A stretch of 64,000 nucleotides of DNA from NCBI GenBank assembly GCA_036833455.1, contig DAITPU010000001.1, positions 7,549 to 71,548 of the forward strand, in the 5' to 3' direction. Below the pieces are notes generated by a model. It worked only from the letters and a program-made list of their open reading frames with translations. It did not search any database and had not been told where the DNA came from. The translations under genes and the position numbers were made by a program. Below, piece by piece: positions 1 through 64,000 of this stretch; within the stretch, counting starts at the first letter, position 1; every line of letters starts with the position of its first letter. This stretch comes from a bacterium. GTDB taxonomy: Archaea; Nanobdellota; Nanobdellia; Pacearchaeales; GW2011-AR1.

Positions 1-2900
1 TGCCGTCGTAGAATCATTCAAATCAAAAGGTAAATTCAAAACAGCCCAAGAGGTTCCATTCAACCTCCAATCTGTAATATTATAAATTAAATCTTCATCT
101 AAATCTGTTGAATTAGAAATATAAACACTCAAATTTTCAAAAGTAGTATTAGTTCCCGAAGAGGAATTTAAAATAACTATTGGAAAAGTTGGAGCGCTAT
201 TAACTTGTTCACCTAAGATAGTCAAATTAGAACTTAAAACTGAAGTTCCTTCCGAAGAAAAATTAGTTGGAGTTACCATTACTGACCAATTTTCTCCAAC
301 TGAAGTTTCTTGCGAAACAATTGTTTCGATTGATTTATTATTTAATCCAGCTTGATAAATAGCACTAATTTGTTCTGCTGAAAGTGCTTCATCAAATATC
401 ATTACTTCATCTATTGAACCATTAAAATAATTACCTGCTGCATTAAATGTAGCAAAAAGTAAATTATTGGTAGATTTCCCGACAGAAAAACTTTTACTTA
501 AAGAAAAAACATTACTTCCATCTAAATAACCTTCCCACTTACTTCCATTATAAGAATAAACTATATGGTGCCAATTTGTATCTGAAAGAGTTATTCCAGA
601 ACCAGTTCGAGGATTATCTCCTGTATAAACCCCAGAATAAAATTCAACTTGATTATTTACATACTCCCAAATTAAAGAATAAACATTATCTGTTCCAGCA
701 TCATTCCTTTTAGATAAAAGATATCTATTAGTTTGACTTAAATCGCTAGGTTTAATCCAAAGTGAAAAAGCAAAATTATTTGTTAAATTTAAAGTTCCAT
801 TATAAGGAACGGTAATATAATCCCCTCCATCAAAATTGTAACATCCTCCCACTTTACAATTTGAACTCCAAGTTGGTTTTGCAGTTGATGAAGCCAGAGT
901 TCCATTATTTCCATAAGTTGAATAATCTTTTGCCGTCGTAGAATCATTCAAATCAAAGGGCATATTCAAAACTGCCCAAGAGGTTCCATTTAATCTCCAA
1001 TCTGTAATAGTTGCATTCGTATCAGTTGAAGAAATATACGCCGTTAAATTTTCATTAGTAGTATTAGTTCCCGAAGAGGAATTTAGAATTACTGAATTTA
1101 TTATTGGATTTCTTACTAAATCCAAAATAGTCAAATTAGAACTTAAAACTGAAGTTCCTTCTAAACTTAAATCTGTGGGAGTGGATCTAACTGACCAATT
1201 TTCTCCAACTGAAGTTTCTTGCGAAACAATTGTTTCGATTGATTGATTATTTAATCCAGCTTGATAAATAGCACTAATTTGTTCTGCTGAAAGTGCTCTA
1301 TTGAAGATCATAAATTCATCAATTCTTCCTTTAAAATATTTTTCACCATTATTAGCTTGATCTGCCGCTCCTATTTGATGGCTTGTATAGGTTCCAGACC
1401 AATCAAGAGTAATATTTCCGATAGTATTATTTGCTACACGAGAACCATTAAAATAAATTTTCATTTCATTTCCATCATAAGTTACCACAAGATGATGCCA
1501 TTGATTAGTTGAAGGGAGAGAAGCCGGATTCCATGCACAAGAATATCTAGTAGTAGAACTATGTAAATCATAATATATCGTGTTTAAACTTCCCCAACTA
1601 CTTATTGCAATACCTCCATCATAATTGTTGTTAGTAAGATGTTGCCCCCCATAAAAACCAGGATAAGTGTTTTGAGACCAATTTGAAGAATTTATCCACA
1701 TCACAATTGAGTGAGGTCCTGTTTGTCTAGCTGAATCTGGAAGAGTTATTTTATCGTTACTTCCATCAAAACTATAACATCCTCCAACCTTACAATTTGA
1801 AACCCAGGTTGCTCCACTTACAGAACCATTATTACTCAATGTAGAATAATCTTTAGTTACACTAGAATTTTCTAAATCAAAGGGCATATTCATCGCTGCC
1901 CAAGAAGCACCGTTTACTCTCCAATCCGTAATCGTTGAATTTGAATTAGTTGAATTTATATATGCGGTTAAATTCTCATTAGTAGTATTAGTTCCCGAAG
2001 AGGAATTTAGAATTACTGAATTAACAGTAGGGATTCCTACAAAATTTTCATAAGGTAAAACATTTCCTGAATTGTAAAGAGTTTGAATTTCCGATAAACT
2101 TAACTCTCTATTCCAAATTGCCCATTCATCATAATCTATATTTATTACGGCCCCCCCTCCAAGCAAACCAAGATTTGCATTAACTGTAGTTGCACCGCTT
2201 GTAGTCCTATTATAAGCTGAAACTGCATTAACATAAAGTTTTACATGGCTTGAACTATTCATTGTAATAACCACATGATACCATGTGTCTGCAGAAAAAT
2301 TTACTGAAGATGAATATTGAACCCAAGTTCCACTTGGCCTATCAGTAACATAAAAAACATAATTAGCTCCATCCAATTTAGTTCCTACAAAAAAGTTTAG
2401 ATTAGCTGCATTATTTGCATATTGCCCCCAAAATGCTCCTGGATTAGAATTATTACTCCTAACCCAAAAACTATGTGTAAAAGCTGAAGTTCTACTCTGT
2501 AATGCCCCTAAAGCAAGTCCTTGGTCATTAGTATTTCTTCCTCTAATTCTTAAAGCATTATTTTCTTTTCCACTAATCCAACTATATGTAAAAATAGCAG
2601 TTCTATTATCTGAAGCATGACTATCATATGCAGTACTTCCACTTGATTCATCTAACTTCCAATAAGAAACTAATCCGTTAGTTAAATTATATGAAGGATC
2701 AACAGCCAAATCACTAACAACTCTACTCTCGTCGGCAAAACTAAAATTCAAAACAGCGTATCCTGCTATATTCATAAATGAACTAAACTCTCCTGTATCC
2801 AAACAAGAATAATTTTCAACAAAAAATTTCAAAGGCTTAACACTTTCATTTATTTCCGAATATTTTAAAATTTCTTCATTTTCAGTAATAATATACAAAT
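1..2900 (-). repeat. In-frame tandem DNA repeats of about 910-930 bp (at least 3 copies) inside the giant surface-protein gene
   Basis: Exact 27-mer tgccgtcgtagaatcattcaaatcaaa occurs at 1 and 931. The 44-mer ttctccaactgaagtttcttgcgaaacaattgtttcgattgatt occurs at 291 and 1201. tattagttcccgaagaggaattta occurs at about 150, 1062 and 1985. Each unit encodes one LamG-like module. Confidence 0.8.
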
Positions 2901-4644
2901 CATCAATTAAATTTTCCTCTCCACACTTCAAATTTAAAAATTCCATTTCATCTTCAGTTTCTAAATTATCCTTAGGAATTTCTTCAAAAAATGCATTAGG
3001 AGAATAAATTGTTAAATTTCCAACTCCAGTAGTATTAAAATAAACTTTCCAAAGATCTCCATCTTTCAAATATTCTAAAGGATTCAAAACAGTTATAGTA
3101 ATTTCAAAAGTTTGATTAGAAAGATGAGGTGCAATCCACTCAACATAATCATAAAGCCCGTTTCCATTTAAATCATAAAACTCGTAACTCTCAATATATT
3201 TCTCTTCTTCCACCCAATAAATCTTAAATTCTGTTCCTTCTCTAAATTCTAATTCTTTTGAAATTTCTGCAAAAACTAAAACATTTTCATAATGAATATT
3301 TTCCGGTCCAACAATTTTTACAATTTTTCCTTTAGAAGTTTCTTCTTCCAAAGAATAAGGAGCAGGAGTTTCATATTCAATAACAACTAATTCTTTAGTA
3401 TTGTCAAGAACTAACTCCAAAGAGTTCTCTCTTTCCAAAATTTCAAATTCTTCTCCGACAGAAAAACCCGTAAAAACAAAAATCTTAGAAAAGAAATTTT
3501 TAATTCCCTCAAAAAAACCCTCTCCAGATTCAGAAATAGAATATCCCGTTAAAAAACTTCTAGAAGTTTCACCTTTTTCTCTAAACATTTCTTGATTATA
3601 ATCTTCTAACTTGTCTTCTATCTTTTCTGCCTTCGTTCCAGTTTTAATTTCAATTTTTTCAGAGTTAATAGGAATTTCAACTTTAACTTTTGTAGAATTT
3701 ATTTCCTCTAAATTTATTTTTTTAACCCAACGAACAGGTTTTCCTAAAACAATATTTGAATTAAGAGTTTCAATACTTTCATTATTCAGACCAAAAATTT
3801 CTTCTTCCAAAAGAGTTTCATTTAATTCAGATTCATTTAAGTTTTCATCTAATTCAGTTTGATTTAAACTTTCATTAAGTTCGGTTTCATTTAGTTGAAA
3901 TTCTTCTAAAGTTTGATTTACTTCAGTTTGATTTAAATTTTCTTGAAAAGAACTTCCCCCAGAACTAAAATCAAAGTTATTTTCTGTTTCCTCTAAAGGT
4001 TTTTCAGGAATAAACTCTGAATCATTAATTGAAATATTTTCAAGAATCTCAATTTCTCCAGAATCATTTAAAATTTCATCTTCAAATCCACTCTCTTTCA
4101 TTTCTTGGTTATCTTCAGTAATATCTCCTTCTACTTTTTCTTGAGTACTCTCTCCTTCTACTCCTTGAAAAACTTCCTCAGAATCTTCCTCAGAAATTTG
4201 TTCTTCTAAGTCAAGATTAGGGTTTTCATCAGAAACTTCATCTGAAGTAATCTCTTCTTCTACATTCCCTTCTTCTGAATTAGAAAAAGATTCATCTGTT
4301 AAACTCTTACTTCCGGTAGATATCTCCCTTTCAGAAGAAACTCCTTCTGAATCTTCTACCATAAAACCAGTTAAAGAAGAATAACTTTTAGAAATAGAAT
4401 CAAAAATTTTTTCAAATCCCAATTTTTCTTTATCAAAAGAATTTTCTCCGTAAGAAATAAAAGAAAAAACTCCTAAAATCAGGATTACACTACATAAAAA
4501 AATTAAAAAGAAGGGAGTTTTTTTCTTGGGTTTATAATCTTTTAAATATTTAGAAACAATATTCCCCTCTGAATCTCTATAGCTTTCATAATAGTATGGT
4601 CCAAAAACTTTATCTCCTCTTTTAATATACCTTTTATACACCAT
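1..4644 (-). CDS. Giant secreted or surface protein, 3'-partial (more than 1540 aa in window). It has an N-terminal TM anchor, an acidic NETELNE-type low-complexity linker and at least 3 tandem LamG/concanavalin-like jelly-roll modules.
   Basis: Manual reverse-complement translation from ATG at 4644 (MVYKRYIKRGDKVFGPYYYESYRDSEGNIVSKYLKDYKPKKKTPFFLIFLCSVILILGVFSF...) reads without stops to the window start. Repeated modules contain W..HHLVVTYDGNEMKIYFNG...IDEFMIFNRALSAEQISAIYQAG, typical of the Laminin_G_3 / concanavalin-like fold. It is not in the ORF track because it runs off the edge. Confidence 0.75.
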   Translation of the reverse strand, partial: MVYKRYIKRGDKVFGPYYYESYRDSEGNIVSKYLKDYKPKKKTPFFLIFLCSVILILGVFSFISYGENSFDKEKLGFEKIFDSISKSYSSLTGFMVEDSEGVSSEREISTGSKSLTDESFSNSEEGNVEEEITSDEVSDENPNLDLEEQISEEDSEEVFQGVEGESTQEKVEGDITEDNQEMKESGFEDEILNDSGEIEILENISINDSEFIPEKPLEETENNFDFSSGGSSFQENLNQTEVNQTLEEFQLNETELNESLNQTELDENLNESELNETLLEEEIFGLNNESIETLNSNIVLGKPVRWVKKINLEEINSTKVKVEIPINSEKIEIKTGTKAEKIEDKLEDYNQEMFREKGETSRSFLTGYSISESGEGFFEGIKNFFSKIFVFTGFSVGEEFEILERENSLELVLDNTKELVVIEYETPAPYSLEEETSKGKIVKIVGPENIHYENVLVFAEISKELEFREGTEFKIYWVEEEKYIESYEFYDLNGNGLYDYVEWIAPHLSNQTFEITITVLNPLEYLKDGDLWKVYFNTTGVGNLTIYSPNAFFEEIPKDNLETEDEMEFLNLKCGEENLIDDLYIITENEEILKYSEINESVKPLKFFVENYSCLDTGEFSSFMNIAGYAVLNFSFADESRVVSDLAVDPSYNLTNGLVSYWKLDESSGSTAYDSHASDNRTAIFTYSWISGKENNALRIRGRNTNDQGLALGALQSRTSAFTHSFWVRSNNSNPGAFWGQYANNAANLNFFVGTKLDGANYVFYVTDRPSGTWVQYSSSVNFSADTWYHVVITMNSSSHVKLYVNAVSAYNRTTSGATTVNANLGLLGGGAVINIDYDEWAIWNRELSLSEIQTLYNSGNVLPYENFVGIPTVNSVILNSSSGTNTTNENLTAYINSTNSNSTITDWRVNGASWAAMNMPFDLENSSVTKDYSTLSNNGSVSGATWVSNCKVGGCYSFDGSNDKITLPDSARQTGPHSIVMWINSSNWSQNTYPGFYGGQHLTNNNYDGGIAISSWGSLNTIYYDLHSSTTRYSCAWNPASLPSTNQWHHLVVTYDGNEMKIYFNGSRVANNTIGNITLDWSGTYTSHQIGAADQANNGEKYFKGRIDEFMIFNRALSAEQISAIYQAGLNNQSIETIVSQETSVGENWSVRSTPTDLSLEGTSVLSSNLTILDLVRNPIINSVILNSSSGTNTTNENLTAYISSTDTNATITDWRLNGTSWAVLNMPFDLNDSTTAKDYSTYGNNGTLASSTAKPTWSSNCKVGGCYNFDGGDYITVPYNGTLNLTNNFAFSLWIKPSDLSQTNRYLLSKRNDAGTDNVYSLIWEYVNNQVEFYSGVYTGDNPRTGSGITLSDTNWHHIVYSYNGSKWEGYLDGSNVFSLSKSFSVGKSTNNLLFATFNAAGNYFNGSIDEVMIFDEALSAEQISAIYQAGLNNKSIETIVSQETSVGENWSVMVTPTNFSSEGTSVLSSNLTILGEQVNSAPTFPIVILNSSSGTNTTFENLSVYISNSTDLDEDLIYNITDWRLNGTSWAVLNLPFDLNDSTTA

Positions 4645-4719
4645 CTTTTTTCAAATAAATTAAGAAAAATGTATATTTAAACCTTATTCTTGTAGTGTAA
4701 TTACTTTATTGAAGATAAA

Positions 4720-5904
4720 TCACCTTGTAATAATTTCTAAAGAATCCCTATGTTTTAAAAGATAATCTTTGCCTAAGGCCATTTTTGTTTTTGCATTAAT
4801 TGCTTTTATAAAATTTTTACCAAAATCAGTGTGTAAAAAATAAGCAAAATCTAAAGCAGTCGAACCTTTTGGAAGTAAAAAACAATCTGGGAGTATATTC
4901 CCTTTTGAATCTCCCAATTTATTTGCAGAACCCGGAAAAATAGCCAAATAACCTAATAAATCAAAAACAACCCTATTCAAAATTTCCTGGATTCCTGTTC
5001 CAAATTCATACTTCTCTAAAACATCTCCTTTTATTTTATTTAATGCTTCTACTTGTTTTTCTCCTAAATCTTTCAAAACTTTAAACGCTCTTTCACCAGG
5101 AATATAATCTATTAAACCCGCCTTAGATGCTTGTCTAAGTGCAAGTTCAGAATCTGCAGAACAAGGAATAAAAATTAAATGAGGAAATTCTTTAATCACT
5201 CTTTCATAATTTTCTCTTCCAGAGGCAATATCTATTTTATTTGCAGCAACAATCATTGGTTTAGAAATATGCCTTAACTCCGTTGAAAAAACCTTTAATT
5301 GGTTTTCATTCCAATTAGAGCATCTTGGGGGAAGATTTAACTTTGAAAGAACTGCTTTAACTTGTTCTTCATTAACTTTTAAACCCGAAAATTGTCTTGC
5401 AATAGCTTCTGAAAGTTTTTGCCCTTCCATATCTACTTTTCTTGAAAAACCCGGCCAAACTTTCATTAAAATATTGTAATACCAATTAGTCAATTCTTCT
5501 TCTAAAAATTTAACATCTTCTGAAGGATTATGATTTTCAGTAGGTTTTCCTTCTAAATCTGTAGTTCCAGAAATATCTACAATATGTATAAAAGCGTCCG
5601 CTTGTCGAAGATCATCTAAAAATTTATTTCCTAATCCTTTTCCTTCCGAAGCCCCGGGAACTAATCCCGCAACATCCATTAAATCCACTGGAACAAATCT
5701 ATTTGAATTTAAACAAAATCCATGATTAGGATTGCACTTAACTCCAAAATCTTTATCGATGCATTCAACTTTAACATAACCAACACCATGGTTTGCTTTT
5801 ATAGTTGTAAAAGGATAAGAAGCAATTTCAACTTCTGCTAAAGTGGCTGCTTTAAAAAAAGTGCTCTTTCCAACTGAAGGTTTTCCAACTAATCCTAATA
5901 ACAT
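4720..5904 (-). CDS. OBG/HflX-superfamily GTPase (YchF/DRG-like) with a C-terminal TGS domain
   Basis: G1 GKPSVGKST is at the N-terminus and G4 is NKID. There is a large insertion between G3 and G4. The C-terminal TGS-like segment reads GSTALDFAYFLHTDFGKNFIKA. Confidence 0.7.
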   Translation of the reverse strand: MLLGLVGKPSVGKSTFFKAATLAEVEIASYPFTTIKANHGVGYVKVECIDKDFGVKCNPNHGFCLNSNRFVPVDLMDVAGLVPGASEGKGLGNKFLDDLRQADAFIHIVDISGTTDLEGKPTENHNPSEDVKFLEEELTNWYYNILMKVWPGFSRKVDMEGQKLSEAIARQFSGLKVNEEQVKAVLSKLNLPPRCSNWNENQLKVFSTELRHISKPMIVAANKIDIASGRENYERVIKEFPHLIFIPCSADSELALRQASKAGLIDYIPGERAFKVLKDLGEKQVEALNKIKGDVLEKYEFGTGIQEILNRVVFDLLGYLAIFPGSANKLGDSKGNILPDCFLLPKGSTALDFAYFLHTDFGKNFIKAINAKTKMALGKDYLLKHRDSLEIITR

Positions 5905-5941
5905 AAAAACAAAATAAAAACATAATTTAAAACCATTTCTA

Positions 5942-7387
5942 TTAATCTAATTTAGGAATTTCTATAGAATCCCGTGAAATCTTACGGGCAACCGCAGCTT
6001 TTTTGATTTGCTCTTCCTTCTTTTTATTAAAAATTATTATTGGTCTATTGAATTTTGAATAATGTAATTTCCAAATTACATAAAATAAGATTAGAGAGAG
6101 AAGTAAAACGACAATTATCCAAGATAAAAGAGAAACAACTTCTACAGCAAAAGTATCATAACTACTTGCAGTTACATTTCCTGGAGCTAAAATACGAGTA
6201 TAGAAAAGATAATTCCCAATAGGAATATCCTTAGGCACATCTATATAAAAGACCCCATTATGAGTTCTATTTATTGCAAAATCTTCTTTTTTAATAGTAT
6301 ATTCTTTACCCTCAAAATCTACAATTTTATAAATAAACTCTATATCAAAATTTCTAAGTTCTCCCATATTAATCATGCTAACTTGTGCACGAACTCTTCC
6401 TCCGGGATTTATATATTTTTTAATAACTTCTGTTCTTATATCAAATAAAGCTCCTCTATCTTTAACATCCAAAATAATTCTTACTTGTTGTTCAAAATCT
6501 TCAGATTTGAATAAAATGTATCCAACATAAACATCAGCATAAACTCTATTAGAAATATAAATATCTAAATTTAAAGTTACATTTTCTCCTGGATAAACAA
6601 GTACATTTTTAGATTCCGGAAAAACAAAATCACTAACTCCGAAAACATAATTTTGAATTTCAAAAGAACTTGAACCATTATTTACAATAGTTAATTCTTT
6701 TTTAAAATAAGTTCCTTTATCCATCTTAAATGGAATAAAATCTGGGACAAGATAGAATGTTTTTTGTGAAGGAACGACTCCCGGAGGAGAATCCCCTCCA
6801 CCACCGCCCCCTCCTCCTGAAGGAGGAGTTGGAGGAGTTACTGAACAATCTGCAGGACAAGATGCAGCGGTTTCTCCAGGTTCACAAACTCCATTTCCAC
6901 ATACATAAACAGGAGGATCATATATTTCAACTACACTTGAATTAACCCAGTCAGAAAAAGAACTTCCAGAATAAAACTGAACAGAACATTTCCAAGCATT
7001 TCCCGAAGATAAATTTCCATTTCCTAAAACACTTGAAAAAGTACTTCCATTAACATAATTGTTACTAAAATTTTGACTAAAATTAAGAATATCCCATTTA
7101 TACCAACGAACTGAAACATTAACTTTAGTTTTAGAAGAATCAGAAATAAATGCGGAACAACTTAAATCTATATTTGATTTATTTGAACCATCTAAAGAAA
7201 CTAAATTCACATTTAAAGGATCACTTAATTTTGAAATCAAGCCTAAATCAAAAAAAAATCCTTCTATATTTGATCCAGGATTTATTATTAAATTATTATC
7301 TCCTCCTGAATTTATAGAGATTATATCTGCAGAAACAATTGAAAAAAAAATTAAAGAAAATATCCAAAAATAAAGAAATCTTTTCAT
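5942..7387 (-). CDS. Secreted surface protein with signal peptide, Cys motif CGNGVCEPGETAASCPADC, a poly-Gly/Pro linker, CARDB-like beta domains, and a C-terminal TM anchor with a basic tail
   Basis: The N-terminus is hydrophobic. It has GGGGGGGG and a PTPP linker. The C-terminus reads LLSWIIVVLLLSLILFYVIWKL followed by KKKEEQIKK. It forms an operon-like tandem with the two downstream genes. Confidence 0.5.
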   Translation of the reverse strand: MKRFLYFWIFSLIFFSIVSADIISINSGGDNNLIINPGSNIEGFFFDLGLISKLSDPLNVNLVSLDGSNKSNIDLSCSAFISDSSKTKVNVSVRWYKWDILNFSQNFSNNYVNGSTFSSVLGNGNLSSGNAWKCSVQFYSGSSFSDWVNSSVVEIYDPPVYVCGNGVCEPGETAASCPADCSVTPPTPPSGGGGGGGGDSPPGVVPSQKTFYLVPDFIPFKMDKGTYFKKELTIVNNGSSSFEIQNYVFGVSDFVFPESKNVLVYPGENVTLNLDIYISNRVYADVYVGYILFKSEDFEQQVRIILDVKDRGALFDIRTEVIKKYINPGGRVRAQVSMINMGELRNFDIEFIYKIVDFEGKEYTIKKEDFAINRTHNGVFYIDVPKDIPIGNYLFYTRILAPGNVTASSYDTFAVEVVSLLSWIIVVLLLSLILFYVIWKLHYSKFNRPIIIFNKKKEEQIKKAAVARKISRDSIEIPKLD

Positions 7388-7388
7388 T

Positions 7389-10300
7389 TTAACTTATTTT
7401 GATTTTTCCTCCGGAAGCTATATATAAAATTGAATCGATAGGGGGATATCCCATATTTTTTGTGTAAATAGTTGAATTGATCGTACAATTTCCTATTCCA
7501 GAAAAAAATAATTTATTCAAACCTAAATTCGTATTTAATGAAATTATACAAAAGTCCCCCATAGAAATATTCCAATCTCCAGAACCAGAATAAATACAAC
7601 TATCAAAGGAAAGTATTCTTTTTGTAGAACTATTAACCCAAGAAGAATTATAAGTTCCGTCGGAAGCTAAACAACTAAGAATCCAATCTTGACCTGCAGA
7701 AGTATTTTCACTAGATATATTTGCAACATTAACTTCAAAACTTTCAGAATATTCTCCAATATTTCCACTTAGATTTTCAATTCCATCCACATACCATTTA
7801 TAATGGTAGGTTAAATTCTGTTTTTCTATATCTGTCGCGTTACAATACCCTCTAAGAGTATCATTATAGTAAGAAAAAAGAGGTAAAATTAAAGAAGAAA
7901 CGATAAACGGATTTGGAGAATTTATCAAAACAGAATTTGATTGAACTCTATAATTATTATCAAAATCTTCATTAGTGGGAGTAACTCCGGCAATCCAAGT
8001 TTCACCTGGGGAAGTGTGAACATTCTCCAATATATCTAAATCTTTTGCTCCCATCCCGTACCAATATAATCTTTCAATTTCTGAAGGAGTTAAAGTCAAA
8101 TTATAAATTACAAATTCATCTAATTGACCAATAAAATACCCCCATCCTCCTGCATCTCCTCCTAAAGTCAAACTTGAAGAAGGGATTGTTCCCACCCAAC
8201 CAGATTCAACTGCCGAATTTTCTTGAACTCCATCTACATAAAGAGTAAAATTATTTTCTGGTTTATCATAAGTTAAGAGAGCATGATGCCAGTTTGTTAT
8301 TGAAGATCCATTACCATTAACTTGACTTGTATTTACTAAACTTGTTCCTAATAAACTAAATCTATCTGAAATTATAAATCTTATTTTTCCAGAACTAATT
8401 TCAAAATGAAATCCATCATATCCTCCATCATCACAAACTCCTTCCTCACACATTGCAAGAATTGTTCCAGAATCAGAATAGGTATTTATCCAAAAAGATA
8501 AACTAAAACTCTGGGCATACAAATCGAAATCATTCATAGTTGTATTTATGTAATCATTTCCATCAAAACTATAAGCTCCTCCAACCTTTCCTTCCTTAAC
8601 CCAAGTCGCTCCGTGTATACTTCCGTCGTATCCATTAAATCCATAATCCTTAACTGAAGAAGAATCATTCTTGTTAAAAGCGTATTTTATTATCTCAACA
8701 CCTCTTCCAGAGTTATCCCAATCACTAACATAAGAAACAGCATTTTCAGGATAACACTGACCAACTGAAGAACTTGTGTTTCCCGTATAAAAATTTGAAA
8801 TTTTAAGTGCATCAGTAGCAGAAATATTTCCACTATTATCCCAATCTCCGCAACATAAATGAACATTTTCATCATAACAAGATATTATTTCAACAAAAAT
8901 AGCTTGTGCTAAAAAAGAATCTTCACTATCTATCTTTCCATCTCCATTCAAATCTCCTTTCAACTGACCAGGACGACAAACAACTTCACAACTTGAACTA
9001 TCAGCATCTTCCAAATAATCAAAATGTAAAGTTAAATTATCCGTAGTAAAGTTGTAAGAGCTCGTAGTGTTTAAATAAGGAACTAAAGGGAAATAAATTC
9101 CTTTAACAGAACTATTCAACCAAGAAGAATTATCTTCTCCATCATATGCTAAACAACTTAAAATCCAGTTTTCACCTGAAGTTGTTAAAGAGCTAGAGAT
9201 ATTTGCAACATTTATCTCGGCTCCAGAAGCATGACCTCCCGCCGTAACTCCTGAACTATTTAAAACATTATTCTTATACCAAGAATAGTAATAAGTTAGC
9301 GTATCTCCATCGGCATCGGTTGCATTACAATATCCTTTAAGAGTATCAGAAGAATATCTTATCGAAGGTAAAATATTTGATTCAATAATAATTGGAGGTA
9401 CATTGCTTATAGTTAAAACAGAACTATTAACCCAAGAAGAATTTTCTAAAAAATCAGAAGCGAGGCAACTTAAAGTCCAATTCTCTTCTTTTGATGTGAT
9501 TGAACTTGAAACATTTGCAACATTTATTTCAGCTCCCGAAGAATAATTTCCTTCTTTTTTACCAGAAAGATTCAAACTTCCATTTTTATACCAAAGATAA
9601 TAATAGGTTAAATTATTATCCTCTAAATCACTTGCATTACAATATCCTTTAAGAGTATCATTCGTATAAGCTACGGAAGGAAATATTGTAGAATTTTCCA
9701 TCTCTGGAGCATTATTATAAATAAAAGGGTATGTGAGAGGATCCCCTTCATTCCAGATAAGTTCAAACTCTTCAAAATCCATAGAATAATTATCATAAAT
9801 TCCAAAATAATCTATCTTTGAACCATTTAACGAATAATCTTGTTCTGAAATTTCTTGATCTGGATTATTTATTCTTAACCCTATATGGTTTTTATAATTA
9901 GAATAATTTAAGGAATTATTCCCATTGTATTCCTGAGTTTCATTTAAAACATTTTCTTCATTAGCAATAAAAATTTTTCCAACCCCATAATCATCTCCAT
10001 AAGCTTCTCTAGAAAATCCAATTAGATTCCAAGTTCCCAATTGAACAGAATTTGTAGAAGTATAAATTCCGCTTTCCGGACCATCTGGATAAACTGCAGA
10101 TGAATTACCGCTGACTAACCTACCAGAAATAGTTCTATCTGTATTAATCCATAATCCAAAACCTACATTTAAAGAATCTTCTCCCTCTGAATTAAAACCA
10201 TCATCCAAAATCCAAATTTCTTTATCTAAAGATTCTGGAACATAAACCAAAGCTAAGTAACTAAAATGGGTTCCGGACATGACCCAAAAATTTTCTTGAC

Positions 10301-10622
10301 TTCCAAAATCCACATAATTTTCTCCATCAAATTGAATTGCCCCATTTACTAATCCTTCACTCCAAAGACTATCTTTTGTTAATTCTCCATTAAAATCTTC
10401 TTTTATTAAAGCATTAACTTCAATTCCTGAACTTTCATTAAATTCATAAAAAGCAACCAATTTGCTACTAGAATTCAAATAAAGAGCAGGATATGCCGGT
10501 AAATTTCTTTCCTCTCCAAAAATTCCAAAAAAACTTCCTCCATAAGAAGGATTAATTATAAAAAAAAATATTCCCAAGACAGAAATTATTCCTAAAACAA
10601 AAAGTAAAATTTTTTTTTTCAT
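7389..10622 (-). CDS. 1077-aa secreted surface protein with an N-terminal LamG-like domain, three PKD-like repeats, a canonical dockerin, a second LamG-like domain and a fourth PKD-like repeat
   Basis: It has a signal peptide. The dockerin has two Ca-binding loops, DLNGDGKIDSED and DWDNSGNISATD, each followed by a helix. The LamG-like motif is WHHALLTYDKPENNFTLYVDG...LDEFVIYNLTLTPSEIERLY. A roughly 80-aa unit YSSDTLKGYCNATD...NWILSCLA.D is repeated three times, with a fourth copy near the C-terminus. NxS/T sequons are very frequent. Confidence 0.7.
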   Translation of the reverse strand: MKKKILLFVLGIISVLGIFFFIINPSYGGSFFGIFGEERNLPAYPALYLNSSSKLVAFYEFNESSGIEVNALIKEDFNGELTKDSLWSEGLVNGAIQFDGENYVDFGSQENFWVMSGTHFSYLALVYVPESLDKEIWILDDGFNSEGEDSLNVGFGLWINTDRTISGRLVSGNSSAVYPDGPESGIYTSTNSVQLGTWNLIGFSREAYGDDYGVGKIFIANEENVLNETQEYNGNNSLNYSNYKNHIGLRINNPDQEISEQDYSLNGSKIDYFGIYDNYSMDFEEFELIWNEGDPLTYPFIYNNAPEMENSTIFPSVAYTNDTLKGYCNASDLEDNNLTYYYLWYKNGSLNLSGKKEGNYSSGAEINVANVSSSITSKEENWTLSCLASDFLENSSWVNSSVLTISNVPPIIIESNILPSIRYSSDTLKGYCNATDADGDTLTYYYSWYKNNVLNSSGVTAGGHASGAEINVANISSSLTTSGENWILSCLAYDGEDNSSWLNSSVKGIYFPLVPYLNTTSSYNFTTDNLTLHFDYLEDADSSSCEVVCRPGQLKGDLNGDGKIDSEDSFLAQAIFVEIISCYDENVHLCCGDWDNSGNISATDALKISNFYTGNTSSSVGQCYPENAVSYVSDWDNSGRGVEIIKYAFNKNDSSSVKDYGFNGYDGSIHGATWVKEGKVGGAYSFDGNDYINTTMNDFDLYAQSFSLSFWINTYSDSGTILAMCEEGVCDDGGYDGFHFEISSGKIRFIISDRFSLLGTSLVNTSQVNGNGSSITNWHHALLTYDKPENNFTLYVDGVQENSAVESGWVGTIPSSSLTLGGDAGGWGYFIGQLDEFVIYNLTLTPSEIERLYWYGMGAKDLDILENVHTSPGETWIAGVTPTNEDFDNNYRVQSNSVLINSPNPFIVSSLILPLFSYYNDTLRGYCNATDIEKQNLTYHYKWYVDGIENLSGNIGEYSESFEVNVANISSENTSAGQDWILSCLASDGTYNSSWVNSSTKRILSFDSCIYSGSGDWNISMGDFCIISLNTNLGLNKLFFSGIGNCTINSTIYTKNMGYPPIDSILYIASGGKIKIS

Positions 10623-13250
10623 TTAAGCGCTACAAATTGAACCTCCACTGGAAAAGATTATACAATTATCCACCGTTACATTTCCTGAAAGAGTAGATGT
10701 TGAAGTTACTTCAAAAGTTCCATTAACATGAAGGGTTTTAGAAGGTTTGTTGTGATTTATTCCCACTCTTGCATTATCAAACTGACCATAAATCAAAGGA
10801 ATTGAATTCACATTTGCTTGATGAAGAATAAATACATTTGAAGCGGTATTCCCATAGCCTGCTTGATAACCCAAAGCAATTACATTATTTCCTGAATTAG
10901 AATAAAGAGCTTCATCCCCTATAGAAATTGTTTTACTTCCCAAATTATAAGCTCCAGAATAATAACCAAAAGCAACTTGATTATCCCCTTCATTAGAAAG
11001 CCCGGCCCCATATCCAAAAGCGGATTGGTAATCTCCTAAGTTATACCTTCCTGAAGAAATTCCAAATGCACTTTGCCATGATGCTTTATTAGAAGACCCA
11101 GAATAATAACCAAACGCTGTTTGTTCAAAAGAACTTTCATTTCCTGCTGCTGCTCCCCCGAACGTATTCGTATATGAATTAGAAGTTCTCAAAATAGGAA
11201 TTCCTCCTTGCATATAAGAATATCCGTCTGGAATATTCACACTTCCTGCAATAACATCTAATTTATGTGAAGGTGCTCCTCCAATACCTATATTCCCTGA
11301 TGCTCCTTGATAAATTTCAGAATTGTTTAGAGAAGAAGTTCCATTCCATAAAGGAATTCTCATTGAAGTTCCTGCTCCAGAAAGATAAGTAGGAATCGTA
11401 CTTGAATTATAAAATCCGTAAGGATTTACTAAAGGATAGTAATTAGCTAAAGAAGAATTGAAAGCTAAAGTTCCATTGTAAGCTAATGGATCTGATTCAG
11501 AAGTTAAAAAACTTGAAGTATCAATAGACCAATTAGCTATCAATCCTGTTGAATTCCAATCTTTAATTAAACCTGATGAATTATATTGATGATAAGTTGA
11601 ATTATAAGTAGAACTCCAAGATGAATTATACAAACTAAAATTTCCGCTCCAGAATGGATCTGTTTCTGTATAACTTTGTAAATATCTGTCATCACTTTGT
11701 GTTTTGTTATAAAAAGTGTCATTAATCCAAGCATCTTCATAATTTCCAACGGGCAAAGTTGTAGAATTATAATATCCGAATGGGTTGCTTGTTAAATATA
11801 AGCTTCCATTGTAAGCTAATGAATCTGTTTCAGAAGTTAAAACTCCACTTAAACAATTTCCTCCTTCAATACAAATATCTCCCGTAGAATTTATTGATCC
11901 AGACACTCCTAAATTATTTCCAACATAAGCATTTCTACCTAAATATAAATCTCTCCACCTTAAACTAGAATTTCCTAAATCAAACTGATTATGATAACCT
12001 ATTTCTGGAACAAGGGATCCATTAATCTGAAGATTATTTACTGAAATAGAATTTAATGTATAAAAATAACCCGTTTGAGCATATATAGCTCCTCCAATAA
12101 TGCTTAATCCATTTGAAGTCCACCCCCCATTAAAATCAAATTGTCCGAAAACCGAATTATTCAAAGGCATAAAAAAACTAGAATCATAACCATCCAATTT
12201 ATCTGTATCTAAAAAACTATCACTCCAATTAATTATCAACCCTGTTGAGTTCCAATCTTTAATTAAACCTGATGAATTATATTGATGATAAGTTAAATTA
12301 TAAGTAGAACTCCAACTCTCATTATAAGCTGTAAAATTAGAAGCCCATAGTGGGTCTATTTCTGTATAACTTTGTAGGTATCTATCATCACTTTGTGTTT
12401 TATTATAAAAAGTATCATTAATCCAAGCATCGTCGTAACTTCCGACGGGCAAAGTCGTAGAATTATAATATCCATAAGGATTATTTATTGAATAATATAA
12501 ACTATCTGCATAAGTTTTGTTCCATGAAAACAAAGATAAATAATTTGAATAATTAGAAGTCCATAATGGATCTGTTTCTGAAGTTAAAACTCCACTTAAA
12601 CAATTTCCTCCTTCAATACAAATATCTCCTGTTGCATTAATAGTTCCATTTGATAAAATATCTCCTGCCACATGCAATAATCTCTGAGGAGAATTAGTTC
12701 CAATTCCCACATTTCCTGAAGTAAAAAAAAGATTTCCTCCATTCAGCTCCCAATAATTAATTTGACTTAAATTAATTGCAGAAGTATTAATGTCTGTCAA
12801 ATACCTTCCGCTTCCCAAAAAATAAAAAGCACTCAAATTATAAGTTCCAAAATTCAAAGAAGAATCAATTTCTATTCCAGAACTGTTAACATATTTAGAA
12901 CGAAAAGAGTAAGGCGTCCTAGAAATTTTAGTTGAATTTATTAAAGATCCATTACGATAATAACACAAATAATATTGTTGATCATAATTTAAATTAGTAT
13001 TTTGAAGATAGTAAGAAATAATCCCTCTGGAATCGGTAGTTAAAGTTTCAGAATCAGAATAGATAACATTCAAACAATTCGAATCTGTAGTAATATTAAA
13101 AACAAAGTTATATGTTCCAGCTAAAATATTGCCTTCTGAATCAGTTGTCTGAATATTCAAATGAAGTTCATCTAAAATTTCTGCTGAAGAAGTAAAACTA
13201 ATAAGAAAAAAAATCAAAAATAAACCCAGGAAATACCTCTTTGTTACCAT
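10623..13250 (-). CDS. 875-aa secreted, heavily N-glycosylated surface protein with an internal duplication of about 240 aa and C-terminal YadA-head-like repeats
   Basis: It has a signal peptide. The GDICIEGGNCLSGVLTSETD...WINDTFYNKTQSDDRYLQSYTE block occurs twice. SAFGY.AG..N.G.NQVAFGYYSG...VIALGYQAG repeats resemble the left-handed beta-roll head of trimeric adhesins and phage fibres. More than 60 NxS/T sequons are present. Confidence 0.6.
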   Translation of the reverse strand: MVTKRYFLGLFLIFFLISFTSSAEILDELHLNIQTTDSEGNILAGTYNFVFNITTDSNCLNVIYSDSETLTTDSRGIISYYLQNTNLNYDQQYYLCYYRNGSLINSTKISRTPYSFRSKYVNSSGIEIDSSLNFGTYNLSAFYFLGSGRYLTDINTSAINLSQINYWELNGGNLFFTSGNVGIGTNSPQRLLHVAGDILSNGTINATGDICIEGGNCLSGVLTSETDPLWTSNYSNYLSLFSWNKTYADSLYYSINNPYGYYNSTTLPVGSYDDAWINDTFYNKTQSDDRYLQSYTEIDPLWASNFTAYNESWSSTYNLTYHQYNSSGLIKDWNSTGLIINWSDSFLDTDKLDGYDSSFFMPLNNSVFGQFDFNGGWTSNGLSIIGGAIYAQTGYFYTLNSISVNNLQINGSLVPEIGYHNQFDLGNSSLRWRDLYLGRNAYVGNNLGVSGSINSTGDICIEGGNCLSGVLTSETDSLAYNGSLYLTSNPFGYYNSTTLPVGNYEDAWINDTFYNKTQSDDRYLQSYTETDPFWSGNFSLYNSSWSSTYNSTYHQYNSSGLIKDWNSTGLIANWSIDTSSFLTSESDPLAYNGTLAFNSSLANYYPLVNPYGFYNSSTIPTYLSGAGTSMRIPLWNGTSSLNNSEIYQGASGNIGIGGAPSHKLDVIAGSVNIPDGYSYMQGGIPILRTSNSYTNTFGGAAAGNESSFEQTAFGYYSGSSNKASWQSAFGISSGRYNLGDYQSAFGYGAGLSNEGDNQVAFGYYSGAYNLGSKTISIGDEALYSNSGNNVIALGYQAGYGNTASNVFILHQANVNSIPLIYGQFDNARVGINHNKPSKTLHVNGTFEVTSTSTLSGNVTVDNCIIFSSGGSICSA

Positions 13251-13446
13251 CTCTTTTTAACCTTTCATAAACCAAAACTCCTACTTCTATTTTAGAGCTT
13301 TTTAGTATATAAATATTATGTTTACTTACTTTTTACTTACCGACGGAAAAAAGCCATAAAATAAAGAGGCAAATAAATTTAAATAAAAATAATTTTACTT
13401 ACAAAAAATAAAAAAGATTTTTATACTTAACTAACTAATATGTATA

Positions 13447-13773
13447 ATGAAAAGAAGATTAAAAAAACTAAAAAATTCTTTAAAAAAAATTCCCTTCAGA
13501 AATAAAAAGAAATCTAAATTTGAGATATTCTTAAATAAAATAATTTATCTCGTAGGAATACTGGGACCAATAATGACTTTACCTCAAGTTTTGAAAATAT
13601 TCCTAGATAAAAATGCAGCAGGCGTTTCTGCAATATCTTGGGGATTTTATTTCTTATTTTCAGGAATATGGTTAATGTATGGAATAGTAAACAAAGAAAA
13701 ACCCATTATTGTAACTTATTCTTTTTGGGTATTATTTGATCTTTTAGTCTTTATAGGAGCTTTAATCTATTAA
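13447..13773 (+). CDS. SemiSWEET / PQ-loop sugar transporter (3-TM) with a lysine-rich N-terminal extension
   Basis: TLPQVLKIF, WGFYFLFSGIWLMYGIVNKEKPIIV and three predicted TM helices match the SemiSWEET triple-helix bundle (PQ motif, W..YG, PII). Confidence 0.65.
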   Translation: MKRRLKKLKNSLKKIPFRNKKKSKFEIFLNKIIYLVGILGPIMTLPQVLKIFLDKNAAGVSAISWGFYFLFSGIWLMYGIVNKEKPIIVTYSFWVLFDLLVFIGALIY

Positions 13774-13894
13774 TGATCCTGCTGAGATTTGAACTCAGGA
13801 CCTCTGGCTCTCTTAGAAAGCTCCAAGAGATAGCAACCCTAACGAATTACTTTCTTATAAGACCAGCGCTCTAACCAGGCTGAGCTACAGGATC
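13774..13894 (-). tRNA. tRNA-Ile (anticodon UAU) with a 47-48 nt intron 3' of the anticodon; CCA not encoded
   Basis: Manual cloverleaf on the minus strand reads GATCCTG-TA-GCTC-AGCCTGGTTA-GAGC-G-CTGGT-CTTATAA-[intron GAAAG..AAGAG]-GCCAG-AGGTC-CTGAG-TTCAAAT-CTCAG-CAGGATC-A. All stems pair. Confidence 0.7.
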
Positions 13895-13936
13895 AATATA
13901 AAAGAAATAAAAATTAATCCTTATTTAAAATTATCC

Positions 13937-15313
13937 TTATTCTCTAGGTTTAGATTGAGCTAAAAAATAAGCCATGTTAGAATCAACTTCTTTAGACTTT
14001 CTATCTTTTTTATAAGTTCCTTTAGTCCTAGGCAAAGCAAATTTACCTAAAACTCCTACTTTAGAATAGATTATATAAGATAAAATCCTCTTTTCTCCAG
14101 GTTCTAGTCTATCAAATTCCCATTCAAAAATCTTACTTCCTTTGTGGAACCTTTTAGGTATTTCTCCTCCAAAATGATTATATACATCAACTAATGGGGG
14201 TAATCTATCTATAATTTTAACATTTTCTAGATGATCGTTAGCTTCTAAGATGATAGAAACTTTCAATCCAAATTCCCCTCCTTTGGCATTAACAAAATTA
14301 ACTTTTTTCTTAATTAAAAGATCTCTTTTAGAATATTTATCTGTTAAATACCAAACCAAAATTAAAAACAATATAACTGCAAAAGGGAGAAACCAGTTTG
14401 TTTTAGTTTTAACTTCTAATTTTTCCCCAGGATTTAATTCTTGAACCCAAGTATAATAAATCTTAGAACCCTGCCTTTCTACAAAATCCGGTTCAATACT
14501 GAATGTAGTAAAAAGTCTAGAAAAGATATTTTTTTTGGCAGTTATTACTGCTGGCAGGGGAATATTTCCCTCATTACTTTTCTCTTGAATTTGAGTCAAG
14601 ATAAAAAAACCATAATTTTGTTCCCGAGTTGAAATTAAACTTTTTTCTTCAAATTCCAATTTACCTTCAAGCTCTACTTCAGAATCTTTAACTTTTAGAA
14701 GAGCATTTATACTATAAAAACCAGCCCCCAAACTACTAAAATCCTTCTTATTTAGCGAAACTTTAACACTCTTTTTTTCAGAAGGACCTAAATCAAAACT
14801 ACCCGAAGTTTTAAAGAAAGCCGAATTAAATTCAAAATCTAAATCGCTAAAATAAAAGTTAACTTTGTTATAGACATAAATATCTGTATATTTAGATTCT
14901 GGATCAATTTTTCCAGCACTTATTTCAAAAGCATCTTCCAAATCAATTATATTCACAATTAACTCTTCTTTAATTTCTTCACCTTTTGAAGATTGAATGT
15001 AATATTCAAAAAGAACGTATTTTCTCAAATGAAGATCTTCTCTAGGATGCAAATAGAAAGTAACTTCTTTTGTTTCCCCCGATTTTATTTTAAAACTCTC
15101 CATAGGAGTTATTCCTCCTGCAAAAAGAGAATAAATATGAAAATTATCTGTTGGCCCATTGTTAGTAATATTAATTTTAAACGTCGCTGGATCTCCCGTA
15201 CCAAGAACCAAAAATTCATTTGAACTAACTTTCTGAACTTCCAAATCAATAGCAGATACTAAAGGAAATAAAATCAAACTAAAAAATAAAATCCCCAAAA
15301 TCACTTTTTTCAT
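13937..15313 (-). CDS. Membrane protein with a signal peptide, an extracellular CARDB/DUF11-like beta domain, one TM helix and a cytoplasmic domain of about 150 aa
   Basis: The N-terminus is hydrophobic. LVLGTGDPATFKINITNNGPTDNF is present. The TM helix FLPFAVILFLILVWYL is at about residue 305. Confidence 0.4.
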   Translation of the reverse strand: MKKVILGILFFSLILFPLVSAIDLEVQKVSSNEFLVLGTGDPATFKINITNNGPTDNFHIYSLFAGGITPMESFKIKSGETKEVTFYLHPREDLHLRKYVLFEYYIQSSKGEEIKEELIVNIIDLEDAFEISAGKIDPESKYTDIYVYNKVNFYFSDLDFEFNSAFFKTSGSFDLGPSEKKSVKVSLNKKDFSSLGAGFYSINALLKVKDSEVELEGKLEFEEKSLISTREQNYGFFILTQIQEKSNEGNIPLPAVITAKKNIFSRLFTTFSIEPDFVERQGSKIYYTWVQELNPGEKLEVKTKTNWFLPFAVILFLILVWYLTDKYSKRDLLIKKKVNFVNAKGGEFGLKVSIILEANDHLENVKIIDRLPPLVDVYNHFGGEIPKRFHKGSKIFEWEFDRLEPGEKRILSYIIYSKVGVLGKFALPRTKGTYKKDRKSKEVDSNMAYFLAQSKPRE

Positions 15314-15357
15314 AATAAGAAATAAATAAAATTCTATTTAAACATTTCTATATCAAA

Positions 15358-15861
15358 TTATCTTTTACCTGACAAAGATAAAAAGGCCTTTACTTGGGCC
15401 AAGAATTCATCACAATCTCCAGCTAACTTATTTTCCATTTGCTTAACTTGATTAGGAATTATCCATTTCTCATAAATACTTCTCCACAATTTCATTCTTG
15501 CACTTGTCTCAAACTTACCATCATAATCACTAACTAGAGTTCCAGAAACAGCAACTTCAGGATCCCCTTTATTGGTCTTTATTTTTTTTCCATCCTCATT
15601 CAGTTCCACATCTAATAAGGGAATTATTTTAACCTCCACTTTAACCTCAAATTTAAAGTAATCGGTTACCTTTTTAGTCCCTTTCCATTTAAAAGAAATT
15701 TCCTTTGAAGAACCCTTTATCTTCTCTGAATATTCTTCCTCTGCAACATCAAGGTCAAGTTCATTTGTTAACCATTCATATGAAAATTGATAAAACTCTT
15801 TAAAATCAAAAAGTCCGCTATATTTCACCTTACTGGAATAAACTTTATTCTTTCCACTCAT
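15358..15861 (-). CDS. Hypothetical protein. The start is set at the internal Met (MSGKNKVY). The longer ORF to 15948 would remove the thermosome promoter.
   Basis: ORF-track frame. A TATA-like element for the divergent thermosome gene lies at about 15919-15926, so the longer start is unlikely. Confidence 0.35.
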   Translation of the reverse strand: MSGKNKVYSSKVKYSGLFDFKEFYQFSYEWLTNELDLDVAEEEYSEKIKGSSKEISFKWKGTKKVTDYFKFEVKVEVKIIPLLDVELNEDGKKIKTNKGDPEVAVSGTLVSDYDGKFETSARMKLWRSIYEKWIIPNQVKQMENKLAGDCDEFLAQVKAFLSLSGKR

Positions 15862-15918
15862 AGAAATTATATGAATTTTAGTTTTAAATATTCTTCTATT
15901 TATACTCCTAGCAACAAC

Positions 15919-15926
15919 AATCTTTA
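15919..15926 (+). promoter_or_regulatory. Putative archaeal TATA box (TTTAAATA) about 26-33 nt upstream of the thermosome ATG; the transcript is probably leaderless
   Basis: Sequence tctttaaataacttttaagagttttcaaattATG. Confidence 0.3.
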
Positions 15927-15951
15927 AATAACTTTTAAGAGTTTTCAAATT

Positions 15952-17565
15952 ATGGTGAAAAATAATAATATCCTTTCTGAAAATATGGATCGGCTTTTAG
16001 GAAGAGACGCTCAAAGAAATAACATTTTTGCTGCAAGAATGGTGGCTGAAATAGTAAAAACTACTTTGGGCCCAAAAGGTATGGACAAAATGTTGGTTAC
16101 TCCTACAAACGAAATAATAGTTACAAATGATGGGGTGACCATTTTAGAAGAAATGGAAATTGAACATCCGGCAGCAAAAATGATGGTTGAAGTTGCAAGA
16201 ACCCAAGAAAAAGAAGTGGGAGATGGAACAACTACTTCTGTTATGATTGCTGGAAAATTATTAGAAAACGCAGAAAAACTAATTGATAAAAAAATTCATC
16301 CTACAATTATTTCTAAGGGATATCGAATTGCGGAAAGAAAAGCACAAGAAATCCTCCAAGAAATATCTTTAAAAATTTCCCCAGAAGATTTATCCACACT
16401 AAAGAAAATTGCAATGACCGCAATGACTGGAAAAGGTGCAGAAGATGAAAAAGAAAAATTTTCAGAAATTATAGTTAGCGCAATAAAAACAATTCAAAAT
16501 AAAGGAAAAATAAATATAGAAGACATAAAAATAGAAAAAGTCCTGGGCGATGGAATTAAAGACACAGAATTAATTCAAGGAATAGTTTTAGATAAAGAAA
16601 AAACTTCAAAAGATATGCCCTCTTTAATTGGGAAAGCTAAAATACTTTTAATTGATTTTCCCTTGGAAATCCAAACTCCGGAATTACAAACGAGAATTTC
16701 TATTTCAAGTCATTCAGAACTTCAAAAAATCTTAGGTGAAGAAGAAAATTCTATTAAAAAAATGGTTGAAAAAATATCTGAATCCGAAGCAAATGTTATT
16801 TTTTGTCAAAAAGGAATAGATGATTTTGCAAATTACTTGTTAGCTAAGAGAGGGATTTATACTTGTAGAAGAGTTCCAAAATCAGATATGGAAAAAATCT
16901 CAAAAGCAACTGGCGGAAAAATAATTTCAAACTTAAATGAAATAAATTCTTATGAATTGGGAGAAGCTGAAAACGTAGAAGAGATAAAAAGAGGAAAAGA
17001 GATAATGACTTACATAAAAGGATGCAAGAATCCAAAAGCAGTTACAATACTTATTCACGGAGGAACAAAACACATACTTGATGAAATCGAAAGGGCCTTC
17101 CTTGATGGAATAGGAGATATTGTTTCAACAATAGAAACTGGATTAGTTGTTCCAGGAGGAGGTGCAATAGAAATTGAATTAGGGAAAAGATTAAGAGAAT
17201 TTTCAAACACACTTCAAGGAAGAGAAAGATTAGCCGTAGAAGAATTTGCCAATGCTCTTGAATTTATTCCAACAACTTTAGCAGAAAATGCTGGATTGGA
17301 CCCAATAGATATTTTGACTGAATTGAAAGCAAAACATGAATCAGGAGATAAAAATGCCGGATTAAATCTTTTTACAAATAAAGTGGAAAATGTCTTAAAT
17401 GCAAGAATAATTGAACCTTACAAAATTAAATCCCAAGCCCTAAGTTCAGCAACAGATGTTGCAACAATGATTTTAAGAATAGATGATGTTATTGCGGCAA
17501 AACCTGCCAAAAAAGGAATGATTGATTCTGGAAAAGTTCCTGATTACTTTGGGGGATTGAGTTAA
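15952..17565 (+). CDS. ths: Thermosome subunit (group II chaperonin, Cpn60/TCP-1 family)
   Basis: Contains [24 protein letters not shown] and IEPYKIK. The length is 537 aa. Confidence 0.95.
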
Positions 17566-17601
17566 CAAAACACCTTTAAACTAATTCTTCTAAAATAATT
17601 C

Positions 17602-18699
17602 ATGCATTATCATATAATCTTAACCGAAAGATGTAACTTACGTTGCAAATATTGCTATGAAAAATCTATGAAAGAATTCGAAAATGGTTTGGAAAAAAAA
17701 TGGAATTATGATGAAAATGTGCCTTTTGACACAGAAGTTCCAATTGAAAAATTAAAAAATTTCTTAAAATCAGAAGATACTTTAATATTTTACGGAGGAG
17801 AACCCTTAATAAAAATTGATAAAATAAAAGAAATTATAGATAATTTAAATTGTGAATTCGCCATGCAAACAAATGGAATTCTTTTAAATAAACTCCCAAT
17901 AAATTATCTAAATAAAATTAAAAAAATATTAATTTCGCTTGATGGAACTCCAGAAAGAACAAATCATAACAGAGGAAATGGAAAATACGAAATAATTTTA
18001 AAAAATATAAAAGAGATTAGAGAAAAAGGTTACAAAGGAGAAATTGTAGCAAGAATGACTCTTTCATATCCAGACATTTACGAACAAGCACTTCATCTCC
18101 TAAATCAACCAAAAATATTTAATTCTATACATTGGCAAATTGATGCTGGTTTTTACAAATTCGACTTTGATAAAGAAAAATTCACAAACTTTGTTGAAGA
18201 ATATAATGAATCTGTAAACAAACTTTTAAATTATTGGATAAAAGAAATGGAAAGAGGAAAAGTTTTGAAAATTTATCCATTTTTAGGAATATTTGACACG
18301 TTATATTATAATAAAAAATCTTTAATACAATGTGGATCTGGGCATTCAAATTTTACAATAAATACTTCTGGAAAAATTTCTGCATGCCCAATAATAAATT
18401 CGGTAAAAAATTTTTATTGCGGGGATATTTCAAATAAAAAAATAAAAAATTTAATTTTGAATGATAAAGAATGTGAAAAATGTGAATTTTTCAAAATATG
18501 TGGTGGGCGTTGTTTATATTGGCGTAGTGCAAAATTATGGCCTCCAGAAGGAGACAAATTAATATGCGAAACAATCAAAAATTTAATATTAAAAATAAAA
18601 GAAAAAATTCCTGAAATAAAAGATTTAATCGAAAAAAAGATAATCTCTGAAAAAGATTTTGAATTTGAGAGATATTTTGGACCTGAAATTATCCCTTAA
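17602..18699 (+). CDS. Radical SAM enzyme with a C-terminal SPASM/twitch auxiliary Fe-S domain
   Basis: CNLRCKYC is a CxxxCxxC motif at the N-terminus. The C-terminal Cys cluster is CGSGHS...SACP...CEKCEFFKICGGRCLYW. Confidence 0.75.
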   Translation: MHYHIILTERCNLRCKYCYEKSMKEFENGLEKKWNYDENVPFDTEVPIEKLKNFLKSEDTLIFYGGEPLIKIDKIKEIIDNLNCEFAMQTNGILLNKLPINYLNKIKKILISLDGTPERTNHNRGNGKYEIILKNIKEIREKGYKGEIVARMTLSYPDIYEQALHLLNQPKIFNSIHWQIDAGFYKFDFDKEKFTNFVEEYNESVNKLLNYWIKEMERGKVLKIYPFLGIFDTLYYNKKSLIQCGSGHSNFTINTSGKISACPIINSVKNFYCGDISNKKIKNLILNDKECEKCEFFKICGGRCLYWRSAKLWPPEGDKLICETIKNLILKIKEKIPEIKDLIEKKIISEKDFEFERYFGPEIIP

Positions 18700-18707
18700 A
18701 AACATTA

Positions 18708-18857
18708 TTATTTATTTTTCAAACTAATAAAAGTCCTTTCTCTTTGAATTTCTCTAGACTTCTTATTTTCCGCTTTTTGTTCTTGAGACATAGGCTTTTT
18801 CCCATGTTTCTTGTTCATTCCTCTTTGCTTATTTTTCTTTACTCTTTTACTCGCCAT
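18708..18857 (-). CDS. Unannotated small ORF encoding a 49-aa lysine-rich basic protein (MASKRVKKNKQRGMNKKHGKKPMSQEQKAENKKSREIQRERTFISLKNK)
   Basis: Manual translation. It is below the ORF-track length cutoff, has no Cys, and is convergent with the radical SAM gene. Confidence 0.3.
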   Translation of the reverse strand: MASKRVKKNKQRGMNKKHGKKPMSQEQKAENKKSREIQRERTFISLKNK

Positions 18858-18896
18858 CCTAAAATTAGATTTAATTAGTTTATATTGCTTTGTTTT

Positions 18897-19664
18897 TTAT
18901 AAAACTTCATCCTTAAATATTTTATAAAAATTTTCATCTATAATTTTATCTGCTTTTTTTATCGGAACTTTCCATATTTCAGAAATCTTCTTTAAACCCT
19001 CAAAAACAAAAGAAGGCTCATTTTCAATTTCCTTAAACGGAGAGGCATAAGGACTATCAGTCTCAGTCAATATATTTTCTTTAGGAGTTATTTCAAGAAG
19101 CTTTTGAAAATGCTCTGACCTAACTACATTTGCTGGAATTGAAAAGTAAAAACTTGAATTAATTGCCTCTTTCACTAAAGTAAAATTTCCTGAAAAAAAA
19201 TGGAGAATAATTTTTAAATCTTTAAAATCTTGGAGAATTTCTATCACTCTTTTTTCAGCCTTTCTTGTATGAATAATTACGGGTAAATTTAGGTTCCTAG
19301 CCAAATTTAGTTGATTAATAAAAATTTTTTCTTGAATTTCCCGAGAAGGTAATTCCTCTGAAAAATCCAATCCAACCTCTCCAATAGCAGAAATATTTTT
19401 TTTATTTTCTAAGACCCATTTCTCAAAAATAGCATATTTTTCCAAAGAGATATTTTTCTCTGGATAAAGCCCAACTGCAAGCTTAACAAAATGAAATTCT
19501 TGGGAAATCTTTAAATTTTTTTTGCACGAATTTAAATTAACGGAATTAGTTACAATAAATTCAACCCCAATTTTTTTAGCATTATCAATTATTTTTAATA
19601 ACTTTTCTCTTGAATAAAAATCCAAATTGGCGTGAACATCTATCATAAAGGAAAAAGAGAACAA
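18897..19664 (-). CDS. tatD: TatD-family metal-dependent hydrolase/DNase
   Basis: MIDVHANLD, GEVGLDF and IIHTR are the TatD signature His/Asp/Glu motifs. Confidence 0.8.
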   Translation of the reverse strand: MFSFSFMIDVHANLDFYSREKLLKIIDNAKKIGVEFIVTNSVNLNSCKKNLKISQEFHFVKLAVGLYPEKNISLEKYAIFEKWVLENKKNISAIGEVGLDFSEELPSREIQEKIFINQLNLARNLNLPVIIHTRKAEKRVIEILQDFKDLKIILHFFSGNFTLVKEAINSSFYFSIPANVVRSEHFQKLLEITPKENILTETDSPYASPFKEIENEPSFVFEGLKKISEIWKVPIKKADKIIDENFYKIFKDEVL

Positions 19665-19680
19665 GAGTTTTTAGGGTTTT

Positions 19681-20538
19681 CTAAAAAACAGTTGCATATA
19701 CTACTGCAAGAACAATTATTATTGAAGATAATATGTTTCTCCAATCAGGTTTATCTTTTAAAAACTTCCAAGCGAATAAATATACAAAAACAGGTCCAAG
19801 CATAATCATAAGAGTTGTTTCTATAATCCCCAAAGTAGTATATCCGTAATAAATTAAAATTCTAAATCCTACCCATAAAAAAGAAGTCAATAAAATATGT
19901 AAAATAGTTTTATTGTCAACTTCTCCAAATAGTTTAGGTCTAAATAAAATAAAACTAAGCCCAAATATTAAAATACATCTTACAAAATAAAAAGAGAAAG
20001 GAGAATAAATATCCAGTAAAATTCTTGAAACAACTAATTCTGCTGCAAAAAATAAACTTCCTAAAATTGCAAATTTGAAATACTTATTAAATTCCAAATG
20101 ATCTCTTCTAAAATGAGAAAAAATCAAAGCTGCTCCTGCTACAAGTGCAGGAATTATAAATTTTAGATTACGTTCATAAAGACCTTCTCCAAAAATATAA
20201 CTAAAAATAACAGCAAGCATTACTGTAAACAAAGGTTCCATCATTCTTGCAGGCTCCAAACGAGAAATCTTCTCCCATTTCAAAGATTGGAAAATAAACC
20301 AATTTGCAAATAAAGCCAAAACAACTACAACTAATAAAATCAAAATATTTTCTAAAGAATAAGCCAAACTAGAAACATCCCAAAAAAAGAAAGTGAAAGG
20401 AATCATCACGAGAACTATAAACAAAAAGCTATAAGTTTCATAAAATTTAACAGACATATTCTTTCTTTTCAATAAAATTCTTTCAATTAAAGTTCCCCCT
20501 GCCAAAGCAGTAGCACTAAGAATAGGAATCCAAATCAT
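19681..20538 (-). CDS. Polytopic membrane protein, DMT/EamA-like transporter fold (about 10 TM helices)
   Basis: Hydropathy only, with two repeated 4-5 TM halves. Confidence 0.4.
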   Translation of the reverse strand: MIWIPILSATALAGGTLIERILLKRKNMSVKFYETYSFLFIVLVMIPFTFFFWDVSSLAYSLENILILLVVVVLALFANWFIFQSLKWEKISRLEPARMMEPLFTVMLAVIFSYIFGEGLYERNLKFIIPALVAGAALIFSHFRRDHLEFNKYFKFAILGSLFFAAELVVSRILLDIYSPFSFYFVRCILIFGLSFILFRPKLFGEVDNKTILHILLTSFLWVGFRILIYYGYTTLGIIETTLMIMLGPVFVYLFAWKFLKDKPDWRNILSSIIIVLAVVYATVF

Positions 20539-20576
20539 GCATTATAAAAATAATTGAAGTTTAAAAAAATGTTGAA

Positions 20577-20675
20577 TGGGCTCAGTAGGTGAAAAAGTTC
20601 ACGAGCCTTATGTGAAACTCGGAAGTGGGCTTGAGAGTTAGAACCTGCGATCTACTCGGTGTAAATAACATGACG
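20577..20675. other. GC-rich structured element of about 100 nt that does not fold as a tRNA; possible tRNA-Val-derived remnant or small ncRNA
   Basis: GC is well above the local background. Internal hairpins are present (GGCTC...GAGCC, GTGAA-AAAG-TTCAC). It shares gatct[a/t]ctcggtgtaaa (17 of 18 nt) with the anticodon/variable region of the adjacent tRNA-Val, but its T-arm and acceptor cannot pair. Confidence 0.2.
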
Positions 20676-20713
20676 GTTTTTCTTGGTTTTTAGAAAAAAT
20701 AATAAAAATATGA

Positions 20714-20786
20714 ATGGACCCTACCAGAATCGAACTGGTGATCTTCTCGGTGTAAACGAGACGTCGTAACCACTAGACTAAGGGTC
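20714..20786 (-). tRNA. tRNA-Val (anticodon UAC)
   Basis: Minus-strand cloverleaf reads GGACCCT-TA-GTCT..-TCTCG-TTTACAC-CGAGA-AGATC-ACCAG-TTCGATT-CTGGT-AGGGTCC-A. Confidence 0.85.
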
Positions 20787-20885
20787 CGCCAATAAGAAGA
20801 AAACAATCTTCCCTTTTAAAAAACTTTTGAAAAGGCTGTTCTTTAATTATTCTAAGGAATTCAAAAAGAAACAGCAGGTTTTTTA

Positions 20886-20957
20886 TGCGCGAGCCGGGAT
20901 TCGAACCCGGGTCTAAACGTTGGCAACGTCCAATTCTAACCACTGAACTACTCACGC
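20886..20957 (-). tRNA. tRNA-Gly (anticodon GCC)
   Basis: Minus-strand cloverleaf reads GCGTGAG-TA-GTTC-AGTGGTTA-GAAT-T-GGACG-TTGCCAA-CGTTT-AGAC-CCGGG-TTCGAAT-CCCGG-CTCGCGC-A. Confidence 0.85.
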
Positions 20958-21034
20958 TCAAAAATTTAAAAACAACTTAATTAAAAAACCTTATCATAAC
21001 AAACTTTTATAAATAAAACCAAACTATTTCAATT

Positions 21035-22810
21035 ATGAATCCTGAACAAAACATTCCCGGAATGGATCTTAACACAAAATATTCTAAAAATCCTATTCCA
21101 AAACAAGAAGATCCAGAAGAAGCAAAAAAGAAATTTGAGAAAACAAAAAAAGAATTAGAAAAATTAAAAGCCTATATTTTAAAAAAATACAAATTTATTG
21201 AAGCCATAGGGGTTCTTCCCCCCCAAGCAATTCCAAAATTTATTGATGAAGAAGAAGTTCCAAAAGAATCAAAAGATCACGTTCATATTGAATTAATAAT
21301 TCAAGAAGATAAAATAAAAGAAATTCCCAAATTAAAGGAAGATTTAATAAAAGAAATAGAAAAAACTAAGGAAAAAATTTGGTTGCATATCTTTACTCCA
21401 AAAGAAATATGGGAAATTTGTTTTGATCAAAAATTTGAACTTTCGGGTGCAATAAGTATGGCTTATCCTCTTTATGATAAAGGAATTTTAGGAGCTTTAC
21501 GTGTAGCTGAAATTCATAAATCATTGGTACTTCAAAAATTCGATAAATATGTTGTTAGTTACGTAATTGGAGGAAGTTTAGTTAGAGGGGAGGCAGAAAA
21601 AACTTCAGATGTTGATGTGTTTGTTGTTATCAATGATACTGATGTTAAAAGAATGCCTAGAAGAGAACTTCTTGATAGATTAAGAGGAATGATTTACCAA
21701 TATGTTGCAGAAGCAACTCAAATTGCAGGAGTTGAAAATAAATTAGAACCCCAAATATACTTATTAACTGATTTTTGGGATGCAGTAAAAGATGCTCATC
21801 CTGTAATGTTTACTTTTATTAGAGATGGAGTTCCTTTATACGATCGAGGAACTTTTATGCCTTGGAAGGCACTTTTAAGAATGGGTAAACTTAAACCTTC
21901 TCCAGAAGCAATTGATATGTTTATGAGTATGGGGGACGGCGTTATTCCAAGAAGCAAAAAAACACTTCTATCTGAAATATTTACAAATATTTTCTGGGGT
22001 GTCACAACTCCTGCTCAAGCAATGGTTATGCTTAACGGATCTCCCCCTCCAAACGCAAAAAAAGAACTCGTGAGGGATTTCAAAAAACAATTTCTAGAAA
22101 CCAAAATGATTGAAAAAAAATATGTTGATTTCTTAGAAAAAGTTATTCAAACTTGGAGGGATTATGAACACGAAAAAATAAAAGAAATTTCAGGAGCTGA
22201 AATTGATAAACTCTTAAAACAAACTGAAGAATTTTTAAAAAGATTAAAAGAATTAAGAGAACAAATAGAAAAAAAATATCAAGGAGAAACAATAGAAAAA
22301 ATTTATCTGGACGTAATTGATTCTTTAAAAACACTTTTAGGCAAAAAATCCCAAACTAAACTAATAGAAGATTTTGAAGAAGAATATGTTAAAAAAGGTA
22401 AATTTAGCAAACAGCACTTAAGAATTTTAAAATCAATTCTCTCTTCAAGAGAGGATTATAAAAAAGGTAAAATGGACTCTCATAAAGCAGACAGAGCTAG
22501 AAGAGATGCAGATATTTTAATAAAAGATTTGGTTGAATTCAATCAAAGAAAAGAATTGATTCCTTTAGAAAAAGGGAAAATGAAATTGAGATTTAAAAAT
22601 AAAATAATTGAACTGATTCATGCAGATAAAAAGAGTTTTTTTATTGAAGGACAAAAAGTAAAGAAAATAGAAAAAGTTATTGAAGATTCTACATTAGAAG
22701 AATTGGATCAAGCTTTAGGAAAACAAAAAGAAAATGAGGAAGTAGAAATAAATCCAAAAGTTTTTGATATTCTTAGAAAAGCATTTGGAGAATTTGAAAT
22801 TATTTTATAA
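21035..22810 (+). CDS. 591-aa protein with a Pol-beta-superfamily nucleotidyltransferase motif, flanked by K/E-rich helical regions
   Basis: GGSLVRGEAEKTSDVDVFVV matches the hG[GS]x9-13DhD NTase core. No further recognisable domains. Confidence 0.45.
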   Translation: MNPEQNIPGMDLNTKYSKNPIPKQEDPEEAKKKFEKTKKELEKLKAYILKKYKFIEAIGVLPPQAIPKFIDEEEVPKESKDHVHIELIIQEDKIKEIPKLKEDLIKEIEKTKEKIWLHIFTPKEIWEICFDQKFELSGAISMAYPLYDKGILGALRVAEIHKSLVLQKFDKYVVSYVIGGSLVRGEAEKTSDVDVFVVINDTDVKRMPRRELLDRLRGMIYQYVAEATQIAGVENKLEPQIYLLTDFWDAVKDAHPVMFTFIRDGVPLYDRGTFMPWKALLRMGKLKPSPEAIDMFMSMGDGVIPRSKKTLLSEIFTNIFWGVTTPAQAMVMLNGSPPPNAKKELVRDFKKQFLETKMIEKKYVDFLEKVIQTWRDYEHEKIKEISGAEIDKLLKQTEEFLKRLKELREQIEKKYQGETIEKIYLDVIDSLKTLLGKKSQTKLIEDFEEEYVKKGKFSKQHLRILKSILSSREDYKKGKMDSHKADRARRDADILIKDLVEFNQRKELIPLEKGKMKLRFKNKIIELIHADKKSFFIEGQKVKKIEKVIEDSTLEELDQALGKQKENEEVEINPKVFDILRKAFGEFEIIL

Positions 22811-22867
22811 TTCTATCTTAAATTTAAAGAACCCAAATAATAAAAACCAAGAATTCTTTTAAAGTGT

Positions 22868-23968
22868 ATGAAATATTTATTCATACTTGGAAGAAATCCT
22901 GAATTATCCAAACTAGAATTAAAAGAATTTTTTAAAGGAAAAATAAAAAGCTCTGAAGAAAAAGATACCGCTTTAATCTTAGATTTAGAATATTTAGAGA
23001 AAGATTCCTTAAAAAAATTAGGCGGAATAATAAGAATTGGGAAAATTTTATTGGAAACTTCAGAAAAGAATTTAGAGAAGGATTTAGAAAAAATTGAAAT
23101 TTATTCTGAAAAAAGCAATAAACTAACTTATACTTTATGGGAATATTCTTCTTATTCAGAAGAACTAAAAGAATATTTGAAAAATAGACTTAAATCAGAA
23201 AAAATAAAAGCAAATTACAAGGGATTGAACAGAGAAATAAAAATGCAAGAAAATTTCCTAAGAATTCCATCCTCAAAAACTCTGAACAAAGAATACTTTT
23301 TATTTTCTTCAAAAGATAAAGAATACTTCGGAGAAATAACTGAATTTCCTAATTCAGAAGAAATTGAAAAAAGGGATATTGAAAAACCTGTAAGAAGAGA
23401 AGAACTAGCTATTTCTCCCAGGCTTTCAAAAATAATGATAAATTTAGCAAATTTAAAAGAAGGAGAAACTTTGATTGATCCTTTTTGTGGAATCGGCGTT
23501 ATTCTCTCTGAAGCACTTTTACAGAAAATTAAAGTTATAGGAATAGACAAAGATAAAAGCGCAATTCAGGGAGCAGAAAAAAATTTAAAATGGTTTAAGT
23601 TCAAAAAAGATAATTATCTTTTATTTAATTCAGATTCAACAAAAATAAAAATTCCTAAAGGGGATTCAATCGTAACTGAACCTGATTTAGGAGAAACCTT
23701 TAAAAAAATACCTACAAAAGAAAAAGCAAAAAAAATAATTAAAGAATTTGAAGCATTGATTGAAAAAACGATAAATAATTTAAAAGAAAATACTGAAAAT
23801 AGAATAGTTTTCACCTCTCCTTACATAAGAATTGGTAAAAAAAGAATCTCTTGCGATATAGAAAAAATATGCAAAAACACTAGAACTAAACTAATTTTCC
23901 CCGGAATTCCAGAATATAGGGAAAACCAAATTGTTGGAAGAAAAATTTATGTTCTTGAAAAGAATTAA
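22868..23968 (+). CDS. Class I SAM-dependent methyltransferase, probably a Trm11/THUMP-like tRNA or RNA methyltransferase
   Basis: Motif I LIDPFCGIGVILSEA matches the DPFCGSGT type. The D/NPPY motif is non-canonical (IVTEPDLGE). Confidence 0.4.
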   Translation: MKYLFILGRNPELSKLELKEFFKGKIKSSEEKDTALILDLEYLEKDSLKKLGGIIRIGKILLETSEKNLEKDLEKIEIYSEKSNKLTYTLWEYSSYSEELKEYLKNRLKSEKIKANYKGLNREIKMQENFLRIPSSKTLNKEYFLFSSKDKEYFGEITEFPNSEEIEKRDIEKPVRREELAISPRLSKIMINLANLKEGETLIDPFCGIGVILSEALLQKIKVIGIDKDKSAIQGAEKNLKWFKFKKDNYLLFNSDSTKIKIPKGDSIVTEPDLGETFKKIPTKEKAKKIIKEFEALIEKTINNLKENTENRIVFTSPYIRIGKKRISCDIEKICKNTRTKLIFPGIPEYRENQIVGRKIYVLEKN

Positions 23969-23990
23969 TTTCAAGCGAGCAATACATTAC

Positions 23991-24635
23991 TCATTCTTCA
24001 ATCAACTCTACCCGAAAACAAGGATTCCGATTCAACAGCTCCCTGCTAGCACCGAGGTTAAGCCTGCCCCAGCCATCGTAAAGCCCCCCAACTCTTTTGA
24101 TATCTTCTCCTTGGGGTCTTGAATTTACTCTCCATAAACAAGCATCATTTGAATTAACCGAATTAGAAATTTTATTTAAGAAAGGAACATTATTTATTCC
24201 AGTTAAAGAAGCTAAAGTTCTTTTATCTGAAATATCTCTTGCCCAATCATCATTTCCAACAAAATTTCCTTCAAAAAAATATTCATCTGGAGTTCCTTCA
24301 TAATGAATTATTTTATCTTTTCCATTTGCAGAATAATTTATCGCACTAAAAAAATTCGACCATCTACCAATACCTGCTTTCAAAAAATTTAAAAAATCCG
24401 AATCTTTATTTTGCATTCCGGATTTAGCCAATTGAAAAAACATAGGAATTGAAATCAACCTCGGATCGCCTTTCTCCCTTGCTCTTGCATCAAACTCTTG
24501 CATTTGTTCATAATCCATAGGATCTGAAAGATCTTCCATAACTTTCGCTGTGTAAAGTTTTCCGTTTTCTCTTACATGAGGAATTTTGAAAGATGCCGGA
24601 ATAATAACGGCGGGTTGGTATTCTATTCTTGCCAT
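23991..24635 (-). CDS. Hypothetical protein; the 3' part has locally raised GC
   Basis: ORF only. Confidence 0.3.
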   Translation of the reverse strand: MARIEYQPAVIIPASFKIPHVRENGKLYTAKVMEDLSDPMDYEQMQEFDARAREKGDPRLISIPMFFQLAKSGMQNKDSDFLNFLKAGIGRWSNFFSAINYSANGKDKIIHYEGTPDEYFFEGNFVGNDDWARDISDKRTLASLTGINNVPFLNKISNSVNSNDACLWRVNSRPQGEDIKRVGGLYDGWGRLNLGASRELLNRNPCFRVELIEE

Positions 24636-24740
24636 TAAATTCTTTAATTTTGATTCATTTATAAAAATTTATATTCAAAACATAAAGCTTTTTCACGAAA
24701 AGCTTTTTAAACCATTTTCTACTTTAAATTTCGAGTTAAA

Positions 24741-25355
24741 ATGTTTTATCTAACAGAAATAGAAGATTACGTAAGAGTTGAACCAAAACTATTTGGGCTT
24801 CCTACTGAAAAAGCGGTTACAGAACAATTAGTTGAAACTTACAAAGAATATTACGATAAAGAGATTGGACAAGTTATAAGCATTGTTGAAATAAAAGAAG
24901 TTGGTGAAGGAGTTATTATTCCTGGAGATGGGGCTTCATATTATAAATCGACATTCGTACTTCTTGCTTGGAAACCAGAAATGCAAGAATTGGTTTTCGG
25001 AAAAGTAGAAGAAATAACTAATTTCGGAGCATTCATAAATCTAGGAAAAATGAAAGCAATGATTCACGTGTCTCAAACAATGAATGATTTTGTTAGCTTT
25101 AGTGATACTGGTTCTTTATCTGGAAAAAGCTCTGGAAGAAGTTTAAAACAAGGAGATTTATGTTTAGCAAGAGTTGTTGCTATAAGTCACAAGGGTAACG
25201 ATCCAAAAATAGGTTTAACAATGAGACAACCAGGTTTAGGTAAATTAGATTGGATACACGAAGATAAGGTAAAGGCTGAAGCTGAAGCTAAAAAGGCAAC
25301 TAAATCAGCAAAATTAGAAAAACCGGAAGTGAAGAAAGGAGCTAAAAAGAAATAA
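24741..25355 (+). CDS. rpoE: DNA-directed RNA polymerase subunit Rpo7 (E') with a C-terminal K/A/E-rich tail
   Basis: The N-terminus MFYLTEIEDYVRVEPKLFG is followed by an S1 domain (MIHVSQTMNDFVSF). A conserved rpoE-spt4-S24e-S27ae gene order follows. Confidence 0.9.
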   Translation: MFYLTEIEDYVRVEPKLFGLPTEKAVTEQLVETYKEYYDKEIGQVISIVEIKEVGEGVIIPGDGASYYKSTFVLLAWKPEMQELVFGKVEEITNFGAFINLGKMKAMIHVSQTMNDFVSFSDTGSLSGKSSGRSLKQGDLCLARVVAISHKGNDPKIGLTMRQPGLGKLDWIHEDKVKAEAEAKKATKSAKLEKPEVKKGAKKK

Positions 25356-25552
25356 TGGCAAAAACAAAAGAAAAAGCTTGTAAAATATGCAAATCAATAT
25401 ATGAGGAAGGAGATAAATGCCCAAATTGCGAATCAAAAGAATTTACAGAAAATTTTAAAGGAAAGATGGAAGTTATTAATGCTGAAAAATCCCAAATTGC
25501 AAAAAATTTAGGAATAAATAAAAACGGACTTTACGCCATAAAAACAAGATGA
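25355..25552 (+). CDS. spt4: Transcription elongation factor Spt4 (RNAP subunit E'')
   Basis: Zn ribbon CKICKS...CPNCES. The C-terminus NLGINKNGLYAIKTR matches Spt4. It follows rpo7 directly. Confidence 0.85.
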   Translation: MAKTKEKACKICKSIYEEGDKCPNCESKEFTENFKGKMEVINAEKSQIAKNLGINKNGLYAIKTR

Positions 25553-25896
25553 AAGTAAAAGAAAAAAAGGAATTTGAAAATAAATTATTTTCCAGAAAGG
25601 AAATAGAAATAGTTGTTGAAACAGAAAGAGTACCGAGTCAAACAGAAGCTAAAGAATTTATTAAAAAAGAATTTAATACAAACCCTAATTTAATAAGGAT
25701 AAAAAGAATTTTAGGAAAATTTGGATCAAGAGAGTTTACAATATCTGTAGACATATATAATTCTCAAGAAGAATTTAATAGAATAGTGAAAAAAACAAAA
25801 CAAGAATTAGAAAAAGAGAAAAAAGAAGCAGAAGAAAAAAGAAAAATAGAAGAAGCTGAAAAATCAAAACAGATAGAAAAAGAGGAAAAAGAATAA
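25549..25896 (+). CDS. rps24e: 30S ribosomal protein S24e with a K/E-rich C-terminal extension
   Basis: RKEIEIVVE....NPNLIRIKRILGKFGS matches the S24e core. Operon position supports the call. Confidence 0.8.
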   Translation: MKVKEKKEFENKLFSRKEIEIVVETERVPSQTEAKEFIKKEFNTNPNLIRIKRILGKFGSREFTISVDIYNSQEEFNRIVKKTKQELEKEKKEAEEKRKIEEAEKSKQIEKEEKE

Positions 25897-26106
25897 ATGG
25901 CAAAGAAAAAAATAGTAAAAAAAGGCAAAAAACCTCATAAAAACAAACCAACTAGTAAAAAGTACACAAAATATACCCTAGAAGGCACTAAAGTGACAAA
26001 AAAAAGAGAGTGCCCAAGATGTGGTCCTGGGGTATTTTTAATGATTACAAAAAGCAGACTTTATTGTGGAAAGTGCCATTATACTGAATTTACAGGTCAG
26101 AAATAG
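25897..26106 (+). CDS. rps27ae: 30S ribosomal protein S27ae
   Basis: Lys-rich N-terminus and a C4 zinc ribbon CPRCGPGVFLMITKSRLYCGKCHYTEF. Confidence 0.85.
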   Translation: MAKKKIVKKGKKPHKNKPTSKKYTKYTLEGTKVTKKRECPRCGPGVFLMITKSRLYCGKCHYTEFTGQK

Positions 26107-26355
26107 GCTAAAATTTCTTAAAAAAACAATTATTTCTAAGTAATAAAAGAAATTACCACTTTTTCCTAAAAACCCATGTCATTTTTAAAGAGTAACATGA
26201 ACGAAAGCTTTAAATAGTTTAAATTACTGGCTTAATTATCACCTCTTTTTACCCAGGAGAGGACGCGTGCTATCTATTTATACTTGGTACGAAGAATCTC
26301 CTAGGTTTTTCTAATTAAACTTTATTTTTATAAACCTTAACAACCTTGATAAATA

Positions 26356-27183
26356 ATGGAAGAGGTAGAAAAAATAAGCCAAGAACAAATAGAAACAATT
26401 CTTTTTAACAGAGAAATTGGTTGGCAAGAAATAATTTATGACTTAATAAACACTGAACAATTAGATCCCTGGGACATAAATATTACTATTTTAACACAAG
26501 GATTCTTATCCAAAATACAAGAATATGAAGAAATGGATTTTTTTGTATCCAGTAAAGTTTTATTTGCAGCTTCTTTGCTATTAAGAATAAAATCAGAACT
26601 AATCTTAAGTAAATTCATGAGATCCATTGATGAAATACTCTTTGGAAAGCCCGAGCCAAAAAAAAGCGTATTAGAAAGAATAGAACTTGAAGGAGAAATT
26701 CCCTTTTTAATTCCCAAAAGTCCTATGCCTAGATTTAGAAAAGTCACTTTAAATGAACTTATTGAATCCTTAGATAAAGCAATTAAAACTGAAAATAGAA
26801 GAATAAAAAAAGAAATAGTAAATAGAAACGCCTTAAGAGAAACAGGAATTTCATTACCTACAAAAAAATACAATATTAATGATAGAATTAATGGATTTCA
26901 TACTAAAATAGAAAGTCATTTCAAAAACAATTCAAACGAAGAAAGAGTTTCTTATACTACTTTAACTGGAGAAGAAAGAGAAAATAAAATTCTTTCTTTC
27001 TTTCCTGCACTACAACTAGAAACTAATGGAAAGATTTGGCTTGAACAAGAAACACATTTTGAAGAAATATATGTTTGGTTAAAACATATTTTTTTAAAAA
27101 AGAATCCAAACCCTTACCAAGATTTAATTTTAGGTGAATGGAGTATTGAACATATAGAGGAAGGAGAAGTATTAACTGAATAA
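26356..27183 (+). CDS. scpA: ScpA-like kleisin (segregation and condensation protein A)
   Basis: LDPWDINITILTQGFLSKIQEYEEMDFFVSSKVLFAASLLLRIKSELIL aligns with the ScpA N-terminal winged-helix region. Confidence 0.6.
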   Translation: MEEVEKISQEQIETILFNREIGWQEIIYDLINTEQLDPWDINITILTQGFLSKIQEYEEMDFFVSSKVLFAASLLLRIKSELILSKFMRSIDEILFGKPEPKKSVLERIELEGEIPFLIPKSPMPRFRKVTLNELIESLDKAIKTENRRIKKEIVNRNALRETGISLPTKKYNINDRINGFHTKIESHFKNNSNEERVSYTTLTGEERENKILSFFPALQLETNGKIWLEQETHFEEIYVWLKHIFLKKNPNPYQDLILGEWSIEHIEEGEVLTE

Positions 27184-27186
27184 GTT

Positions 27187-27495
27187 TTATTGTATCTTTT
27201 CCCCAAGTCCCGTCTTTTCATCTAAACAATATTCAAGAGTTTTTACTACGGCTAAATCTTCTTTACTAATAATTCCTCTTCTACTCCATTCTGAATATTT
27301 TCCAAAGGAGTCAAATAATTCAATTTTTCTTTTAATATAATCTGGTCTATTTTCTTCCAAAATTTCTCCTGTATCTCGGTTTCTATTAATTGAAAAAGAA
27401 GATTCCATAATTAAATCCAAAACAATTTTCCTATATTTTTCATAAAGTATCCTATATGCTCTTTCTTTAAATCCCTCAAAAGTATTTTCTTTCAT
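27187..27495 (-). CDS. Hypothetical protein (102 aa)
   Basis: ORF only. Confidence 0.3.
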   Translation of the reverse strand: MKENTFEGFKERAYRILYEKYRKIVLDLIMESSFSINRNRDTGEILEENRPDYIKRKIELFDSFGKYSEWSRRGIISKEDLAVVKTLEYCLDEKTGLGEKIQ

Positions 27496-27555
27496 ACAAA
27501 TAAAGAAAATAATTACTTCTTAAAGATTTATATACTAAAAAAGAGAAATATCCTT

Positions 27556-28227
27556 ATGAAATTAGGAGTTTTATTTTCAGGAGGAAAGGATTCAGTTTAT
27601 GCAACTCACCTTGCAAAAAAAGAAGGCCATGAAATAGTTTGCCTAATTTCAATATTTTCTGAAAATAAGGAATCTTATATGTTCCACACTCCATCAATTG
27701 AAAAAACGAAAAAACAAGCCAAAGTTATGGAAATTCCTTTGTTAATTCAAAAAACTAAGGGAGAAAAAGAAATTGAATTAAAGGATCTTGAAAAAGCAAT
27801 AAAAAAAGCAAAAGAAAAATACTCAATTGAAGGAATAATAACCGGCGCAATTCAATCCGTTTATCAAGCTTCAAGAATACAAAAAATATGTAAAAACTTA
27901 AAACTAAAATGTGTAAATCCTCTTTGGCAAAAAGATGAATTAAAATATTTAAACGAGCTCATAAAAGAAAAATTTGAAATAACAATTGTAGGTGTTTTTG
28001 CTTATCCTTTAGATGAATCTTGGATTGGAAAAAAAATAGATGAAAAATTTGTAGATGAAATAAAAAAATTAAATGAAAAATATAAAATCCACGTAGCTGG
28101 AGAAGGAGGTGAATTTGAAACCTTTGTTTTAAATTGCCCTCTCTATAAAAAGCCCCTAAAAATAGTTAATAAAAAAATATTCAAAGAAGGAGAAAATTCT
28201 TTTAGAGCTGAAATAGACGTAATTTAG
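27556..28227 (+). CDS. PP-loop ATP pyrophosphatase of the MJ0570/Dph6 family (diphthine-ammonia ligase-like)
   Basis: N-terminal SGGKDS PP-loop. The length of about 220 aa fits the archaeal stand-alone domain. Confidence 0.6.
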   Translation: MKLGVLFSGGKDSVYATHLAKKEGHEIVCLISIFSENKESYMFHTPSIEKTKKQAKVMEIPLLIQKTKGEKEIELKDLEKAIKKAKEKYSIEGIITGAIQSVYQASRIQKICKNLKLKCVNPLWQKDELKYLNELIKEKFEITIVGVFAYPLDESWIGKKIDEKFVDEIKKLNEKYKIHVAGEGGEFETFVLNCPLYKKPLKIVNKKIFKEGENSFRAEIDVI

Positions 28228-28315
28228 CCAAAAATCAATGTTTCTTTTATAAACTTAGTGTTATCTTTAAAAAGGGAAAAAGCACACTTTTAAACTAAAA
28301 ATCAAATGTATATTA

Positions 28316-28576
28316 ATGAACTCAAAAAGTTTAGATTCCTTAATCAAAAGAGCTCTAAAATGTGATTGGAAATTTAAAAGAAAAAAAGACTCTGAATTTC
28401 CTTACTTAATTGCTCCTTCAGGAAAAATTTATTCTTCCGAAGAAAATAGAAAAGAAATTGTAACTGAATTTGATTATCAAACAAAAGAAGAAACAGAAAT
28501 AGCCGAAAGAATATTCTTCCTTTTAAGAAAAAATCCGGATTATATTAAGAGATATTCTAGATATATTGCAGCTTAA
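28316..28576 (+). CDS. Hypothetical protein (86 aa)
   Basis: ORF only. Confidence 0.25.
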   Translation: MNSKSLDSLIKRALKCDWKFKRKKDSEFPYLIAPSGKIYSSEENRKEIVTEFDYQTKEETEIAERIFFLLRKNPDYIKRYSRYIAA

Positions 28577-28584
28577 ATTTTAAA

Positions 28585-29703
28585 TTATTTTAATAAAATT
28601 TCTTTTCCGGTTTGTAAATCTTTTATGATGAATTTTTTCTTTTCTATTTCTTTTTTACCAACAAAGATTATTTTTCTTATCCCATATGAATTCGCATATT
28701 CCATTGCCTTGTTTATTTTTCCAAAATAAACATTTACATTTTTTCCTTGAGAACGTAATTTCTTAGCTATTTCAATTGATTTTTTATCTTCATCTAAACT
28801 TACAACAAGAATCTTATCTATATCAATAATAATATTAGTAACAGCCATAATTCTTTCAATAGAAAAAGAAATTCCTACTGAATCTACTCCTCCAACTTTA
28901 TAAGTTCCTCCTCCGCAGATAGTCTCCTTTATATCTGATTTTATTTCAAAAACATTTCCAGTATAATAACTTAGACCTCTTGCCAAAGAAGGTTGAAATA
29001 TAACTTCAAAACCATAGTATTTTGCAAATTTCTTTAATTCCTGTATTTCTTTGTAAGCAGGATATCTAGCAAAATAATTTTCTGGTTTCTTCATAATCTC
29101 AAGAATTCCTTCTGCATTGTATTTTTTTAAATTATCTTTAATCTCTTTCAGAGATAATTTATCTAACTTATCTATTTGACGAATTACTTCTAGTTTATCT
29201 TTTACTTCAAGCTCTTCTAAAATTTGATTTAATAATTCTCGGTTATTTACATAAATAATTGAATTGACCTTTAAAGCCTTTAATACATCATTAACTGCTG
29301 AAAGAATTTCTGCTTGATCCTCTATGCCTGCTCCAACTGTATCTATATCACATTGGGTAAATTGCCTAAACCTATTTGAACTTATAGGCTCATCTCTAAA
29401 AACTGGCCCGATTTGAAAACGTCTAAAAGGCAATTTCTGATTTTTAGCTATTCTTTTTAATTGAAATGTGAATTCGTAACGAAGAGCAAGCTCTCTGTTT
29501 CCCCTATCTTTTAATTTAAAAATTTCCGAAATAACATCATCTCCAGAATTTTCCCCTTTAACAAAATTTTCATATTCAATTATAGGAGTATCTGCTTCTT
29601 GAAAATTATAACGTTCAAATGTTTGCTTCGCTACTTCTCGTATAAAAGCCGCTTTCTCTGCTTCCTTCCCTAATTTATCTTTAAATCCTTTTACAGTTTC
29701 CAT
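28585..29703 (-). CDS. hisS: Histidyl-tRNA synthetase (compact, 372 aa)
   Basis: Motif 2 FRRFQIGPVFRDE...RFRQFTQCDIDTVG, motif 3 ICGGGTYKVGG...SIERI, and a C-terminal anticodon-binding alpha/beta domain. Confidence 0.85.
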   Translation of the reverse strand: METVKGFKDKLGKEAEKAAFIREVAKQTFERYNFQEADTPIIEYENFVKGENSGDDVISEIFKLKDRGNRELALRYEFTFQLKRIAKNQKLPFRRFQIGPVFRDEPISSNRFRQFTQCDIDTVGAGIEDQAEILSAVNDVLKALKVNSIIYVNNRELLNQILEELEVKDKLEVIRQIDKLDKLSLKEIKDNLKKYNAEGILEIMKKPENYFARYPAYKEIQELKKFAKYYGFEVIFQPSLARGLSYYTGNVFEIKSDIKETICGGGTYKVGGVDSVGISFSIERIMAVTNIIIDIDKILVVSLDEDKKSIEIAKKLRSQGKNVNVYFGKINKAMEYANSYGIRKIIFVGKKEIEKKKFIIKDLQTGKEILLK

Positions 29704-29744
29704 AGCTAACTAAAGATTAAGAGAGTTATAAAGTTTTTCAGAAA

Positions 29745-29817
29745 AGCGGAAGGAGGGAGTCGAACCCTCTTCTCACGGACCACAACCGTACGTCATAACC
29801 GTTAGACCACAACCGCC
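29745..29817 (-). tRNA. tRNA-His (anticodon GUG) with a genomically encoded G-1
   Basis: Cloverleaf reads G(-1)-GCGGTTG-TG-GTCT-AACGGTTA-TGAC-G-TACGG-TTGTGGT-CCGTG-AGAA-GAGGG-TTCGACT-CCCTC-CTTCCGC-U. The acceptor stem has two U.U mismatches (5-68, 6-67). Confidence 0.6.
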
Positions 29818-29908
29818 GTAATACATAGAATTAATTCTTTTTTCTGGTTTTTATAGGTTTTGATTAAGAGTAGAACCTTTTTTTGGTCTTCAAGTAGATT
29901 ATTTTTAT

Positions 29909-31165
29909 TTAATTTTTTTCCTCAATTAAATTAATCGCCCAATTAACAAAATCTTCATCTTTTTCAAAAGTAATTAACTCATTTTCATTAAACAAAGCAT
30001 ACATTCTTCTTTCATTTGGATTCAATCCATACCAGTCAAAATAATCATTTCTCATTTTTCTTATTGCAATCTTATTGTCTTGCATTACCCCAGAATCATT
30101 TATATTTTTTATTTCTAAGGCTGTAGAAAACTTAGTTCTACCTTGATCATAAATTGCAAAATGATTATTTTTATAACAAAGAATACTCAAATGAGTTGGC
30201 CACAAAATGTTATAACAATTAACAGAATTATTATACTCTCTCATTAAAGATAATGTTGTAATTGCCCAATCTTCACAATCCCCCATTTTTATCCTTAATA
30301 CTTCTGCAGGCGTTTGCCAATATTCTGATTTTTTAAATCTATTTTGATCAGAAATATAAGAAATTCTCATGTAATTTGCAATTACATCTAAATCTTCCCA
30401 TGTGTTATTTTTAAAATATTTTTTTAAATTATCCTCCAAATAAGATCTTGTTTCTTCTGGACGAACAAAATCTTGTATTTCAACATAATATTTTGGCCAA
30501 CGAGGATCTAAATCCATATCAAATTCCAATGTTTCATTATTATCAAAAAAATATTTTAGATCATGTATTGACCAATATTCTGCAAAAGGGAGATTTGCAT
30601 CTTTTTCAAAACAAAAATCTGTCCTTCCAAAAATATGAATCGTAGAATTTATCTTAAATTTTTGATTATACTCTTTTTCTGTTAAAAGAAAAGCCCCTTC
30701 TTGAGTGTCTCCTATAAAAAAATCATCAACATAAACTTTTCCGTTTAATTTGCAATTTGTTTTATTATCGTAAAAAAGAAAATTCATTGTTTTGATTTTT
30801 AACTGTTCTTCATAGACAATAAAATCTTGCTCCCCTTTATTAAGTAAATCTTGAGAAAAATCATAAGTAAAATTAAAAAAATTATCTTCATAAAATACTC
30901 TAAATTCAAATAAAACAACATTCGACAAATCTTCAACTAAAATAGTTATTTTACCTTCCTCGGTTACCCCCAAAGAAATATTGTTAATAAATAATTCTCC
31001 ATTCAATTTTTCCCCCGTCTCTTCTACATAAAAATTAAATGTAAAATTAGTATAGTCAGAAGGATAAATAAGGATAAATAAAAATAAAAAAATAAAAATA
31101 CTCCCCCCAAAAATTAGTATTTTTCTACACTGACCTTTATCTATTTTTGGACCTTTTTTTTTCAT
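29909..31165 (-). CDS. Membrane-anchored transglutaminase-like cysteine protease-fold protein
   Basis: N-terminal TM helix. The catalytic-core motif GDCEDWA (G.C..FA type) is followed by His and Asp candidates. Confidence 0.5.
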   Translation of the reverse strand: MKKKGPKIDKGQCRKILIFGGSIFIFLFLFILIYPSDYTNFTFNFYVEETGEKLNGELFINNISLGVTEEGKITILVEDLSNVVLFEFRVFYEDNFFNFTYDFSQDLLNKGEQDFIVYEEQLKIKTMNFLFYDNKTNCKLNGKVYVDDFFIGDTQEGAFLLTEKEYNQKFKINSTIHIFGRTDFCFEKDANLPFAEYWSIHDLKYFFDNNETLEFDMDLDPRWPKYYVEIQDFVRPEETRSYLEDNLKKYFKNNTWEDLDVIANYMRISYISDQNRFKKSEYWQTPAEVLRIKMGDCEDWAITTLSLMREYNNSVNCYNILWPTHLSILCYKNNHFAIYDQGRTKFSTALEIKNINDSGVMQDNKIAIRKMRNDYFDWYGLNPNERRMYALFNENELITFEKDEDFVNWAINLIEEKN

Positions 31166-31206
31166 TTTTTATATTATTGAATTAATTTCAAAATTTATAA
31201 ACATGT

Positions 31207-31842
31207 TCACTCAAAAGAGAATTCCATAAAGTAAGGAACTTTTTCAACCTTATCTAAAAACGCACGCATATTTTTTCCTGAACCTTCAAAAACATAATGA
31301 AGAGTTAAAATTTCCTCTTTTTTATTTACCTTTTTATGAAGAAGCCTACGTTTCTTAATTTTAAATTCCTTAAATAAATCGTCCAATTTCTTTTCTTTAT
31401 CTAAACCTTTAATTTTTATTTCCAATCTTTTTTGATAAGAAATTAGCCATCCTTTTTCTAAGAATCGATTAGTCAAGATAGTTAACCAAATCATTCCATA
31501 CAAGATCAGCGCAATTTTTATACTTCCCACACCAACAACCAATCCTAAAATAGCAAAAAGCCAAATTCCGGCTGCAGTTGTAAATCCGAAAATTTTATCC
31601 GTAGTTTTTATCAAAGCTCCAGCACCCAAAAAACCAATACCAGTTACTATCGCTGCCAAAAGCGGAATTGGATTGTCATATCCCAGTCCTATCGCAGTCA
31701 AAGTTAACCCGCAAGAACCAACTGCAACAAAAATAAAGGTTCCAAACCCAACCGGTTTATGAGAAAATTGTCTCTCAAGCCCAAATGCAAAAGATAAAAT
31801 AAAAACTAAAATAAGCCTAAAAAAAACAACTTCAAATTCCAT
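31207..31842 (-). CDS. mgtC: MgtC/SapB-family membrane protein
   Basis: GLERQ...GSCGLTL...TTAAGIWLFAILGLVVGVG matches the MgtC N-terminal membrane domain. Confidence 0.75.
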   Translation of the reverse strand: MEFEVVFFRLILVFILSFAFGLERQFSHKPVGFGTFIFVAVGSCGLTLTAIGLGYDNPIPLLAAIVTGIGFLGAGALIKTTDKIFGFTTAAGIWLFAILGLVVGVGSIKIALILYGMIWLTILTNRFLEKGWLISYQKRLEIKIKGLDKEKKLDDLFKEFKIKKRRLLHKKVNKKEEILTLHYVFEGSGKNMRAFLDKVEKVPYFMEFSFE

Positions 31843-31877
31843 CTTAAAATAAATCTTTTCTCCTATTTAAATTAATC

Positions 31878-32243
31878 TCAATTTCTTTTCCAAATCTTAA
31901 TTAAAAAAGCGACCAAAACTAAAATTACTCCAAATATGAAATAACTATAACCTCCAGAAAGTAAAGGAAAAATTCTAGCTAAAATTTCGGCAAGACCAAC
32001 TATCAACATAACAATTCCAGAGAAGAGAAGAATTCCAAATGCAATAGATTTTACAATTGTTTTTCTAACTTCTTTAACTTCAGTTCTTATAATTTCGATT
32101 AAAGAATTTTTAAATTTAGTTCCAAGAAATTCTTCCTTTAAAAAAGAAGATACTTTGGCCCCATCTAAAGATTCGTAAATCTTCTTCCCTTCCTCCTTTA
32201 AAGTACTAAAAAACCCCTTCTTTTTACCCTTTTTAGACGCCAT
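31878..32243 (-). CDS. Small membrane protein (121 aa, 2 TM)
   Basis: Hydropathy. Confidence 0.35.
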   Translation of the reverse strand: MASKKGKKKGFFSTLKEEGKKIYESLDGAKVSSFLKEEFLGTKFKNSLIEIIRTEVKEVRKTIVKSIAFGILLFSGIVMLIVGLAEILARIFPLLSGGYSYFIFGVILVLVAFLIKIWKRN

Positions 32244-32248
32244 GAATA

Positions 32249-32497
32249 TTATCTCCTCTTATTTGAACCTTTATTTTTTTGAAACCAAATTAAATAAATT
32301 ATTGGAAGAATTCCTGCAGTATTAAAAATGAACAAACATACAAACCATCCAAGCTGATTTCCCTTTCCCGCTTTCCAAAGTGCGATTCCCTTCCAAATAG
32401 CTTCCCAAATAATAAGAATTACCAAGACAGAATAAAATAAAGTTAAATCAATCATAAATAATATAATATTTTTGTATTTAAATAACTTACCAATCAC
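32249..32497 (-). CDS. Small membrane protein (82 aa, 2 TM)
   Basis: Hydropathy. Confidence 0.35.
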   Translation of the reverse strand: MIGKLFKYKNIILFMIDLTLFYSVLVILIIWEAIWKGIALWKAGKGNQLGWFVCLFIFNTAGILPIIYLIWFQKNKGSNKRR

Positions 32498-32554
32498 TTC
32501 AATTTCATTTGAACTCTTCGCATCATTTAAATATTAGTTTTTACAACAAATAGA

Positions 32555-33142
32555 ATGGTAGAAGAAAAATTTATGTTAATCTCTATGGACGACGAAAAAA
32601 TAAAATACATTGCAGAAATTTTAGGAAATAAAACTTGTAAAAAAATATTAGATTACCTTTCTGAAAATAATGAAGCAAGTCAGCAAGATTTATCTGAAAA
32701 ACTCAAAATTCCATTAAACACTATAGAATATAATATCAAAAAGTTGATAAAAGCAGAATTAATTCAAAAAAGAAAAAATTTCTTTTGGAGTAAAAAAGGA
32801 AAAAAAATAATCCTATATGAAATTTCTAAAAAATCAATAATTATCTCTCCCAAAAATTCAAATATAAAAAAGAAAATAAATTCAATATTACCAGGAATTT
32901 TTTTAGTTGGTTCATTAAGTTTCTTAATCTGGACTTATGAAAAAATAAAATTTTCCTTAGATCAAACTAGAAATTTAGCATCTGAATCCTTTGAAATAGA
33001 AAGTTTAAAATTAGCATCTACTCCTCAAGATATAATACAAAATTCATTAAATCAATCTCCTCCAACTTTATGGACTTGGTTTTTAGCAGGAGGATTAATT
33101 GCATTATTAATTATTTCTATATTAAATTGGAGAAAGTTATAA
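32555..33142 (+). CDS. ArsR-like winged-helix transcription regulator fused to C-terminal TM helices (membrane-tethered)
   Basis: ILDYLSENNEASQQDLSEKLKIPLNTIEYNIKKLIKAELI is the HTH. Two C-terminal hydrophobic helices follow. Confidence 0.5.
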   Translation: MVEEKFMLISMDDEKIKYIAEILGNKTCKKILDYLSENNEASQQDLSEKLKIPLNTIEYNIKKLIKAELIQKRKNFFWSKKGKKIILYEISKKSIIISPKNSNIKKKINSILPGIFLVGSLSFLIWTYEKIKFSLDQTRNLASESFEIESLKLASTPQDIIQNSLNQSPPTLWTWFLAGGLIALLIISILNWRKL

Positions 33143-33143
33143 A

Positions 33144-33149
33144 GGAGGT
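33144..33149 (+). promoter_or_regulatory. Shine-Dalgarno-like AGGAGG 8 nt upstream of the SIMPL gene start
   Basis: aaAGGAGGttattcaaATG. Confidence 0.4.
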
Positions 33150-33156
33150 TATTCAA

Positions 33157-33903
33157 ATGAAAAATCAAAATAAAACAATTATAAGCACAGCAATTATTTC
33201 AGGAGTGATATTAGTTATTGCAATAACTGCTTTGATAATGTTTAAACCAGTTAATTCAAACCAAAGTATAACTGTTCAAGGAATCGCAGAAGTTAAAGCT
33301 ATGCCAGATTTAATTGTAGTCTATTATAACATTGAAACAAAGGGAGATAATCTTTCTCAAGCAAAAGAGGAAAACATTGAAATTTACAATAAACTTCTTT
33401 CTGAATTAGTTATTGGAGGATTTGATCCTAAAGATTTACTAACTGAAAGTTTCAACGTATATCCTGATTACATTTGGGATGAAGGAATAAGAAAAGATAA
33501 CGGATACAAGGCAACCCATTATCTTAAGATAAACATTCCTTCTGAAGAATTGGATAAATTAGATATAGCAATTGATTCAGCAGTAATTTCAAATACTTCA
33601 ATAAACTACATTAATTTTGAACTAACTCAAGAATCTCAAAACAAATATAAATCTGAAGCAATAAAATTGGCAAGTAAAGATGCGCAAGTAAAAGCAAAAT
33701 CTTTAGCAGAAGGATTTGATAAGGATTTAGGAAAATTAGTTAATGTATATGTAGATAATTTTGGGTATTCTCCTTGGAACGCTTATTCTTCAGTTGGAAT
33801 GGACTCAAAAGAAGAAGTAGTTAGGTCAATTTCAATGGCTAAAATTAATCCTTCAGAAAAAGCAATATCTGCTTCAGTTTCTGCAACTTTCAAACTGAAA
33901 TAA
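33157..33903 (+). CDS. SIMPL/DUF541-family secreted protein (26 kDa periplasmic immunogenic protein-like). The start is moved to the internal ATG preceded by an RBS.
   Basis: Signal/TM at the N-terminus (MKNQNKTIISTAIISGVILVIAI). ITVQGIAEVKAMPDLIVVYYNIETKGDNLSQAKEEN matches the SIMPL core. The ORF-track start at 33070 overlaps the upstream gene out of frame. Confidence 0.65.
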   Translation: MKNQNKTIISTAIISGVILVIAITALIMFKPVNSNQSITVQGIAEVKAMPDLIVVYYNIETKGDNLSQAKEENIEIYNKLLSELVIGGFDPKDLLTESFNVYPDYIWDEGIRKDNGYKATHYLKINIPSEELDKLDIAIDSAVISNTSINYINFELTQESQNKYKSEAIKLASKDAQVKAKSLAEGFDKDLGKLVNVYVDNFGYSPWNAYSSVGMDSKEEVVRSISMAKINPSEKAISASVSATFKLK

Positions 33904-33967
33904 GATTCTAAATTTTATTTTTTATTTTTTTATATTAAAAAAGAAAAGGGCCATTCGGCCCCCACTA

Positions 33968-34113
33968 TCCATCCACCCAGATTCGAACTGGGAACCTCTC
34001 GGGCACTGCTATGCCTTTTAGTTCTTGACTTTTAGGGTTTCATCGTATATCTTACTAGACACTCCGCCTTAGGATATCTACAGCCAAGCGCTCTGCCATT
34101 GAGCTATGGATGG
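33968..34113 (-). tRNA. tRNA-Tyr (anticodon GUA) with the archaeal/eukaryal C1-G72 pair and an intron of about 74 nt
   Basis: Cloverleaf reads CCATCCA-TA-GCTC-AATGGCA-GAGC-G-CTTGG-CTGTAGA-[intron]-CCGAG-AGGTT-CCCAG-TTCGAAT-CTGGG-TGGATGG-A. Confidence 0.7.
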
Positions 34114-34386
34114 TTACAAAAAATTTACGACATATTCATTTTTAAAAGTTCTTATTGTTCATATATTGAAAAATAGATGCAGTGAAAAAAACCATTTATA
34201 AATTTTGCCCTCGAAAATAACATACAAAAATTAACAGAAGACTTTATATACTAAAATTTTATAAAAAAAATATAAAAAACGAGGTGCAAGATTAAACTTG
34301 CAAAATATAAAAATGTATGACGAAGAAGATAGAATAGAGATGTTGGAAGATACACTCGAGGAAGACATTGATGAACTTGGATTAGA

Positions 34387-35355
34387 TTAATTTTTTATTT
34401 TTTTAAGGAGTACTTGATTATTATCCAAAGAAAGTTCTTGCTTAGAACTTTCAACAACAATCAAAAGCTCCTCTATTTTTATTTTAGGTACCCAAATCTT
34501 TTCATAACTAACTGATAAACCGTTCCCTATTTTTATATCTTCGAATTCAGAAGATTTTATTTCGCTTGATCCAGAAAAAATACTCAATTTCCAATTTCCA
34601 GATTCAGAAAGCCCTTGATTTTTAATAGAAATGTTTATATCAAGATATTTTCCATAAAGTTCAGCACTAACTTCACTTATCTCTAAATCTGGTAAACTTG
34701 GAGAATAATAAAGCTCGTTTATTTTCAAAGGAATTTCATCTCCTATTTCTTGATTGCATTTGACTACTGGATACATAATATTTTTAGGATTATCTGAATG
34801 ATTAAAGCCTAAAACATGAAGAAGCTCATGCATTTCAACTAAAGGAAAACCACACTCAACAGATCTTAAAAGCAAAACCTCTCCTTTCAAAATAACATTA
34901 AAATTTTTTAAAGGAAGGATTTTAACTGGCCCACCCTCTCCTGCAATAAACATACTATCTTCGCTAAATTTAGATTTCTCCTCACAAAAAATACTAATTT
35001 CTTCTTCTTCTTCAACCGAATAGAATTCTAAAATAGTAGAATTTTCTAAAATTTTAAAAGCACGCTCCATATTATTTTTCTTGCTTAATATACAATCTTC
35101 AGAAATTCTATACGAAATTTCTTTAGAGGGAAACCTCATATTTGGATAAAATTGCATTTCAGAAGAAACATTTCCTAAATTAAAGCTTGGATCGCTATTT
35201 AAACTAAACTCTACCTCTTGAAAGGGAATAAACCAATAGGCCATTAATAAGATAAGGAAAAAGGTTATAATTCCTAAAGTAATCTCTTTTTTCATATACT
35301 GCATTAGTAAAATAATTATATAAACTTTCTTAAAACCCGTAACTATTAAAAACAA
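34387..35355 (-). CDS. Secreted or membrane-anchored zinc metalloprotease of the metzincin clan
   Basis: HELLHVLGFNHSD is an HExxHxxGxxH motif, followed by a Met-turn (IMYP). N-terminal TM/signal. Confidence 0.75.
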   Translation of the reverse strand: MFLIVTGFKKVYIIILLMQYMKKEITLGIITFFLILLMAYWFIPFQEVEFSLNSDPSFNLGNVSSEMQFYPNMRFPSKEISYRISEDCILSKKNNMERAFKILENSTILEFYSVEEEEEISIFCEEKSKFSEDSMFIAGEGGPVKILPLKNFNVILKGEVLLLRSVECGFPLVEMHELLHVLGFNHSDNPKNIMYPVVKCNQEIGDEIPLKINELYYSPSLPDLEISEVSAELYGKYLDINISIKNQGLSESGNWKLSIFSGSSEIKSSEFEDIKIGNGLSVSYEKIWVPKIKIEELLIVVESSKQELSLDNNQVLLKKIKN

Positions 35356-35380
35356 AGGAAGTTTTTTCCTCTTTATTAAA

Positions 35381-37162
35381 ATGGAAAAAATACAAATAAA
35401 AGAATCGTTTTCTAATGAAGATTTAAACTTCTTTGAGAAATTAGAAAAAAAACAATTTGAACATTCTAATTTACTTAATCTAAAAATAAAAGCAGAAGAA
35501 ATTTCAGGAGATAATGAAATAAATGAATTACTATGTTATGAAAAAATAAGCAAAAATTTATCTTTAAAATTGAATTACCAAATAGAAGGAGCAATAAAAA
35601 TTTTAAGAGATTTTGGGGGTTCTGCCCTTTTAGCAGACGAAGTTGGATTGGGAAAAACAATTACTTCTGGATTAGTCTTAAAAGAAAGTATAGAGAGAGG
35701 ATTTGTAAAAAAAGCACTAATAATCACGCCGCCATCCTTAGTTACTCAATGGTTAAATGAATTAAAAGATAAATTCGATTTGGATTTTAAAATAATTGAA
35801 AAAGAAAAAGATTGGGAAAACACTCATTTTGCAATTGCTTCTATAGATAGAATAAAAACATACGAAAATAAAACTAAAAATTTTAAACATAAAAAAGCAC
35901 ATGAAATAGATTGGGATATTTTAATGGTTGATGAAGCCCATAAACTTAAAGAAAAGAATACTGTTCGATGGAAATTTGTAGATAAACTTCAAAAAAAAAG
36001 ATTTATTCTTTTAACTGCAACACCCTTTCAAAACGACTTATTTGAACTCTACAATTTGCTTCATTTATTAAAAAAAGGCCACCTTGGGACAATAAAAGAA
36101 TTCCGAAAAAAATTTTTACAAAATGGAAATAAAAGACACCCTTTAAATTCAAAAGAATTAAAAAATAAATTAGAAGAAGTCATGATTAGAAGAAGACGTG
36201 CTGAAACCGGAATAATTTACAAAAAAAGAATTCCAAAAATAGTTCAAATTTCTCAAACTGAAGAAGAAAGAAAAATATATGAAAAAATGAGTGAATTACT
36301 AAAAGAAAAATATTTTTCTATAAATGGATCTGAAATAAACGGAAGATTAATTATTTTTTCACTTCTTCCAAAAATGACTAGTTCTTTAGCCTCTGCAATA
36401 GAATCTTTAGAAAAAATTTCTAAAAATGAAAAATACCACCAAAATACAAGAGAATTTGCAAAAGAAATTTTAGAAGATTGCAAACAAATAAAAATAGATT
36501 CTAAAATGAAAAAATTAAAAGAGATCATAGAAAAAAAATTAAAAAGTAATCCTTCCGAAAAAATTCTAATCTATACTAAGCATCCTAAAACAGTTAAATA
36601 CATGACTGAAAATTTAAAACCATATAATTTAATTATAACCGAATTTACAGGAGGGCTTTCAAGAGAAGAAAAGCATGAAAAAATTAAAGAATTCAGAAAA
36701 AAATCTCAAATAATGATCTGCACCGACGCTGGAGCCGAAGGACTTAATTTGCAATTTTGTAAAACATTAATTAATTATGACCTTCCTTGGAATCCTATGT
36801 CTGTAGAACAAAGAATTGGTAGATTGGACCGAATTGGTCAAAAAAACGATATTGAAATTTACTCTTTAGCAATAAAAGACACCATGGAAGAATACGTTGT
36901 AGATTTAATTATAAATAAAATGTGTTGTGTTGGGTTAGTCATTGGAGAACTCCCCATAATATTATTTAATATGGGATTAGATTCAGAAGGAACCACAGGA
37001 AGAAATAAAGTAGAGGAATATCTTCTTAATACTTTTTTGAAATCAAAAAATAATTTAGAAATTTTTGCAAAAGGGATTAAAGAAATAGAAAGAGTTATTG
37101 AAGACGGAATGAAAGAATATGAAAAATCAAAATTATCTAATTCAGAATTTTTAGACAAATAG
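35381..37162 (+). CDS. SNF2/SWI2-family ATP-dependent helicase (helicase core only)
   Basis: Motif I LLADEVGLGKT, motif II VDEAH, TAT(P) motif LLTATPFQN, helicase-C motif QRIGRLDRIGQ. Confidence 0.8.
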   Translation: MEKIQIKESFSNEDLNFFEKLEKKQFEHSNLLNLKIKAEEISGDNEINELLCYEKISKNLSLKLNYQIEGAIKILRDFGGSALLADEVGLGKTITSGLVLKESIERGFVKKALIITPPSLVTQWLNELKDKFDLDFKIIEKEKDWENTHFAIASIDRIKTYENKTKNFKHKKAHEIDWDILMVDEAHKLKEKNTVRWKFVDKLQKKRFILLTATPFQNDLFELYNLLHLLKKGHLGTIKEFRKKFLQNGNKRHPLNSKELKNKLEEVMIRRRRAETGIIYKKRIPKIVQISQTEEERKIYEKMSELLKEKYFSINGSEINGRLIIFSLLPKMTSSLASAIESLEKISKNEKYHQNTREFAKEILEDCKQIKIDSKMKKLKEIIEKKLKSNPSEKILIYTKHPKTVKYMTENLKPYNLIITEFTGGLSREEKHEKIKEFRKKSQIMICTDAGAEGLNLQFCKTLINYDLPWNPMSVEQRIGRLDRIGQKNDIEIYSLAIKDTMEEYVVDLIINKMCCVGLVIGELPIILFNMGLDSEGTTGRNKVEEYLLNTFLKSKNNLEIFAKGIKEIERVIEDGMKEYEKSKLSNSEFLDK

Positions 37163-37200
37163 TCATTAGAAACAAGTATAACAATCTTTATAAAAAATAT

Positions 37201-38178
37201 GTGATTATGCAAAATATGACAACTGAAATTTGGACTGAAAAATATAGGCCTACAAAATTTAACGAAATAGCTGGACAAGAACAAATAGTTAAAAGAATAG
37301 AGGCTCTTACAAATTCCCTTAACATCCCTCATTTATTATTTGCTGGGCCTGCTGGAACAGGAAAATCCACTTTAGCCTTAATTGTAGTAAGAGAGTTATT
37401 TGGAGAAAATTGGAAAGAAAACTACCTTGAATTAAATGCATCTGATGAAAGAGGGATAAATACAGTAAGAGAAAAAGTAAAAGATTTTGCAAGAACAAAA
37501 TCCTTGGGAAGTGCTCCTTTCAAAATAATTTTTTTAGATGAAGCGGATGCTTTAACTCCTGAAGCTCAGCAGGCTTTAAGACGAACTATGGAAAATTATG
37601 CAAAAACATGTAGATTTATTTTATCTTGCAATTATTCCTCAAAAATAATTGATCCGATTCAATCCCGATGCGCCACTTTTAGGTTTAAACTTTTAGAAAA
37701 AAAAGACGTTACAAAAGTCATTAAAAAAATAGCGGAAAAAGAAAAAATAGAAATTGATGACCCCTCAATAGAATCAATATATGAGGGAAGTGAAGGAGAT
37801 TGTAGAAAATCTATAAACTTGTTACAATCCACAGCTTCGATATCTCCTAGAATAACTAAAGATTTAATCACGACTGTACTATCTGAAGCAAAACCAAAAG
37901 ACATTAAAGTTATTTTAGATTACGCTTTATCTGGAGATTTTCAAGGAGCAAAAGATAAATTGCTGGATGTTATGTTAAAAGAATCTGTATCTGGACAAGA
38001 TGTTATAAAAACTATTCAAAAAGAACTTTGGAATCTTCCAATAGAACCAGATATTAAAGTAAGACTAACTGAAAAAACAGGAGAAATCGAATTTAGAATA
38101 GTTGAAGGTTCTGATCCATTTATTCAATTGCAATCTCTTCTAGCAAGTTTTGTCTTAGCTGGAATGGGAAAGGAGTAA
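37201..38178 (+). CDS. rfcS: Replication factor C small subunit
   Basis: WTEKYRPTKFNEIAGQE, AGPAGTGKST, DEADALT, SRC motif. Confidence 0.92.
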   Translation: MIMQNMTTEIWTEKYRPTKFNEIAGQEQIVKRIEALTNSLNIPHLLFAGPAGTGKSTLALIVVRELFGENWKENYLELNASDERGINTVREKVKDFARTKSLGSAPFKIIFLDEADALTPEAQQALRRTMENYAKTCRFILSCNYSSKIIDPIQSRCATFRFKLLEKKDVTKVIKKIAEKEKIEIDDPSIESIYEGSEGDCRKSINLLQSTASISPRITKDLITTVLSEAKPKDIKVILDYALSGDFQGAKDKLLDVMLKESVSGQDVIKTIQKELWNLPIEPDIKVRLTEKTGEIEFRIVEGSDPFIQLQSLLASFVLAGMGKE

Positions 38179-38179
38179 A

Positions 38180-39358
38180 ATGATACAATGGACAGAAAAA
38201 TACCGGCCACAAAAAATTTCTGAAATAAGAGGTCAAGAGGAATCAATAAAAAAAATATTAATTTTTTTAAAAAATTTTCCAAATAAAAAAAAATCTATTG
38301 TTATTAATGGACCTCCGGGAGTTGGAAAAACTAGCATAGTTCATGCCCTAAAAAAAGAAACAAAGTCTGAGATATTTGAGATAAATTCCTCAGATTTAAG
38401 AAATAAAGAAAAGCTAATGGAAACTCTAAATCCGGCAACTAAACAACAATCTCTTTTTCATAAAAATAAAATAATCCTAGTCGATGAAGTTGACGGAATA
38501 TCTGCTGTAGATAAAGGAGGACTAACTACTTTAATAAGCCTAATAAAAGAAACAGACCATCCCATAATTTGCACATCTAACGATTTATGGTCAAAAAAAC
38601 TAAGCGATCTAAGAAAAGTTTCTGAAATAGTTGAATTAAAACCTATCAGTCCATCAACTCAAAAAAATTTTCTAAATGAAATACTTGAAAAAGAAAAAAT
38701 ATTTTTTCCAGAAAAAACCTTAAATCAAATAGTGATAAATTCAAAAGGTGATATGCGAGCAGCAATAAATGATTTACAAACTGCAAGCTCCATGGAAAAA
38801 CCAGAAGAATTTATTATTGAACAAAGAAAACTAAAAACGGACATATTTAATTCTTTAAGGGAAATATTTCAGGATAAAGCTTCAATAGAAATGTTAGGCA
38901 CTTTTGATAAAATAGATATGCCTATAGATGAGATAATTCTCTGGGTGGAAGAAAATATTCCAAAAGTTTATTCTGGAGTTGAACTAAAAAATGCGTATGA
39001 AAAACTTGCAAGAGTTGACCTCTTTAAAGGAAGGATTTACAAACAACAATATTGGAGATTTTTAGTTTACGAAAATTTCTTTTTAAGTTATGGAATATCT
39101 CAGGCAAAAGGAGATGTGGAAAAGAAAGGATTTTACAAATATGGAAAACCAGAAAGAATCTTAAAAATATGGTTAAATAATCAAAGAAATGCAAAGAAAA
39201 AAACAATAGCAGAAAAATATGCAAAAGAAACACACAAATCAATTAAATTAACAATGAAAGACTGGAGAATAATAAGTAAGATAATAAAATCAAATCCTTC
39301 AATACAAAAACAACTTAAGTTAGATTCTGATGAAATTATTTATTTGAATAAATATTAA
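38180..39358 (+). CDS. rfcL: Replication factor C large subunit (compact, 392 aa)
   Basis: WTEKYRPQKISEIRGQE, NGPPGVGKTS, VDEVDGIS. Starts 2 nt after rfcS. Confidence 0.85.
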   Translation: MIQWTEKYRPQKISEIRGQEESIKKILIFLKNFPNKKKSIVINGPPGVGKTSIVHALKKETKSEIFEINSSDLRNKEKLMETLNPATKQQSLFHKNKIILVDEVDGISAVDKGGLTTLISLIKETDHPIICTSNDLWSKKLSDLRKVSEIVELKPISPSTQKNFLNEILEKEKIFFPEKTLNQIVINSKGDMRAAINDLQTASSMEKPEEFIIEQRKLKTDIFNSLREIFQDKASIEMLGTFDKIDMPIDEIILWVEENIPKVYSGVELKNAYEKLARVDLFKGRIYKQQYWRFLVYENFFLSYGISQAKGDVEKKGFYKYGKPERILKIWLNNQRNAKKKTIAEKYAKETHKSIKLTMKDWRIISKIIKSNPSIQKQLKLDSDEIIYLNKY

Positions 39359-40465
39359 TTAGTAGTTATATATTATAGTTAAATTATAATCACTATCTTT
39401 AACACTTGCATGAGGGACTAGAATATACCCTTCGATTAATTCTATTTCTTCTTCATAAAAATTAATCCCCTTTTTATGAAAAATTTCGTCGTAAGAATTT
39501 CCTTTTAACAATTGTTCATAGTCTTCAATTGATTTCAATAAAAGTATATCCATTTTTTCACTAGAGTTGAATATAATCTTCGCATTTACAGGAGAACTAA
39601 ACCCTAATCCTTCTGAATAAAGCTCATAAGGAATATAATAATCTCTTCTTAGTTCATCTGAAAAAAAAGATTCTAATCTTCCAAAAAGACCAACCACATA
39701 ACAAACAATTCCTTCTTCATTTTCTTCACAAGAAACCCCTATTCCCAAACTTTCCCAATAAATTGGTTTTCCTGAATCCAAAATTGTAGAACGATGACTC
39801 GGGCTCTTAATCCATCCCTCCACAACATCAGAAACAAACTCTTCTTCTTGATAAAAATATGTTTGAGAAAGAACCTCTGAAAAAGACAAGTAAAAAATAT
39901 CTTTTTTTTGCAACCTTTCTCCTGGACCATAACCTTCATAAGGCTCATGAGCAAATAATTCTGTAATAATCATCTCTTCAGCATAATCTTGTGCAACTTT
40001 ATCTAAAAGAATATTCCTTCTAACTTCTTGAATTTGGTATTCATCTCTTTTTTTATTAATTAAATTAAAGATTTTATCTCTTAAGATAGTTTCATTAATT
40101 TGAGAAAGATCTAATTGAGAATAAGTTATATCTTCATTAGTTATGATAAAAGAGATATAGTAAGATAAATAATCCTCCTCTATCATATCAAAATAAATGG
40201 TATATTCCTTGCCTTCTTTATCAATCCCAACAAAAGCCAATTCTCCAGGGCCAATCTTATTTTCAGAAATTTTAATTAATCCATTATTTGTAGTTCCAAT
40301 AAATTCTTTCTCAAAATAAACAAACCCATCAATAGTAGAATTATCCTCTAGATAAAACTCTAGGGAATACTTGGCTGGAAAAATTAAAATTGCCAAAATT
40401 AATAAAAATGCCAAAATAAAAACCCCTCCAAGAAACATCAGAATATTCTGGAATTGTTTTTTCAT
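39359..40465 (-). CDS. Membrane-anchored CAP/SCP/YkwD-like domain protein
   Basis: N-terminal TM. GWIKSPSHRSTILDSGKPIYWESLGIGV resembles the W.NSPGHR.NIL...VGVG CAP signature. Confidence 0.45.
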   Translation of the reverse strand: MKKQFQNILMFLGGVFILAFLLILAILIFPAKYSLEFYLEDNSTIDGFVYFEKEFIGTTNNGLIKISENKIGPGELAFVGIDKEGKEYTIYFDMIEEDYLSYYISFIITNEDITYSQLDLSQINETILRDKIFNLINKKRDEYQIQEVRRNILLDKVAQDYAEEMIITELFAHEPYEGYGPGERLQKKDIFYLSFSEVLSQTYFYQEEEFVSDVVEGWIKSPSHRSTILDSGKPIYWESLGIGVSCEENEEGIVCYVVGLFGRLESFFSDELRRDYYIPYELYSEGLGFSSPVNAKIIFNSSEKMDILLLKSIEDYEQLLKGNSYDEIFHKKGINFYEEEIELIEGYILVPHASVKDSDYNLTIIYNY

Positions 40466-40512
40466 TATAGGCTAGGAAAACAAAATATCTATATAAAATT
40501 AACTAATAAAAC

Positions 40513-41565
40513 CTAACAATTACCTGCAGCTGTTGCGCCTGCTGAAGATAAAGCTTCTGCACATAATTCTGGTGCGTTATTGAAAGCACTACAAACTGAA
40601 CTCTTGAAAGCTTCAGCATTTCTTGCAGCATTAACTATAACTCCATTTATTACAAGTGTTGGCGAACCTTGAACTCCCAATGCTTGAGCTCTAGCCTTAT
40701 CTGCGTCGAACAAAGCTTGACCTTGAGTTTGAACACAACTTAAAACTGCGTCTGAATCTATTCCTAATGATTTCATAACTCTCACAGATTCTGTTTTATC
40801 ACAATCAATATCTCTTGTAGCTCCACAAGTTGGATAAATTTCATCTACAAACAAAGTAGCATAATCCCAATACTTATCAGGGGAAACAACTTGAATACAC
40901 TCTTGAATCATATTTTGTTGCTTTTCATAAGCTCCGTGCCCATCGTGATACATTACAGCTTTAAAGTTTGCGCTACCTTTTAACAAATTAGCAACTTCAG
41001 CTAATGGACTCTGAGCAGTAACACCGTAAGGACAATAAGCCCAAAGGAATAATTCAATTTCAGGTTTATCTGATTTTGGAACATCTGTACTCACAGGATT
41101 ATTATTAGAAGGACTAACTCCATTTTGATTAAAATCACTTAAATCATAAAATCCGCTAAATAAACTATTTCCATTTTTGGTAATATAAACAGGAATCACA
41201 TTACCTTCAATAACTAAAGAAACTTCATACAAATCTTTTGAATGACTTTTAATTCCTTGAACCTCATTATCATAACCTAATTGTGAAGCAACATAAGCGG
41301 AAGCAATATTTCCAACTTTATTTTTAGAAACTCCAGAAAAAACAATAAAAAGCCCAGCAACAATTATAAAAGCAATTAAAACAAAACTAGTAACTTTCCA
41401 AACATCAAGTTTTTTTTTCTTATGTGCAATTTTATGTTCTTCAGCCCTTTTTTTATCTTCACTCATTTCCTTTCTAAATAAAAAGCTTTTATAAAACTTT
41501 CCAAAAAATTCAAAAATAAAAGATTTTTTGCATTTTAATAAATAAGAAAAATTAAAAACACGCAA
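40513..41565 (-). CDS. Membrane-anchored DsbA-like thioredoxin-fold protein with a single-Cys CPYG active-site variant. GC is elevated relative to neighbours.
   Basis: N-terminal K-rich region plus TM. LFLWAYCPYGV with ...GSPTLVINGVI matches the DsbA-like fold. Locally about 40% GC versus a genome background of about 28-30%. Confidence 0.5.
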   Translation of the reverse strand: MRVFNFSYLLKCKKSFIFEFFGKFYKSFLFRKEMSEDKKRAEEHKIAHKKKKLDVWKVTSFVLIAFIIVAGLFIVFSGVSKNKVGNIASAYVASQLGYDNEVQGIKSHSKDLYEVSLVIEGNVIPVYITKNGNSLFSGFYDLSDFNQNGVSPSNNNPVSTDVPKSDKPEIELFLWAYCPYGVTAQSPLAEVANLLKGSANFKAVMYHDGHGAYEKQQNMIQECIQVVSPDKYWDYATLFVDEIYPTCGATRDIDCDKTESVRVMKSLGIDSDAVLSCVQTQGQALFDADKARAQALGVQGSPTLVINGVIVNAARNAEAFKSSVCSAFNNAPELCAEALSSAGATAAGNC

Positions 41566-41579
41566 TTCTTAGAACTAAC

Positions 41580-42893
41580 ATGGCTTATGACATAATAATT
41601 GGTAGAAATGAGAGTGATAAAAAATTTTTCAAGGAAAAAGGACTTATTAATGTAGGAAAAGGTTACGTTAAAATGGGTCAATATACTTCTTTATCGAATA
41701 ATATTTTTATTGATGTTGCAAGAAGCCACGTAATTTTAATTGCCGGAAAAAGAGGATCTGGAAAATCTTACACAATGGGAGTATTAACAGAAGAAATGTC
41801 CAATCTTCCTAAAGAAGTTAGTTCAAACATAGGCTCTCTTATATTCGACACGATGGGAATATATTGGACAATGAAATATGAAAATGAAAAAGATAAAGAT
41901 TTGCTTCATGAATGGAATTTAAAACCAAAAAAACTTCCCGTTAAAATTTTTGTTCCTTTCGGACATTATGACTCTTTTTTAGAAAAAAAAATTCCGGTTG
42001 ACCTTCCTTTTGCCTTAAGTGTTTCAGAATTAAGTGCAGAAGATTGGATAATAACTTTCGGACTTGAACTAATCAACCCTGTTTCTGTTTTAATAGATCG
42101 AACACTTAATAATTTAAAAAATGAAAAAGAAAATTTTGACATTGAAGAAATAATTTCTGAATTAGAAAAAGATAAGAAAAGCGAAAAAGAGATAATAAAT
42201 GCGGCGGTAGGATTATTTCAAACTGCTAATAACTGGGGAATTTTTGCAAAAAAGAAAATACCTCCTACAAAAATAAGAGATTTGATTGAAGGTGGAAAAA
42301 CAAGCGTACTAGATTTAAGTGTATACAATTCAATAGGAGCTTTTAATGTAAGAGCATTAGTAATTAGTTTAATTTCAAGAAAACTTTTTAACGAAAGAAT
42401 GTCCGCAAGAAAAATAGAAGAGATTAAAGACCTTGAAAGAAGAATGGATTATTTTAAAGAAGGTGAAGAAAAAGAAACTCCTTTAATTTGGTTATTTATA
42501 GATGAAGCGCATGAATTTTTACCTAAAGATGAAAAAGTGATTTCAACTGATGCTTTAGTTCAAATTTTGAGAGAAGGTAGGCAACCAGGAATATCTGTGG
42601 TTTTAGCAACTCAACAACCCGGAAAAATTCATACTGATGTTATAACTCAATCGGACATCGTAATTTCTCATCGTGTTACTTCCAAGCAAGATATTGAAGC
42701 TCTTAACCACATGATGCAGAGTTACCTAACAAATACAATTCAAGGCTATATGAACGATCTTCCTGGATTAAAGGGATCGGCTATAATTTTAGATGATAAT
42801 TCTGAAAGAATTTACCCTATGAGAATAAGACCTAGATTTACTTGGCATGGAGGACAAGCCCCAACAGCGGTAGATATTAAAAAAGAGTTATAA
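41580..42893 (+). CDS. HerA/FtsK-superfamily P-loop ATPase (DUF87-like) without a HAS-barrel
   Basis: Walker A IAGKRGSGKSYTMGVL at about residue 55. Walker B LIWLFIDEAHEFL. Downstream ATQQPG and SHRVTS. Confidence 0.5.
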   Translation: MAYDIIIGRNESDKKFFKEKGLINVGKGYVKMGQYTSLSNNIFIDVARSHVILIAGKRGSGKSYTMGVLTEEMSNLPKEVSSNIGSLIFDTMGIYWTMKYENEKDKDLLHEWNLKPKKLPVKIFVPFGHYDSFLEKKIPVDLPFALSVSELSAEDWIITFGLELINPVSVLIDRTLNNLKNEKENFDIEEIISELEKDKKSEKEIINAAVGLFQTANNWGIFAKKKIPPTKIRDLIEGGKTSVLDLSVYNSIGAFNVRALVISLISRKLFNERMSARKIEEIKDLERRMDYFKEGEEKETPLIWLFIDEAHEFLPKDEKVISTDALVQILREGRQPGISVVLATQQPGKIHTDVITQSDIVISHRVTSKQDIEALNHMMQSYLTNTIQGYMNDLPGLKGSAIILDDNSERIYPMRIRPRFTWHGGQAPTAVDIKKEL

Positions 42894-42938
42894 CTACAAA
42901 ATAGGAACATTTTTAAAATATAAAAAACTAAAATTATA

Positions 42939-43169
42939 ATGATTGCAAATTATCAAAGTATTCAAGAATTATATGGATTAGAAAGAACTCCAAAAAGGGG
43001 ATATCTTATTGAAACAAGCGGATCTGAATATGGAATCTCTGATTTATATCGTTTAATGGATTTACAACCCCCAATAAAAAAAAGAAATACAAAAAGATTA
43101 ACAAGAATAAAACCTTCCTTAGAAGAAATTGAACTAGATTTCAAAGAATTACTTAATCTTCAACAATAA
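42939..43169 (+). CDS. Hypothetical small protein (76 aa)
   Basis: ORF only. The 3' end overlaps the convergent methyltransferase by 17 nt. Confidence 0.25.
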   Translation: MIANYQSIQELYGLERTPKRGYLIETSGSEYGISDLYRLMDLQPPIKKRNTKRLTRIKPSLEEIELDFKELLNLQQ

Positions 43170-43941
43170 AATCTATTCTTATCCTAAATTTAAACGGACC
43201 AATTTCTCCGGCTTTTTTTACATTTAAAATTTTAATTTTTTTCTTTACCTTAAAAGCAATTTCCTTAACCATTTGAATTTTAGAATCAATTTCATCTTCT
43301 TTACAAAAATCATAATAGTAAACTCTGGTTTTTTTCTTAGTTAAAGGAAAAATATTCTCAAGAAAAGTATTTTTTAATTGAGGTCTTGCCATAACAATCA
43401 CGTCAAAAACTTTTTTTTCCTTAACTAATTTTAGAGCAACACGTTTTATATCTCCGGGAACAAGCTCAACTTTCTCTTGGACTTTATTTCTCTTAATATT
43501 AATTTCCCCATATTCGTTTGCTTTCCTATTGATTTCATTAGAATAAACTTTTTCTACTTTTGAATTTTTTGCAATTACAATTGAAAACGGAGACACTCCT
43601 GCAAAACAAACAAAAACTTTTTCTCCTTTCTTCATTAAACTTGAAATCTCTTTTCTTTCATTAGAAAGTCTAGGAGAAAAATAAGTTTCATCTATGTTAA
43701 ACCTAAATTCACATCCATTTTCTCTGTATAAAACTTCTTTAGTCTTATCTCCTAAAATCCAAGAAGTTTTTTGCTTTCTTAATCTCCCCTTAAATTTTTC
43801 TGATTTTTCCAAAACAGTACGAACACCTTTATTTAGTTTTAAAATTTCCTTTGCAAAATTCTTTTTATCTTTGATTTTAAAATCCAAAGGAAAATTAACG
43901 ACCGCTATATTTCCGTAAATAGTATAGGCCTTCTGTTTCAT
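43153..43941 (-). CDS. Trm5/Taw2-family (Met-10+ like) tRNA methyltransferase or aminocarboxypropyltransferase
   Basis: VNFPLDFKIKDK, FRFNIDETYFSPRLSNERKEI, VFVCFAGVSPFSIV (cf. DMFAGIGPF). The length of 262 aa fits Taw2 better than Trm5. Confidence 0.6.
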   Translation of the reverse strand: MKQKAYTIYGNIAVVNFPLDFKIKDKKNFAKEILKLNKGVRTVLEKSEKFKGRLRKQKTSWILGDKTKEVLYRENGCEFRFNIDETYFSPRLSNERKEISSLMKKGEKVFVCFAGVSPFSIVIAKNSKVEKVYSNEINRKANEYGEINIKRNKVQEKVELVPGDIKRVALKLVKEKKVFDVIVMARPQLKNTFLENIFPLTKKKTRVYYYDFCKEDEIDSKIQMVKEIAFKVKKKIKILNVKKAGEIGPFKFRIRIDFIVED

Positions 43942-44011
43942 AAATTTAAATCATAAATTAAATATATAAAAGATTCTATAATTTTAAAAACACAAAAAAC
44001 TTAATAATTTA

Positions 44012-44962
44012 ATGAAAAGAGGTCTTGTAATTGTCGCTTCAATATTTTCTTTAGCTTTTGCAAGCGCTTATATAAGGTACGACCAATATTCAAACAACCT
44101 CTATTATGGGGGATATGGAAGATTTTCTCCTATGGGTTTATTTGATAGCCTAAATATTGATTTAATTGCTTTAGCAATGGCCTTCTTAATGGTGTTTGCT
44201 ATGTGTATGTTTTCACTAAAAAAATTCTTCAAAAGTGACAGAACTACTGCAGCTATTCTCTCGATAGGAATTTCTTTCTTTGTTATTTATGGTTTAGTCC
44301 GTTCAAACTTCAGCGTCGGAACCGTTTTCTTTAGTTTGGGTATAAGTGAAAATGCTTTTTACACAATGCTTCCTTGGATAGTTATTGGGTTGATGATCTT
44401 AATCTTTTTACTATTTGGATTTTGCGCTCTTCTTGCAATTACTGGAGGAGTTTTCTTTGCAGTAGGATTTTTTAAACTAGTTTACCAATGGGAATTATCT
44501 GTGGTCCTAGGAATAATTTTCTTAATCCTAGATTTTTTCTGCTTGAAAAAAGAAAGAACCAGAATTGGTCCTGATATGTTTAAAGATCACCAATGGAAAA
44601 TATGTCCTATAATCTTTATCGCAGGAATCATAATAATCACACTGGGAATTTATGGTACAAACACCATGTTGATAATTATTGGGACTGTTCTAGTTTTAAT
44701 CTGGATATTCTTTTGCTTATTAAAAAAAAGTGCCTCTCCTGGAACCTCTATAATAAGTCCAAGGAAAACAAGAATTAGATCAGATAGTGAATTACAAAAT
44801 AAATATGATTTTTATTCACAAAAAATAAGGGATATTCAAAGAAAAAATAAAGGGAAAATACCCGCAATTGGAACTCCTGATGGAAAATTAAGACATCGTT
44901 ACATCCAGGCAATGAAGGCAATAGAAAATATAGCAAAAAATCAAGGATATAGATTAAAATAA
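44012..44962 (+). CDS. Polytopic membrane protein, function unknown
   Basis: Hydropathy shows 7-8 TM helices. Confidence 0.35.
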   Translation: MKRGLVIVASIFSLAFASAYIRYDQYSNNLYYGGYGRFSPMGLFDSLNIDLIALAMAFLMVFAMCMFSLKKFFKSDRTTAAILSIGISFFVIYGLVRSNFSVGTVFFSLGISENAFYTMLPWIVIGLMILIFLLFGFCALLAITGGVFFAVGFFKLVYQWELSVVLGIIFLILDFFCLKKERTRIGPDMFKDHQWKICPIIFIAGIIIITLGIYGTNTMLIIIGTVLVLIWIFFCLLKKSASPGTSIISPRKTRIRSDSELQNKYDFYSQKIRDIQRKNKGKIPAIGTPDGKLRHRYIQAMKAIENIAKNQGYRLK

Positions 44963-44965
44963 AAA

Positions 44966-45400
44966 TCACTTTTTCTTTAATCTCTTTTCTAATCCTTTCC
45001 AAGTTTCAACTGAATCTTTAATCGGATCAGTCTTATTATTTAAATAGCCCTGAACTGCATCTTTACCTGCAACATAAGCCATAGAACCATCAAAAAATAA
45101 AGGGATTACATATTCTAAATGCCCATTTCCAATTTGAACTAAATCTGCTGCCGCTTGAATTCCATAGAAAAGAGTACCGGCTGATTTAACACTTCTATTT
45201 AATTTTCCTCCAGCTTTACTCAAAAAATCTACTGCTGTAAAAATCATTGGCCCCCACATATGACCAATTCCCCCTACGCTAGAGCTAAAATCTTTTATTT
45301 TAGAACCAACTTCTCCCAAATAATTAGAAGAAGCATTTATCAAAGATTTAGCTGCAAAATTTGTTCCATAAATAATATAATTCAAATTTTTATCTTCCAT
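44966..45400 (-). CDS. Hypothetical protein (144 aa)
   Basis: ORF only. Confidence 0.3.
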   Translation of the reverse strand: MEDKNLNYIIYGTNFAAKSLINASSNYLGEVGSKIKDFSSSVGGIGHMWGPMIFTAVDFLSKAGGKLNRSVKSAGTLFYGIQAAADLVQIGNGHLEYVIPLFFDGSMAYVAGKDAVQGYLNNKTDPIKDSVETWKGLEKRLKKK

Positions 45401-45463
45401 AAAAAATTGAAGAAAGAATACTTTATAAGTTTTACTATATGTTATTACAAAATAATGACTACA

Positions 45464-46501
45464 CTATATCCAACTTCCTAAACCTTTTTGCTGTTTTGCT
45501 TTCCTAATTCCTTCCAACCTTTCAAGTTGCTTATCAACTCTTTCTTTATTAAAACCGTGCCTCTCAACTAAAATTTCTCTAACTTTTTCAAAATCAAAAG
45601 AAGGAATTTCAACTTCAACATCTTTAACGTTAGGAGTTTTAATTAAATTAAAAATTTCTTTCCAATCAAAATAATCTTCTTCATTTAATTCTTCTATTTT
45701 TTCTTTTATTGAACTAAAAATTTCTTCGGGTTTCTCATACTTCCTCACAATTTCCAAAGCTTTTTTTTGTCCTATTCTGGGAATTCCCTTAGGGTTATAA
45801 TCTGTTCCAACCATAATACCTAAACAAATAAATTGATCTAAATTAATTTTTAATTCTTTTAAAACAGAATCAATTTCAATAATTTCTGGTAAAACTTCAA
45901 CATAACCCGAAACAGTTTTCTTTTTTCTTGAAATAGTTAAATTCCTAATTAAAACAGGGGAACCAAAAAGCAAACTATCATAATCTTGACTTACACAAGC
46001 ATACACTTTTTTTTGAGCACACATGTAAGATGCTTGTGCTTCTCCTTCTCCAGGGGCATTGACAACTTGAACTCCCAAAGCTTGCAAGAGTTCCTTGCTT
46101 TCTTCAATCATTTCATCATTTAATCTTATAAGCTGAGAACTATATTTTTTCATTCCTTCTGTATCTTCACTTGCTTTTGCTTCTTCATATTTTTCCTTCA
46201 TAATTTCCCTAAGATTTTGTCTCTTTTCATGTGTTTTCTTCTTTAATTTAGGGGCTTCCCCATCAAAAACATAGATCAATTTAACCCCCTCTGAAAGTAA
46301 AGCAACACTTCTATAAAAAATTCCAGAAAGATGAGAAGTTATATTTCCCTCTTCGTCTAGTAGCGGACTTCCATCATATTGCCTAATAGTTGAAATAAAT
46401 TGATAAAGAGTGTTAAATGCATCTACTGAAAGTGTTTTTCCTTTAAGTTTAGAAATTTCAATTTCTTTTCTAGAAACAATCTCTCTAATGTTCAATCCCA
46501 T
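45464..46501 (-). CDS. fen: Flap endonuclease 1
   Basis: MGLNIREIVSRKEIEISKLKGKTLSVDAFNTLYQF, GEGEAQASYM, and a C-terminal PIP-like tail. Confidence 0.92.
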   Translation of the reverse strand: MGLNIREIVSRKEIEISKLKGKTLSVDAFNTLYQFISTIRQYDGSPLLDEEGNITSHLSGIFYRSVALLSEGVKLIYVFDGEAPKLKKKTHEKRQNLREIMKEKYEEAKASEDTEGMKKYSSQLIRLNDEMIEESKELLQALGVQVVNAPGEGEAQASYMCAQKKVYACVSQDYDSLLFGSPVLIRNLTISRKKKTVSGYVEVLPEIIEIDSVLKELKINLDQFICLGIMVGTDYNPKGIPRIGQKKALEIVRKYEKPEEIFSSIKEKIEELNEEDYFDWKEIFNLIKTPNVKDVEVEIPSFDFEKVREILVERHGFNKERVDKQLERLEGIRKAKQQKGLGSWI

Positions 46502-46523
46502 AAATTAAAATATAAAATAGAAA

Positions 46524-47027
46524 TTAAATACTTAACCCTTTTCTACCATGATACTCTCTTAAAAAATTTCCATAAATTTCTTGACCTCTTTCGTATCTCT
46601 GCATAAAAGCAGCCCTTATCTGTCTCATATTGTGAGCAGTATGCATATCATCAAGATTCATTTTCATACCTTCGGCAATGTTTAGTCTGTAAATTCCTTT
46701 TTCTTTTAAAAATTCGGCTAAATCAAGAGTAAGGTTATTTCCTCCCAATCCTTTCTTTTTAGCATCTAAATAAAAAATAACTAAATTTTTTTGAGGATCC
46801 TTTAAAGAATTTATCTTTGCCCAAATTTCGGGAGGCAACTCTTTTGATCTCCTTTTAACAACCTCTGCCAAAGAAATTCCTCTTCCTCCGTCTTTATCTT
46901 CATCAGGATCATAACTCAGAAATTCTCTCGCTAGAACTTTATTAGATAGTTGAGTGTAATATTTTTCCCATTCTGGTACGCCTTTCATATATTCATTCTC
47001 TTCCATGTTACTACTAACAAATAACAT
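46524..47027 (-). CDS. Hypothetical protein (167 aa)
   Basis: ORF only. Confidence 0.3.
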   Translation of the reverse strand: MLFVSSNMEENEYMKGVPEWEKYYTQLSNKVLAREFLSYDPDEDKDGGRGISLAEVVKRRSKELPPEIWAKINSLKDPQKNLVIFYLDAKKKGLGGNNLTLDLAEFLKEKGIYRLNIAEGMKMNLDDMHTAHNMRQIRAAFMQRYERGQEIYGNFLREYHGRKGLSI

Positions 47028-47221
47028 TATTTAAATCTTTTGGTTTTTCTCAAATCCTCAAAAGCATAACCTATGCTAGCTCCCAAAGCTATTCCAGATC
47101 CAATTCCAATTGCAAGCCAAACTGCAAGGTCTCCTTGAATCATCCCTACAAACACCCCCACAAGAGATCCAATTGCAAAACCCAAAAAAATTCCAAAAGA
47201 AAGTGCATTAACTTTTTTCAT
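47027..47221 (-). CDS. Small Gly-zipper membrane protein (64 aa)
   Basis: GxxxG repeats in two TM helices. Confidence 0.3.
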   Translation of the reverse strand: MKKVNALSFGIFLGFAIGSLVGVFVGMIQGDLAVWLAIGIGSGIALGASIGYAFEDLRKTKRFK

Positions 47222-47287
47222 AAGGTAATTTAAAATTTAAAGTATATAAAACTTTATTGACAGATTAAAATTACTCTAAGATCTAAA

Positions 47288-49024
47288 TTACTCTAAAACA
47301 GCCTTTATTCTCCTAACTCCAGAAGAAGAACTTTCTTCTTTTTTTATCTTAAATTTTCCCAATACTTTTATATTTTCCACATGAGGGCCAGTACAAATTT
47401 CCTTCGAAATTTTTCCAATAGTATACACAGAAACCTTATCTCCGTATTTTGTTTCAAAAACTCCTTCTGCTCCGTATTTTCTGGCTTCTGACAAAGACAT
47501 TTCTTCACGCTTTACTGGCAATTCTTTTCTAATATTTGAATTAACTTCTTCTTCAATTTTTTTTATTTCTTCATCTGTTAATTTCCTATCAAAATTAAAA
47601 TCCAATCTTAACCTTTCTGGAGTTATATTTGAACCCTTCTGATGAATTGAAGAATCATTTAAAATTTTCTTTAAAGCTGCTAAAAGAAGATGCGAAGCGG
47701 TATGCAATTTAGTTGTCTTTTCAGAATCATCTTGTAATCCAGATTTAAATTTTCCAACAGAAGCTGTTCTTGAAAGTTCTTGGTGTTTTTCTAACTCTTT
47801 TTCAAAATCAGAAATATTCACTCTTATATTTTTTTCTTTTGCTAATTCTTCTGTTATTTCTATTGGGAACCCATAAGATTGAAATAAAAGAAAAGTATTT
47901 TTTCCAGAAATTTCTTTTTTATCTTTAATTATTTTTTTGAATACATTCAATCCTCTTTCTAAAGTTAAATTAAACTTTTTTTCTTCCTGTTCCAATTCTT
48001 GTAAGATTTTATCTTTATTTTCTTCTAAATGTTTGTAATCCTTGTAAATTTCAAATACGGGATATGCCACTTTTTTAGTAAAATCTTCAAGTCCAATTAA
48101 TTTTCCATAACGGATAGCTCTACGAATTAACCTTCGTAAAATATATCCTTGTTCAGTATTACTTGGTCTAATTCCATCTGCAATTATAAAAATTGAAGCT
48201 TTGATGTGGTCTGCAATTATCCTCATTTCCCTCTTATTTTCAGAATATGATTTATTTGATAATTTTTCAATCTCCTTGATTATTGGTTTCCAAACTTCAG
48301 TAAGATAATTATCGTCAAATCCTTGAAGGATTGCAATTGTTCTTTCAACTCCTCCTCCAAAATCAATATTTTTTTGCTTAGCTTTTAGATAACCTTCCTT
48401 ATTTTTTACATATTCCATTAAAACATCGTTTCCTAATTCAACCCAATTTTTTTCATCTTTTGGATCAAAAATTTCTGGAGCAGGAGTATTTAATTTCCAG
48501 TAAAAAATCTCCGTATTTGGCCCACAAGGTCCTGTTTGTCCTGCAGGTCCCCACCAATTTTCTTCAAGCAAGACTATTCTTTTTTCTGGAATACCTAAAT
48601 TTTTCCAAATTTCAATAGATTCTAAATCTCTTGGAGAATTTTTATTGCCCTTAAAACAAGTAACTGCCAACTTATTAAGCGGAATTTTCAGAGTTTTCGT
48701 AAAAAATTCGAAAGTTAATTTTATGGCTTCAGATTTCCAATAATCCCCCAATGACCAATTACCCAACATTTCAAAAAAAGTGTGATGATATGCATCTCCT
48801 ACCTCCTCTATATCGACAGTTCTTATGCACTTCTGAACATTAACTAATCTCTTTCCTGATGGATGATTCTGCCCCAATAAATACGGAACAATTGGTTGCA
48901 TTCCTGCGATTATAAATAAGACCGTTGGATCATTTTCAGGAATTAAACTATAGTTAGGAATTTCCTCATGGCCTTTTGATTTAAAAAAATCTATGTACTT
49001 TTTTATTAATTCTTTTCTTTTCAT
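47288..49024 (-). CDS. alaS: Alanyl-tRNA synthetase, unusually short (578 aa, catalytic plus editing motifs, no extended C-terminal domain)
   Basis: HTFFEMLGNWSLGDYWK and NDPTVLFIIAGMQ are catalytic-core motifs. TASHLL (HxxxH) and CTGPHV (CxxxH) are editing motifs. Confidence 0.8.
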   Translation of the reverse strand: MKRKELIKKYIDFFKSKGHEEIPNYSLIPENDPTVLFIIAGMQPIVPYLLGQNHPSGKRLVNVQKCIRTVDIEEVGDAYHHTFFEMLGNWSLGDYWKSEAIKLTFEFFTKTLKIPLNKLAVTCFKGNKNSPRDLESIEIWKNLGIPEKRIVLLEENWWGPAGQTGPCGPNTEIFYWKLNTPAPEIFDPKDEKNWVELGNDVLMEYVKNKEGYLKAKQKNIDFGGGVERTIAILQGFDDNYLTEVWKPIIKEIEKLSNKSYSENKREMRIIADHIKASIFIIADGIRPSNTEQGYILRRLIRRAIRYGKLIGLEDFTKKVAYPVFEIYKDYKHLEENKDKILQELEQEEKKFNLTLERGLNVFKKIIKDKKEISGKNTFLLFQSYGFPIEITEELAKEKNIRVNISDFEKELEKHQELSRTASVGKFKSGLQDDSEKTTKLHTASHLLLAALKKILNDSSIHQKGSNITPERLRLDFNFDRKLTDEEIKKIEEEVNSNIRKELPVKREEMSLSEARKYGAEGVFETKYGDKVSVYTIGKISKEICTGPHVENIKVLGKFKIKKEESSSSGVRRIKAVLE

Positions 49025-49153
49025 TCTAAATCTAATATAAAATAAGAAACTAATATAAAAAGTTATTCCTTGCTGTTTAATTTAAAAAACATTTTATAAG
49101 TATTAATTTTATAAAGAAAATAAACTATATATAATAAACCTAATAAATTAAAA

Positions 49154-51610
49154 ATGGAAACTGAATTTATTCCCTTAGATTACCATCCTTTTGATTTTCA
49201 AGAAAAAAATTTTATTCAAATTTTTGGAAGAGATCAAAACGGAAAAAAAATATGCATAATTGATTCTTGCGATATTTTTTTTTGGGCAATTTTAAAGGAA
49301 AATTTGAATGAAGAAGAAATTGGTTCTTTAATTGAAAAAATTAAAAATATAAAATTTGAAGAAAAAGAAATAAAAATTGAAAATATAGAAATAAAGAAAA
49401 AAAACTTTTTAGGTAAAGAAGTAAATGCACTAAAAATTTACACTTCAAATTATAAAAATTTACAAAAAATTTCAGAAAGAATAGACTCAAAATTAATACA
49501 AAAAAAGAGAGGATACGATTTAGGTTTAATAACTCATTATATTATTGAAAAGAAAATAGAACCTCTACAATGGTATAAAATAAAAGGGGAAGTTCTAAAT
49601 AACTCCTCTGAATTTGGGGGAATTGATAATTCCTTAAATGTAACTTTTGTAATTCATTTAGAATCATTTAAAAAAATAATTGAAAAAAAATTTAATCCTA
49701 AAATTTTAGCTTACGATATTGAAACTGACGCATTAGAAATTGGAAAGGGGGAAATTTTAATGATTTCTTTATATGGAGAAAAATTTCAAAAAGTTATAAC
49801 TTGGAAAAAACAAAAAACCAACAAAAAATATGTTGAATTTGTTAAAGATGAGGGAGAACTTTTAGAAAAATTTTCAGAACATATTTCCAAGCAAAACCCA
49901 GATTTTTTAGTGGGATATAATTCAGACTTATTTGACCTACCCTATCTAAAAGAAAGAGCTAAAAAATTAAAAGTTCAACTTTCTTTAGGGGTTGACTTTT
50001 CTGAGCCAAAATTATCTGGGGGTATGAATCCTTCTGGAAGAATAAAAGGAATTGTCCATGTTGATTTATTAAAATTTATAAGGACAACTTATTCTCAATA
50101 TATGCAATCTGAAACCCTTTCTTTAAACGAAGTGTCAAAGGAATTTTTAGGAGAGAATAAAAAAGATTTCAAAATTATTCACTCTTCAAAATTAACAAAA
50201 GAAGATTGGGAAAAATATTATGAGTACAACTTACAAGATTCTAAATTGGCCTTGAATTTATTTAAAAAATTTTGGCCAGATTTATTTGAATTTTCGAAGA
50301 TAATAAAAGAACCTGCATTTGAAATTTCTAGAAATGGCCTTTCAAAACAAATAGAAGGATACATCTTACATAATCTTGAAAAATACAATGAAATTCCAGA
50401 AAGAAAACCTTCTCAAGAAGAAATTACCGAAAGAAGAAATTATGGAAGTGTCGAAGGTGCATTTGTATATGAACCAAAACCCGGAATTTATGAAAACATC
50501 GTGATGTTTGACTTCACTTCAATGCATACATCAATTATAATTACCCACAACATTTCAAAAGAAAATTTAACTAAAGAAAAGAAAAACTCTCATCCTTCTC
50601 CGGAAATAGAAATAGGAGGGAAAAAAAACATATTTTATTTCAAAAAAGACAAAAGTTTTTTTCCAGAATTATTAAGAGAGATATTTGAAAAAAGAAAACA
50701 ATACAAAGAAGAATATAAAAAAAATCCCGATAGAATAACTTTAGCAAGAAGTAACGCTTTCAAGTTGCTTTCTGCGTCTGCACACGGATACATTGCTTTT
50801 TTTGGTGCCAGATATAATTCTCGTGAAGCTTCTTCTTCTATTCTTGCTTTTGTAAGAAAATACAACAAAGAAATAATTTCAAAAATAAAAAATGCTGGTT
50901 ATAATGTTATTTACGGGGATACAGATTCCGTAGCTTTTGAAAGAGGACAAGGATCAAAAAAAGATATAATGGATCTTCTAGAAAAATTAAACAAAGAATT
51001 ACCTGGAGTTATGCATTTAGAATTAGAAGATTTTTTTAAAAGAGGTATATGGGTAACAACTCGTTCTGGAAAAACTGGTGCGAAAAAAAAATATGCCCTT
51101 ATCGACGAAAATAATCGGTTAAAAATAAGGGGTTTCGAAACGGTAAGAAGGGATTGGTGTAAGCTTTCAAGAGAAACACAAGACAAAGTATTAAGATTAA
51201 TTCTTGAAGAAGGAAATGAAAAAAAGGCATTAGAATATACAAAAAAAATTATTGAAAAAATAAAAAAAAGAAATGTAAAAAAAGAAGATTTGATAATTAA
51301 AACTCAATTAAAAAAAGAGATTTCGGAATACAAATCAATATCTCCTCACGTCATTGCTGCAAAAAAAATGAAAGAAAGACAAATTCCTATTTCTGAAGGA
51401 GGTTTAATAGAATATTATATTTCAGATGAAAAAGGAAAATTAGTAAGAGAAAAGGTAAAACTTCCAGATGAAAAAGGAAATTATGATATAGATTACTACT
51501 TAGAAAAACAGATAATTCCCTCTGTAGAAAACATTTTTCATATTTTTAACATAAATTCAGAAGAATTAATAAAAGGACAAAAACAAGAAGATTTAAAGAA
51601 ATGGTTTTAA
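49154..51610 (+). CDS. polB: Family B DNA polymerase
   Basis: Exo I LAYDIETD, Exo II YNSDLFDLPYL, Pol motif C VIYGDTDSVAF, and KKKYA. No intein. Confidence 0.93.
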   Translation: METEFIPLDYHPFDFQEKNFIQIFGRDQNGKKICIIDSCDIFFWAILKENLNEEEIGSLIEKIKNIKFEEKEIKIENIEIKKKNFLGKEVNALKIYTSNYKNLQKISERIDSKLIQKKRGYDLGLITHYIIEKKIEPLQWYKIKGEVLNNSSEFGGIDNSLNVTFVIHLESFKKIIEKKFNPKILAYDIETDALEIGKGEILMISLYGEKFQKVITWKKQKTNKKYVEFVKDEGELLEKFSEHISKQNPDFLVGYNSDLFDLPYLKERAKKLKVQLSLGVDFSEPKLSGGMNPSGRIKGIVHVDLLKFIRTTYSQYMQSETLSLNEVSKEFLGENKKDFKIIHSSKLTKEDWEKYYEYNLQDSKLALNLFKKFWPDLFEFSKIIKEPAFEISRNGLSKQIEGYILHNLEKYNEIPERKPSQEEITERRNYGSVEGAFVYEPKPGIYENIVMFDFTSMHTSIIITHNISKENLTKEKKNSHPSPEIEIGGKKNIFYFKKDKSFFPELLREIFEKRKQYKEEYKKNPDRITLARSNAFKLLSASAHGYIAFFGARYNSREASSSILAFVRKYNKEIISKIKNAGYNVIYGDTDSVAFERGQGSKKDIMDLLEKLNKELPGVMHLELEDFFKRGIWVTTRSGKTGAKKKYALIDENNRLKIRGFETVRRDWCKLSRETQDKVLRLILEEGNEKKALEYTKKIIEKIKKRNVKKEDLIIKTQLKKEISEYKSISPHVIAAKKMKERQIPISEGGLIEYYISDEKGKLVREKVKLPDEKGNYDIDYYLEKQIIPSVENIFHIFNINSEELIKGQKQEDLKKWF

Positions 51611-51611
51611 G

Positions 51612-52493
51612 ATGGAAAAACAAAAAATAGTTCAAGCAGGAGAAATTGCAAAAAAAGCAAAAATATACGCAAAAAATATAATCAAAAAAGACATGCCTCT
51701 TTTAGAAATTGCAAATTTAATTGAAGACAAAATCATAGAATTAGGGGGATTTCCCGCATTTCCTGTAAATCTTTCAATAAATGAAATTGCAGCACATTAC
51801 ACTCCTTCTTACGACGATAAAAATTTAGCAAAAGGTTTACTAAAGGTGGATTTAGGGGTGCATATAGATGGATGGATAGCAGATACTGCATTTACCCTAG
51901 ATTTGGAAAATTCTGAAGAGAATAAAAAATTAATTGAAGCTTCAAAAAAAGCATTAGAAATAGTTGAAAAAAATATTTCCAAAGAGATGCATCTATCAAA
52001 AATAGGAAAATTGGTTTCAGAAACAATAAAAAGTTTAGGATTTAATCCAATTTCTAATTTATCTGGACACTCTTTAGGAGAATATGATTTGCACGAAGGA
52101 ATTTCAATTCCAAATATCGATAATGGATCAAATAAAAAAATAGGAAAAGGCGCATTTGCAATAGAACCTTTTGCTACAAGCGGGATTGGAAGAGTTCACG
52201 ATGGAAAACCTTCTGGAATTTATATTTTAGTAAGCAACAAAAATATTAGAAGCCCCTTAGCAAGGGAAATTTTAAACGTAATTGAAGACAATTTTCAAAC
52301 ACTTCCTTTTGCTTCAAGATGGTTAATTGATGAATTTGGAAATAAAGCGCTTTTAGGATTAAAACAATTAGAACAAAATGGAAATCTTCACCAATTTAAC
52401 CAGTTAATTGAATCCTCGGGAGCAAAAGTATCTCAAGCAGAAAATACTTTTTTAATAGAAGAAGATAAAGTTATCATAACTACAAAGGATTAA
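51612..52493 (+). CDS. map: Methionine aminopeptidase type 2 (archaeal)
   Basis: AHYTP, DLGVHIDGWIADTAFT, GHSL..Y.LHEG. Confidence 0.88.
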   Translation: MEKQKIVQAGEIAKKAKIYAKNIIKKDMPLLEIANLIEDKIIELGGFPAFPVNLSINEIAAHYTPSYDDKNLAKGLLKVDLGVHIDGWIADTAFTLDLENSEENKKLIEASKKALEIVEKNISKEMHLSKIGKLVSETIKSLGFNPISNLSGHSLGEYDLHEGISIPNIDNGSNKKIGKGAFAIEPFATSGIGRVHDGKPSGIYILVSNKNIRSPLAREILNVIEDNFQTLPFASRWLIDEFGNKALLGLKQLEQNGNLHQFNQLIESSGAKVSQAENTFLIEEDKVIITTKD

Positions 52494-53023
52494 AATTCAA
52501 ATTCAGAAAATCTTTCGTCTTCAAAATTAAAAATAGGTATACTTTGACTTTTCTTAGAATTAGGAATATCCAAAAAACTCCAATGATACGGATCTACAAA
52601 ATAAGTTTGATTTTCTTCCGGCACCCAAACTGAATTAGATAAAAAAGGATCATAAATACAAACTCCCTTTTTTTTAGCCAGTTCAAGTTGACTTTTCCTA
52701 GATTCCATCGCAAGATCAAACTCCTCTCCAAATAAATTATCTAAAGATTTAGAACCTAAATCCCTCATAAGTAAAACAGGCATCTTTTTAAAATTCTTAA
52801 AATTAAATAAATCAGAAAGACCTTCATATTTAGGTAACTTTAATCCTCTAGAAATGGCTTCAATAGCCTTGAGATATTCTATTGATAGCATCCTTTTTGA
52901 AGAATCATAATCAAAACCAGGAATTATTTTTCCGGCTAATCCTTGCCCAAAAGAATAAACTTTCCCTAAATTTCCCTTTCCCCTAATTCGAGTTAAAAAA
53001 TTAACATAAAATTTTTTTTGCAT
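52490..53023 (-). CDS. Hypothetical protein, paralog of 53058..53600 (177 aa); Gly-rich loop near the N-terminus
   Basis: YSFGQGLAGKIIPG, ELAKKKGVCIYD and FVDPYHWSF align with the neighbour's YSIGNGLVGKCLKG, EKAKSLGFIPSLD and FLNDFRYW. Confidence 0.4.
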   Translation of the reverse strand: MQKKFYVNFLTRIRGKGNLGKVYSFGQGLAGKIIPGFDYDSSKRMLSIEYLKAIEAISRGLKLPKYEGLSDLFNFKNFKKMPVLLMRDLGSKSLDNLFGEEFDLAMESRKSQLELAKKKGVCIYDPFLSNSVWVPEENQTYFVDPYHWSFLDIPNSKKSQSIPIFNFEDERFSEFEF

Positions 53024-53057
53024 GAATAGAAATTATAACCTGCATTTAAATATTTTT

Positions 53058-53600
53058 TTAAAAAATCATCGGTTTTGGAGGTATTAAACCTAGTTTTTCA
53101 TTTTTCCAATACCTAAAATCATTAAGAAAAACCTTATTTCTCTTAAAAGAAGGATCTATTTTACCATAAATTACATTAGCAAATTCTCCCGAATCAAGAG
53201 AAGGTATAAAACCTAAACTTTTTGCTTTTTCAATTTCCAAACGTGAATCTTCTTCTATTTTCCTTATATCTTTTAAACTCCAATAAAAAGGTTCCAAACT
53301 AAAAATTTTCTGCATAACAAAAGTAGGAAAAAATTCCCCTGTATTTCTCTCCCTAATTAAAAAAACCCCATATGGTTGAGGAACCGAAATTCTTTCTTTA
53401 AATGATTCTTGCGAAACTTTATCTTCATACTTTAAAATCTCTTCAACAGAATCCCCTTTTAACAAAAAATCTTCTCCTTTCAAACACTTTCCAACTAACC
53501 CATTTCCAATTGAATAAATATTTGATTCCATTCCTGAAGAAGAAAGTGGTCTATCATAATGAAACCATAATTTTTCCGGATTAAATTTTAACTTTGCCAT
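53058..53600 (-). CDS. Hypothetical protein, paralog of 52490..53023 (180 aa)
   Basis: See the paralog alignment above. It lies directly downstream of cdc48. Confidence 0.4.
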   Translation of the reverse strand: MAKLKFNPEKLWFHYDRPLSSSGMESNIYSIGNGLVGKCLKGEDFLLKGDSVEEILKYEDKVSQESFKERISVPQPYGVFLIRERNTGEFFPTFVMQKIFSLEPFYWSLKDIRKIEEDSRLEIEKAKSLGFIPSLDSGEFANVIYGKIDPSFKRNKVFLNDFRYWKNEKLGLIPPKPMIF

Positions 53601-53629
53601 AAAAAAATAAAAAAACTCTATTTAAAAAG

Positions 53630-55954
53630 TTATCCCAAATAGCTTCCATTATCTGTAGGAAGTGCAGATTTTGCTTTATTCAAGAAATTTTCTTCGATCT
53701 TTTTATAAAAAGAAATTGATTGTTTAGTAACGCTGGGGCTAACTTTCTTCATCGCTTCTTCAAAATGTTTCTTCTTCACTTCTTTGGATTCTATATCTTC
53801 CCTTAGAGAAACCATTGCCGCTTCACGAACAAGGGCTTCTAAATCCGCACCAGTATATCCCTCTGTTTCTTTCGCAATTAAATCCAAATCAACTCCCTTT
53901 CCTAACGGCATATTTTTTGTGTGAATATTAAGAATATTTTTTCTACCTTCTTCAGTTGGAGCATTCACAAGTAAAATTTTATCAAATCTTCCAGGACGAA
54001 GTAAAGCTGTATCCAACATATCTGGTCTATTTGTTGCAGCTAAAACAAGAACATCATTCATTTGTTCCAATCCATCCATTTCTGCAAGCATTTGATTTAA
54101 AACTCTCTCGGTAACTTTTTGACCATAATCTACTCCTCTTTTTCCGGCTAAAGAATCTATCTCATCAAAGAAAACAATACAAGGAGAAACCTGTCTTGCT
54201 TTTTCAAAAATCTTCCTAACTCCTTCTTCTGATTTTCCAACCCACATGGATAATAAAGAAGGTCCTTTTATTTGAATGAAATTCGCTTCTGCCTCTTTCG
54301 CAACCGCTTTAGCTAACAAAGTTTTACCTGTTCCAGGGGGTCCATACAACAAAATTCCTCTCGAAGGCCTTATTCCCATTCTCTTAAAACTTTCAGGAAA
54401 TTTCATGGGCCATTCAACAGCTTCTTGTAAATCTTGTTTTATTTTATCTAATCCTCCTATATCGCTCCAACCAATATTAGGAGTTTCAACTAAAACTTCC
54501 CTCATTGCAGAAGGCCTAACTGTCTTTAAAGCATCTAAGAAATCTTCTTGTCTTACTACTAATTTTTCCAAAATCTCAGGAGAAATTTTATCATCATCAA
54601 TTTTAATCTTGTTCAAATTTTTTCTTAGTACATTCATGGCCGCTTCCTTTGTTAAAGATTCTAAATCTGCACCAACAAACCCATGAGTTAAACTAGCTAT
54701 TTTTTCCAAATCCACTCCCTTTACCAAAGGCATCCCTCTTGTATGGATTTTCAAAATAGCCAATCTTCCTTTTTTATCTGGAACCCCAATTTCAATTTCT
54801 CTATCGAATCTTCCAGGTCTACGCAAAGCAGGATCAATAGAATTTACTCTATTAGTTGCTCCAATAACTATTACTTTTCCTCTTGCATTCAGTCCATCCA
54901 TCATAGTTAACAATTGGGAAACAACTCTTCTTTCAACTTCTCCTTGAACATCCTCTCTTTTAGGAGCAATAGCGTCAATCTCATCTATAAAAATTATTGC
55001 AGGAGCATTTTTTTCCGCCTCCTCAAAAATTGTTCTAATTTTCTTTTCAGATTCTCCATAAAATTTACTCATTATTTCTGGCCCATTTAACAAAATAAAA
55101 TGTGAATCTGTTTCTGTTGCAACTGCTTTCGCTAACAAAGTTTTACCTGTTCCAGGAGGGCCATGCAACAAAACTCCTTTAGGAGGACTAACTCCTAATT
55201 TGTTAAAGATTTCTGGATGTTTCATAGGAATTTCAACCATTTCTCTAATTTTTTTAATTTCTTCGCTCAATCCTCCAATATCTTCATAATTAATTGTAGG
55301 AATTTTTGAACCAATATCTTCAACTGCTTTTGAATTCAAAATTATTTCAGTATTTTCTGTTATAACAACCGGACCATTTGGATTAGCTGAAACAACTGAA
55401 AATTTTATTTGAGAAATTCCTCCTCCCAAATTTCCAAAACCCATTCCTCCAAAAAGATTCTCTAAATTTCCAAAAATATCCCCAAAATCTCCAAAGTCCT
55501 CACTCATTAAATCTTTCCTTCTTTGAACTCCTCCAAAAACCACCAAATCTCCTTTAATTACTGCTCTTCCTAATAACCCTCTTTTCAAACTTTCAGAATC
55601 TCCTTGAACCATAATTCCTTTCTGAGCTGGAGCAATAGTAATTTTTTTTGCTTCTTTAACTTGAGCTCTTTTGACTTCAACTTCTTCTCCTATTGAAACA
55701 CCTGCATTTCTTCTAAGAATTCCATCCATCCTAATAATTCCCTCTCCAACGTCGGCAGGATAAGACCTATCGGCAATAACAACTGTTTCTCTTGAACCTT
55801 TGATAGAAATAAACTCTCCTCTCTTAACATTAAGCTCTTTCATCAAATCCAAATCAATCCTAGCAATTCCCTTATATGCATCATCCTGTAAAGCTTCGCT
55901 AACTTTCAACTTAACTGACTCTTTGTTATTTTTTTCTTTTTTATTCATCTTCAT
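53630..55954 (-). CDS. cdc48: Cdc48/VCP-like AAA+ ATPase (N domain plus D1 and D2)
   Basis: Two [15 protein letters not shown] Walker A motifs, two DEID Walker B motifs, and an SRH arginine finger in each domain. Confidence 0.93.
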
Positions 55955-56432
55955 TTTCCTCGATTATCTGTTTTTTATTTCTCTCTGGATGGGCCGAATC
56001 AGAAAATTCCCGAGTATGAATTACCGGCTTATTGTTTTTAACAACTTTAATTTCCCTTGCTTTAATAACTCTTGCATTTGAATTTGTATTTTCAGGTGTA
56101 TTGAACATTAAACTTAATCTTCCTGTATTTTCAAACGAAAGACGAACCATGTCGTTTATCATTCTTTCTTGTTCTTTCATAAAATCTACAATCTCTCTCG
56201 GAATTGAAACGGCATAAGAATTTCCAACCATCCTCATTTTAACAGAATATTCTTTTTGTTTAAGCCTCATATAATTCTCATATTCAACTTTATCAACAGG
56301 ATGCAAAGCCAAAGAACCGCAATTTTTACATTTTTTTGCTCTAAGGTTAAAACCATTCTTAGAAATAAGCAAAGGTTCCATTTTTCTATTGCACTTGTTA
56401 CAAAAAGTATTACAATCAAATATATCTGCCAT
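55941..56432 (-). CDS. Zn-ribbon plus SpoVT/AbrB-like swapped-hairpin DNA-binding protein, overlapping the cdc48 start by 14 nt
   Basis: CNTFCNKC...CKNCGS is a C4 ribbon. MVGNSYAVSIPREIVDFMK is an AbrB/MazE-type looped-hinge motif. Acidic C-terminal tail. Confidence 0.5.
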   Translation of the reverse strand: MADIFDCNTFCNKCNRKMEPLLISKNGFNLRAKKCKNCGSLALHPVDKVEYENYMRLKQKEYSVKMRMVGNSYAVSIPREIVDFMKEQERMINDMVRLSFENTGRLSLMFNTPENTNSNARVIKAREIKVVKNNKPVIHTREFSDSAHPERNKKQIIEENEDE

Positions 56433-56658
56433 GTGTATACATAAAAATATACACTATTTAAATCTTACGATTTTAAGCATGAAAAAAATATAAAAACCCC
56501 CAAATTCAATTAGTTAAATGAAAAATAATAAAAGAGGCAATTTTTTTGAAAGGCACATTTATCCTTTACTTTTAATTACAATTTCTGCTATCCTTGTTTC
56601 GTATGTTTTCGCAGCGGAATTTGCAAAAATCTACCTCGAAACAATTAGATAAACACTC

Positions 56659-59600
56659 TTAAATGGAAGAACACAGTTGACCTGCATAACCTGTGTTTGG
56701 ATAACCTACAAAATATCTCATTACTAAAAGAGAATCTGCAGAATTTATTGTTCCATCTCTATTAACATCCAAACAACAAATATTATTTGGAGTTGGAATA
56801 AGTTGAACAAAAACTTTGCTTATTAAAAGTGCATCTGCAGAATTTATTGCTCCATCTGCATTAGCATCTCCTATTAAAGATGAAGAAAAGCATTGTACTT
56901 CTGGGGAAAGTAAAGGATTATTTTTTTCATATTTTCCTGTATGTTGTAAATCATGCATAAACATTGGCCAATCTATCCTTGATTCATTATATAAAACACT
57001 TAAATTCCAAGCATAAATTTTAGTTTTGGGGTAGGAAGCTCCAAGAACTAAATCTAAAAAATCATCTTTATCTAAATCACTAACAATTAATCTATCTGAA
57101 GTTCCAAAAAAATAACCCGAAATTGGAGATTGAATAAAAGAACCAAATCTATCATATATTCCTAAACTAGGTCCAGAAACTATGATTTCTCTATAGTGGT
57201 CTCCATTTATATCTGCTATGATTGGGGAAGAATAACTAAAATCTCCTGTTTGAATTAAAGATTTATTAAAAATTAAATTCCCTTCATAATCAAAAGAATA
57301 AAGTATAAAATAAGGCTGTTGAATCTGTGAAACTAATGTTATTACTTCTAATTTTCCATCTCCACCTAAATCTCCTACTGAAGGACCTGAAGTAATTCCT
57401 CTGATATTTTCTTCAAAAGTATATGGCCACCCTGAAAAAATTGTTCCATTATAATTCCAAACATACAATTTAGAAAAATTTGGATCTGAAAAAATTCTCA
57501 AATCCCCCATAATAATCTCTAATTTTCCATCTCCATCTAAATCTCCTATTGCGGGAGAATTTAAAAAAGCATTTTCCGAATATTGAGGCCATCCATTAGC
57601 AATAGTCCCATTATGATGCCAAACATAAATAATACCATTATAATTTTCAAAAGAAGATGAATAATAGGGGAACCCCATTACAATTTCTGAATTTCCATCT
57701 CCATCTAAATCTCCTATTGCAGGATAGGAAATCTTATCCCACTGCATCATGAAATTTGGTTCTCCTATTTCTTGCGGCCATCCCGAAAGAGAATTACCAT
57801 AAATATCAAAAATATACACTACCTTATCGGTAGTTATAACAAAATCTCTTTTTCCATCATTATTAATATCAGCTAAGGATAAAGAAGAACTAAATTCTTC
57901 AGAATAAATACCAGAAAAATCCCAATAGTTAACAAGAGTTCCGTTATAACTAATAGCATAAATATAAATTCTGCCTAGTCCACTTATCAAAACTAAAACT
58001 TCTTCAATATTATCCCCGTTAATATCTTCTGAAGTCAATAATAAAGGACCATTACCCAAACTAGTATTTATCAAAAATGGCCAACCAGAAAGTGTTTCTC
58101 CTTCATAATTCAACAAATTTATTTGTTGATTTAATGAAGATCCGAAATAAGAATTAAAAAGTATTTCTTTATATCCATCTCTATTTAAATCTACAACAAC
58201 TGGCCAAATTTCACTTCTAATATTTGAATTTCCTTGAAATTCGACTTTTCTAGGCCATCCCTCTTTTAAGGTTAAATCTAAATAAATAGGAAAAGATATA
58301 GAAAAAGAATCAAAAAAACTACTAAAACTGAAAATCAAAAGATAATATCCTTGGTTGAAACCAGAAGTATTCCAAACTGCAAAAGAATCATTCAAAATAT
58401 TTATACCTTGATAAGAATGAGGGGTTGATCCAAAATAAGAAATATTCGAAAGATTATAATACGGATTTAAAATATTCCACTTAAGATTAATTTGATCTCC
58501 AATTCTATAAATTTCTGAAAAATCTGGATTAAGAATTTCTACGTTCTTTATTTTGAAAAATCCAAAATCTTTACTTTGAATAGAATTATTTCCATAAACA
58601 GATAATTTAAGATTATAAATTCCTTCTTTTAAAACATTGGGATCAAAATTAGAGCATAAAACACCTTCATCAACAACATTATTTCCAGAACATATTAAAT
58701 TCCAAGTATTGCTATCAGAAGAATAAAAAACAGAATAAGAATAAAAATCATCTCCTTTTGCACTACCCAAAATATTCATTTGGCCTGATGGAAGATAATC
58801 TATTTCATTTAAAGAAGCTATCAAAGGTTTACTAAAATTTAAAGAAGAACGAACATTTATTCTTCCTTGGCCTTGATCTTTAATTCCAGCTCCATTTAAA
58901 TTCTGTGCAGAATTTTTTAAAACCATTTTAATTTCTTCTGGAGACCAATCTGGATGAGCTTGCTTGATTAAAGCTACTGCTCCTGCAACATGGGGAGTAG
59001 CCATACTTGTTCCGGGAATTGAAGTGTGTTGATTATCAATACATTCTCTATCGCTCCAAGCATCATTCCATTGAGCTGCACAAATTCCTTGAGAACTAAA
59101 AAATCCATCTCCAGGAGCAACAACATCTGGTTTAGATAAGGACTTTATTTTTCCTTGAGCATCTTCCCAAAGAACCGGCCCTCTAGAAGAAAAGGACGCC
59201 ATTAAATCATTCTTATCCGAAGCACCTACACTAATTGCTTTTCTGGAAGTAGCAGGAGAACCTATAGGTCCATTCCAAAGTCCATCATTTCCTACAGCAA
59301 TTACTGCAATTACTCCTGCACTTACAACGTTATCTATAGCTTGACTAACAGGATCATCTGGATTTCCTTGACCTCCCAAACTCAAACTTATAATATCCAC
59401 ATAATCATTTTCATCTTCCAAGGGTATTCCATTGTTATTCAAATCTACTGATCTTTCAATAGCAGAAATAACATCGGAAAAATCTCCCCCTCCTGCCGAA
59501 CTTAAAACTTTAAAACCATATAATTTTGCATCTGGAGCAACACCTTTTAAAATTCCCTTTCCTGCGGCAATAGAAGCACAATGAGTTCCATGCCCATTAT

Positions 59601-60591
59601 CATCCATTGGATCAAAATCATTATTAACAAAATCATAACCTCCTAAAACTTTTTCACACTTGCCTTTTAAAAAACTAGAAGAAGTACATGATCCTAAATC
59701 AGGATGAGTATAATCAATCCCCGTATCAATAATTGCAATTTTTATTCCTTCTCCAGTTAAATTTAAAGAAGAATTATTTGGATCTGAAATTTGCCAAACC
59801 AAATCTGCTTCAACCAAAGAAACAGAATCCATTAAAAAGGCTTTTACTCTATAATTTGGAGTGACTCTTTTAATTCCAGGCATACTTTCAATTTTTTCTT
59901 TTTCTTCTTTTGTTAATTTACCAACACTAACTCCACTAAAAGAAAAATAAAATTCTTCAGAAATAATTTCTCTACTTATAGATTCCTCTTCTAATTTTGC
60001 CTTAAAATTTTCACTTGTTTGTTGTAAAATTTCTCTTTGTTTTTCAAGTTTTACACTTGCCTCTTCTTCCAAGATTTCAGAATCTTTAGAAAAAGTTTTT
60101 AAAATAAATTTAGAAACTCCTTTAGTTTGAGCTTCAGTTTCCTTTTTATAACTTACCTCTTCTTCAAGATCTGATTTTAAAACCAATAAAGGTTTCTCTT
60201 CAAATTCAACAATATATCCTTCGTATTCCCCAATATTTTCTCCCTTATTTATAGGAAAATTCTCATTTTCTCTATCAGATAAAAGAAAATCATTTTGCCC
60301 CAAAAACATATTATCCCTACTTCTATACTGAAAAGAATTAAAATCATTTTCAAAAATATTTGTTTCTTGTTCCTCAAAAAAATTATTATTTGTTAACTTA
60401 TCTTCAACTGAAATTTTTTCTTCATTTTGTTTTTCAAGAGTTTTTGCATTTTTTGCTAAACATTCAAAAAAACTTCCCTTACAATCTTCATCAACTGCTC
60501 TTCCAGTAAAAGAAACCCCAGATAAAAAAATCCCTCCAAAAAAAATTAAAATTAAGAAAAAAGAAGAATAAAGATAAATTTGTCTTTTCAT
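56659..60591 (-). CDS. 1310-aa secreted subtilisin-like (S8) serine protease with a pro-region, FG-GAP/beta-propeller repeats and a C-terminal dockerin
   Basis: Catalytic triad contexts DTGIDYTHPDL, HGTHCASIAAG and GTSMATPHVAGA. Seven or more D.[DN].DG...[ED] FG-GAP loops (DLNRDGYKEILF, ADINNDGKRDFVI, IGDLDGDGNSEIVMG and others). Dockerin: GDANADGAINSADALLISK ... LDVNRDGTINSADSLLVMR. Confidence 0.85.
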   Translation of the reverse strand: MKRQIYLYSSFFLILIFFGGIFLSGVSFTGRAVDEDCKGSFFECLAKNAKTLEKQNEEKISVEDKLTNNNFFEEQETNIFENDFNSFQYRSRDNMFLGQNDFLLSDRENENFPINKGENIGEYEGYIVEFEEKPLLVLKSDLEEEVSYKKETEAQTKGVSKFILKTFSKDSEILEEEASVKLEKQREILQQTSENFKAKLEEESISREIISEEFYFSFSGVSVGKLTKEEKEKIESMPGIKRVTPNYRVKAFLMDSVSLVEADLVWQISDPNNSSLNLTGEGIKIAIIDTGIDYTHPDLGSCTSSSFLKGKCEKVLGGYDFVNNDFDPMDDNGHGTHCASIAAGKGILKGVAPDAKLYGFKVLSSAGGGDFSDVISAIERSVDLNNNGIPLEDENDYVDIISLSLGGQGNPDDPVSQAIDNVVSAGVIAVIAVGNDGLWNGPIGSPATSRKAISVGASDKNDLMASFSSRGPVLWEDAQGKIKSLSKPDVVAPGDGFFSSQGICAAQWNDAWSDRECIDNQHTSIPGTSMATPHVAGAVALIKQAHPDWSPEEIKMVLKNSAQNLNGAGIKDQGQGRINVRSSLNFSKPLIASLNEIDYLPSGQMNILGSAKGDDFYSYSVFYSSDSNTWNLICSGNNVVDEGVLCSNFDPNVLKEGIYNLKLSVYGNNSIQSKDFGFFKIKNVEILNPDFSEIYRIGDQINLKWNILNPYYNLSNISYFGSTPHSYQGINILNDSFAVWNTSGFNQGYYLLIFSFSSFFDSFSISFPIYLDLTLKEGWPRKVEFQGNSNIRSEIWPVVVDLNRDGYKEILFNSYFGSSLNQQINLLNYEGETLSGWPFLINTSLGNGPLLLTSEDINGDNIEEVLVLISGLGRIYIYAISYNGTLVNYWDFSGIYSEEFSSSLSLADINNDGKRDFVITTDKVVYIFDIYGNSLSGWPQEIGEPNFMMQWDKISYPAIGDLDGDGNSEIVMGFPYYSSSFENYNGIIYVWHHNGTIANGWPQYSENAFLNSPAIGDLDGDGKLEIIMGDLRIFSDPNFSKLYVWNYNGTIFSGWPYTFEENIRGITSGPSVGDLGGDGKLEVITLVSQIQQPYFILYSFDYEGNLIFNKSLIQTGDFSYSSPIIADINGDHYREIIVSGPSLGIYDRFGSFIQSPISGYFFGTSDRLIVSDLDKDDFLDLVLGASYPKTKIYAWNLSVLYNESRIDWPMFMHDLQHTGKYEKNNPLLSPEVQCFSSSLIGDANADGAINSADALLISKVFVQLIPTPNNICCLDVNRDGTINSADSLLVMRYFVGYPNTGYAGQLCSSI

Positions 60592-60679
60592 TTAATCACC
60601 TAAATAAAAAAAGAGGGAGAATATTTAAAACTTATTACTAATTCCCAAATCTTAAAAACCCCTTCTCCTTTATGAAATC

Positions 60680-61330
60680 ATGAAAAAAAGAGTTGCTGAT
60701 ATAAAAGATAAAAACAAATTTAAGCAATTTCTAAAAAGATTTTGGTTCATTGTATGGAAAGATGAATCTATCAGAGGTTGGATTTTCTCCCTTATTTTTT
60801 TATTTGTAGTTATAAAATTAATTTTTTTTCCCCTGCTCTCCTTAACAACCGGAACAAGTTTGCCTTTGGTTATTGTTGAATCTTGCTCTATGTATCATGA
60901 AGGAAACCTTTTATCAAACTTCGACACTTGGTGGAAAACTCAGGACATGAAATATTTCAAATTTAAATTGACTAAAGAAAATTGGGAAACATTTCCCATG
61001 AAAAAAGGATTCAATAAGGGAGACATCCTATTCATAACTGGTGTTAAACCAGAAAAAATAAAGGTAGGAGACATAATAATTTTTGAAGCTAATTACCGGA
61101 ATCCAATTATCCATAGAGTTATTGAAATAAACCAAAATGGAGAAAGATATACTTTTTCCACGATAGGAGATAATAATGGAGGCCAATTATCTATAGAAAA
61201 AGAAATATCTGAAGATCAAATAGTAGGAAAAGCCCAAGTAAAGTTAGCTCCTTATCTAGGTTGGATTAAATTAATTTTCTTTGAACACCTAAAACCCGAA
61301 TATGAAAGAGGTTTTTGCAAAAAATCCTGA
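60680..61330 (+). CDS. Signal peptidase I (archaeal/Sec11 type, S26B)
   Basis: TM anchor. VIVESCSMYHEG contains the Ser nucleophile box. Also IIHRV and GDNNGGQ. Confidence 0.7.
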   Translation: MKKRVADIKDKNKFKQFLKRFWFIVWKDESIRGWIFSLIFLFVVIKLIFFPLLSLTTGTSLPLVIVESCSMYHEGNLLSNFDTWWKTQDMKYFKFKLTKENWETFPMKKGFNKGDILFITGVKPEKIKVGDIIIFEANYRNPIIHRVIEINQNGERYTFSTIGDNNGGQLSIEKEISEDQIVGKAQVKLAPYLGWIKLIFFEHLKPEYERGFCKKS

Positions 61331-61377
61331 ATTTCTAAATCCATAAAATATATAAAAGAGATTAATCTAAAAATAGG

Positions 61378-61686
61378 ATGGAATTTTGCCCAAAATGTGG
61401 TTCGGTTCTAATGCTTAAAGTTAAGAATAGTTCTTGCCCAAGATGCGGTTATACTAAGAAAGGGAAGCTAGAAATGTCCACGAAAGAGAAGATAAATGAA
61501 AAAAAAGAAATCCCGGTTATAAAGAAAGACATGGGTTCAACAGCTCCCGTAGTTAATGAAAAATGTTCTGAATGCGGGCACGAAAAAGCTTATTTCTGGA
61601 CTGTTCAAACAAGAGCATCAGATGAATCTGAAACAAAATTCTACAAATGTGTTAAGTGCGGTAGAACAAAAAGAGATTACAATTAA
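61378..61686 (+). CDS. tfs: Transcription factor S (TFIIS-type cleavage factor, RpoM paralog)
   Basis: N-terminal ribbon CPKCGS...CPRCGY. C-terminal TFIIS ribbon CSECGH...QTRASDE...CVKCG with the acidic hairpin. Confidence 0.88.
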   Translation: MEFCPKCGSVLMLKVKNSSCPRCGYTKKGKLEMSTKEKINEKKEIPVIKKDMGSTAPVVNEKCSECGHEKAYFWTVQTRASDESETKFYKCVKCGRTKRDYN

Positions 61687-61742
61687 TTCTTAAAAAATGG
61701 CCAAAAGAAAAGTATTAAAAAGAATTACCGAATTAAATATTT

Positions 61743-62228
61743 ATGTTTGGAGATTCACTTTTTAATCGCTGCATAAATCTGATAAAAATTTGGAAACCGA
61801 AACAGAGATATAATGAAGAATTAAACTATCGTGACGATTTAAGAGATTTTTTATTTGTGGAACTAAATAAACAAAATTTCTTTTCTTTTGGACAATCCGA
61901 AAAAATAAATGTAAAAATAGAATCAAGCCGTTCTCTTTGCGATATTGCAATTGGAAGAGCAATTGGGATAGAATTAAAATTCAGTAAAAACGGAAAGATA
62001 AAAAAAGCAGAAATAGATAGATTATATGGTCAAATTGCCGGACACAAAAAAGAATATTCTCAAGGAATAATTCTTGTTTTAGTGGGAGATGTGGATGACT
62101 ATTCAGAAGCGGAAATTAGAGATAAATTAAAGGAATTAAATAGTTCTTTTAATGTTAATAGTTTAGGATTAAACAGATTTTATTTGGGTTTAGTCAATAA
62201 ATCTAATAAAAAACAAAACGTATCTTAA
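61743..62228 (+). CDS. Hypothetical protein (161 aa) with a possible PD-(D/E)xK-like motif
   Basis: CDIAIG...IGIELKF is a D..(n)..ExK pattern only. Confidence 0.25.
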   Translation: MFGDSLFNRCINLIKIWKPKQRYNEELNYRDDLRDFLFVELNKQNFFSFGQSEKINVKIESSRSLCDIAIGRAIGIELKFSKNGKIKKAEIDRLYGQIAGHKKEYSQGIILVLVGDVDDYSEAEIRDKLKELNSSFNVNSLGLNRFYLGLVNKSNKKQNVS

Positions 62229-62281
62229 AACCAAGAATTCTCTTTCAGAAGAATCTTCTTCATTTATCTTTTTCATTTGAA

Positions 62282-62356
62282 TGGCCCCGACGGGAGTTGA
62301 ACCCGCGACACCTGGATTAAGAGTCCAGTGCTCTAACCAGACTGAGCTACGGAGCC
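62282..62356 (-). tRNA. tRNA-Lys (anticodon CUU)
   Basis: Cloverleaf reads GGCTCCG-TA-GCTC-AGTCTGGTTA-GAGC-A-CTGGA-CTCTTAA-TCCAG-GTGTC-GCGGG-TTCAACT-CCCGT-CGGGGCC-A. Confidence 0.88.
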
Positions 62357-62460
62357 ATATGAAAATTAGTTTATATCTATTTAAAAAAGTTTAGAAATTT
62401 TCTAAATTATAAAAACTTCTAGAGTTTTCCATTCAGAGTTCGGTAGCGATCACCTCTACC

Positions 62461-62727
62461 TCACTTTACAAGAGACTGTATGTTTTCTATTGCATTCGCA
62501 ACTTCTTGACCTTTCTTTGTAAGTTTGATTAATTTTATTCTTCCTTTTTTATCAAACTCAACAAGGTTTAAAGCCTCTAAAGTCTGCAGTATTTTTACTG
62601 CATGGCTATAAGTGCAGTCCACTTCTTTAGCCAAAACACTACCATACCTCATCCGCGAATTCTTCTTCAAAGAAACCAACATCAAAGCGGGTTTTCTTCG
62701 GAAGAAGACATCAAAATTGTCTTCCAT
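62461..62727 (-). CDS. Small winged-helix transcription regulator (88 aa)
   Basis: RYGSVLAKEVDCTYSHAVKILQTLEALNLVEF is an HTH plus wing. Confidence 0.5.
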   Translation of the reverse strand: MEDNFDVFFRRKPALMLVSLKKNSRMRYGSVLAKEVDCTYSHAVKILQTLEALNLVEFDKKGRIKLIKLTKKGQEVANAIENIQSLVK

Positions 62728-62863
62728 TGGATTTGATATGTGTTATTTAATGTATATGTTATGAACATTGTTTCTTTTTAAATATTTTGAAAACCTCATG
62801 TTCAAATAACTGGTGACAAAAAAAGAACAAAAAACTTATTAACGTTCTTCTCTAACAAAAAAT

Positions 62864-63454
62864 ATGAAAATTCTTGCAATTTCAGACATACATGGTGATA
62901 CGGGATTAGTAAAAAAGATAGAAAAGATAGCCAAAAAAGAAAAAGTAGATTTAATAATTGTAGCGGGAGATCACACTTGGTTTAGTCAAAAAGAAGAAAA
63001 GTTAGTAAGCCCAATTGCAAAAAAACCCACATTAATGATTCACGGAAATCACGAAACTGAATCTTTAATAAAGAAATGGGAACAAATGTATCCTCGATTA
63101 AAAAATTTACATGCAAAACATTTTGAAAAAGAAGGCATAGGTTTTTTTGGATCGGGAACTACAGATTGGGGAGTAAAAAAAGATTCCGAAGCAGTATTTA
63201 AAGAATTAGAAAAAGCCCATAAACCAATAAAACATTTAGAGAAAAAAATAATGGTTTCACACTGCCCTCCTGAAGGAAGCGCTATAGAACTTTTAGGTTT
63301 TCCTGGATCCTATGGAGTTAGAAAAGCCATAAAAAAATTTAAACCAACCGTAGTAATCTGCGGCCATATTCACGAAGGTGCGGGTATTTTAGAAGAAATA
63401 GACGGAGCAAAAGTTATGAATGTTTCAAGAACTCCAACAATTTTTGAAATTTAA
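62864..63454 (+). CDS. Calcineurin-like metallophosphoesterase
   Basis: DIHGD, GDH, GNHE and GHIHEG motifs. Confidence 0.8.
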   Translation: MKILAISDIHGDTGLVKKIEKIAKKEKVDLIIVAGDHTWFSQKEEKLVSPIAKKPTLMIHGNHETESLIKKWEQMYPRLKNLHAKHFEKEGIGFFGSGTTDWGVKKDSEAVFKELEKAHKPIKHLEKKIMVSHCPPEGSAIELLGFPGSYGVRKAIKKFKPTVVICGHIHEGAGILEEIDGAKVMNVSRTPTIFEI

Positions 63455-63518
63455 TCTTAACTAGATAAGGACACTCAACGGCAATAAACCTTAAAAACCA
63501 ATTTTCTTTTAGAAAAAT

Positions 63519-64000
63519 ATGAACATATCAAGAACCTTTTTAATAAAAGAAAAAGAAAAAATATTTCAATCTCCCTTTGAAATCAATCAATTAAAAAAAG
63601 ATATAAAGACTTACGGAAAAGAGATAACTCAAATTTATCTTCCTTTGGAATTATTGAAAAATTTTGAAGAGCTCTTAAATTTTAAGATAAACTTCAAACC
63701 CTCTGAAATAAAATTAAAAAAAGAAGACAAAAAATATTACCTAATAATAAAGAATAATTCATTAACCAGAACAAATAAGATAAAAAAATTAATCTCAAAA
63801 GACATATTTTTAGAATTTGAAAAATTAGGCTTAAGGAATTTAAATAAGATTCGAATGAAAAAAATATATGAAGAAAAGATGATTTTCATTGATTACTATC
63901 CAAAAAAATCCCTAATCTTGGGGGAATTCCAATTTAAAAATAAACTTGAAGCAAAAAAATTTTCTTGGAAAGGAAAAGAAATAACTAATGATAAAAATTA
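63519..64000 (+). CDS. Hypothetical protein, 3'-partial (runs off the window)
   Basis: Manual translation from ATG at 63519 (MNISRTFLIKEKEKIFQSPFEINQLKK...) stays open to the window end. Confidence 0.35.
   Translation, partial: MNISRTFLIKEKEKIFQSPFEINQLKKDIKTYGKEITQIYLPLELLKNFEELLNFKINFKPSEIKLKKEDKKYYLIIKNNSLTRTNKIKKLISKDIFLEFEKLGLRNLNKIRMKKIYEEKMIFIDYYPKKSLILGEFQFKNKLEAKKFSWKGKEITNDKN

What the first reader, a model, noticed from the sequence alone, without database searches (positions are those of the whole stretch)
10623..11300. YadA/Hia-head-like SAFGY..AG repeats in an archaeal surface glycoprotein
The C-terminal third of the 875-aa protein carries repeated motifs of about 14 residues (SAFGYYSGSSN, SAFGISSG, SAFGYGAGLSNEGDNQVAFGYYSGAYNLG, VIALGYQAGYGNTASNV). 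These are characteristic of the left-handed beta-roll head of trimeric autotransporter adhesins and of phage tail fibres. That is unexpected in archaea and suggests a trimeric fibre-like adhesin.
Basis: inference. Interest (0 to 1): 0.55.

Follow-up and report, generated by a model that had tools for sequence, protein, structure and literature searches.

The report
YadA-like beta-roll head on archaeal fibre
The repeats are real: they form a 16-residue variant of the left-handed beta-roll "head" known from bacterial trimeric adhesins and phage tail fibres, sitting near the tip of a secreted, mosaic fibre protein of a tiny symbiotic (DPANN) archaeon that probably uses it to stick to other cells.

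Summary
The 875-aa ORF (window 10623-13250, minus strand) carries seven tandem repeats at aa 695-806 (window 10833-11168). Their period is 16 residues, not 14 (z = 9.8; 0 of 2000 shuffles).

- Family profiles match only one solved adhesin head, EibD (E 1e-4).
- They align to Pfam-positive YadA_head 14-mers in a paralogue (hhalign 88-90%).
- A confident AF2 monomer model has one strand per 16 residues.
- Its best PDB matches are YadA-like heads and left-handed beta-helices, though none is significant.
- It has 37 significant matches among predicted viral fibre proteins; the top one is named 'LbR_YadA-like'.

The protein is not a trimeric autotransporter. It has no membrane anchor, no stalk and no Pfam YadA_head hit, and its host is an archaeon.

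It belongs to a DPANN family. More than 100 retrieved members share a conserved N-terminal domain but carry different distal modules. It also has the capping loops of S74-type and Bdellovibrio fibres.

The head module itself is very common (about 102,000 cluster representatives in bacteria, DPANN and viruses). The trimer and the adhesin role are inferred, not shown. Modest novelty.

The parts
10623..13250 (-). Whole gene: an 875-aa secreted fibre protein (stop codon at 10623-10625).
   Evidence: ORF listing. A 100%-identical product, P0001, lies on metagenome contig ERZ724098 NODE_914.
13182..13250 (-). Probable Sec signal peptide or signal anchor, aa 1-23 (MVTKRYFLGLFLIFFLISFTSSA).
   Evidence: Read directly from the sequence: basic n-region, hydrophobic core, SSA before E24. 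No predictor was available, so this is inference.
12867..13181 (-). Family-defining N-terminal domain, aa 24-128. It is the presumed cell-proximal attachment domain.
   Evidence: BLASTP finds it at 60-80% identity, always at the N-terminus, in 105 retrieved homologues. It has no Pfam hit in the query. P0020 gives a weak DUF7035 hit.
12669..12716 (-). Capping-loop motif 1, GNVGIGTNSPQRLLHV (aa 179-194).
   Evidence: Found by motif scan. The same motif class matches the Bdellovibrio fibres Bd2133 and Bd3182 and MYRF in profile searches. It is described as a beta-helix capping loop in PMC10769870.
11529..12494 (-). Shaft region containing an intragenic module duplication: 11529-11798 versus 12225-12494 (84% nt identity) and 11817-11901 versus 12564-12648 (91%). 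It includes two GDICIEGGNCLSG motifs (aa 208-220 and 457-469).
   Evidence: the repeat finder and motif positions.
11940..11978 (-). LGNSSLRWRDLYL motif inside a module of about 90 aa (aa ~360-450) that is conserved in paralogues.
   Evidence: Seen in P0004, P0011 and P0038. There is a weak Pfam hit to the lactococcal phage RBP neck at aa 398-413 (E 0.015, below cut-off). tblastn against phages found no match.
11253..11297 (-). Capping-loop motif 2, GNIGIGGAPSHKLDV (aa 652-666), immediately upstream of the head.
   Evidence: Motif scan. Conserved in alignment A1.
10833..11168 (-). Seven 16-residue repeats (aa 695-806): the YadA-like left-handed beta-roll head.
   Evidence: Periodicity. AF2 gives one strand per 16 residues with pLDDT 92-97. 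Fold matches. Profile matches.
10779..10832 (-). Conserved end cap of the head, FILHQANVNSIPLIYGQF (aa 807-824). The family consensus is NQFIVKQANVNAVPLIQGDF.
   Evidence: Regex hit in 22 retrieved proteins. Bacterial versions read SNKLYIxNSNTxxPLIxGDF.
10725..10769 (-). Capping-loop motif 3 (degenerate), RVGINHNKPSKTLHV (aa 828-842).
   Evidence: Foldseek aligns this part of the model to Bd2133, Bd3182, Bd2439 and Bd1334 fibres (probability 0.8-0.97, 33-57 columns, rmsd 1.8-2.7 A). Profile hits to the same fibres.
10626..10724 (-). C-terminal tip, aa 843-875, with a Cys pair (DNCIIFSSGGSICSA). It is the presumed distal end of the fibre.
   Evidence: Similar Cys-pair termini occur in P0003, P0050 and P0121. 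AF2 confidence here is low (pLDDT 48-58).
7389..10622 (-). Abutting downstream gene: a 1077-aa Laminin_G_3 plus dockerin-like surface protein, probably co-transcribed.
   Evidence: Its start codon directly follows the fibre gene's stop. Pfam hits. Paralogue P0004 is likewise followed by a 1239-aa DUF2341/Beta_helix protein.

Best explanation
The gene encodes a secreted, heavily N-glycosylated fibre protein of a DPANN archaeon (Pacearchaeota/Woesearchaeota-like).

[quoted passage not shown] Each unit corresponds to the 14-residue YadA unit (G-x-N-S-V-A-I-G...) plus two extra residues in the outer turn.

The roll is closed by a conserved end cap (QANVN..PLI.G.F). It is flanked by the 'capping loops' typical of trimeric beta-helical S74-type fibres, and it ends in a small Cys-bonded tip.

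By analogy with TAAs, phage tail fibres and Bdellovibrio MAT fibres, three chains assemble in parallel. The conserved N-terminal domain holds the fibre on the cell envelope, the repetitive shaft projects it outward, and the head and tip bind a surface ligand on a partner or host cell.

Shown here: the repeat, its period, its family, its similarity to YadA-type heads in sequence and in the predicted fold, and the modular architecture. Inferred: trimerisation, orientation on the cell, and the adhesin function.
For: - Period 16: z 9.8, 0 of 2000 shuffles.
- The register matches the published LPBR consensus GxNSVAIGAxSxAx with its invariant G@8. That paper places insertions between position 14 and position 1 (PMC9543794). 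In the family units the anchor G is invariant by construction, and the preceding positions are T, A and I/L/F.
- Profiles A1 and A3 hit the EibD head as the only solved adhesin head (E 1.3e-4 and 4.4e-4). That segment is Pfam YadA_head.
- hhalign to the Pfam-positive 14-mer heads of P0004 gives 88% and 90.5% probability. In P0004 these heads sit before the same QAN... plus capping-loop ending.
- P0020 has the 16-mer head and cap followed at once by a YadA_stalk neck (E 4e-17).
- AF2 model 2: pLDDT 80 overall, pTM 0.76, 92-97 in the repeats, one strand per 16 residues.
- Foldseek against the PDB: top hits are the BoaA YadA-like head (TM up to 0.50), then CbpF, AtaA Ylhead and UspA1, plus many left-handed beta-helix enzymes.
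- BFVD: 37 hits at E <= 1e-3. They include an 'LbR_YadA-like' phage protein (5.5e-7) and S74 fibre proteins at rmsd 1.3-1.8 A over 120 columns.
- tblastn: Tenacibaculum phage fibre-like proteins, E 4e-8.
- Capping loops match Bdellovibrio MAT fibres and MYRF.
- Trimer inference: family members sharing the N-terminal domain at 60-80% identity carry obligate-trimer modules, namely YadA_stalk and Peptidase_S74.
- Cellular, surface context: signal peptide, sequon excess (42 versus 20.6 +/- 3.8), housekeeping neighbours and other large LamG/dockerin surface proteins.
Against: - The query has no hit to Pfam YadA_head, NCBIfam or PHROGs. Only 3 of 13 family heads give weak YadA_head hits (best E 0.011).
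- No PDB fold match is significant (best E 0.1). The first, shallower model matched nothing.
- hhalign to the single EibD segment is weak (E 0.013, probability 3%).
- The models are monomers. A trimer was never modelled, and handedness is inferred only from which structures matched.
- The query itself carries no stalk, neck or S74 domain.
- No experimental data exist for any family member.
Confidence: 0.68

Rival explanations
1. The repeat region is not three separate beta-rolls. Instead it forms an intertwined triple beta-helix, as in T4 gp5/gp12 and the S74-type fibre shafts, in which each face is built from different chains.
For: The head is flanked by capping loops that belong to intertwined trimeric beta-helices in Bd3182 and Bd2133. 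Relatives commonly end in Peptidase_S74. A period of 16 equals two 8-residue half-units.
Against: AF2 builds a confident, self-contained single-chain solenoid (pLDDT 92-97). Lag 8 is anti-correlated (z = -3.8), so there is no 8-residue sub-repeat. The best structural matches for the repeat part are single-chain YadA-like rolls.
Confidence: 0.12
2. It is a monomeric beta-solenoid surface protein, for example an S-layer-associated or carbohydrate-binding solenoid. The similarity to adhesin heads would then be convergent, arising from Gly/Ala/Asn-rich solenoid repeats.
For: The monomer model is confident without partner chains. PDB matches are not significant and include unrelated left-handed beta-helix enzymes. 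There is no Pfam membership.
Against: Profile-profile links reach bona fide YadA_head repeats that sit at the equivalent position in a paralogue. Family members with the same N-terminal domain carry trimer-only modules, namely the TAA neck/stalk and the S74 chaperone. The capping loops come from trimeric fibres.
Confidence: 0.12
3. The gene is a tail-fibre gene of an integrated or co-assembled virus, not a cellular adhesin.
For: There are strong predicted-structure and sequence matches to phage and giant-virus fibre proteins. A tRNA-Ser gene lies about 520 bp upstream.
Against: The protein has an N-terminal signal peptide. Neighbours are a thermosome, an Obg-like GTPase, a radical-SAM protein and large LamG/dockerin surface proteins; farther along the window lie CDC48, PolB and AlaRS. 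No PHROG hit below E 0.01 was found for the gene or its neighbours. The conserved N-terminal domain recurs in many DPANN genomes, in differing cellular contexts.
Confidence: 0.05
4. It is a chance pattern or compositional low complexity in a Ser/Asn/Gly-rich protein.
For: The protein is 14% Ser, 11% Asn and 10% Gly.
Against: Composition-preserving shuffles never reach the observed lag-16 score. The same repeat and the same end cap are conserved across hundreds of species.
Confidence: 0.01

Closest known systems
YadA-like head (left-handed parallel beta-roll; Pfam PF05658 YadA_head, CDD 'LbR_YadA-like') of trimeric autotransporter adhesins such as YadA, EibD, BoaA and UspA1
   Same: - Tandem short repeats with an invariant Gly preceded by small or hydrophobic residues (T-A-I-G).
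- A predicted one-coil-per-repeat left-handed solenoid.
- The EibD head is the only solved adhesin head hit by the family profile.
- BoaA, CbpF, AtaA and UspA1 heads top the PDB fold list.
- In paralogues the head is followed by a TAA neck/stalk.
   Different: - The period is 16 rather than 14 (15 in UspA1).
- The query has no Pfam hit.
- It has a specific end cap (QANVN..PLI.G.F) that the solved adhesin heads hit or aligned here do not show.
- It has no YadA_anchor barrel, no stalk and no outer membrane, and the host is an archaeon.
- The presumed anchoring end is N-terminal, not C-terminal.
Phage and giant-virus tail-fibre or fibril proteins with LbR_YadA-like / 'Chlorovirus glycoprotein repeat' rolls, often ending in the Peptidase_S74 intramolecular chaperone
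   Same: - These give the best significant structural matches: 37 BFVD hits at E <= 1e-3, with rmsd 1.3-1.8 A over 120 columns to S74 proteins.
- There is direct sequence similarity to Tenacibaculum phages pT24/PTm1 and Roseobacter phage CRP-7.
- Bacterial relatives with the same 16-mer and end cap end in S74.
   Different: - The query has no S74 domain and ends in a small Cys-pair tip.
- It has a signal peptide and lies in a cellular genome context.
- Its N-terminal domain is a DPANN family domain, not a baseplate adaptor.
Bdellovibrio bacteriovorus MAT (mosaic adhesive trimer) fibres: Bd2133, Bd3182, Bd2439, Bd1334 (Caulton et al. 2024, PMC10769870)
   Same: - The same design: a signal peptide, then a conserved N-terminal domain of about 100-130 aa, then a long fibre with swappable C-terminal tips, with and without S74.
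- Shared capping-loop motif, matched in sequence and in the model.
- The organism lives by contact with other cells.
   Different: - The structures described for the MAT fibre tips are beta-helices. A YadA-type roll is not reported for them.
- Homology of the N-terminal domains was not tested.
- The host here is archaeal.
- No experimental localisation or phenotype exists.

Membership tests
Trimeric autotransporter adhesin (type Vc secretion) | C-terminal YadA_anchor 12-stranded beta-barrel (PF03895) | tested here: not met
   Pfam shows no such hit. The protein ends 33 aa after the last capping loop. None of the Pfam-scanned relatives has it either.
Trimeric autotransporter adhesin (type Vc secretion) | Coiled-coil stalk and neck (PF05662) | tested here: not met
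   Absent from the query. Present in the paralogous family members P0020, P0035, P0011 and P0013.
Trimeric autotransporter adhesin (type Vc secretion) | Diderm bacterial host with an outer membrane | tested here: not met
   The host is archaeal: intron-bearing tRNAs, a thermosome, CDC48 and PolB. Homologues are named Pacearchaeota, Nanoarchaeota or 'archaeon' by their sources, and related genome loci also come from Woesearchaeota.
YadA-like head / LPBR fold (PF05658; CDD LbR_YadA-like) | Match to the curated sequence model YadA_head | tested here: not met
   The query has no hit at E <= 1, nor its C-terminal segment at E <= 10. 3 of 13 family heads give weak hits (best E 0.011). The CDD model could not be searched.
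YadA-like head / LPBR fold (PF05658; CDD LbR_YadA-like) | Tandem 14-16-residue layers with an invariant Gly (G@8) and an inward-facing small or hydrophobic triplet before it | tested here: met
   Seven layers of 16 aa. In the family position table the anchor G is fixed by construction and is preceded by T/A/I; spacing is 16 in 20 of 22 steps. The published consensus is in PMC9543794.
YadA-like head / LPBR fold (PF05658; CDD LbR_YadA-like) | Remote homology to bona fide heads | tested here: met
   hmmsearch to EibD: E 1.3e-4 and 4.4e-4. hhalign to the P0004 YadA_head segments: 88% and 90.5% probability. The single-sequence EibD hhalign is weak.
YadA-like head / LPBR fold (PF05658; CDD LbR_YadA-like) | Left-handed two-stranded beta-roll in three dimensions | tested here: inconclusive
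   The confident model has one coil per repeat. Top PDB hits are YadA-like heads and left-handed beta-helices, but all at E >= 0.1. BFVD hits to 'LbR_YadA-like' models are significant.
YadA-like head / LPBR fold (PF05658; CDD LbR_YadA-like) | Homotrimer with three rolls around a threefold axis | not testable with these tools
   Only monomer AF2 is offered.
S74-type / MAT-like trimeric beta-helical fibres | Capping-loop motif (V-G-...-P-x-x-x-L) | tested here: met
   Three copies, at aa 179-194, 652-666 and 828-842. Profile hits to Bd2133, Bd3182 and MYRF. Foldseek probability 0.8-0.97. The motif is defined in PMC10769870.
S74-type / MAT-like trimeric beta-helical fibres | C-terminal Peptidase_S74 intramolecular chaperone (S74 subgroup) | tested here: not met
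   No PF13884 hit in the query, so it would be an 'NS74'-type member. S74 is present in family members and bacterial relatives.
S74-type / MAT-like trimeric beta-helical fibres | Conserved N-terminal domain after the signal peptide, homologous to the MAT N-terminal domain | not tested
   An analogous conserved N-terminal domain exists. No MAT N-terminal sequence was available for comparison.

The most novel reading that the evidence does not exclude
DPANN archaea may carry a large, fast-diversifying family of phage-tail-fibre-like mosaic trimeric adhesins.

Each member would have one conserved N-terminal cell-attachment domain and an interchangeable distal module. The modules seen here are the 16-mer or 14-mer YadA-type head, the TAA neck/stalk, the S74 chaperone, the collar, FGE-sulfatase and dockerin.

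The modules would be exchanged horizontally with CPR/Patescibacteria, Bacteroidota and viruses. The fibres would determine which host cells these episymbionts attach to, as an archaeal counterpart of the Bdellovibrio MAT fibres.
Probability: 0.35. Interest if true: 0.65.

Novelty: new member of a known kind. Interest (0 to 1): 0.38.

Why it matters
How DPANN archaea recognise and hold on to their hosts is largely unknown, and very few candidate attachment proteins have been named.

This gene belongs to a family that is easy to recognise. It has a conserved N-terminal domain and mosaic fibre modules shared with bacterial adhesins, predatory-bacterium fibres and phage tail fibres. That gives concrete candidates for host-attachment and host-range determinants, which could be tested in co-cultures or by heterologous expression.

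It also shows that adhesin-type head, neck and stalk modules work without an outer-membrane anchor. And it documents a very abundant 16-residue variant of the YadA-type roll that the Pfam copy searched here does not detect.

The fold itself and its presence in fibres are already known, so the advance is one of distribution and context, not of principle.

Tried and rejected
- Direct library searches of the query found nothing relevant: Pfam, PHROGs and NCBIfam, and phmmer against PDB sequences, which gave only noise hits to Cas9 fragments.
- The first AF2 model, from a 13-sequence alignment that included the flanks, was poor (pLDDT 60). Foldseek on it returned only noise. It was replaced by a trimmed 29-sequence alignment.
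No oligomer model exists.
- hhalign of the family profile against the single EibD head segment was weak. The link to YadA heads therefore rests on hmmsearch plus the archaeal 14-mer bridge.
- An exact-match search for the window in GTDB genomes found nothing, so the source genome is not a species representative.
- tblastn of the mid-protein 'RWRDLY' module against phage genomes found nothing.
- There is no paralogue of the fibre elsewhere in the 64-kb window.
- Literature searches for YadA/Hep_Hag-type heads or tail-fibre-like proteins in DPANN archaea found no description. The 'YadA'+'DPANN' hits look unrelated by their titles and were not opened.
- A provirus origin was considered and rejected on gene context.
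Full report
**The object**

The finding lies in an 875-aa ORF on the minus strand, window 10623-13250. The coordinates given (10623-11300) cover the stop codon and aa 651-875.

The window comes from a cellular archaeal chromosome with about 29% G+C:
- Two tRNA matches, at 13774-13894 and 33968-34113, are far longer than a tRNA and so must carry introns.
- The window encodes a thermosome, an Obg-like GTPase, CDC48, family-B DNA polymerase and AlaRS.
- An identical protein sits on metagenome contig ERZ724098 NODE_914.
- Where homologues carry a source name, it is mostly Candidatus Pacearchaeota, Nanoarchaeota or 'archaeon', that is, DPANN. Woesearchaeota appear among the related genome loci.

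**Checking the observation**

The quoted strings are present, except that the first reads TAFGYYSGSSN rather than SAFGYYSGSSN. Written in register, aa 695-806 form seven units of exactly 16 residues: NTFGGAAAGNESSFEQ / TAFGYYSGSSNKASWQ / SAFGISSGRYNLGDYQ / SAFGYGAGLSNEGDNQ / VAFGYYSGAYNLGSKT / ISIGDEALYSNSGNNV / IALGYQAGYGNTASNV. The consensus is xAFGYxAGxxNxGxxQ.

- BLOSUM62 autocorrelation peaks at lag 16 (z 9.8) and lag 32 (z 8.7). None of 2000 composition-preserving shuffles reached either.
- Lags 8, 24 and 40 are anti-correlated, so there is no 8-residue sub-period.
- The units average 48% identity at the DNA level, so they are old and constrained.

The period is therefore 16, not about 14, and the repeats cover about 13% of the protein.

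**Relatives**

A search with the whole protein returned 272 proteins. Of the 120 listed proteins, 20 other proteins, plus one from the second search, contain the same C-terminal module, often internally. It consists of 4-12 units of Q-T-A-[IVF]-G-Y-x-A-G-x-x-N-T-G-x-x, then an almost invariant end cap N-Q-F-I-V-K-Q-A-N-V-N-A-V-P-L-I-Q-G-D-F, then G-N-V-G-I-G-T-T-x-P-x-x-K-L-x-V.

- Bacterial relatives carry the same design, NTAxGYxALxxNTTGxx ... SNKLYIxNSNTxxPLIxGDF ... GSVGIGTTxPxxKLxV. They frequently end in the Peptidase_S74 chaperone or a T9SS sorting signal.
- A profile search of 1.84 billion cluster representatives found 102,033 proteins at E <= 1e-3 and 16,896 at E <= 1e-30. Some have up to 51 matched stretches.
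- In GTDB species genomes, 310 loci were confirmed. The best 80 come from Pacearchaeota, Woesearchaeota and other archaeal MAGs, from Patescibacteria/Saccharibacteria, and from many Bacteroidota, Proteobacteria, Zixibacteria and others.

The module is thus very common. It recurs in DPANN archaea and is not an isolated oddity.

**Is it a YadA-type head? Sequence evidence**

- The query hits no Pfam, NCBIfam or PHROG model. Only 3 of 13 family heads give weak YadA_head hits.
- Family profiles searched against all PDB sequences return only a handful of sequences at E <= 10. The EibD head is the only adhesin head among them (E 1.3e-4 and 4.4e-4, partly gapless across EibD's own 16-residue layers). 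The other consistent hits are Bdellovibrio fibres and MYRF, which match the GNVGIGT...P...L motif.
- The matched EibD segment is Pfam YadA_head at E 4.7e-13.
- A paralogue, P0004, shares the N-terminal domain and shaft modules. It carries canonical 14-residue repeats that Pfam calls YadA_head at E 2.6e-31. They sit at the equivalent position, just before '...SQANTMSIMGGTVGINTTAPKNTLNV'.
- hhalign aligns the 16-mer family to these 14-mers, with two-residue gaps per layer, at 88% probability (E 3e-6). A deeper profile against both P0004 heads gives 90.5% (E 1.3e-6).
- The register agrees with the published LPBR consensus GxNSVAIGAxSxAx: G at -7, a small or hydrophobic triplet at -3 to -1, and the invariant G. 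The two extra residues fall where that paper places insertions, between position 14 and position 1 (PMC9543794; my alignment).
- In family member P0020 the 16-mer head and its cap are followed directly by GKISGLANGTLSNDAVNYQQLQAV. Pfam calls this YadA_stalk at E 4e-17. That is the canonical head-neck-stalk order.
- hhalign against the single EibD segment alone is weak.

**Is it a YadA-type head? Structure evidence**

- A trimmed 29-sequence alignment gave mean pLDDT 80, pTM 0.76 and 92-97 across the repeats. It has one short strand every 16 residues, which means a single-chain solenoid with one coil per repeat.
- Foldseek against the PDB ranks the BoaA YadA-like head first (E 0.1-0.18, probability 0.75-0.93, TM up to 0.50, about 150 columns). 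CbpF, AtaA Ylhead, UspA1 and many left-handed beta-helix enzymes follow, and no right-handed helices appear among the 50 matches listed.
- In the same search, the post-head capping loop aligns to Bd2133, Bd3182, Bd2439 and Bd1334 at rmsd 1.8-2.7 A. No PDB hit reaches E <= 1e-3.
- Against predicted viral structures there are 37 hits at E <= 1e-3. They are led by an 'LbR_YadA-like domain containing protein' of an uncultured phage (5.5e-7, TM 0.66) and a 'YadA-like head domain-containing protein' of Yasminevirus. S74 fibre proteins superpose at 1.3-1.8 A over 120 columns.
- tblastn also finds Tenacibaculum phages pT24/PTm1/PTm5 (E 4e-8, annotated as chlorovirus glycoprotein repeat) and a Roseobacter phage tail structural protein.

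**Architecture of the whole protein**

1. aa 1-23: signal peptide (read from the sequence).
2. aa 24-128: a domain conserved at 60-80% identity, always N-terminal, in 105 retrieved homologues.
3. aa 179-194: capping loop 1.
4. The shaft: two copies of a GDICIEGGNCLSG motif and a W/Y/N-rich module, duplicated within the gene (270 nt at 84% identity and 85 nt at 91%). It also contains a module with LGNSSLRWRDLYL, shared with paralogues.
5. aa 652-666: capping loop 2.
6. aa 695-806: the head.
7. aa 807-824: the end cap.
8. aa 828-842: capping loop 3.
9. aa 843-875: a 33-aa Cys-pair tip.

N-x-S/T sequons are twice as frequent as expected (42 versus 20.6 +/- 3.8), which fits an N-glycosylated archaeal surface protein.

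Other family members replace the distal part with a YadA_stalk, Peptidase_S74, Collar, FGE-sulfatase, dockerin or chlorovirus-repeat module.

The capping-loop motif was defined on the crystal structures of Bdellovibrio MAT fibres and noted in MYRF (PMC10769870). Those fibres share the same overall plan: a signal peptide, a conserved N-terminal domain of about 130 aa, a fibre, and variable tips with or without S74.

**How it most likely works**

*Shown:* a secreted modular protein with a YadA-type 16-residue roll, S74-type capping loops and a family-specific N-terminal domain, encoded in a cellular DPANN genome next to other large surface proteins.

*Inferred:*
- Three chains assemble in parallel. 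The argument is that paralogues with the same N-terminal domain contain modules that exist only as trimers (TAA stalk, S74 chaperone), and that the capping loops belong to trimeric helices.
- The N-terminal domain or an uncleaved signal anchor fixes the fibre to the envelope.
- The head (7 layers, roughly 3.4 nm if the usual 4.8 A rise applies) and the tip are distal and bind a ligand on another cell. This fits the contact-dependent lifestyle generally assumed for Pacearchaeota and Woesearchaeota.

**Rivals**

The rivals are an intertwined triple beta-helix rather than three separate rolls, a monomeric solenoid, a viral gene, and chance. The evidence for each is set out under Rival explanations. 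The last two are poorly supported.

**Comparison and novelty**

The protein works like a TAA head or phage-fibre roll, but it fails TAA membership: no anchor, no stalk, no outer membrane. It also fails the Pfam YadA_head model. It fits best as an 'NS74'-type member of the broad class of S74/MAT-like mosaic fibres that carry an LbR_YadA-like roll.

I found no paper describing such modules in DPANN archaea. However, the fold, its use in fibres and its wide distribution are all known or evident. I therefore rate it as a new member of a known kind, of modest interest. The broader family hypothesis has a higher ceiling.

Noticed in passing
window 13774-13894 and 33968-34113 (minus strand): Two tRNA matches are much longer than a normal tRNA (121 and 146 nt), so they carry introns. 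ARAGORN calls the first as tRNA-Ser (93 nt) and misses the second entirely.
   Followed up: partly
window 1-4650 (minus strand): An open reading frame of at least 1550 aa runs off the window start. It has an acidic Glu/Asn-rich N-terminal region and several LamG-like 'LDGS...IDEFMIFNRALSAEQI' repeats, and is probably a giant surface protein.
   Followed up: no
window 7389-10622 (minus strand); locus L082 14493-18212: The fibre gene's stop codon abuts the start of a 1077-aa Laminin_G_3 plus dockerin-like protein that has four Cys-containing 'LKGYCNATD...WxLSCLA' repeats. The paralogue P0004 is likewise followed directly by a 1239-aa DUF2341/Beta_helix protein. This may be a conserved gene pair, but a third locus (L083) does not clearly show it.
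   Followed up: partly
window 56659-60591 (minus strand): A 1310-aa subtilase with FG-GAP repeats and a C-terminal type I dockerin. Dockerin-like domains therefore recur in several surface proteins of this genome and in P0004, which hints at a cohesin-dockerin style of surface assembly.
   Followed up: no
window 11529-11798 vs 12225-12494, and 11817-11901 vs 12564-12648: There is an intragenic duplication of a shaft module inside the fibre gene (84% and 91% nucleotide identity). It is much more recent than the head repeats.
   Followed up: partly
window 12867-13181 (aa 24-128 of the fibre): This N-terminal domain is conserved at 60-80% identity in 105 retrieved DPANN proteins whose distal parts differ widely. 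The only library signal is a weak DUF7035 hit in P0020. It defines an undescribed archaeal protein family.
   Followed up: partly
proteins P0129, P0140, P0160 (bacterial relatives): The precomputed annotation lists Pfam PF26696 for these proteins, but the scan of the local Pfam copy returned no family for them at E <= 0.01. That newer family may already describe the 16-residue repeat.
   Followed up: no
loci L002, L004, L005, L013, L015 (genome contigs): The bacterial loci closest to the archaeal head module come from Melioribacteraceae, Balneolia and CPR/Patescibacteria (43-49% identity). That is as close as many archaeal loci, which suggests cross-domain exchange of the module.
   Followed up: no

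Follow-up and report, generated by a model that had tools for sequence, protein, structure and literature searches.

The question raised by this locus is how an archaeon with an AT-rich genome reads the isoleucine codon AUA, and how it may do so without also reading AUG. The window, by which we mean the whole 64-kb stretch of DNA that was analysed, has a G+C content of 28-32% and is densely coding, and metagenome contigs as long as 237 kb contain the identical sequence. It carries archaeal genes for replication proteins and a chaperone (a group II chaperonin or thermosome, the small and large subunits of RFC, PolB and Fen1) as well as for S24e, Rpb7/RpoE, TFS, a diphthamide synthase, Trm5/TYW2, HisRS and AlaRS. 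The nearest named homologues of the YchF-type GTPase encoded in the window belong to MAGs described as "Nanoarchaeota archaeon" (81% identity), "Candidatus Nanoarchaeia archaeon" (78%) and "Candidatus Pacearchaeota archaeon" (78% and 74%), which places the host among the Pacearchaeota/Nanoarchaeota-like DPANN archaea.

AUA occurs 632 times amongst the 17,655 codons of 49 window ORFs (35.8 per 1000, or 3.6%), where it makes up 37% of the isoleucine codons and is the ninth commonest codon, which bears out the relevance to AUA decoding that had been claimed for the locus. AUG is present in the same ORFs at 15.1 per 1000 codons. The tRNA which reads AUA is here a heavily used one, and misreading of AUG by it would be costly.

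Large predicted surface or secreted proteins are also encoded in the window, namely an ORF of more than 1550 aa which runs off the window start (1-4650, minus strand), a 1077-aa protein with Laminin_G_3 and dockerin hits (7389-10622, minus strand) and a 1310-aa S8 subtilase in which FG-GAP repeats are combined with a dockerin domain (56659-60591, minus strand). The dockerin modules of this DPANN archaeon may relate to attachment to a host or to particles. A gene for a radical-SAM protein (17602-18699, plus strand) adjoins the thermosome gene.

The locus itself is confirmed as a tRNA-Ile gene in which T-A-T is encoded by the genome at positions 34-36 after splicing, and the coordinates, the loop CUUAUAA and the UAU anticodon given by a sequence-only reading of this DNA were recovered exactly by an Rfam match and a manual parse. 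The gene consists of the following features, BHB standing for bulge-helix-bulge.

13774..13894, minus strand: pre-tRNA-Ile(UAU) gene, complete (Rfam 58.4 bits, cloverleaf and BHB parse, homologue covariation)
13856..13894, minus strand: 5' exon (positions 1-37), with acceptor GAUCCUG, D arm GCUC/GAGC, stem CUGGU and loop CUUAUA
13857..13859, minus strand: anticodon U34 A35 U36, with U34 and A35 in the central BHB helix and U36 (together with A37) in bulge 1
13810..13855, minus strand: 46-nt BHB intron at 37/38, AGAAAGUAAUUCGUUAGGGUUGCUAUCUCUUGGAGCUUUCUAAGAG (manual parse)
13774..13809, minus strand: 3' exon (positions 38-73), with A38, GCCAG and AGGUC (Rfam and parse)
within 13774..13809, minus strand: 3' exon, continued, with T arm CUGAG-UUCAAAU-CUCAG, acceptor CAGGAUC and A73

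The minus strand at 13894..13774 is matched by the Rfam tRNA model RF00005 with a score of 58.4 bits, above the gathering score of 29 (E 4.8e-10 for the whole 64-kb window), with a 7-bp acceptor stem and the D, anticodon and T arms of the family all present. Its alignment holds a single 47-nt insertion, situated in the anticodon loop after CUUAUA and standing for one loop position. By manual parse the 121-nt pre-tRNA is divided into a 39-nt 5' exon, a 46-nt intron and a 36-nt 3' exon, so that the intron is slightly shorter than the 47-48 nt first read from it, and the mature tRNA is 75 nt long with its CCA not encoded. On the minus strand the 5' part runs GAUCCUG-UA-GCUC-AGCCUGGUUA-GAGC-G-CUGGU-CUUAUA up to the 46 nt of the intron, and the 3' part continues as A-GCCAG-AGGUC-CUGAG-UUCAAAU-CUCAG-CAGGAUC-A. 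Removal of the 46 nt leaves the 7-nt loop CUUAUAA, with A37 and A38, and the anticodon is therefore UAU; the discriminator is A73. A35, U36, A37 and A73 are all present in a tRNA whose body presumably resembles that of archaeal tRNA-Ile. A pattern for an intron-containing tRNA-Ile(UAU), which demanded the D arm, CTTATA, an intron and a complementary UAAG, matched the window once and its shuffles 0.00 times (100 shuffles).

The intron lies between positions 37 and 38, the canonical archaeal site, as had been read from the sequence, and its boundaries form a strict hBHBh' motif. Beneath a 5-bp anticodon stem (CUGGU/GCCAG in the precursor), C32-U33-U34-A35 pair with UAAG near the 3' end of the intron to give a central helix of 4 bp, which is flanked by two opposite bulges of 3 nt each, U36 A37|A on the 5' strand and AG|A38 on the 3' strand, with a 5-bp outer intron helix, GAAAG/CUUUC, beyond them. 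The cuts fall within the bulges, and cleavage after the second nucleotide of each takes out precisely the 46 nt at 13810-13855.

It is very probable that this is a functional gene for a minor isoleucine tRNA with an encoded UAU anticodon in a Pacearchaeota/Nanoarchaeota-like DPANN archaeon, and we propose the following pathway for it. The 121-nt transcript would fold as a cloverleaf in which C32-A35 pair with UAAG in a strict 3-4-3 bulge-helix-bulge; an archaeal splicing endonuclease would cut after A37 and before A38; and RtcB-type ligation would join the exons into a 75-nt tRNA with the loop CUUAUAA, to which CCA would be added later. IleRS would then charge the tRNA, which would read AUA, and the usual archaeal route, a tRNA-Ile2(CAU) modified with agmatidine by TiaS, would become unnecessary. 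The pathway starts from the gene, the fold, the intron position with its BHB, the covarying conservation and the codon usage observed here, and it draws on precedent for splicing, for charging with isoleucine, for independence from TiaS and for a modification of U34 that would keep the tRNA off AUG. The ORFs of the window that were scanned include neither an EndA nor an RtcB gene. A 591-aa protein with an NTP_transf_2 hit alone (21035-22810, plus strand) is a candidate CCA-adding enzyme or other RNA nucleotidyltransferase, and it is of relevance here because none of the inspected tRNA genes of the window encodes CCA.

There are six tRNA genes in the window: Ile-UAU, Val-UAC, Gly-GCC, His-GUG, Lys-CUU and Tyr-GUA. 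The tRNA-Tyr(GUA) gene (33968-34113, minus strand; 146 nt) is a second one with an intron, of about 74 nt and again at 37/38, for which a plausible BHB consists of a CUGU/GCAG helix with bulges AG|A and UG|C; its Rfam score is 49.7 bits, and ARAGORN finds nothing there. The tRNA-His(GUG) gene (29744-29817, minus strand) lies upstream of the co-oriented HisRS gene (28585-29703), at a distance of about 40 nt, the synthetase thus adjoining its cognate tRNA, and the ARAGORN call for it exceeds the Rfam match by 1 nt at each end. The AlaRS (47288-49024, minus strand) is only 578 aa long and comprises the catalytic core and the SAD domain, with nothing matched C-terminal of SAD, a brevity which we take to recall the shortened or split AlaRS of Nanoarchaeum.

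A search of a metagenome collection with a pattern which required the intron returned at least 120 loci. Among the matches listed there are 116 distinct sequences, and 50 of these (49 metagenomic sequences and that of the window) form one family, the members of which align end to end at 101-136 bits to a covariance model built from this same family. Their flanks have a G+C content of 27-40%, and the family is widespread in metagenomes from groundwater, lakes and sediments. Pairing is complete (100%) in the acceptor, D, anticodon and T stems (42-50 homologues), and the pairs changed on both sides number three in the acceptor stem, none in the D stem, three in the anticodon stem and five in the T stem. 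Stem pairing was the same on a structure-blind MAFFT alignment as on the model-fitted one, the observed covariation of the tRNA stems was reached in none of 500 shuffles, and pairing falls to 26-46% when the partner strands are slid out of register. As the sequences of the acceptor, anticodon and T stems were left free in the search pattern, their covariation argues independently for a tRNA that functions and is under selection. The pattern did fix the central BHB helix and the UAU anticodon, so that the 100% pairing of this helix among the relatives is not independent and the constancy of both proves nothing. The outer intron helix has an invariant first pair throughout the family, whilst pairing at its second position is 83%.

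The neighbourhood of the gene is also partly shared within the family. In at least 22 family loci (e.g., L141, L166, L190, L195, L213 and L216) a YchF gene lies 1-2 kb from the tRNA, and its product is 58-76% identical to the YchF of the window, where the gene (4720-5904, minus strand) lies about 8 kb from tRNA-Ile(UAU) with three genes in between. These encode proteins of 481 aa (no Pfam match), 1077 aa (the Laminin_G_3 and dockerin protein described above) and 875 aa (no Pfam match), and they look like an insertion into a conserved neighbourhood. A tRNA-Glu(UUC) gene, a frequent neighbour in the relatives, is absent from the window. In ten loci containing YchF (L247-L256, from Pacearchaeota ex4484_71, Nanoarchaeota GCA_020430505.1, Nanoarchaeia GCA_964416245.1 and other samples) no tRNA-Ile(UAU) was found near YchF within the fetched flanks.

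The other 60-odd matches among those listed fall into further groups, such as a marine group with a TGGTG stem and a CTGTT group, and these non-family matches were not counted as archaeal. The marine group (L183, L226, L145, L154 and others) has the anticodon stem UGGUG/CGCCA, the bulge 2 GCA and introns of 36-38 nt; its loci have dense coding flanks, including a TBP-domain protein and a DUF5906 protein, which are possibly giant-virus-like rather than archaeal. With at least 120 loci matched and 49 metagenomic relatives gathered in one family, the gene is a trait shared within its clade and is not rare there.

The intron is conserved in structure as well. Its length in the family is 46-47 nt in 30 of 50 members (range 37-50), and three further features are needed to describe its structure.

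13834..13849, minus strand: intron hairpin 1, UAAUUC-GUUA-GGGUUG (family pairing and covariation)
13822..13830, minus strand: internal "decoy" strand UCUCUUGGA, the 5' strand of an alternative hairpin (MFE fold and family covariation)
13809..13817, minus strand: 3' splice-site strand UCUAAGAGA, common to the BHB fold and the alternative hairpin

Hairpin 1 is 96-99% paired in the family, with all six of its pairs changed on both sides, and it carries a tetraloop which is mostly RNNA on a C-G closing pair. Three segments make up the splice-site strand UCUAAGAGA: the closing 2 nt of the outer intron helix, the UAAG that forms one side of the central BHB helix, and bulge 2 with its A38. When the window sequence is folded without constraints, the MFE structure pairs this strand with UCUCUUGGA over 9 bp, and this alternative hairpin and the BHB are mutually exclusive. 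The decoy strand is conserved and U-rich throughout the family, and its nucleotides follow those of the splice-site strand: where bulge 2 is AG the decoy partner is CU, where it is AA the partner is UU, CA is accompanied by UG, and GG by CU or UU, whilst two sequences with differing helix strands combine the bulge UG with the decoy CA. Where the first nucleotide of the splice-site strand is G or A in place of U, the second pair of the outer helix is lost and the decoy has C or U in place of A; where UAAG has become UAGG, for which U33 cannot compensate in the BHB, the decoy has C in place of U.

In an alignment-free comparison the mean duplex score was 6.85 for cognate strands as against 6.04 +/- 0.10 for strands permuted among the sequences (0 of 2000 permutations) and 4.35 +/- 0.15 with shuffled decoy regions. 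On the structure-blind alignment the alternative helix is 74.9% paired as against 69.5 +/- 0.7 when shuffled, figures to be read alongside the 66% at which U-rich and purine-rich strands pair even with a one-position slip, and its covariation is 0.268 as against 0.170 (0 of 500 shuffles), the shuffle tests being inflated by the relatedness of the family sequences. The model-fitted alignment gives 81% pairing for this helix, and six of its nine pairs are changed on both sides. Taken as sequence comparisons, these values suggest a signal of selection for the alternative hairpin which is moderate and not overwhelming. When the cloverleaf is imposed on the folding, 39 of the 50 members are predicted to favour the alternative fold over the BHB fold. 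The mean difference in predicted stability is 2.1 kcal/mol, and in the window sequence the BHB fold is the less stable by 7.1 kcal/mol. Among the other UAU-intron sequences in the matches listed, outside the family, no complementarity of the alternative-hairpin kind was found (mean z 0.31).

No Rfam family matches the intron and no box C/D motifs were seen in it by eye, and its identity as a box C/D or other known RNA was rejected on these grounds; a K-turn was rejected on sequence. The conserved structure, a tetraloop hairpin with a covarying second hairpin, is apparently a new and undescribed fold.

Two results speak against the reading of the locus as a tRNA-Ile gene: ARAGORN makes no call for it, and the unconstrained MFE fold differs from the cloverleaf with its BHB. 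What ARAGORN reports is a 93-nt "tRNA-Ser(gct)" at 13773-13865, a call which is repeated on an identical contig (L002). There is next to no likelihood, however, that the locus is a tRNA-Ser(GCU) gene instead of an intron-containing tRNA-Ile. The serine model has its 5' end within the anticodon stem and so leaves a perfect acceptor stem and D arm unused, the full-length model with the intron reaches 58.4 bits in Rfam, and the stems of the isoleucine model are 100% paired with compensatory changes in 50 homologues, at whose homologous site ARAGORN finds nothing in 49 of 49 relatives (L133-L246). The covariation of the isoleucine model refutes the call, which we judge to be the artefact of a predictor blind to introns; an ARAGORN "tRNA-Ile(gat)" in L209 likewise looked spurious. 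The predicted stability of the alternative fold, by 7.1 kcal/mol in the window and in 39 of 50 members, could also be taken to mean that the 3' splice site is buried by a stable hairpin and that the locus is a decaying pseudogene or an unspliced tRNA-like element. This is very improbable, as 50 diverged sequences keep the tRNA helices and the register of the BHB, with changes that compensate one another, AUA is among the major codons and has no other decoder in view, and the energy models ignore both the tertiary structure of the tRNA and the binding of the endonuclease.

A functional tRNA-Ile(UAU) could also coexist with TiaS and a tRNA-Ile2(CAU) encoded elsewhere in the genome, in which case decoding of AUA would be redundant and the UAU anticodon no mark of TiaS loss. 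No TiaS Pfam domain was found in 48 window ORFs scanned, a set which left out the surface-protein-like ORF of more than 1550 aa at the window start, and no CAU tRNA is present among the six tRNAs of the 64-kb window, which is a small part of the genome; absence within 64 kb says little about the rest. We nevertheless regard coexistence as unlikely, since the published cases, N. equitans, K. cryptofilum and ARMAN-2, -4 and -5, all pair UAU with the loss of TiaS and of the CAU tRNA-Ile (PMC3239211, PMC3575796), and no CAU tRNA was seen in about 330 kb of related loci, an incidental sample. The step from an encoded UAU to a genome lacking TiaS and tRNA-Ile2(CAU) is thus probably right but unproven, and it rests on precedent. 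A search of one literature library for work linking DPANN archaea with TiaS found nothing beyond PMC3239211, PMC6000648 and PMC3575796.

These precedents also place the gene. Of 167 archaeal genomes surveyed, those of N. equitans and K. cryptofilum alone had a tRNA-Ile(UAU) gene, and the korarchaeal one carries an intron (PMC6000648); archaea which lack tiaS and carry a TAT tDNA have been noted (PMC3575796). The ARMAN lineages have tRNA-Ile(UAU) and are missing tRNA-Ile(CAU) and TiaS, and the ARMAN-2 pre-tRNA-Ile(UAU) contains a 25-nt 37/38 intron with a strict hBHBh' motif which is cleaved in vitro by the endonuclease of that organism (PMC3239211). The gene described here resembles that of ARMAN-2 (Ca. 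Micrarchaeum) in its DPANN host, its UAU anticodon and its single 37/38 intron with a strict hBHBh', but differs in that the intron there is 25 nt long whereas here it is 46 nt with two conserved hairpins, and in that ARMAN-2 belongs to the Micrarchaeota whereas the present host is Pacearchaeota/Nanoarchaeota-like. With N. equitans and K. cryptofilum it shares the encoded UAU, and the intron with the korarchaeal gene; N. equitans is moreover placed in the broad DPANN/Nanoarchaeota grouping that also includes the nearest named relatives of the window. The genes of these two hyperthermophiles are GC-rich, however, and are set apart by description from the AT-rich, mesophilic family. The published ARMAN, Nanoarchaeum and Korarchaeum cases make the gene of the window another member of a published kind, found in the superphylum where it would be expected. 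The confinement of UAU to a few lineages thus holds insofar as the nearest relatives of the window are DPANN archaea, in which this anticodon was known, but the "only" of the sequence-only reading omits ARMAN (PMC3239211), and the value of the gene as a lineage marker is real but coarse.

Beyond the archaea, Mycoplasma mobile decodes AUA with a tRNA-Ile(UAU) and no modified cytidine, in an AT-rich reduced genome which has no C34-modifying enzyme (PMC3575796). The likeness lies in the reading of AUA by such a tRNA in an AT-rich setting; the differences are that M. mobile is a bacterium, that its gene has no intron, that U34 is unmodified and that IleRS and the ribosome are co-adapted. In yeast Pus1 forms psi34 and psi36 in tRNA-Ile(UAU) only while the intron is present; these modifications make A preferred to G in wobble pairing, and the separation of nucleus and cytoplasm ensures that modification comes before splicing (PMC4090602). 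The eukaryotic tRNA shares with the present one the UAU anticodon and a 37/38 intron whose 3' part pairs with the anticodon. The eukaryotic order is enforced by compartments, however, and any intron-dependent modification in the archaeon is pure hypothesis. We know of no archaeal orthologue of Pus1.

With this in mind we tentatively put forward, as a possibility that is more doubtful than probable, that the intron is not a passive spacer but a bistable RNA element in which the alternative hairpin acts as a functional switch. The proposal is drawn from the modelled folds: the decoy UCUCUUGGA would represent the 5' strand of the BHB (CUUA-bulge-GA) rewritten without its bulge and extended across bulge 2, and since the decoy copies this strand the precursor could toggle between two states. 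State 1 would be the splice-competent BHB, whilst in state 2 C32-A37 would be single-stranded and the 3' cut site buried. State 2 could then delay splicing until an intron-dependent modification of U34 and U36 had taken place, a kinetic trap that would serve as the compartment-free archaeal counterpart of the yeast order, nucleus then cytoplasm, in which Pus1 acts before splicing. It is equally possible that the hairpin would stabilise the excised, possibly circular, intron, or that it would merely guide folding. Were the switch to be real, it would explain how these archaea, presumably without TiaS, keep a UAU anticodon off AUG.

The gene accounts for the reading of the ninth commonest codon in this organism, and with it a large and environmentally widespread DPANN clade joins the short published list of archaea with tRNA-Ile(UAU). 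As ARAGORN miscalls the gene as tRNA-Ser and misses its 49 relatives, MAG annotations of this kind will seem to lack a decoder of Ile-AUA. For its lineage the gene is nothing unusual, and it is the conserved, possibly bistable intron which is the part worth following up; its covarying architecture offers a testable lead on how an archaeal UAU anticodon may avoid AUG.

Follow-up and report, generated by a model that had tools for sequence, protein, structure and literature searches.

A probable tRNA-Val remnant in a Pacearchaeota genome carries an unexplained, possibly mobile hairpin insert in its T-loop

The DNA analysed here (the window, 64 kb in length) belongs to a DPANN archaeon with an AT-rich genome, a member of the Pacearchaeota, and DNA identical to it is present in two ENA metagenome assemblies (ERZ724101 and ERZ724098). 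On the minus strand, four features follow one another in the order tRNA-Gly(GCC) (20957-20886), tRNA-Val(UAC) (20787-20715), a GC-richer element (20675-20577), and a gene for an EamA-type transporter (20538-19681). The tRNA-Val gene, which is called by ARAGORN and scores 66.2 bits with the Rfam tRNA model, is the intact resident gene and serves as the reference copy; tRNA-Gly, detected by ARAGORN and Rfam, is the second tRNA of this conserved but rearrangement-prone locus. A thermosome gene is located at 15952-17565. Positions 17602-23968 form a conserved neighbourhood composed of genes for a radical-SAM protein, TatD, the EamA transporter, tRNA-Gly/Val, a nucleotidyltransferase-domain protein, and an N6/N4 methyltransferase, and homologous neighbourhoods are present in the related loci L064, L117, L128, L134, L137, and L138. 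The nucleotidyltransferase-domain protein has 591 aa and is up to 77% identical across genomes. Only the gap that contains the tRNA genes varies in arrangement from genome to genome, owing to inversions and to the insertion of DEAD-box helicase or GNAT genes. In addition, a promoter-like motif, CCAAACTTTTATAAA, is strongly conserved about 25-40 nt before the nucleotidyltransferase start codon; it reads ACAAACTTTTATAAA in the window (20996-21010) and has equivalents in L064, L129, L131, L134, and L137.

Relatives were sampled as 80 loci around homologues of the EamA gene, with one genome per species, and source records assign these homologues to Pacearchaeota or Nanoarchaeota. Extra loci were taken around homologues of the neighbouring nucleotidyltransferase gene, giving about 650 kb from about 90 genomes for the searches with the insert described below. 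The EamA gene is neighboured by tRNA-Gly and tRNA-Val in 39 related loci, in which every relative orientation occurs.

The original prediction described the element as GC-rich and structured, sharing a string with tRNA-Val without being a tRNA. Its GC content indeed lies above the background, at 0.40-0.41 (100-nt windows, 20550-20699) versus 0.21-0.31 in the coding flanks; the overall figures are 0.40 for the element and about 0.25 for the background, and the two tRNA genes have 0.43-0.45. The nested hairpin is present, with GGCTC (20579-20583) pairing to GAGCC (20603-20607) and GTGAA/TTCAC inside, as are the hexamer repeats GGGCTY (20578 and 20627), GTGAAA (20589 and 20612), and ACTCGG (20617 and 20654). 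The element is also not a tRNA by either tool, as 20577-20675 yields no ARAGORN call and no Rfam tRNA match even at E<=10. The shared string is real, but its count had to be lowered: GATCTACTCGGTGTAAAT (20649-20666, plus strand) differs from tRNA-Val at 20740-20757 by 2 mismatches and so agrees at 16 rather than 17 of 18 positions. No shuffle of the window reproduces the two matches of this 18-mer, which places them far beyond chance. When extended without gaps, the similarity becomes a 25-nt direct repeat (D2, 20641-20665 versus 20732-20756; 21/25, or 84%) with a spacing of 91 nt, and another repeat (D1, 78%) relates 20562-20579 to 20700-20717, the 3' end and trailer of tRNA-Val. The single-sequence fold is not unusually stable on either strand (z-scores of -0.56 for the plus strand and -1.63 for the minus strand), so that the impression of structure is owed to sequence that derives from a tRNA or is palindromic and not to a thermodynamic excess.

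Read on the minus strand, the element has the anatomy of the 3' part of a tRNA gene. Downstream of the intact tRNA-Val lies a 49-nt AT-rich spacer (20666-20714), consisting of the tRNA-Val trailer and a junction, ...CCAAGAAAAACCGTCATGTTA, ahead of the fragment. The fragment itself has the same orientation as tRNA-Val and opens with a 25-nt block, TTTACACCGAGTAGATCGCAGGTTC (20641-20665), which reads TTTACAC CGAGT AGATC GCAGG TTC. This block starts at position 32 of the anticodon loop and spans the anticodon loop, the 3' strand of the anticodon stem, the variable region (GUAGAUCGCAGG), the 5' strand of the T-stem, and the beginning of the T-loop. It differs from the resident tRNA-Val at 4 positions and is closer to other Pacearchaeota tRNA-Val sequences, being identical at 25/25 positions to the tRNA-Val of L024, L064, and L067 and to a tRNA-Val 3' fragment of L021. 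Next comes a 51-nt imperfect palindrome of about 47% GC (insert Y, 20590-20640), placed between the T-loop remnant and the 3' strand of the T-stem. Beyond it, CCTAC TGAGCCC A (20577-20589) supplies the T-stem 3' strand, the acceptor 3' strand, and the discriminator, in register with both the CCTGC CGGGTCC A that follows Y in L064 and the 3' end of the resident tRNA (D1). The T-rich trailer of the fragment (TTCAACATTTTTTTAAAC..., 20556-20576), in which TTCAACATTTTTTT follows the discriminator, resembles the trailer of the resident gene (TTCATATTTTTATTA). No acceptor 5' strand, D-arm, or anticodon-stem 5' strand lies ahead of the fragment, where there is just the AT-rich spacer. The element thus corresponds to part of a tRNA-Val gene, its 3' portion, directly oriented and with an interrupted T-loop, and, lacking those 5' parts, it cannot make a tRNA. 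It is probably a silent, incomplete second copy of tRNA-Val(UAC), encoded on the minus strand, that begins at the anticodon loop and includes the 3' end and the trailer.

Repeats of this kind recur in the related loci. Counting copies of the last 11 nt of a tRNA gene with at most 1 mismatch within 400 nt, 20 of 102 tRNA genes have their own 3' end repeated downstream and 0 of 102 upstream; by our own estimate, about 0.3 would be expected per side by chance. These repeats begin in the T-loop or at the anticodon loop. In L117, L137, and L061, the fragment starts exactly at TTTACAC, 47-50 nt downstream of tRNA-Val, just as in the window; the homologous spacer of these three loci is 47-49 nt long, and all four share the motif CAAGRTTTTTATNMATTTTA immediately before the fragment; the fragments of L117 and L137 have decayed beyond the T-stem. 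In L128, L050, and L012, a fragment of the same type lies 279-569 nt downstream of tRNA-Val, and the intervening DNA contains a GNAT acetyltransferase gene (L128) or small ORFs (L050 and L012). L055 contains an array of three tRNA-Val 3' halves (405-1600), two of which are complete and identical, and the array holds a ~1-kb cassette encoding a nucleotidyltransferase-like protein and a small ORF; a full tRNA-Val was not detected in the 6.8 kb examined there. No recognisable integrase is encoded by the cargo in L128, L050, L012, or L055. Finally, the locus is also present in the close relative L138, but the fragment and Y are both missing there.

Insert Y has a more restricted distribution. Within about 650 kb, a covariance model of its core (20596-20640) detects only the copies in the window, in L064 (696-742), and in L117 (6926-6970), the last in the opposite orientation. 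A metagenome pattern scan for Y gave 2 true matches (L113, which is the same as L064, and L117) and 16 chance ones in GC-rich bacterial DNA, and neighbour-gene look-ups among the closest relatives yielded no further copy; Y is absent from L138, L128, L129, and L134. The Y-bearing loci are all syntenic, with the radical-SAM gene, TatD, EamA, tRNA-Gly/Val, and the nucleotidyltransferase gene. In L064, Y agrees with the window copy in position and orientation, and the resident 3' end together with at least 30 nt of trailer is repeated exactly behind it; the anticodon part of the fragment has been lost there. In L117, the host is a second, incomplete copy of tRNA-Gly, in whose T-loop Y follows TTCGA (58/59), inverted relative to that tRNA. 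The three carriers are 87, 77, and 79% identical in Y, compared with 81-93% for tRNA genes and 51-61% for tRNA trailers, for which the chance level is 54%; orthologous proteins of the window and L117 are 51-57% identical. Because a neutral relic should have decayed, Y either spreads between genomes (recent transfer) or is subject to selection. That the nearest relatives lack Y, and that it occurs in two contexts, favours spread, and a small mobile insert that targets the T-loop is therefore the most interesting reading that the data allow, although three copies at one locus are too few to claim a mobile element. A protein-coding remnant, such as part of a split SSV-type integrase, was rejected, as the Y homologues differ by a 2-nt indel and their substitutions, judged by eye, are not synonymous-biased in any frame. 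A simple T-loop inversion between tRNA-Gly and tRNA-Val as the source of the inverted Y in L117 was also discarded, since no single inversion yields the observed junctions.

Other T-loop inserts are present in the sampled loci. Partial second copies of tRNA-Gly, running from the variable region to the 3' end, lie directly after the intact gene in L117 (6913-6999, minus strand), L018 (2434-2523, plus strand), L054 (from 2632, plus strand), and L031 (around 2059-2086, minus strand), and each has an insert after TTCGA. These inserts have common termini, CGA[AG]NAA... and ...GAGAGCT, and differing interiors of 35-115 nt; the interior in L117 is Y. An additional family (Z) consists of TT|TCCCNAGG(A)GGGATGA, a short hairpin with a UUCG cap, and CCT|CGATT. 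It occurs in L036, L011, L030, L050, L128 (about 2505-2535), and L073, always in sense orientation at T-loop position 55/56, and its hosts are silent tRNA-Val 3' copies and one tRNA-Gly copy. Z has no Rfam match; its 5-nt GAUGA bulge resembles a protein-binding motif.

The best explanation, which we put at roughly 60%, is that the element is an att-type displaced tRNA-Val fragment into whose T-loop Y was inserted later. The original prediction had listed a tRNA-derived, att-like scar as one of three possibilities, and this one is borne out by the direct orientation, the position 49 nt downstream, the exact start at the anticodon loop, the T-stem and acceptor 3' strands with discriminator and trailer, and the recurrence of the same architecture in many related genomes. 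Integration into tRNA genes has three known crossover regions in archaea and bacteria alike, two of which are stem-loops, those of the anticodon and of the T-arm, while the third is the 3' end (PMC8371274; PMC4383910), and the ends of inserted islands are marked by a regenerated target and a displaced fragment (PMC4383910). Because a regenerated tRNA together with a displaced 3' fragment whose start coincides with a loop boundary is the established signature of site-specific integration by a tyrosine recombinase, the tRNA-like part can be read as such a scar. Site-specific recombination at the anticodon loop of tRNA-Val would have generated a displaced, attR-type fragment: a tyrosine integrase would have regenerated the intact tRNA from a 3' half borne by the element and pushed the old 3' half downstream. 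The inserted DNA would since have been lost almost wholly, leaving the 49-nt spacer. The Y hairpin would then have entered the T-loop of the silent copy after the duplication, as a silent copy could tolerate an insertion there that a functional gene would not; Y would be one member of a small insert family that is confined, in a few Pacearchaeota, to this locus and there to the T-loops of silent tRNA copies. Most likely the element as a whole has no cellular function of its own. We infer the step from a direct 3' repeat to an integrase. A plain tandem duplication of the 3' half plus trailer would look the same, and the interval of 49 nt between the copies has no integrase gene or sizeable inserted element; the balance nevertheless tilts toward integration because relatives bear cargo at the corresponding position. 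Two observations sit uneasily with a neutral att relic, namely that the 25-nt block differs from the resident gene yet matches the tRNA-Val of distant relatives, and that the core of Y is as conserved as real tRNA genes.

Comparison with described systems gives a similar picture. The reference is the displaced tRNA fragments (attL/attR) left by tyrosine integrases of the SSV type, of the pTN3/pT26-2 type, and of bacterial P4/lambda-like elements, together with the sublocation classes of Williams 2002, for which PMC8371274 and PMC4383910 give summaries. Like such fragments, the copies at this locus are direct repeats of the 3' part of an intact tRNA, oriented like it and confined to its 3' side (D1 and D2 in the window); they begin at a loop boundary, which is the anticodon loop here and the T-loop in many related loci; and they are patchy among close relatives, some of which have cargo genes between tRNA and fragment. 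Unlike such fragments, the one in the window is separated from its tRNA by the spacer alone, without foreign DNA, an integrase, or the body of an element; it has 4/25 differences from the resident 3' half and an exact match to the tRNA-Val of other species; and its own T-loop is interrupted. The attP sequence expected for it is TTTACACCGAG...CCA. Scans of IMG/VR with the att-like block TTTACACCGAGNAGATCGCAGGTTC and with Y patterns returned chance matches or nothing, and a viral origin was rejected. Caldiarchaeum subterraneum offers another parallel, in that tRNA gene fragments and intron gain there arose through mobile-element recombination (Sugahara et al. 2012, PMC3293823). In that case, the gene and a 5' fragment are 1.8 kb apart and flank a recombinase ORF, and the inserts are true introns of a functional gene with bulge-helix-bulge (BHB) motifs, whereas the insert described here lies in a silent copy and has no BHB motif.

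Two other identities had been proposed for the element, half of a split tRNA and an unrecognised small ncRNA. A split-tRNA 3' half, or a tRNA with a non-canonical T-loop intron, would be spliced to give a functional tRNA-Val. Non-canonical BHB introns in T-loops and split or permuted tRNAs are known from Nanoarchaeum equitans, Caldivirga, and Thermofilum (PMC3218864, PMC4090602), and the insertion in a tRNA-like T-loop and the insert families common to different tRNAs are reminiscent of the T-loop introns. Pacearchaeota tRNA genes are rich in introns, the fragment begins at the anticodon loop and ends in an acceptor 3' strand plus A, and tRNA-Val was reported to be undetected in 15/54 complete Pacearchaeales genomes (bioRxiv 10.64898/2026.05.13.725050), which counts in the same direction. 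Against this, an intact tRNA-Val with the same anticodon, uninterrupted, is adjacent; the acceptor 3' strand TGAGCCC can form only 4/7 pairs with its resident 5' counterpart; a C-A mismatch is present in the T-stem; and the exon set is incomplete, as the anticodon-stem 5' strand is absent. A search of the 64 kb window revealed neither a 5' half with the acceptor GGGCTCA (GGGCTCA...ACTCG) nor a complementary leader. The 3' flank of such a 5' half would have to pair with AAAAACCGTCATGTTA, but the sequence upstream of the fragment is AT-rich rather than a GC-rich leader, and the complement of TAACATGACGGTT, allowing up to 2 mismatches, has no copy beyond chance in the window. Applied to three control tRNAs, a scan for BHB motifs (4-bp central helix, two 3-nt bulges, and flanking helices of at least 2 bp) recovered their canonical introns; in the window, L064, L117, and seven Z- and G-type fragments, it found no site that would restore the T-arm, and its counts equalled those of shuffled sequences. 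In addition, the fragment in L064 has no anticodon part, and those in L117 and L137 are decayed. The lack of a BHB motif, the variable orientation of the insert, and the adjacent intact genes thus argue against both a spliced intron and a split tRNA, and this reading, already largely refuted, is extremely unlikely. Two variants were set aside as well: an alternative 3' exon for the resident 5' half, given the 4/7 acceptor pairing and no BHB at the anticodon-loop junction, and a permuted tRNA, in which the order of the parts would need crossing pairs. Under the small-RNA proposal, the element or Y would be a functional small RNA or a cis-acting RNA. Y is strongly conserved, its core at the level of tRNA genes, but neither Rfam, nor folding statistics, nor covariation supports the proposal. 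The RNA might be a plus-strand transcript antisense to the 3' half of tRNA-Val that includes a long hairpin; alternatively, it might be tRNA-like, transcribed from the minus strand, and have a minihelix resembling an acceptor/T-arm at its 3' end. A 15-pair plus-strand hairpin is found in all three Y homologues, its four G-U pairs would be mismatches on the other strand, and the closing T-stem-like helix (GTAGG/CCTGC in the window) is fully paired only in the plus reading; the minus-strand GGCTCG, in turn, pairs with the acceptor 3' strand in the window and L064. Both strands have AT-rich, TATA-like sequence upstream and T-runs downstream. However, covarying pairs number 0 in either orientation among the three sequences, a competing 9-pair hairpin on the minus strand also has G-U pairs, and the minimum-free-energy structures of the homologues differ, with z-scores for the window and its homologues (-0.56, -1.63, -0.58, +0.38, -3.54, and -1.76) that are weak except for the plus strand of L064. 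No Rfam family matches the element, or Y alone, at gathering thresholds or at E<=10, and none was obtained in eight related loci at E<=1. The closest relatives lack Y, and its orientation relative to neighbouring genes is not conserved. A functional RNA is, on this evidence, improbable. A resemblance of the plus strand to 5S rRNA (GAAACUCGGAAGUG and GAGAGUUAGAACCUGC recall loop C and the 3' part of 5S) was dismissed: even the segment taken by itself has no Rfam match, part of the resemblance comes from the reverse complement of the tRNA T-arm, and 5S rRNA is detectable by Rfam inside the rRNA operon in 203/208 complete genomes of the phylum (bioRxiv 10.64898/2026.05.13.725050). A C/D-box or H/ACA guide RNA against tRNA-Val was likewise rejected, with no boxes seen by eye and nothing in Rfam.

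The displaced-fragment explanation can be extended by supposing that Y and the related inserts are a tiny mobile DNA element, site-specific for T-loop DNA, for which the relic in the window offered a safe landing site; such inserts would survive only in silent copies, since insertion into a functional tRNA gene would be lethal. Y occupies two host contexts at two insertion positions and in two orientations (in the window and L064, a tRNA-Val copy, with Y placed between the T-loop and the 3' strand of the T-stem; in L117, a tRNA-Gly copy, with Y inverted after TTCGA), and its carriers are highly identical even though their distribution is patchy. The inserts of L018, L031, and L054 occupy the same tRNA-Gly T-loop site, with common termini and different interiors, Z recurs at one position and in one orientation at six loci, and none of the sampled full-length tRNA genes has such an insert. 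Miniature inverted-repeat transposable elements (MITEs) and other palindromic elements, such as the RPEs of Rickettsia, are miniature palindromic insertion elements. Compared with these, Y is similar in being a short, GC-richer imperfect palindrome within the sequence of a structured-RNA gene, patchily distributed and highly identical between carriers. It is dissimilar in occurring as a single copy per genome stretch, in one syntenic neighbourhood so far, with no recognisable terminal inverted repeats or target-site duplication and with no dispersed copies in the sample of about 650 kb. The three clear copies from about 90 genomes could also owe their two contexts to local rearrangement of one ancestral copy, and we know of no transposase or other mechanism for insertions of the Y type. 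A mobile Y is therefore possible but doubtful. An even more tentative generalization, which we consider rather unlikely as it stands, is that the tRNA-Val/tRNA-Gly locus of Pacearchaeota acts as a recombination platform, in which the D-, anticodon, and T-loops of tRNA genes serve as junctions for cassettes and hairpins of 30-110 nt target T-loop DNA and persist only in silent 3' copies. The hairpin family would then comprise Y, the tRNA-Gly inserts with Y termini, and Z with its GGGAUGA bulge, and the element in the window would be an occupied landing pad.

A tRNA remnant is a known and routine object, here in a little-studied lineage, and Y is the only unusual part of the element: an ordinary remnant with an unexplained and possibly mobile hairpin insert in its T-loop. 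The remnant is of use as a footprint of recombination at a tRNA gene, which can mislead annotation by passing for an ncRNA or a split tRNA. Of wider interest is that such footprints are common at this Pacearchaeota locus, at about a fifth of the sampled tRNA genes, and that the silent copies repeatedly bear conserved hairpin inserts at fixed T-loop positions. The conserved T-loop hairpin is a modestly interesting loose end. The T-loop hairpins could be mobile or protein-binding RNA/DNA modules of a new class; should they prove to move or to have a function, the poorly known DPANN mobilome would gain a new small element, and the hairpins might bear on the non-detection of tRNA-Val in some Pacearchaeales genomes.

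Several further features of tRNA genes were observed in the window and its relatives. In L131 (about 2700-2880), three tandem copies of the tRNA-Val 5' part, extending to the D-loop and each followed by the same 35-nt unit, lie directly upstream of the intact gene, so that their D-loop junction is the mirror image of the 3' repeats. Downstream of tRNA-Gly in three different genomes (L046, L061, and L063), a conserved unit of 41-42 nt (...AATAAYGATTGCGKGG..CGAG..) precedes a second copy of the final 10-11 nt of that tRNA. The window also contains a tRNA gene at 33968-34113 (minus strand) with a long, 74-nt intron and a clear BHB motif, which was missed by ARAGORN in its bacterial mode, and a tRNA-Ser gene with a long intron at 13774-13894 (minus strand), whose 5' boundary is placed at 13865 or 13894 depending on whether ARAGORN or Rfam is used, respectively.

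Follow-up and report, generated by a model that had tools for sequence, protein, structure and literature searches.

RIO kinases and Bud32/PRPK are atypical kinases universal in archaea. The bacterial effector kinases NleH1/2, OspG and HopBF1 keep C-lobe helices past the DFG motif. The eukaryotic cofactors of the unfoldase Cdc48 include Ufd1, which contains a double-psi barrel, and Npl4, a protein with zinc fingers. The minimal effector kinase HopBF1 phosphorylates HSP90 (PMC9950578), and in evolution the SpoVT/AbrB fold is a relative of the double-psi barrel found in the N domain of Cdc48/VAT (Coles et al. 2005, 2006, in PMC4739770). We analysed the surroundings of a cdc48 gene in a 64,000-nucleotide stretch of DNA (the window) from a DPANN archaeon against this background. 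The explanation we favour, and consider likely, is that two small genes downstream of cdc48 encode minimal protein-kinase-like (PKL) enzymes with their own promoters in a variable slot, and that a Zn-ribbon/AbrB-like gene upstream is the one linked to Cdc48.

Four genes from the ORF list form a minus-strand block at 52490-56432: the Zn-ribbon/AbrB-like gene (55941..56432, 163 aa), cdc48 for the Cdc48/VAT AAA+ unfoldase (53630..55954, 774 aa), paralog B (53058..53600, 180 aa) and paralog A (52490..53023, 177 aa). The tight same-strand spacing and 14-nt overlap described in the initial annotation are confirmed. The overlap joins the stop of the Zn-ribbon/AbrB-like gene to the start of cdc48 (8 nt if the second cdc48 ATG is used), and the gaps, previously given as 30-35 nt, are 29 nt between cdc48 and B and 34 nt between B and A. 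The stop of A overlaps by 4 nt a convergent plus-strand gene (51612..52493) for a methionine aminopeptidase (MetAP, M24; Peptidase_M24 match), which is a flank bounding the variable slot and lies outside the unit. Cdc48 matches TIGR01243 with 1051 bits (cutoff 803) and has CDC48_N, CDC48_2 and two AAA domains. Within its N domain lies a Gly/Phe-rich insertion of ∼40 aa, conserved only in Cdc48s linked to the Zn-ribbon/AbrB-like gene.

A and B are indeed paralogs, as first proposed (BLASTP E=3e-6, 23% identity across 123 residues; 24% with MAFFT), and each also finds relatives of the other. An exhaustive profile search returned ∼98 homologous clusters of proteins of 140-210 aa; on this sequence evidence both are real genes. 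They are probably members of a family of minimal PKL proteins (mini-kinases) that is unannotated, evolves fast and occurs almost only in DPANN: apart from two loci labelled Methanosarcinales, every locus with an organism name is DPANN. B matches the family HMM at E=1e-45. The family is multi-copy and duplicates often, in tandem. The nearest relatives of A (P0126, P0180) and B (P0123, P0125) differ, which supports the old duplication suggested initially, but not its being kept as a pair, since A-like and B-like genes stand together in no other sampled lineage.

Searched against PDB sequences, the family profile matched CK2alpha best (E=1.5e-8), in an alignment that runs from G-loop to DFG motif. 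The AF2 model of A (pLDDT 87.6, pTM 0.81) gave 384 Foldseek matches in the PDB at E<=1e-3; the 50 listed are all protein kinases, including Rio2, PRPK/Bud32 and NleH1, and the viral library also returned mainly kinases. Individual members (97 searched) matched the Pfam families APH (34), RIO1 (30), Kdo (11), ABC1 (8), Pkinase (6), Choline_kinase (6) and OspG_kinase (3), the RIO and Bud32-type matches all being below Pfam thresholds. The initial annotation had allowed for a match to a well-characterised unrelated family; what was found is a well-known superfamily that it had itself named in the phrase 'kinase-like or ATP-grasp'. Profile, Pfam and fold evidence all bear out the first term, and the ATP-grasp identity, which found no support, was dropped.

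Conservation of the active site is high across 137 family sequences: beta3 Lys 93%, alphaC Glu 92%, catalytic Asp 88%, Asn 96% and DFG Asp 95%. All five positions are present in both A (K32, E49, D125, N130, D144) and B (K38, E59, D136, N142, D161). The G-loop is canonical in A, GKGNLGKVY (G15-K-G17-N-L-G20), and degenerate in B, SSSGMESNIY; B is possibly an enzyme of low activity or a pseudokinase. The motifs quoted in the initial annotation can be found (VYSFGQGLAGK and IYSIGNGLVGK; FVDPYHW and FLNDFRYW), but YS[FI]G.GL.GK had been mistaken for the Gly-rich loop. This stretch is in fact the segment of beta2-beta3 with the ATP-binding Lys, and the true G-loop lies just upstream.

A mini-kinase would consist of an N-lobe (beta1-beta5 and alphaC), a single C-lobe helix (alphaE), a catalytic loop and a DFG strand, i.e. 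subdomains I-VII, and would end after a G-loop to DFG span of ∼135 residues. The tail past the DFG Asp has a median of 10 aa (IQR 8-14; 93 proteins). In A it has 33 residues of low model confidence, and the model past the DFG strand holds only one short low-confidence helix (170-174) at the extreme C-terminus. By the AF2 model of A and the tail lengths, the activation segment and alphaF-alphaI are absent from the family. A kinase core without alphaF is possibly unstable or inactive on its own. Judged by the alignment, all residues for Mg-ATP binding and phosphotransfer are retained. ATP would lie under the G-loop and against the hinge (P-x-F-V-M-E/R), the beta3 Lys/alphaC Glu pair would place the alpha and beta phosphates, Asn and the DFG Asp would hold Mg2+, and the catalytic-loop Asp would serve as the base toward a substrate hydroxyl. 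Lacking the usual C-lobe for substrate binding, a mini-kinase probably depends on a partner protein or on dimerisation to recognise its substrate or to complete the hydrophobic core.

The motif TTTA[AT]AT begins between –26 and –32, with a peak at –29, in 12 of the 49 window genes (∼0.5 expected at a background rate of 0.0015 per nt). It is present ahead of the Zn-ribbon/AbrB-like gene, B and A, and the same scan of window genes found no TATA-like box upstream of cdc48. A TATA-like box, TTTAAATA, at 56455..56462 (minus strand) begins 30 nt upstream of the Zn-ribbon/AbrB-like ATG and may serve as promoter for a bicistronic, leaderless transcript with cdc48, whose GAGGA Shine-Dalgarno-like element sits within the upstream gene. 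The spacer between cdc48 and B (53601..53629, minus strand) holds a T7-A-T7 run after the cdc48 stop (53601-53615) and a second TTTAAATA (53619-53626, beginning at –26 from the B ATG); judged by motif position, it is a putative oligo-T terminator-like signal for cdc48 combined with a promoter for B. In the spacer between B and A (53024..53057, minus strand), TTTAAAT at 53044-53050 begins at –27 from the A ATG, a putative promoter of A's own. A and B therefore seem, by these motifs, to have their own promoters, from which they would be transcribed as leaderless mRNAs. In L048, L042, L022 and L018, too, the orthologous mini-kinases have TATA-like boxes upstream. The promoter calls are based on motif position in a genome of 29% GC, and read-through from cdc48 is possible.

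The gene upstream of cdc48 encodes an N-terminal Zn ribbon, a SpoVT/AbrB-like part and a conserved C-terminal beta module. Among 39 homologs, C11, C14, C35, C38 and the motif VKMRMVGNSYAVSIPREIVDF vary little or not at all. The Zn ribbon named in the initial annotation stands; the AbrB-like assignment is plausible from sequence, with matches to MazE_antitoxin (SpoVT/AbrB, PF04014) that stay below the Pfam threshold in 39/39 members, and with a TIGR02609 match at E=1e-4. The AF2 monomer model is poor (pLDDT 70, pTM 0.34), and Foldseek recognised no part but the Zn ribbon (Rpb9/TFIIS-like, rmsd 1.1-1.4 A, E>0.1). In 8/8 loci the gene immediately precedes cdc48, mostly with an overlap or with no gap between the two, and it evolves at the pace of a housekeeping gene (56-71% identity between the window and other genomes). 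We think it likely that this gene, and not the mini-kinases, is the conserved Cdc48-linked unit, translationally coupled to cdc48. Its coupling and slow evolution make its product a candidate Cdc48 partner or autoregulator.

The initial annotation read the block as one four-gene cdc48 operon in which the paralogs could act on the unfoldase as adaptors or regulators; under such a model they might be kinases phosphorylating Cdc48 or its substrates. We now regard this as improbable. It can draw on the shared strand and the gaps of 29-34 nt, and on the precedent of a chaperone as the target of a minimal kinase (HSP90 and HopBF1, PMC9950578). The order cdc48 → mini-kinase ← MetAP, whose conservation the initial annotation proposed to check, recurs in five lineages (the window, L003, L042, L018, L048) and so is not unique; in L018 a mini-kinase directly follows a Cdc48 that is only 49% identical. 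Cdc48 and MetAP genes are the commonest neighbours of the family (5-7 of ∼38 loci), and a functional tie of mini-kinases to Cdc48 is possible. Against an operon stand the TATA-like boxes at leaderless distance before A and B, the T-run past the cdc48 stop and the fact that about three quarters of family loci with sufficient flank have no cdc48 within 6 kb. Other loci adjoin aIF5B (three loci), enolase, GyrB, a Rad50/SMC-like gene, TldD, L10e or aIF5A. Four relatives (L044, L045, L046, L050) keep the same Zn-ribbon/AbrB-cdc48-MetAP block with unrelated genes in the slot. Compared with the same genomes, the window shows 31-37% identity for the mini-kinases against 66-80% for Cdc48 (MetAP 47-66%); such a much higher rate of evolution is not what one would expect of a stoichiometric partner. 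MetAP, the most recurrent neighbour (six lineages and L052), is at least as constant as cdc48, which is easier to reconcile with an inherited gene order than with functional coupling. A and B would thus fill a variable slot between cdc48 and the convergent MetAP gene, and a cdc48 operon would not need to include them.

The paralogs could instead be small-molecule kinases of the APH/choline-kinase (CAK) type, acting on a metabolite, antibiotic or lipid head-group. APH is the Pfam family matched by most members (best E 9.5e-9), Choline_kinase is matched too, and the family catalytic loop lacks the HRD His, the HRD Arg and the Ser/Thr-kinase Lys at D+2. We nevertheless hold this unlikely: the C-terminal helical subdomain that forms the APH/CAK substrate pocket is missing, Brenner's His (HxDxxxxN) is absent from the mini-kinases, and the top PDB profile match is an ePK, CK2. 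FHA domains read phosphothreonine, and one family locus with the order FHA → kinase → kinase hints at protein substrates. That A and B are degenerate pseudokinases or RIO/Bud32-like ATP-binding switches, which would act not as kinases but as ATPases or scaffolds for complexes of translation or related to the ribosome, is very doubtful: RIO1, Rio2 and PRPK matches, often translation-related neighbours (aIF5B, L10e, aIF5A, MetAP), the degenerate B G-loop and the missing alphaF and substrate-binding lobe agree with it, but the catalytic Asp, dispensable for scaffolds, is kept along with the other four positions (88-96%), the family is fast-evolving and often duplicated where RIO and Bud32 are single-copy and slow, and no Kae1 was seen next to mini-kinases.

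Overall, the favoured reading of minimal PKL enzymes beside a Cdc48-linked Zn-ribbon/AbrB-like gene can be set against known systems as follows. The likeness of the Zn-ribbon/AbrB-like protein to Ufd1-Npl4, UBX and VIM/SHP cofactors is conceptual, a small barrel and zinc-finger protein coupled to Cdc48; it has no sequence or fold match to known Cdc48 cofactor families, and the link is genetic. With SpoVT/AbrB (MazE/VapB-type) swapped-hairpin proteins it shares V-G-N-S-x-A-V-x-I-P-x-E and the beta-beta-alpha-beta-beta order, but it scores below gathering, carries the fused Zn ribbon and C-terminal beta module, has no adjacent toxin gene and is far more conserved across lineages than typical antitoxins. 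The mini-kinases align with CK2alpha and eukaryotic-type kinases over subdomains I-VII, without HRD and subdomains VIII-XI (APE, alphaF Asp, alphaG-alphaI). RIO and Bud32/PRPK, which are likewise archaeal PKL proteins and lack the classical activation loop, have in common with them GxGxxG...K...E, D-x4-5-N, D-F/x and 'gv.vP.P' after alphaC, and Rio2 (1zar, 1tqi) and PRPK (7szb) are among the fold matches of A; however, these kinases have 200-300 aa, evolve slowly, are usually single-copy and keep alphaF and later helices. NleH1/2, OspG and HopBF1 are also single-domain kinase folds of similar size with intact catalytic residues and no activation loop. Among the matches listed, NleH1 (4lrj_A, 160 residues) is best covered by the model of A (TMt 0.55), and OspG_kinase is the Pfam match of 3/97 mini-kinases, although sequence similarity is marginal. 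These effectors are secreted bacterial virulence factors, whereas the mini-kinases are archaeal, stand outside any secretion context and, in DPANN, stop ∼10 residues past the DFG Asp.

The ORF list confirms that four minus-strand genes are tightly spaced here: a Zn-ribbon/AbrB-like gene (55941–56432, 163 aa), cdc48 (53630–55954, 774 aa), and the genes of two small proteins, paralog B (53058–53600, 180 aa) and paralog A (52490–53023, 177 aa). An overlap of 14 nt joins the first two, gaps of 29 and 34 nt follow, and the stop of paralog A overlaps by 4 nt a convergent gene for methionine aminopeptidase (MetAP, M24; 51612–52493). The GC content of the window is ~29%, and homologs of its genes carry Pacearchaeota, Nanoarchaeota or Woesearchaeota labels, which identifies the organism as a DPANN archaeon. 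Cdc48 belongs to the Cdc48/VAT AAA+ ATPases (TIGR01243, 1051.5 bits versus a cutoff of 802.65), with CDC48_N (E = 1.2e–26) and CDC48_2 domains followed by two AAA stretches.

A and B are paralogous, as initially annotated (BLASTP, E = 3e–6, 23% identity). Pfam and NCBIfam scans of both gave no match (Pfam, none at E ≤ 1), and word-indexed homology searches returned only the queries themselves. An exhaustive profile search was therefore needed to reach the family: with an A+B profile, HMMER recovered 98 clusters at E ≤ 1e–3, all of them small proteins of 120–250 aa, hereafter mini-kinases. The A+B-only profile compared with PDB gave PAP phosphatase, a chance match (E = 0.3), and nothing else. 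In a 97-sequence alignment K32, E49, N130 and D144 (paralog A numbering) are near-invariant, as is D125 in a smaller alignment. The family consensus, G.xG.VY ... K ... E ... GISVPKP.G ... P.FVME.I.G ... LGF.P.D.....N ... KVYLIDF..W, is arranged as in a protein-kinase-like domain, running from G-loop to DFG motif. The family profile matched CK2alpha among PDB sequences (E = 1.5e–8), with the G-loop, Lys, Glu, hinge, HRD-Asp/Asn (HRDxxxxN) and DWG all in register. Individual members matched APH (34/97) and RIO1 (30/97) in Pfam, and also Kdo, ABC1, Pkinase and OspG_kinase. Moreover, an AF2 model of paralog A (pLDDT 87.6, pTM 0.81) had 384 matches among PDB structures at E ≤ 1e–3; every one of the 50 listed is a protein kinase (query-normalised TM 0.48–0.59), among them Rio2, PRPK and the minimal kinase NleH1. 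A viral structure library also returned mainly kinases. These three independent tests (PDB profile match, Pfam matches and AF2 fold comparison) agree and bear out the earlier impression of a minimal kinase-like domain. The ATP-grasp fold, offered in the same annotation, finds no such backing: no ATP-grasp family appeared among the Pfam, PDB-sequence or listed fold matches.

Across 137 family sequences the beta3 Lys is conserved in 93%, the alphaC Glu in 92%, the catalytic Asp in 88%, the Asn in 96% and the DFG Asp in 95%. Paralog A keeps all five catalytic positions (K32/E49/D125/N130/D144) together with a GKGNLG G-loop; paralog B keeps all five as well (K38/E59/D136/N142/D161) and has a degenerate G-loop. 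The motif YS[FI]G.GL.GK, read in the initial annotation as a Gly-rich loop, is present, but it is actually the beta2-beta3 segment that carries the ATP-binding Lys. The C-terminal motifs given there (FVDPYHW / FLNDFRYW) are present as well. A and B thus combine an ATP-binding N-lobe, a catalytic loop D-x4-5-N with a DFG-type Asp and a kinase fold, which places them in the PKL superfamily. We take the kinase-like fold and the conserved ATP/Mg and catalytic residues as established.

The mini-kinases are short, at 141–250 aa (median 171). The core from G-loop to DFG spans 135 residues, and the tail after the DFG Asp has a median of 10 residues (IQR 8–14). The paralog A model contains five N-lobe strands, alphaC, one long C-lobe helix and two short catalytic/DFG strands, and nothing in it matches an activation segment or alphaF-alphaI; the sole helix past the DFG strand is short, of low confidence, and lies at the extreme C-terminus. 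Since the family ends right after DFG and has no alphaF-alphaI, its members are kinases of subdomains I-VII only. We do not present them as the smallest kinases known: giant-virus proteomes have predicted kinase-domain proteins of 160–180 aa. Sequence change in the family is fast: A and B share only ~35–40% identity with their nearest relatives, and between the window and one set of genomes the identity is 31–37% for the mini-kinase versus 66–80% for Cdc48, 47–66% for MetAP and 66–69% for PolB. Tandem copies arose repeatedly (loci L008, L009, L021 and L028/L029 of other genomes), and among sampled loci the A+B pair occurs only in the window organism. The MAGs behind two family loci (L011, L020) bear the label 'uncultured Methanosarcinales' (GC 38%), and every other labelled locus is DPANN; this could be a mis-binned symbiont contig or real presence in a potential host lineage.

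The four genes had been annotated as a single Cdc48 operon, and we looked at the promoter motifs with this in mind. Of 49 window genes, 12 have TTTA[AT]AT starting 26–32 nt ahead of the ATG, the distribution peaking at –29. Given a background of 0.0015 per nt, ~0.5 genes would be expected versus the 12 observed. In six genes, e.g. those at 13937–15313, 15952–17565, 31207–31842 and 32555–33142, the distance is exactly 29 nt. Such placement is the hallmark of archaeal TATA boxes from which leaderless mRNAs are made, and it points to widespread leaderless transcription from such putative boxes in the window genome. The motif stands at –30 of the Zn-ribbon/AbrB gene, –26 of paralog B and –27 of paralog A. 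It is absent ahead of cdc48; the start of this gene lies within the upstream gene, preceded by a GAGGA element, and a T7-A-T7 run comes after its stop. Orthologous mini-kinases at other loci also have TATA-like boxes ahead. From the motif pattern and the T-run, the likely transcription units are therefore [Zn-ribbon/AbrB-cdc48], [B] and [A], with the mini-kinases independent of cdc48. The motifs thus argue against one four-gene operon, B and A having TATA-like boxes of their own and cdc48 none.

The genomic context of the family likewise argues against an obligatory module with Cdc48. Cdc48 lies upstream in about a quarter of the family loci with enough flank, in a sample drawn from a 12-sequence subset that picks only members with [KR][VI]YLIDFxxW and so is biased to that subgroup. 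These loci are the window, L003, L042, L018 (=L040/L041) and L048/L049; L022 and L052 have only the convergent MetAP. Other loci adjoin aIF5B (three loci), enolase, GyrB, a Rad50/SMC-like gene, TldD, L10e or aIF5A. In all-against-all clustering of neighbours over 38 loci, MetAP (6 lineages) and Cdc48 (5) were the most recurrent, and both are minorities. In four relatives the block from Zn-ribbon/AbrB-cdc48 to MetAP is kept and the slot between cdc48 and MetAP is filled by unrelated genes. The slot genes of L044, L045, L046 and L050 gave no match to the family even with HMMER filters off. The 219-aa gene after cdc48 at L003 was rejected as a paralog too (12% identity, no HMM match, a faint DUF3419). 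B-like genes hold the cdc48-MetAP position at L003, L048 and L022, and A-like relatives are located elsewhere (L047, L051, L052). The recurrent placement looks like inherited gene order with a variable slot in one clade and not like a functional module that is obligatory with Cdc48, though some functional link to Cdc48 may exist.

Several further features of these neighbourhoods were seen. In two lineages (L003:10273–10515 and L048:1155–1394) the B-like mini-kinase is separated from the convergent MetAP by a conserved protein of 79–80 aa (MNL..R...E..IK.LL...), at the position taken by paralog A in the window. Neighbours differ among the relatives of paralog A: at L052:500–2608 a Peptidase_C13 (legumain-like) gene and then a convergent MetAP come after P0180, and at L051:605–1652 aIF5A comes after P0127. 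Some relatives have two tandem Cdc48 paralogs (L044:7847–10525; L041:1–3577). At L044 the two are separated by an sHsp-like 126-aa gene (judged from its sequence) and then one of the HIT family; at L041 the mini-kinase comes after the second paralog. Directly upstream of the window cluster lies a minus-strand gene (56659–60591) for a 1310-aa protein that joins a subtilase (Peptidase_S8) to FG-GAP repeats and a dockerin at the C-terminus. It is probably a protease that is secreted or sits at the cell surface; at L003 it is not at the corresponding position. A block encoding a ~213-aa protein of no known function, a 102-aa TFIIS-type Zn-ribbon protein, an 88-aa wHTH-like protein and a ~196-aa Metallophos phosphoesterase is found at 60680–63454, L003:1–5041, L046 and L050. 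This upstream block is syntenic too, hence the whole neighbourhood is positionally conserved beyond the cdc48 region.

For Cdc48 itself, the upstream Zn-ribbon/AbrB gene is a more promising lead than the paralogs, because it always precedes cdc48, translational coupling between the two is usual, and its conservation is at a housekeeping level. In all eight loci it stands directly before cdc48, usually overlapping or ≤2 nt apart, and the protein is 56–71% identical across lineages, which is housekeeping-like. Its homologs number at least 764 (identity 59–76% for the best 120 listed), with an invariant N-terminal DIFD motif, the motif VKMRMVGNSYAVSIPREIVDF and a conserved C-terminal module. The Zn ribbon proposed for this protein holds up, with two CxxC knuckles (C11, C14 and C35 invariant, C38 nearly so) and a ribbon fold in the AF2 model (pLDDT ~87 over residues 11–60). 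Its fold matches are of the Rpb9/TFIIS type (rmsd 1.1–1.4 Å, probability 0.99) but with E > 0.1. SpoVT/AbrB (PF04014) scores 18.3 bits versus a cutoff of 24.7, and 39/39 homologs match below threshold; hhalign against an approximate E. coli MazE sequence gave a weak probability of 12%. The swapped-hairpin SpoVT/AbrB fold is an obligate dimer; the AF2 monomer formed no AbrB barrel and is too poor to judge one.

The N domain of the window Cdc48 has a Gly/Phe/Asp-rich insertion of ~40 aa (residues ~153–197; window ~55364–55498, minus strand). Each of the seven examined Cdc48s that are linked to the Zn-ribbon/AbrB gene conserves it, and the second Cdc48 paralog (L044b, L018) does not have it. An evolutionary relationship between AbrB barrels and the barrel of the Cdc48/VAT N domain has been described (Coles et al. 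2005, 2006, as cited in PMC4739770). The Zn-ribbon/AbrB protein is a candidate Cdc48 cofactor or autoregulator; it may be a true archaeal cofactor and could dock onto the Gly/Phe-rich insertion. Pfam, NCBIfam and PDB searches found no UBX, SHP, VIM/VBM or Ufd1/Npl4 modules in it, A or B, and a literature search on a Cdc48-AbrB link, DPANN Cdc48 and Zn-ribbon Cdc48 cofactors gave nothing relevant. These searches yielded no established archaeal Cdc48 cofactors, and we know of none. For substrate choice by archaeal Cdc48/VAT, this locus offers a candidate.

We infer that the mini-kinases act as Mg-ATP phosphotransferases, with protein Ser/Thr as the probable substrate. The sole hint to the latter is L009:5019–8411, where an FHA-domain gene, two tandem mini-kinases and a HerA/DUF87-like ATPase gene follow one another on one strand; no other locus ties a phosphothreonine reader to the mini-kinases, and a search for more FHA neighbours turned up just this one. 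The missing C-lobe would be replaced by a partner or dimer. Each protein may be an active 'half-plus' kinase of subdomains I-VII, ~135 residues and no alphaF, that works only by C-lobe completion in trans. Completion could come from homo- or heterodimerisation, in line with tandem duplication having occurred repeatedly and independently, or from a client protein. That an active mini-kinase completes its C-lobe in trans and, jointly, the Zn-ribbon/AbrB protein serves as Cdc48 cofactor we consider rather unlikely. If the half-plus kinase is active, it would be among the smallest functional protein-kinase architectures, a natural experiment on the needs of the kinase core and a test of how little of the fold phosphotransfer requires. 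Very small symbiont genomes would then also gain, through this family, a fast-evolving component of signalling or host interaction.

We compared the mini-kinases with known kinase families. A and B fail the membership tests of ePK, RIO, Bud32 and APH/CAK. Canonical ePKs (PF00069) have an activation segment/APE, alphaF and alphaG-alphaI (subdomains VIII-XI), which mini-kinases lack; A and B do not reach the gathering threshold, and only 6/97 relatives match Pkinase (best E = 4.5e–4). Bud32/PRPK is linked or fused to Kae1 and has a Bud32-type C-lobe, whereas mini-kinases have no C-lobe, no Kae1-like neighbour was present in any of the loci examined, and PRPK is just one among many fold matches of paralog A. 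RIO kinases (PF01163) have a domain of ~250 aa with a RIO-specific N-terminal helix and flexible loop, compared with the mini-kinase median of 171 aa; RIO models of Pfam and NCBIfam match neither A nor B, and the RIO1 matches of 30 relatives are weak (best E = 1.4e–4). In APH/CAK (PF01636) the Brenner motif HxDxxxxN comes with a helical subdomain at the C-terminus that binds the substrate, whereas the mini-kinase consensus is G-F-x-P-x-D, with no His before the catalytic Asp, and the subdomain is absent; the 34 relatives that match APH include neither A nor B. Closest in spirit to A and B are the minimal effector kinases NleH, OspG and HopBF1: 3/97 relatives match OspG_kinase (PF22303, best E = 7e–5), and NleH1 is a fold match of the paralog A model (TMt 0.55). 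These effectors have a secreted-effector context, whereas that of the mini-kinases is archaeal and unrelated to secretion. RIO, Bud32, NleH/OspG and HopBF1 are known to retain helices past the DFG motif. Where family members have a source name, the annotation is 'hypothetical protein', and a literature search on the family and on archaeal minimal kinases gave nothing relevant. Overall, we conclude that, set beside these families, the mini-kinases are an unannotated DPANN family truncated to the N-lobe and catalytic loop.
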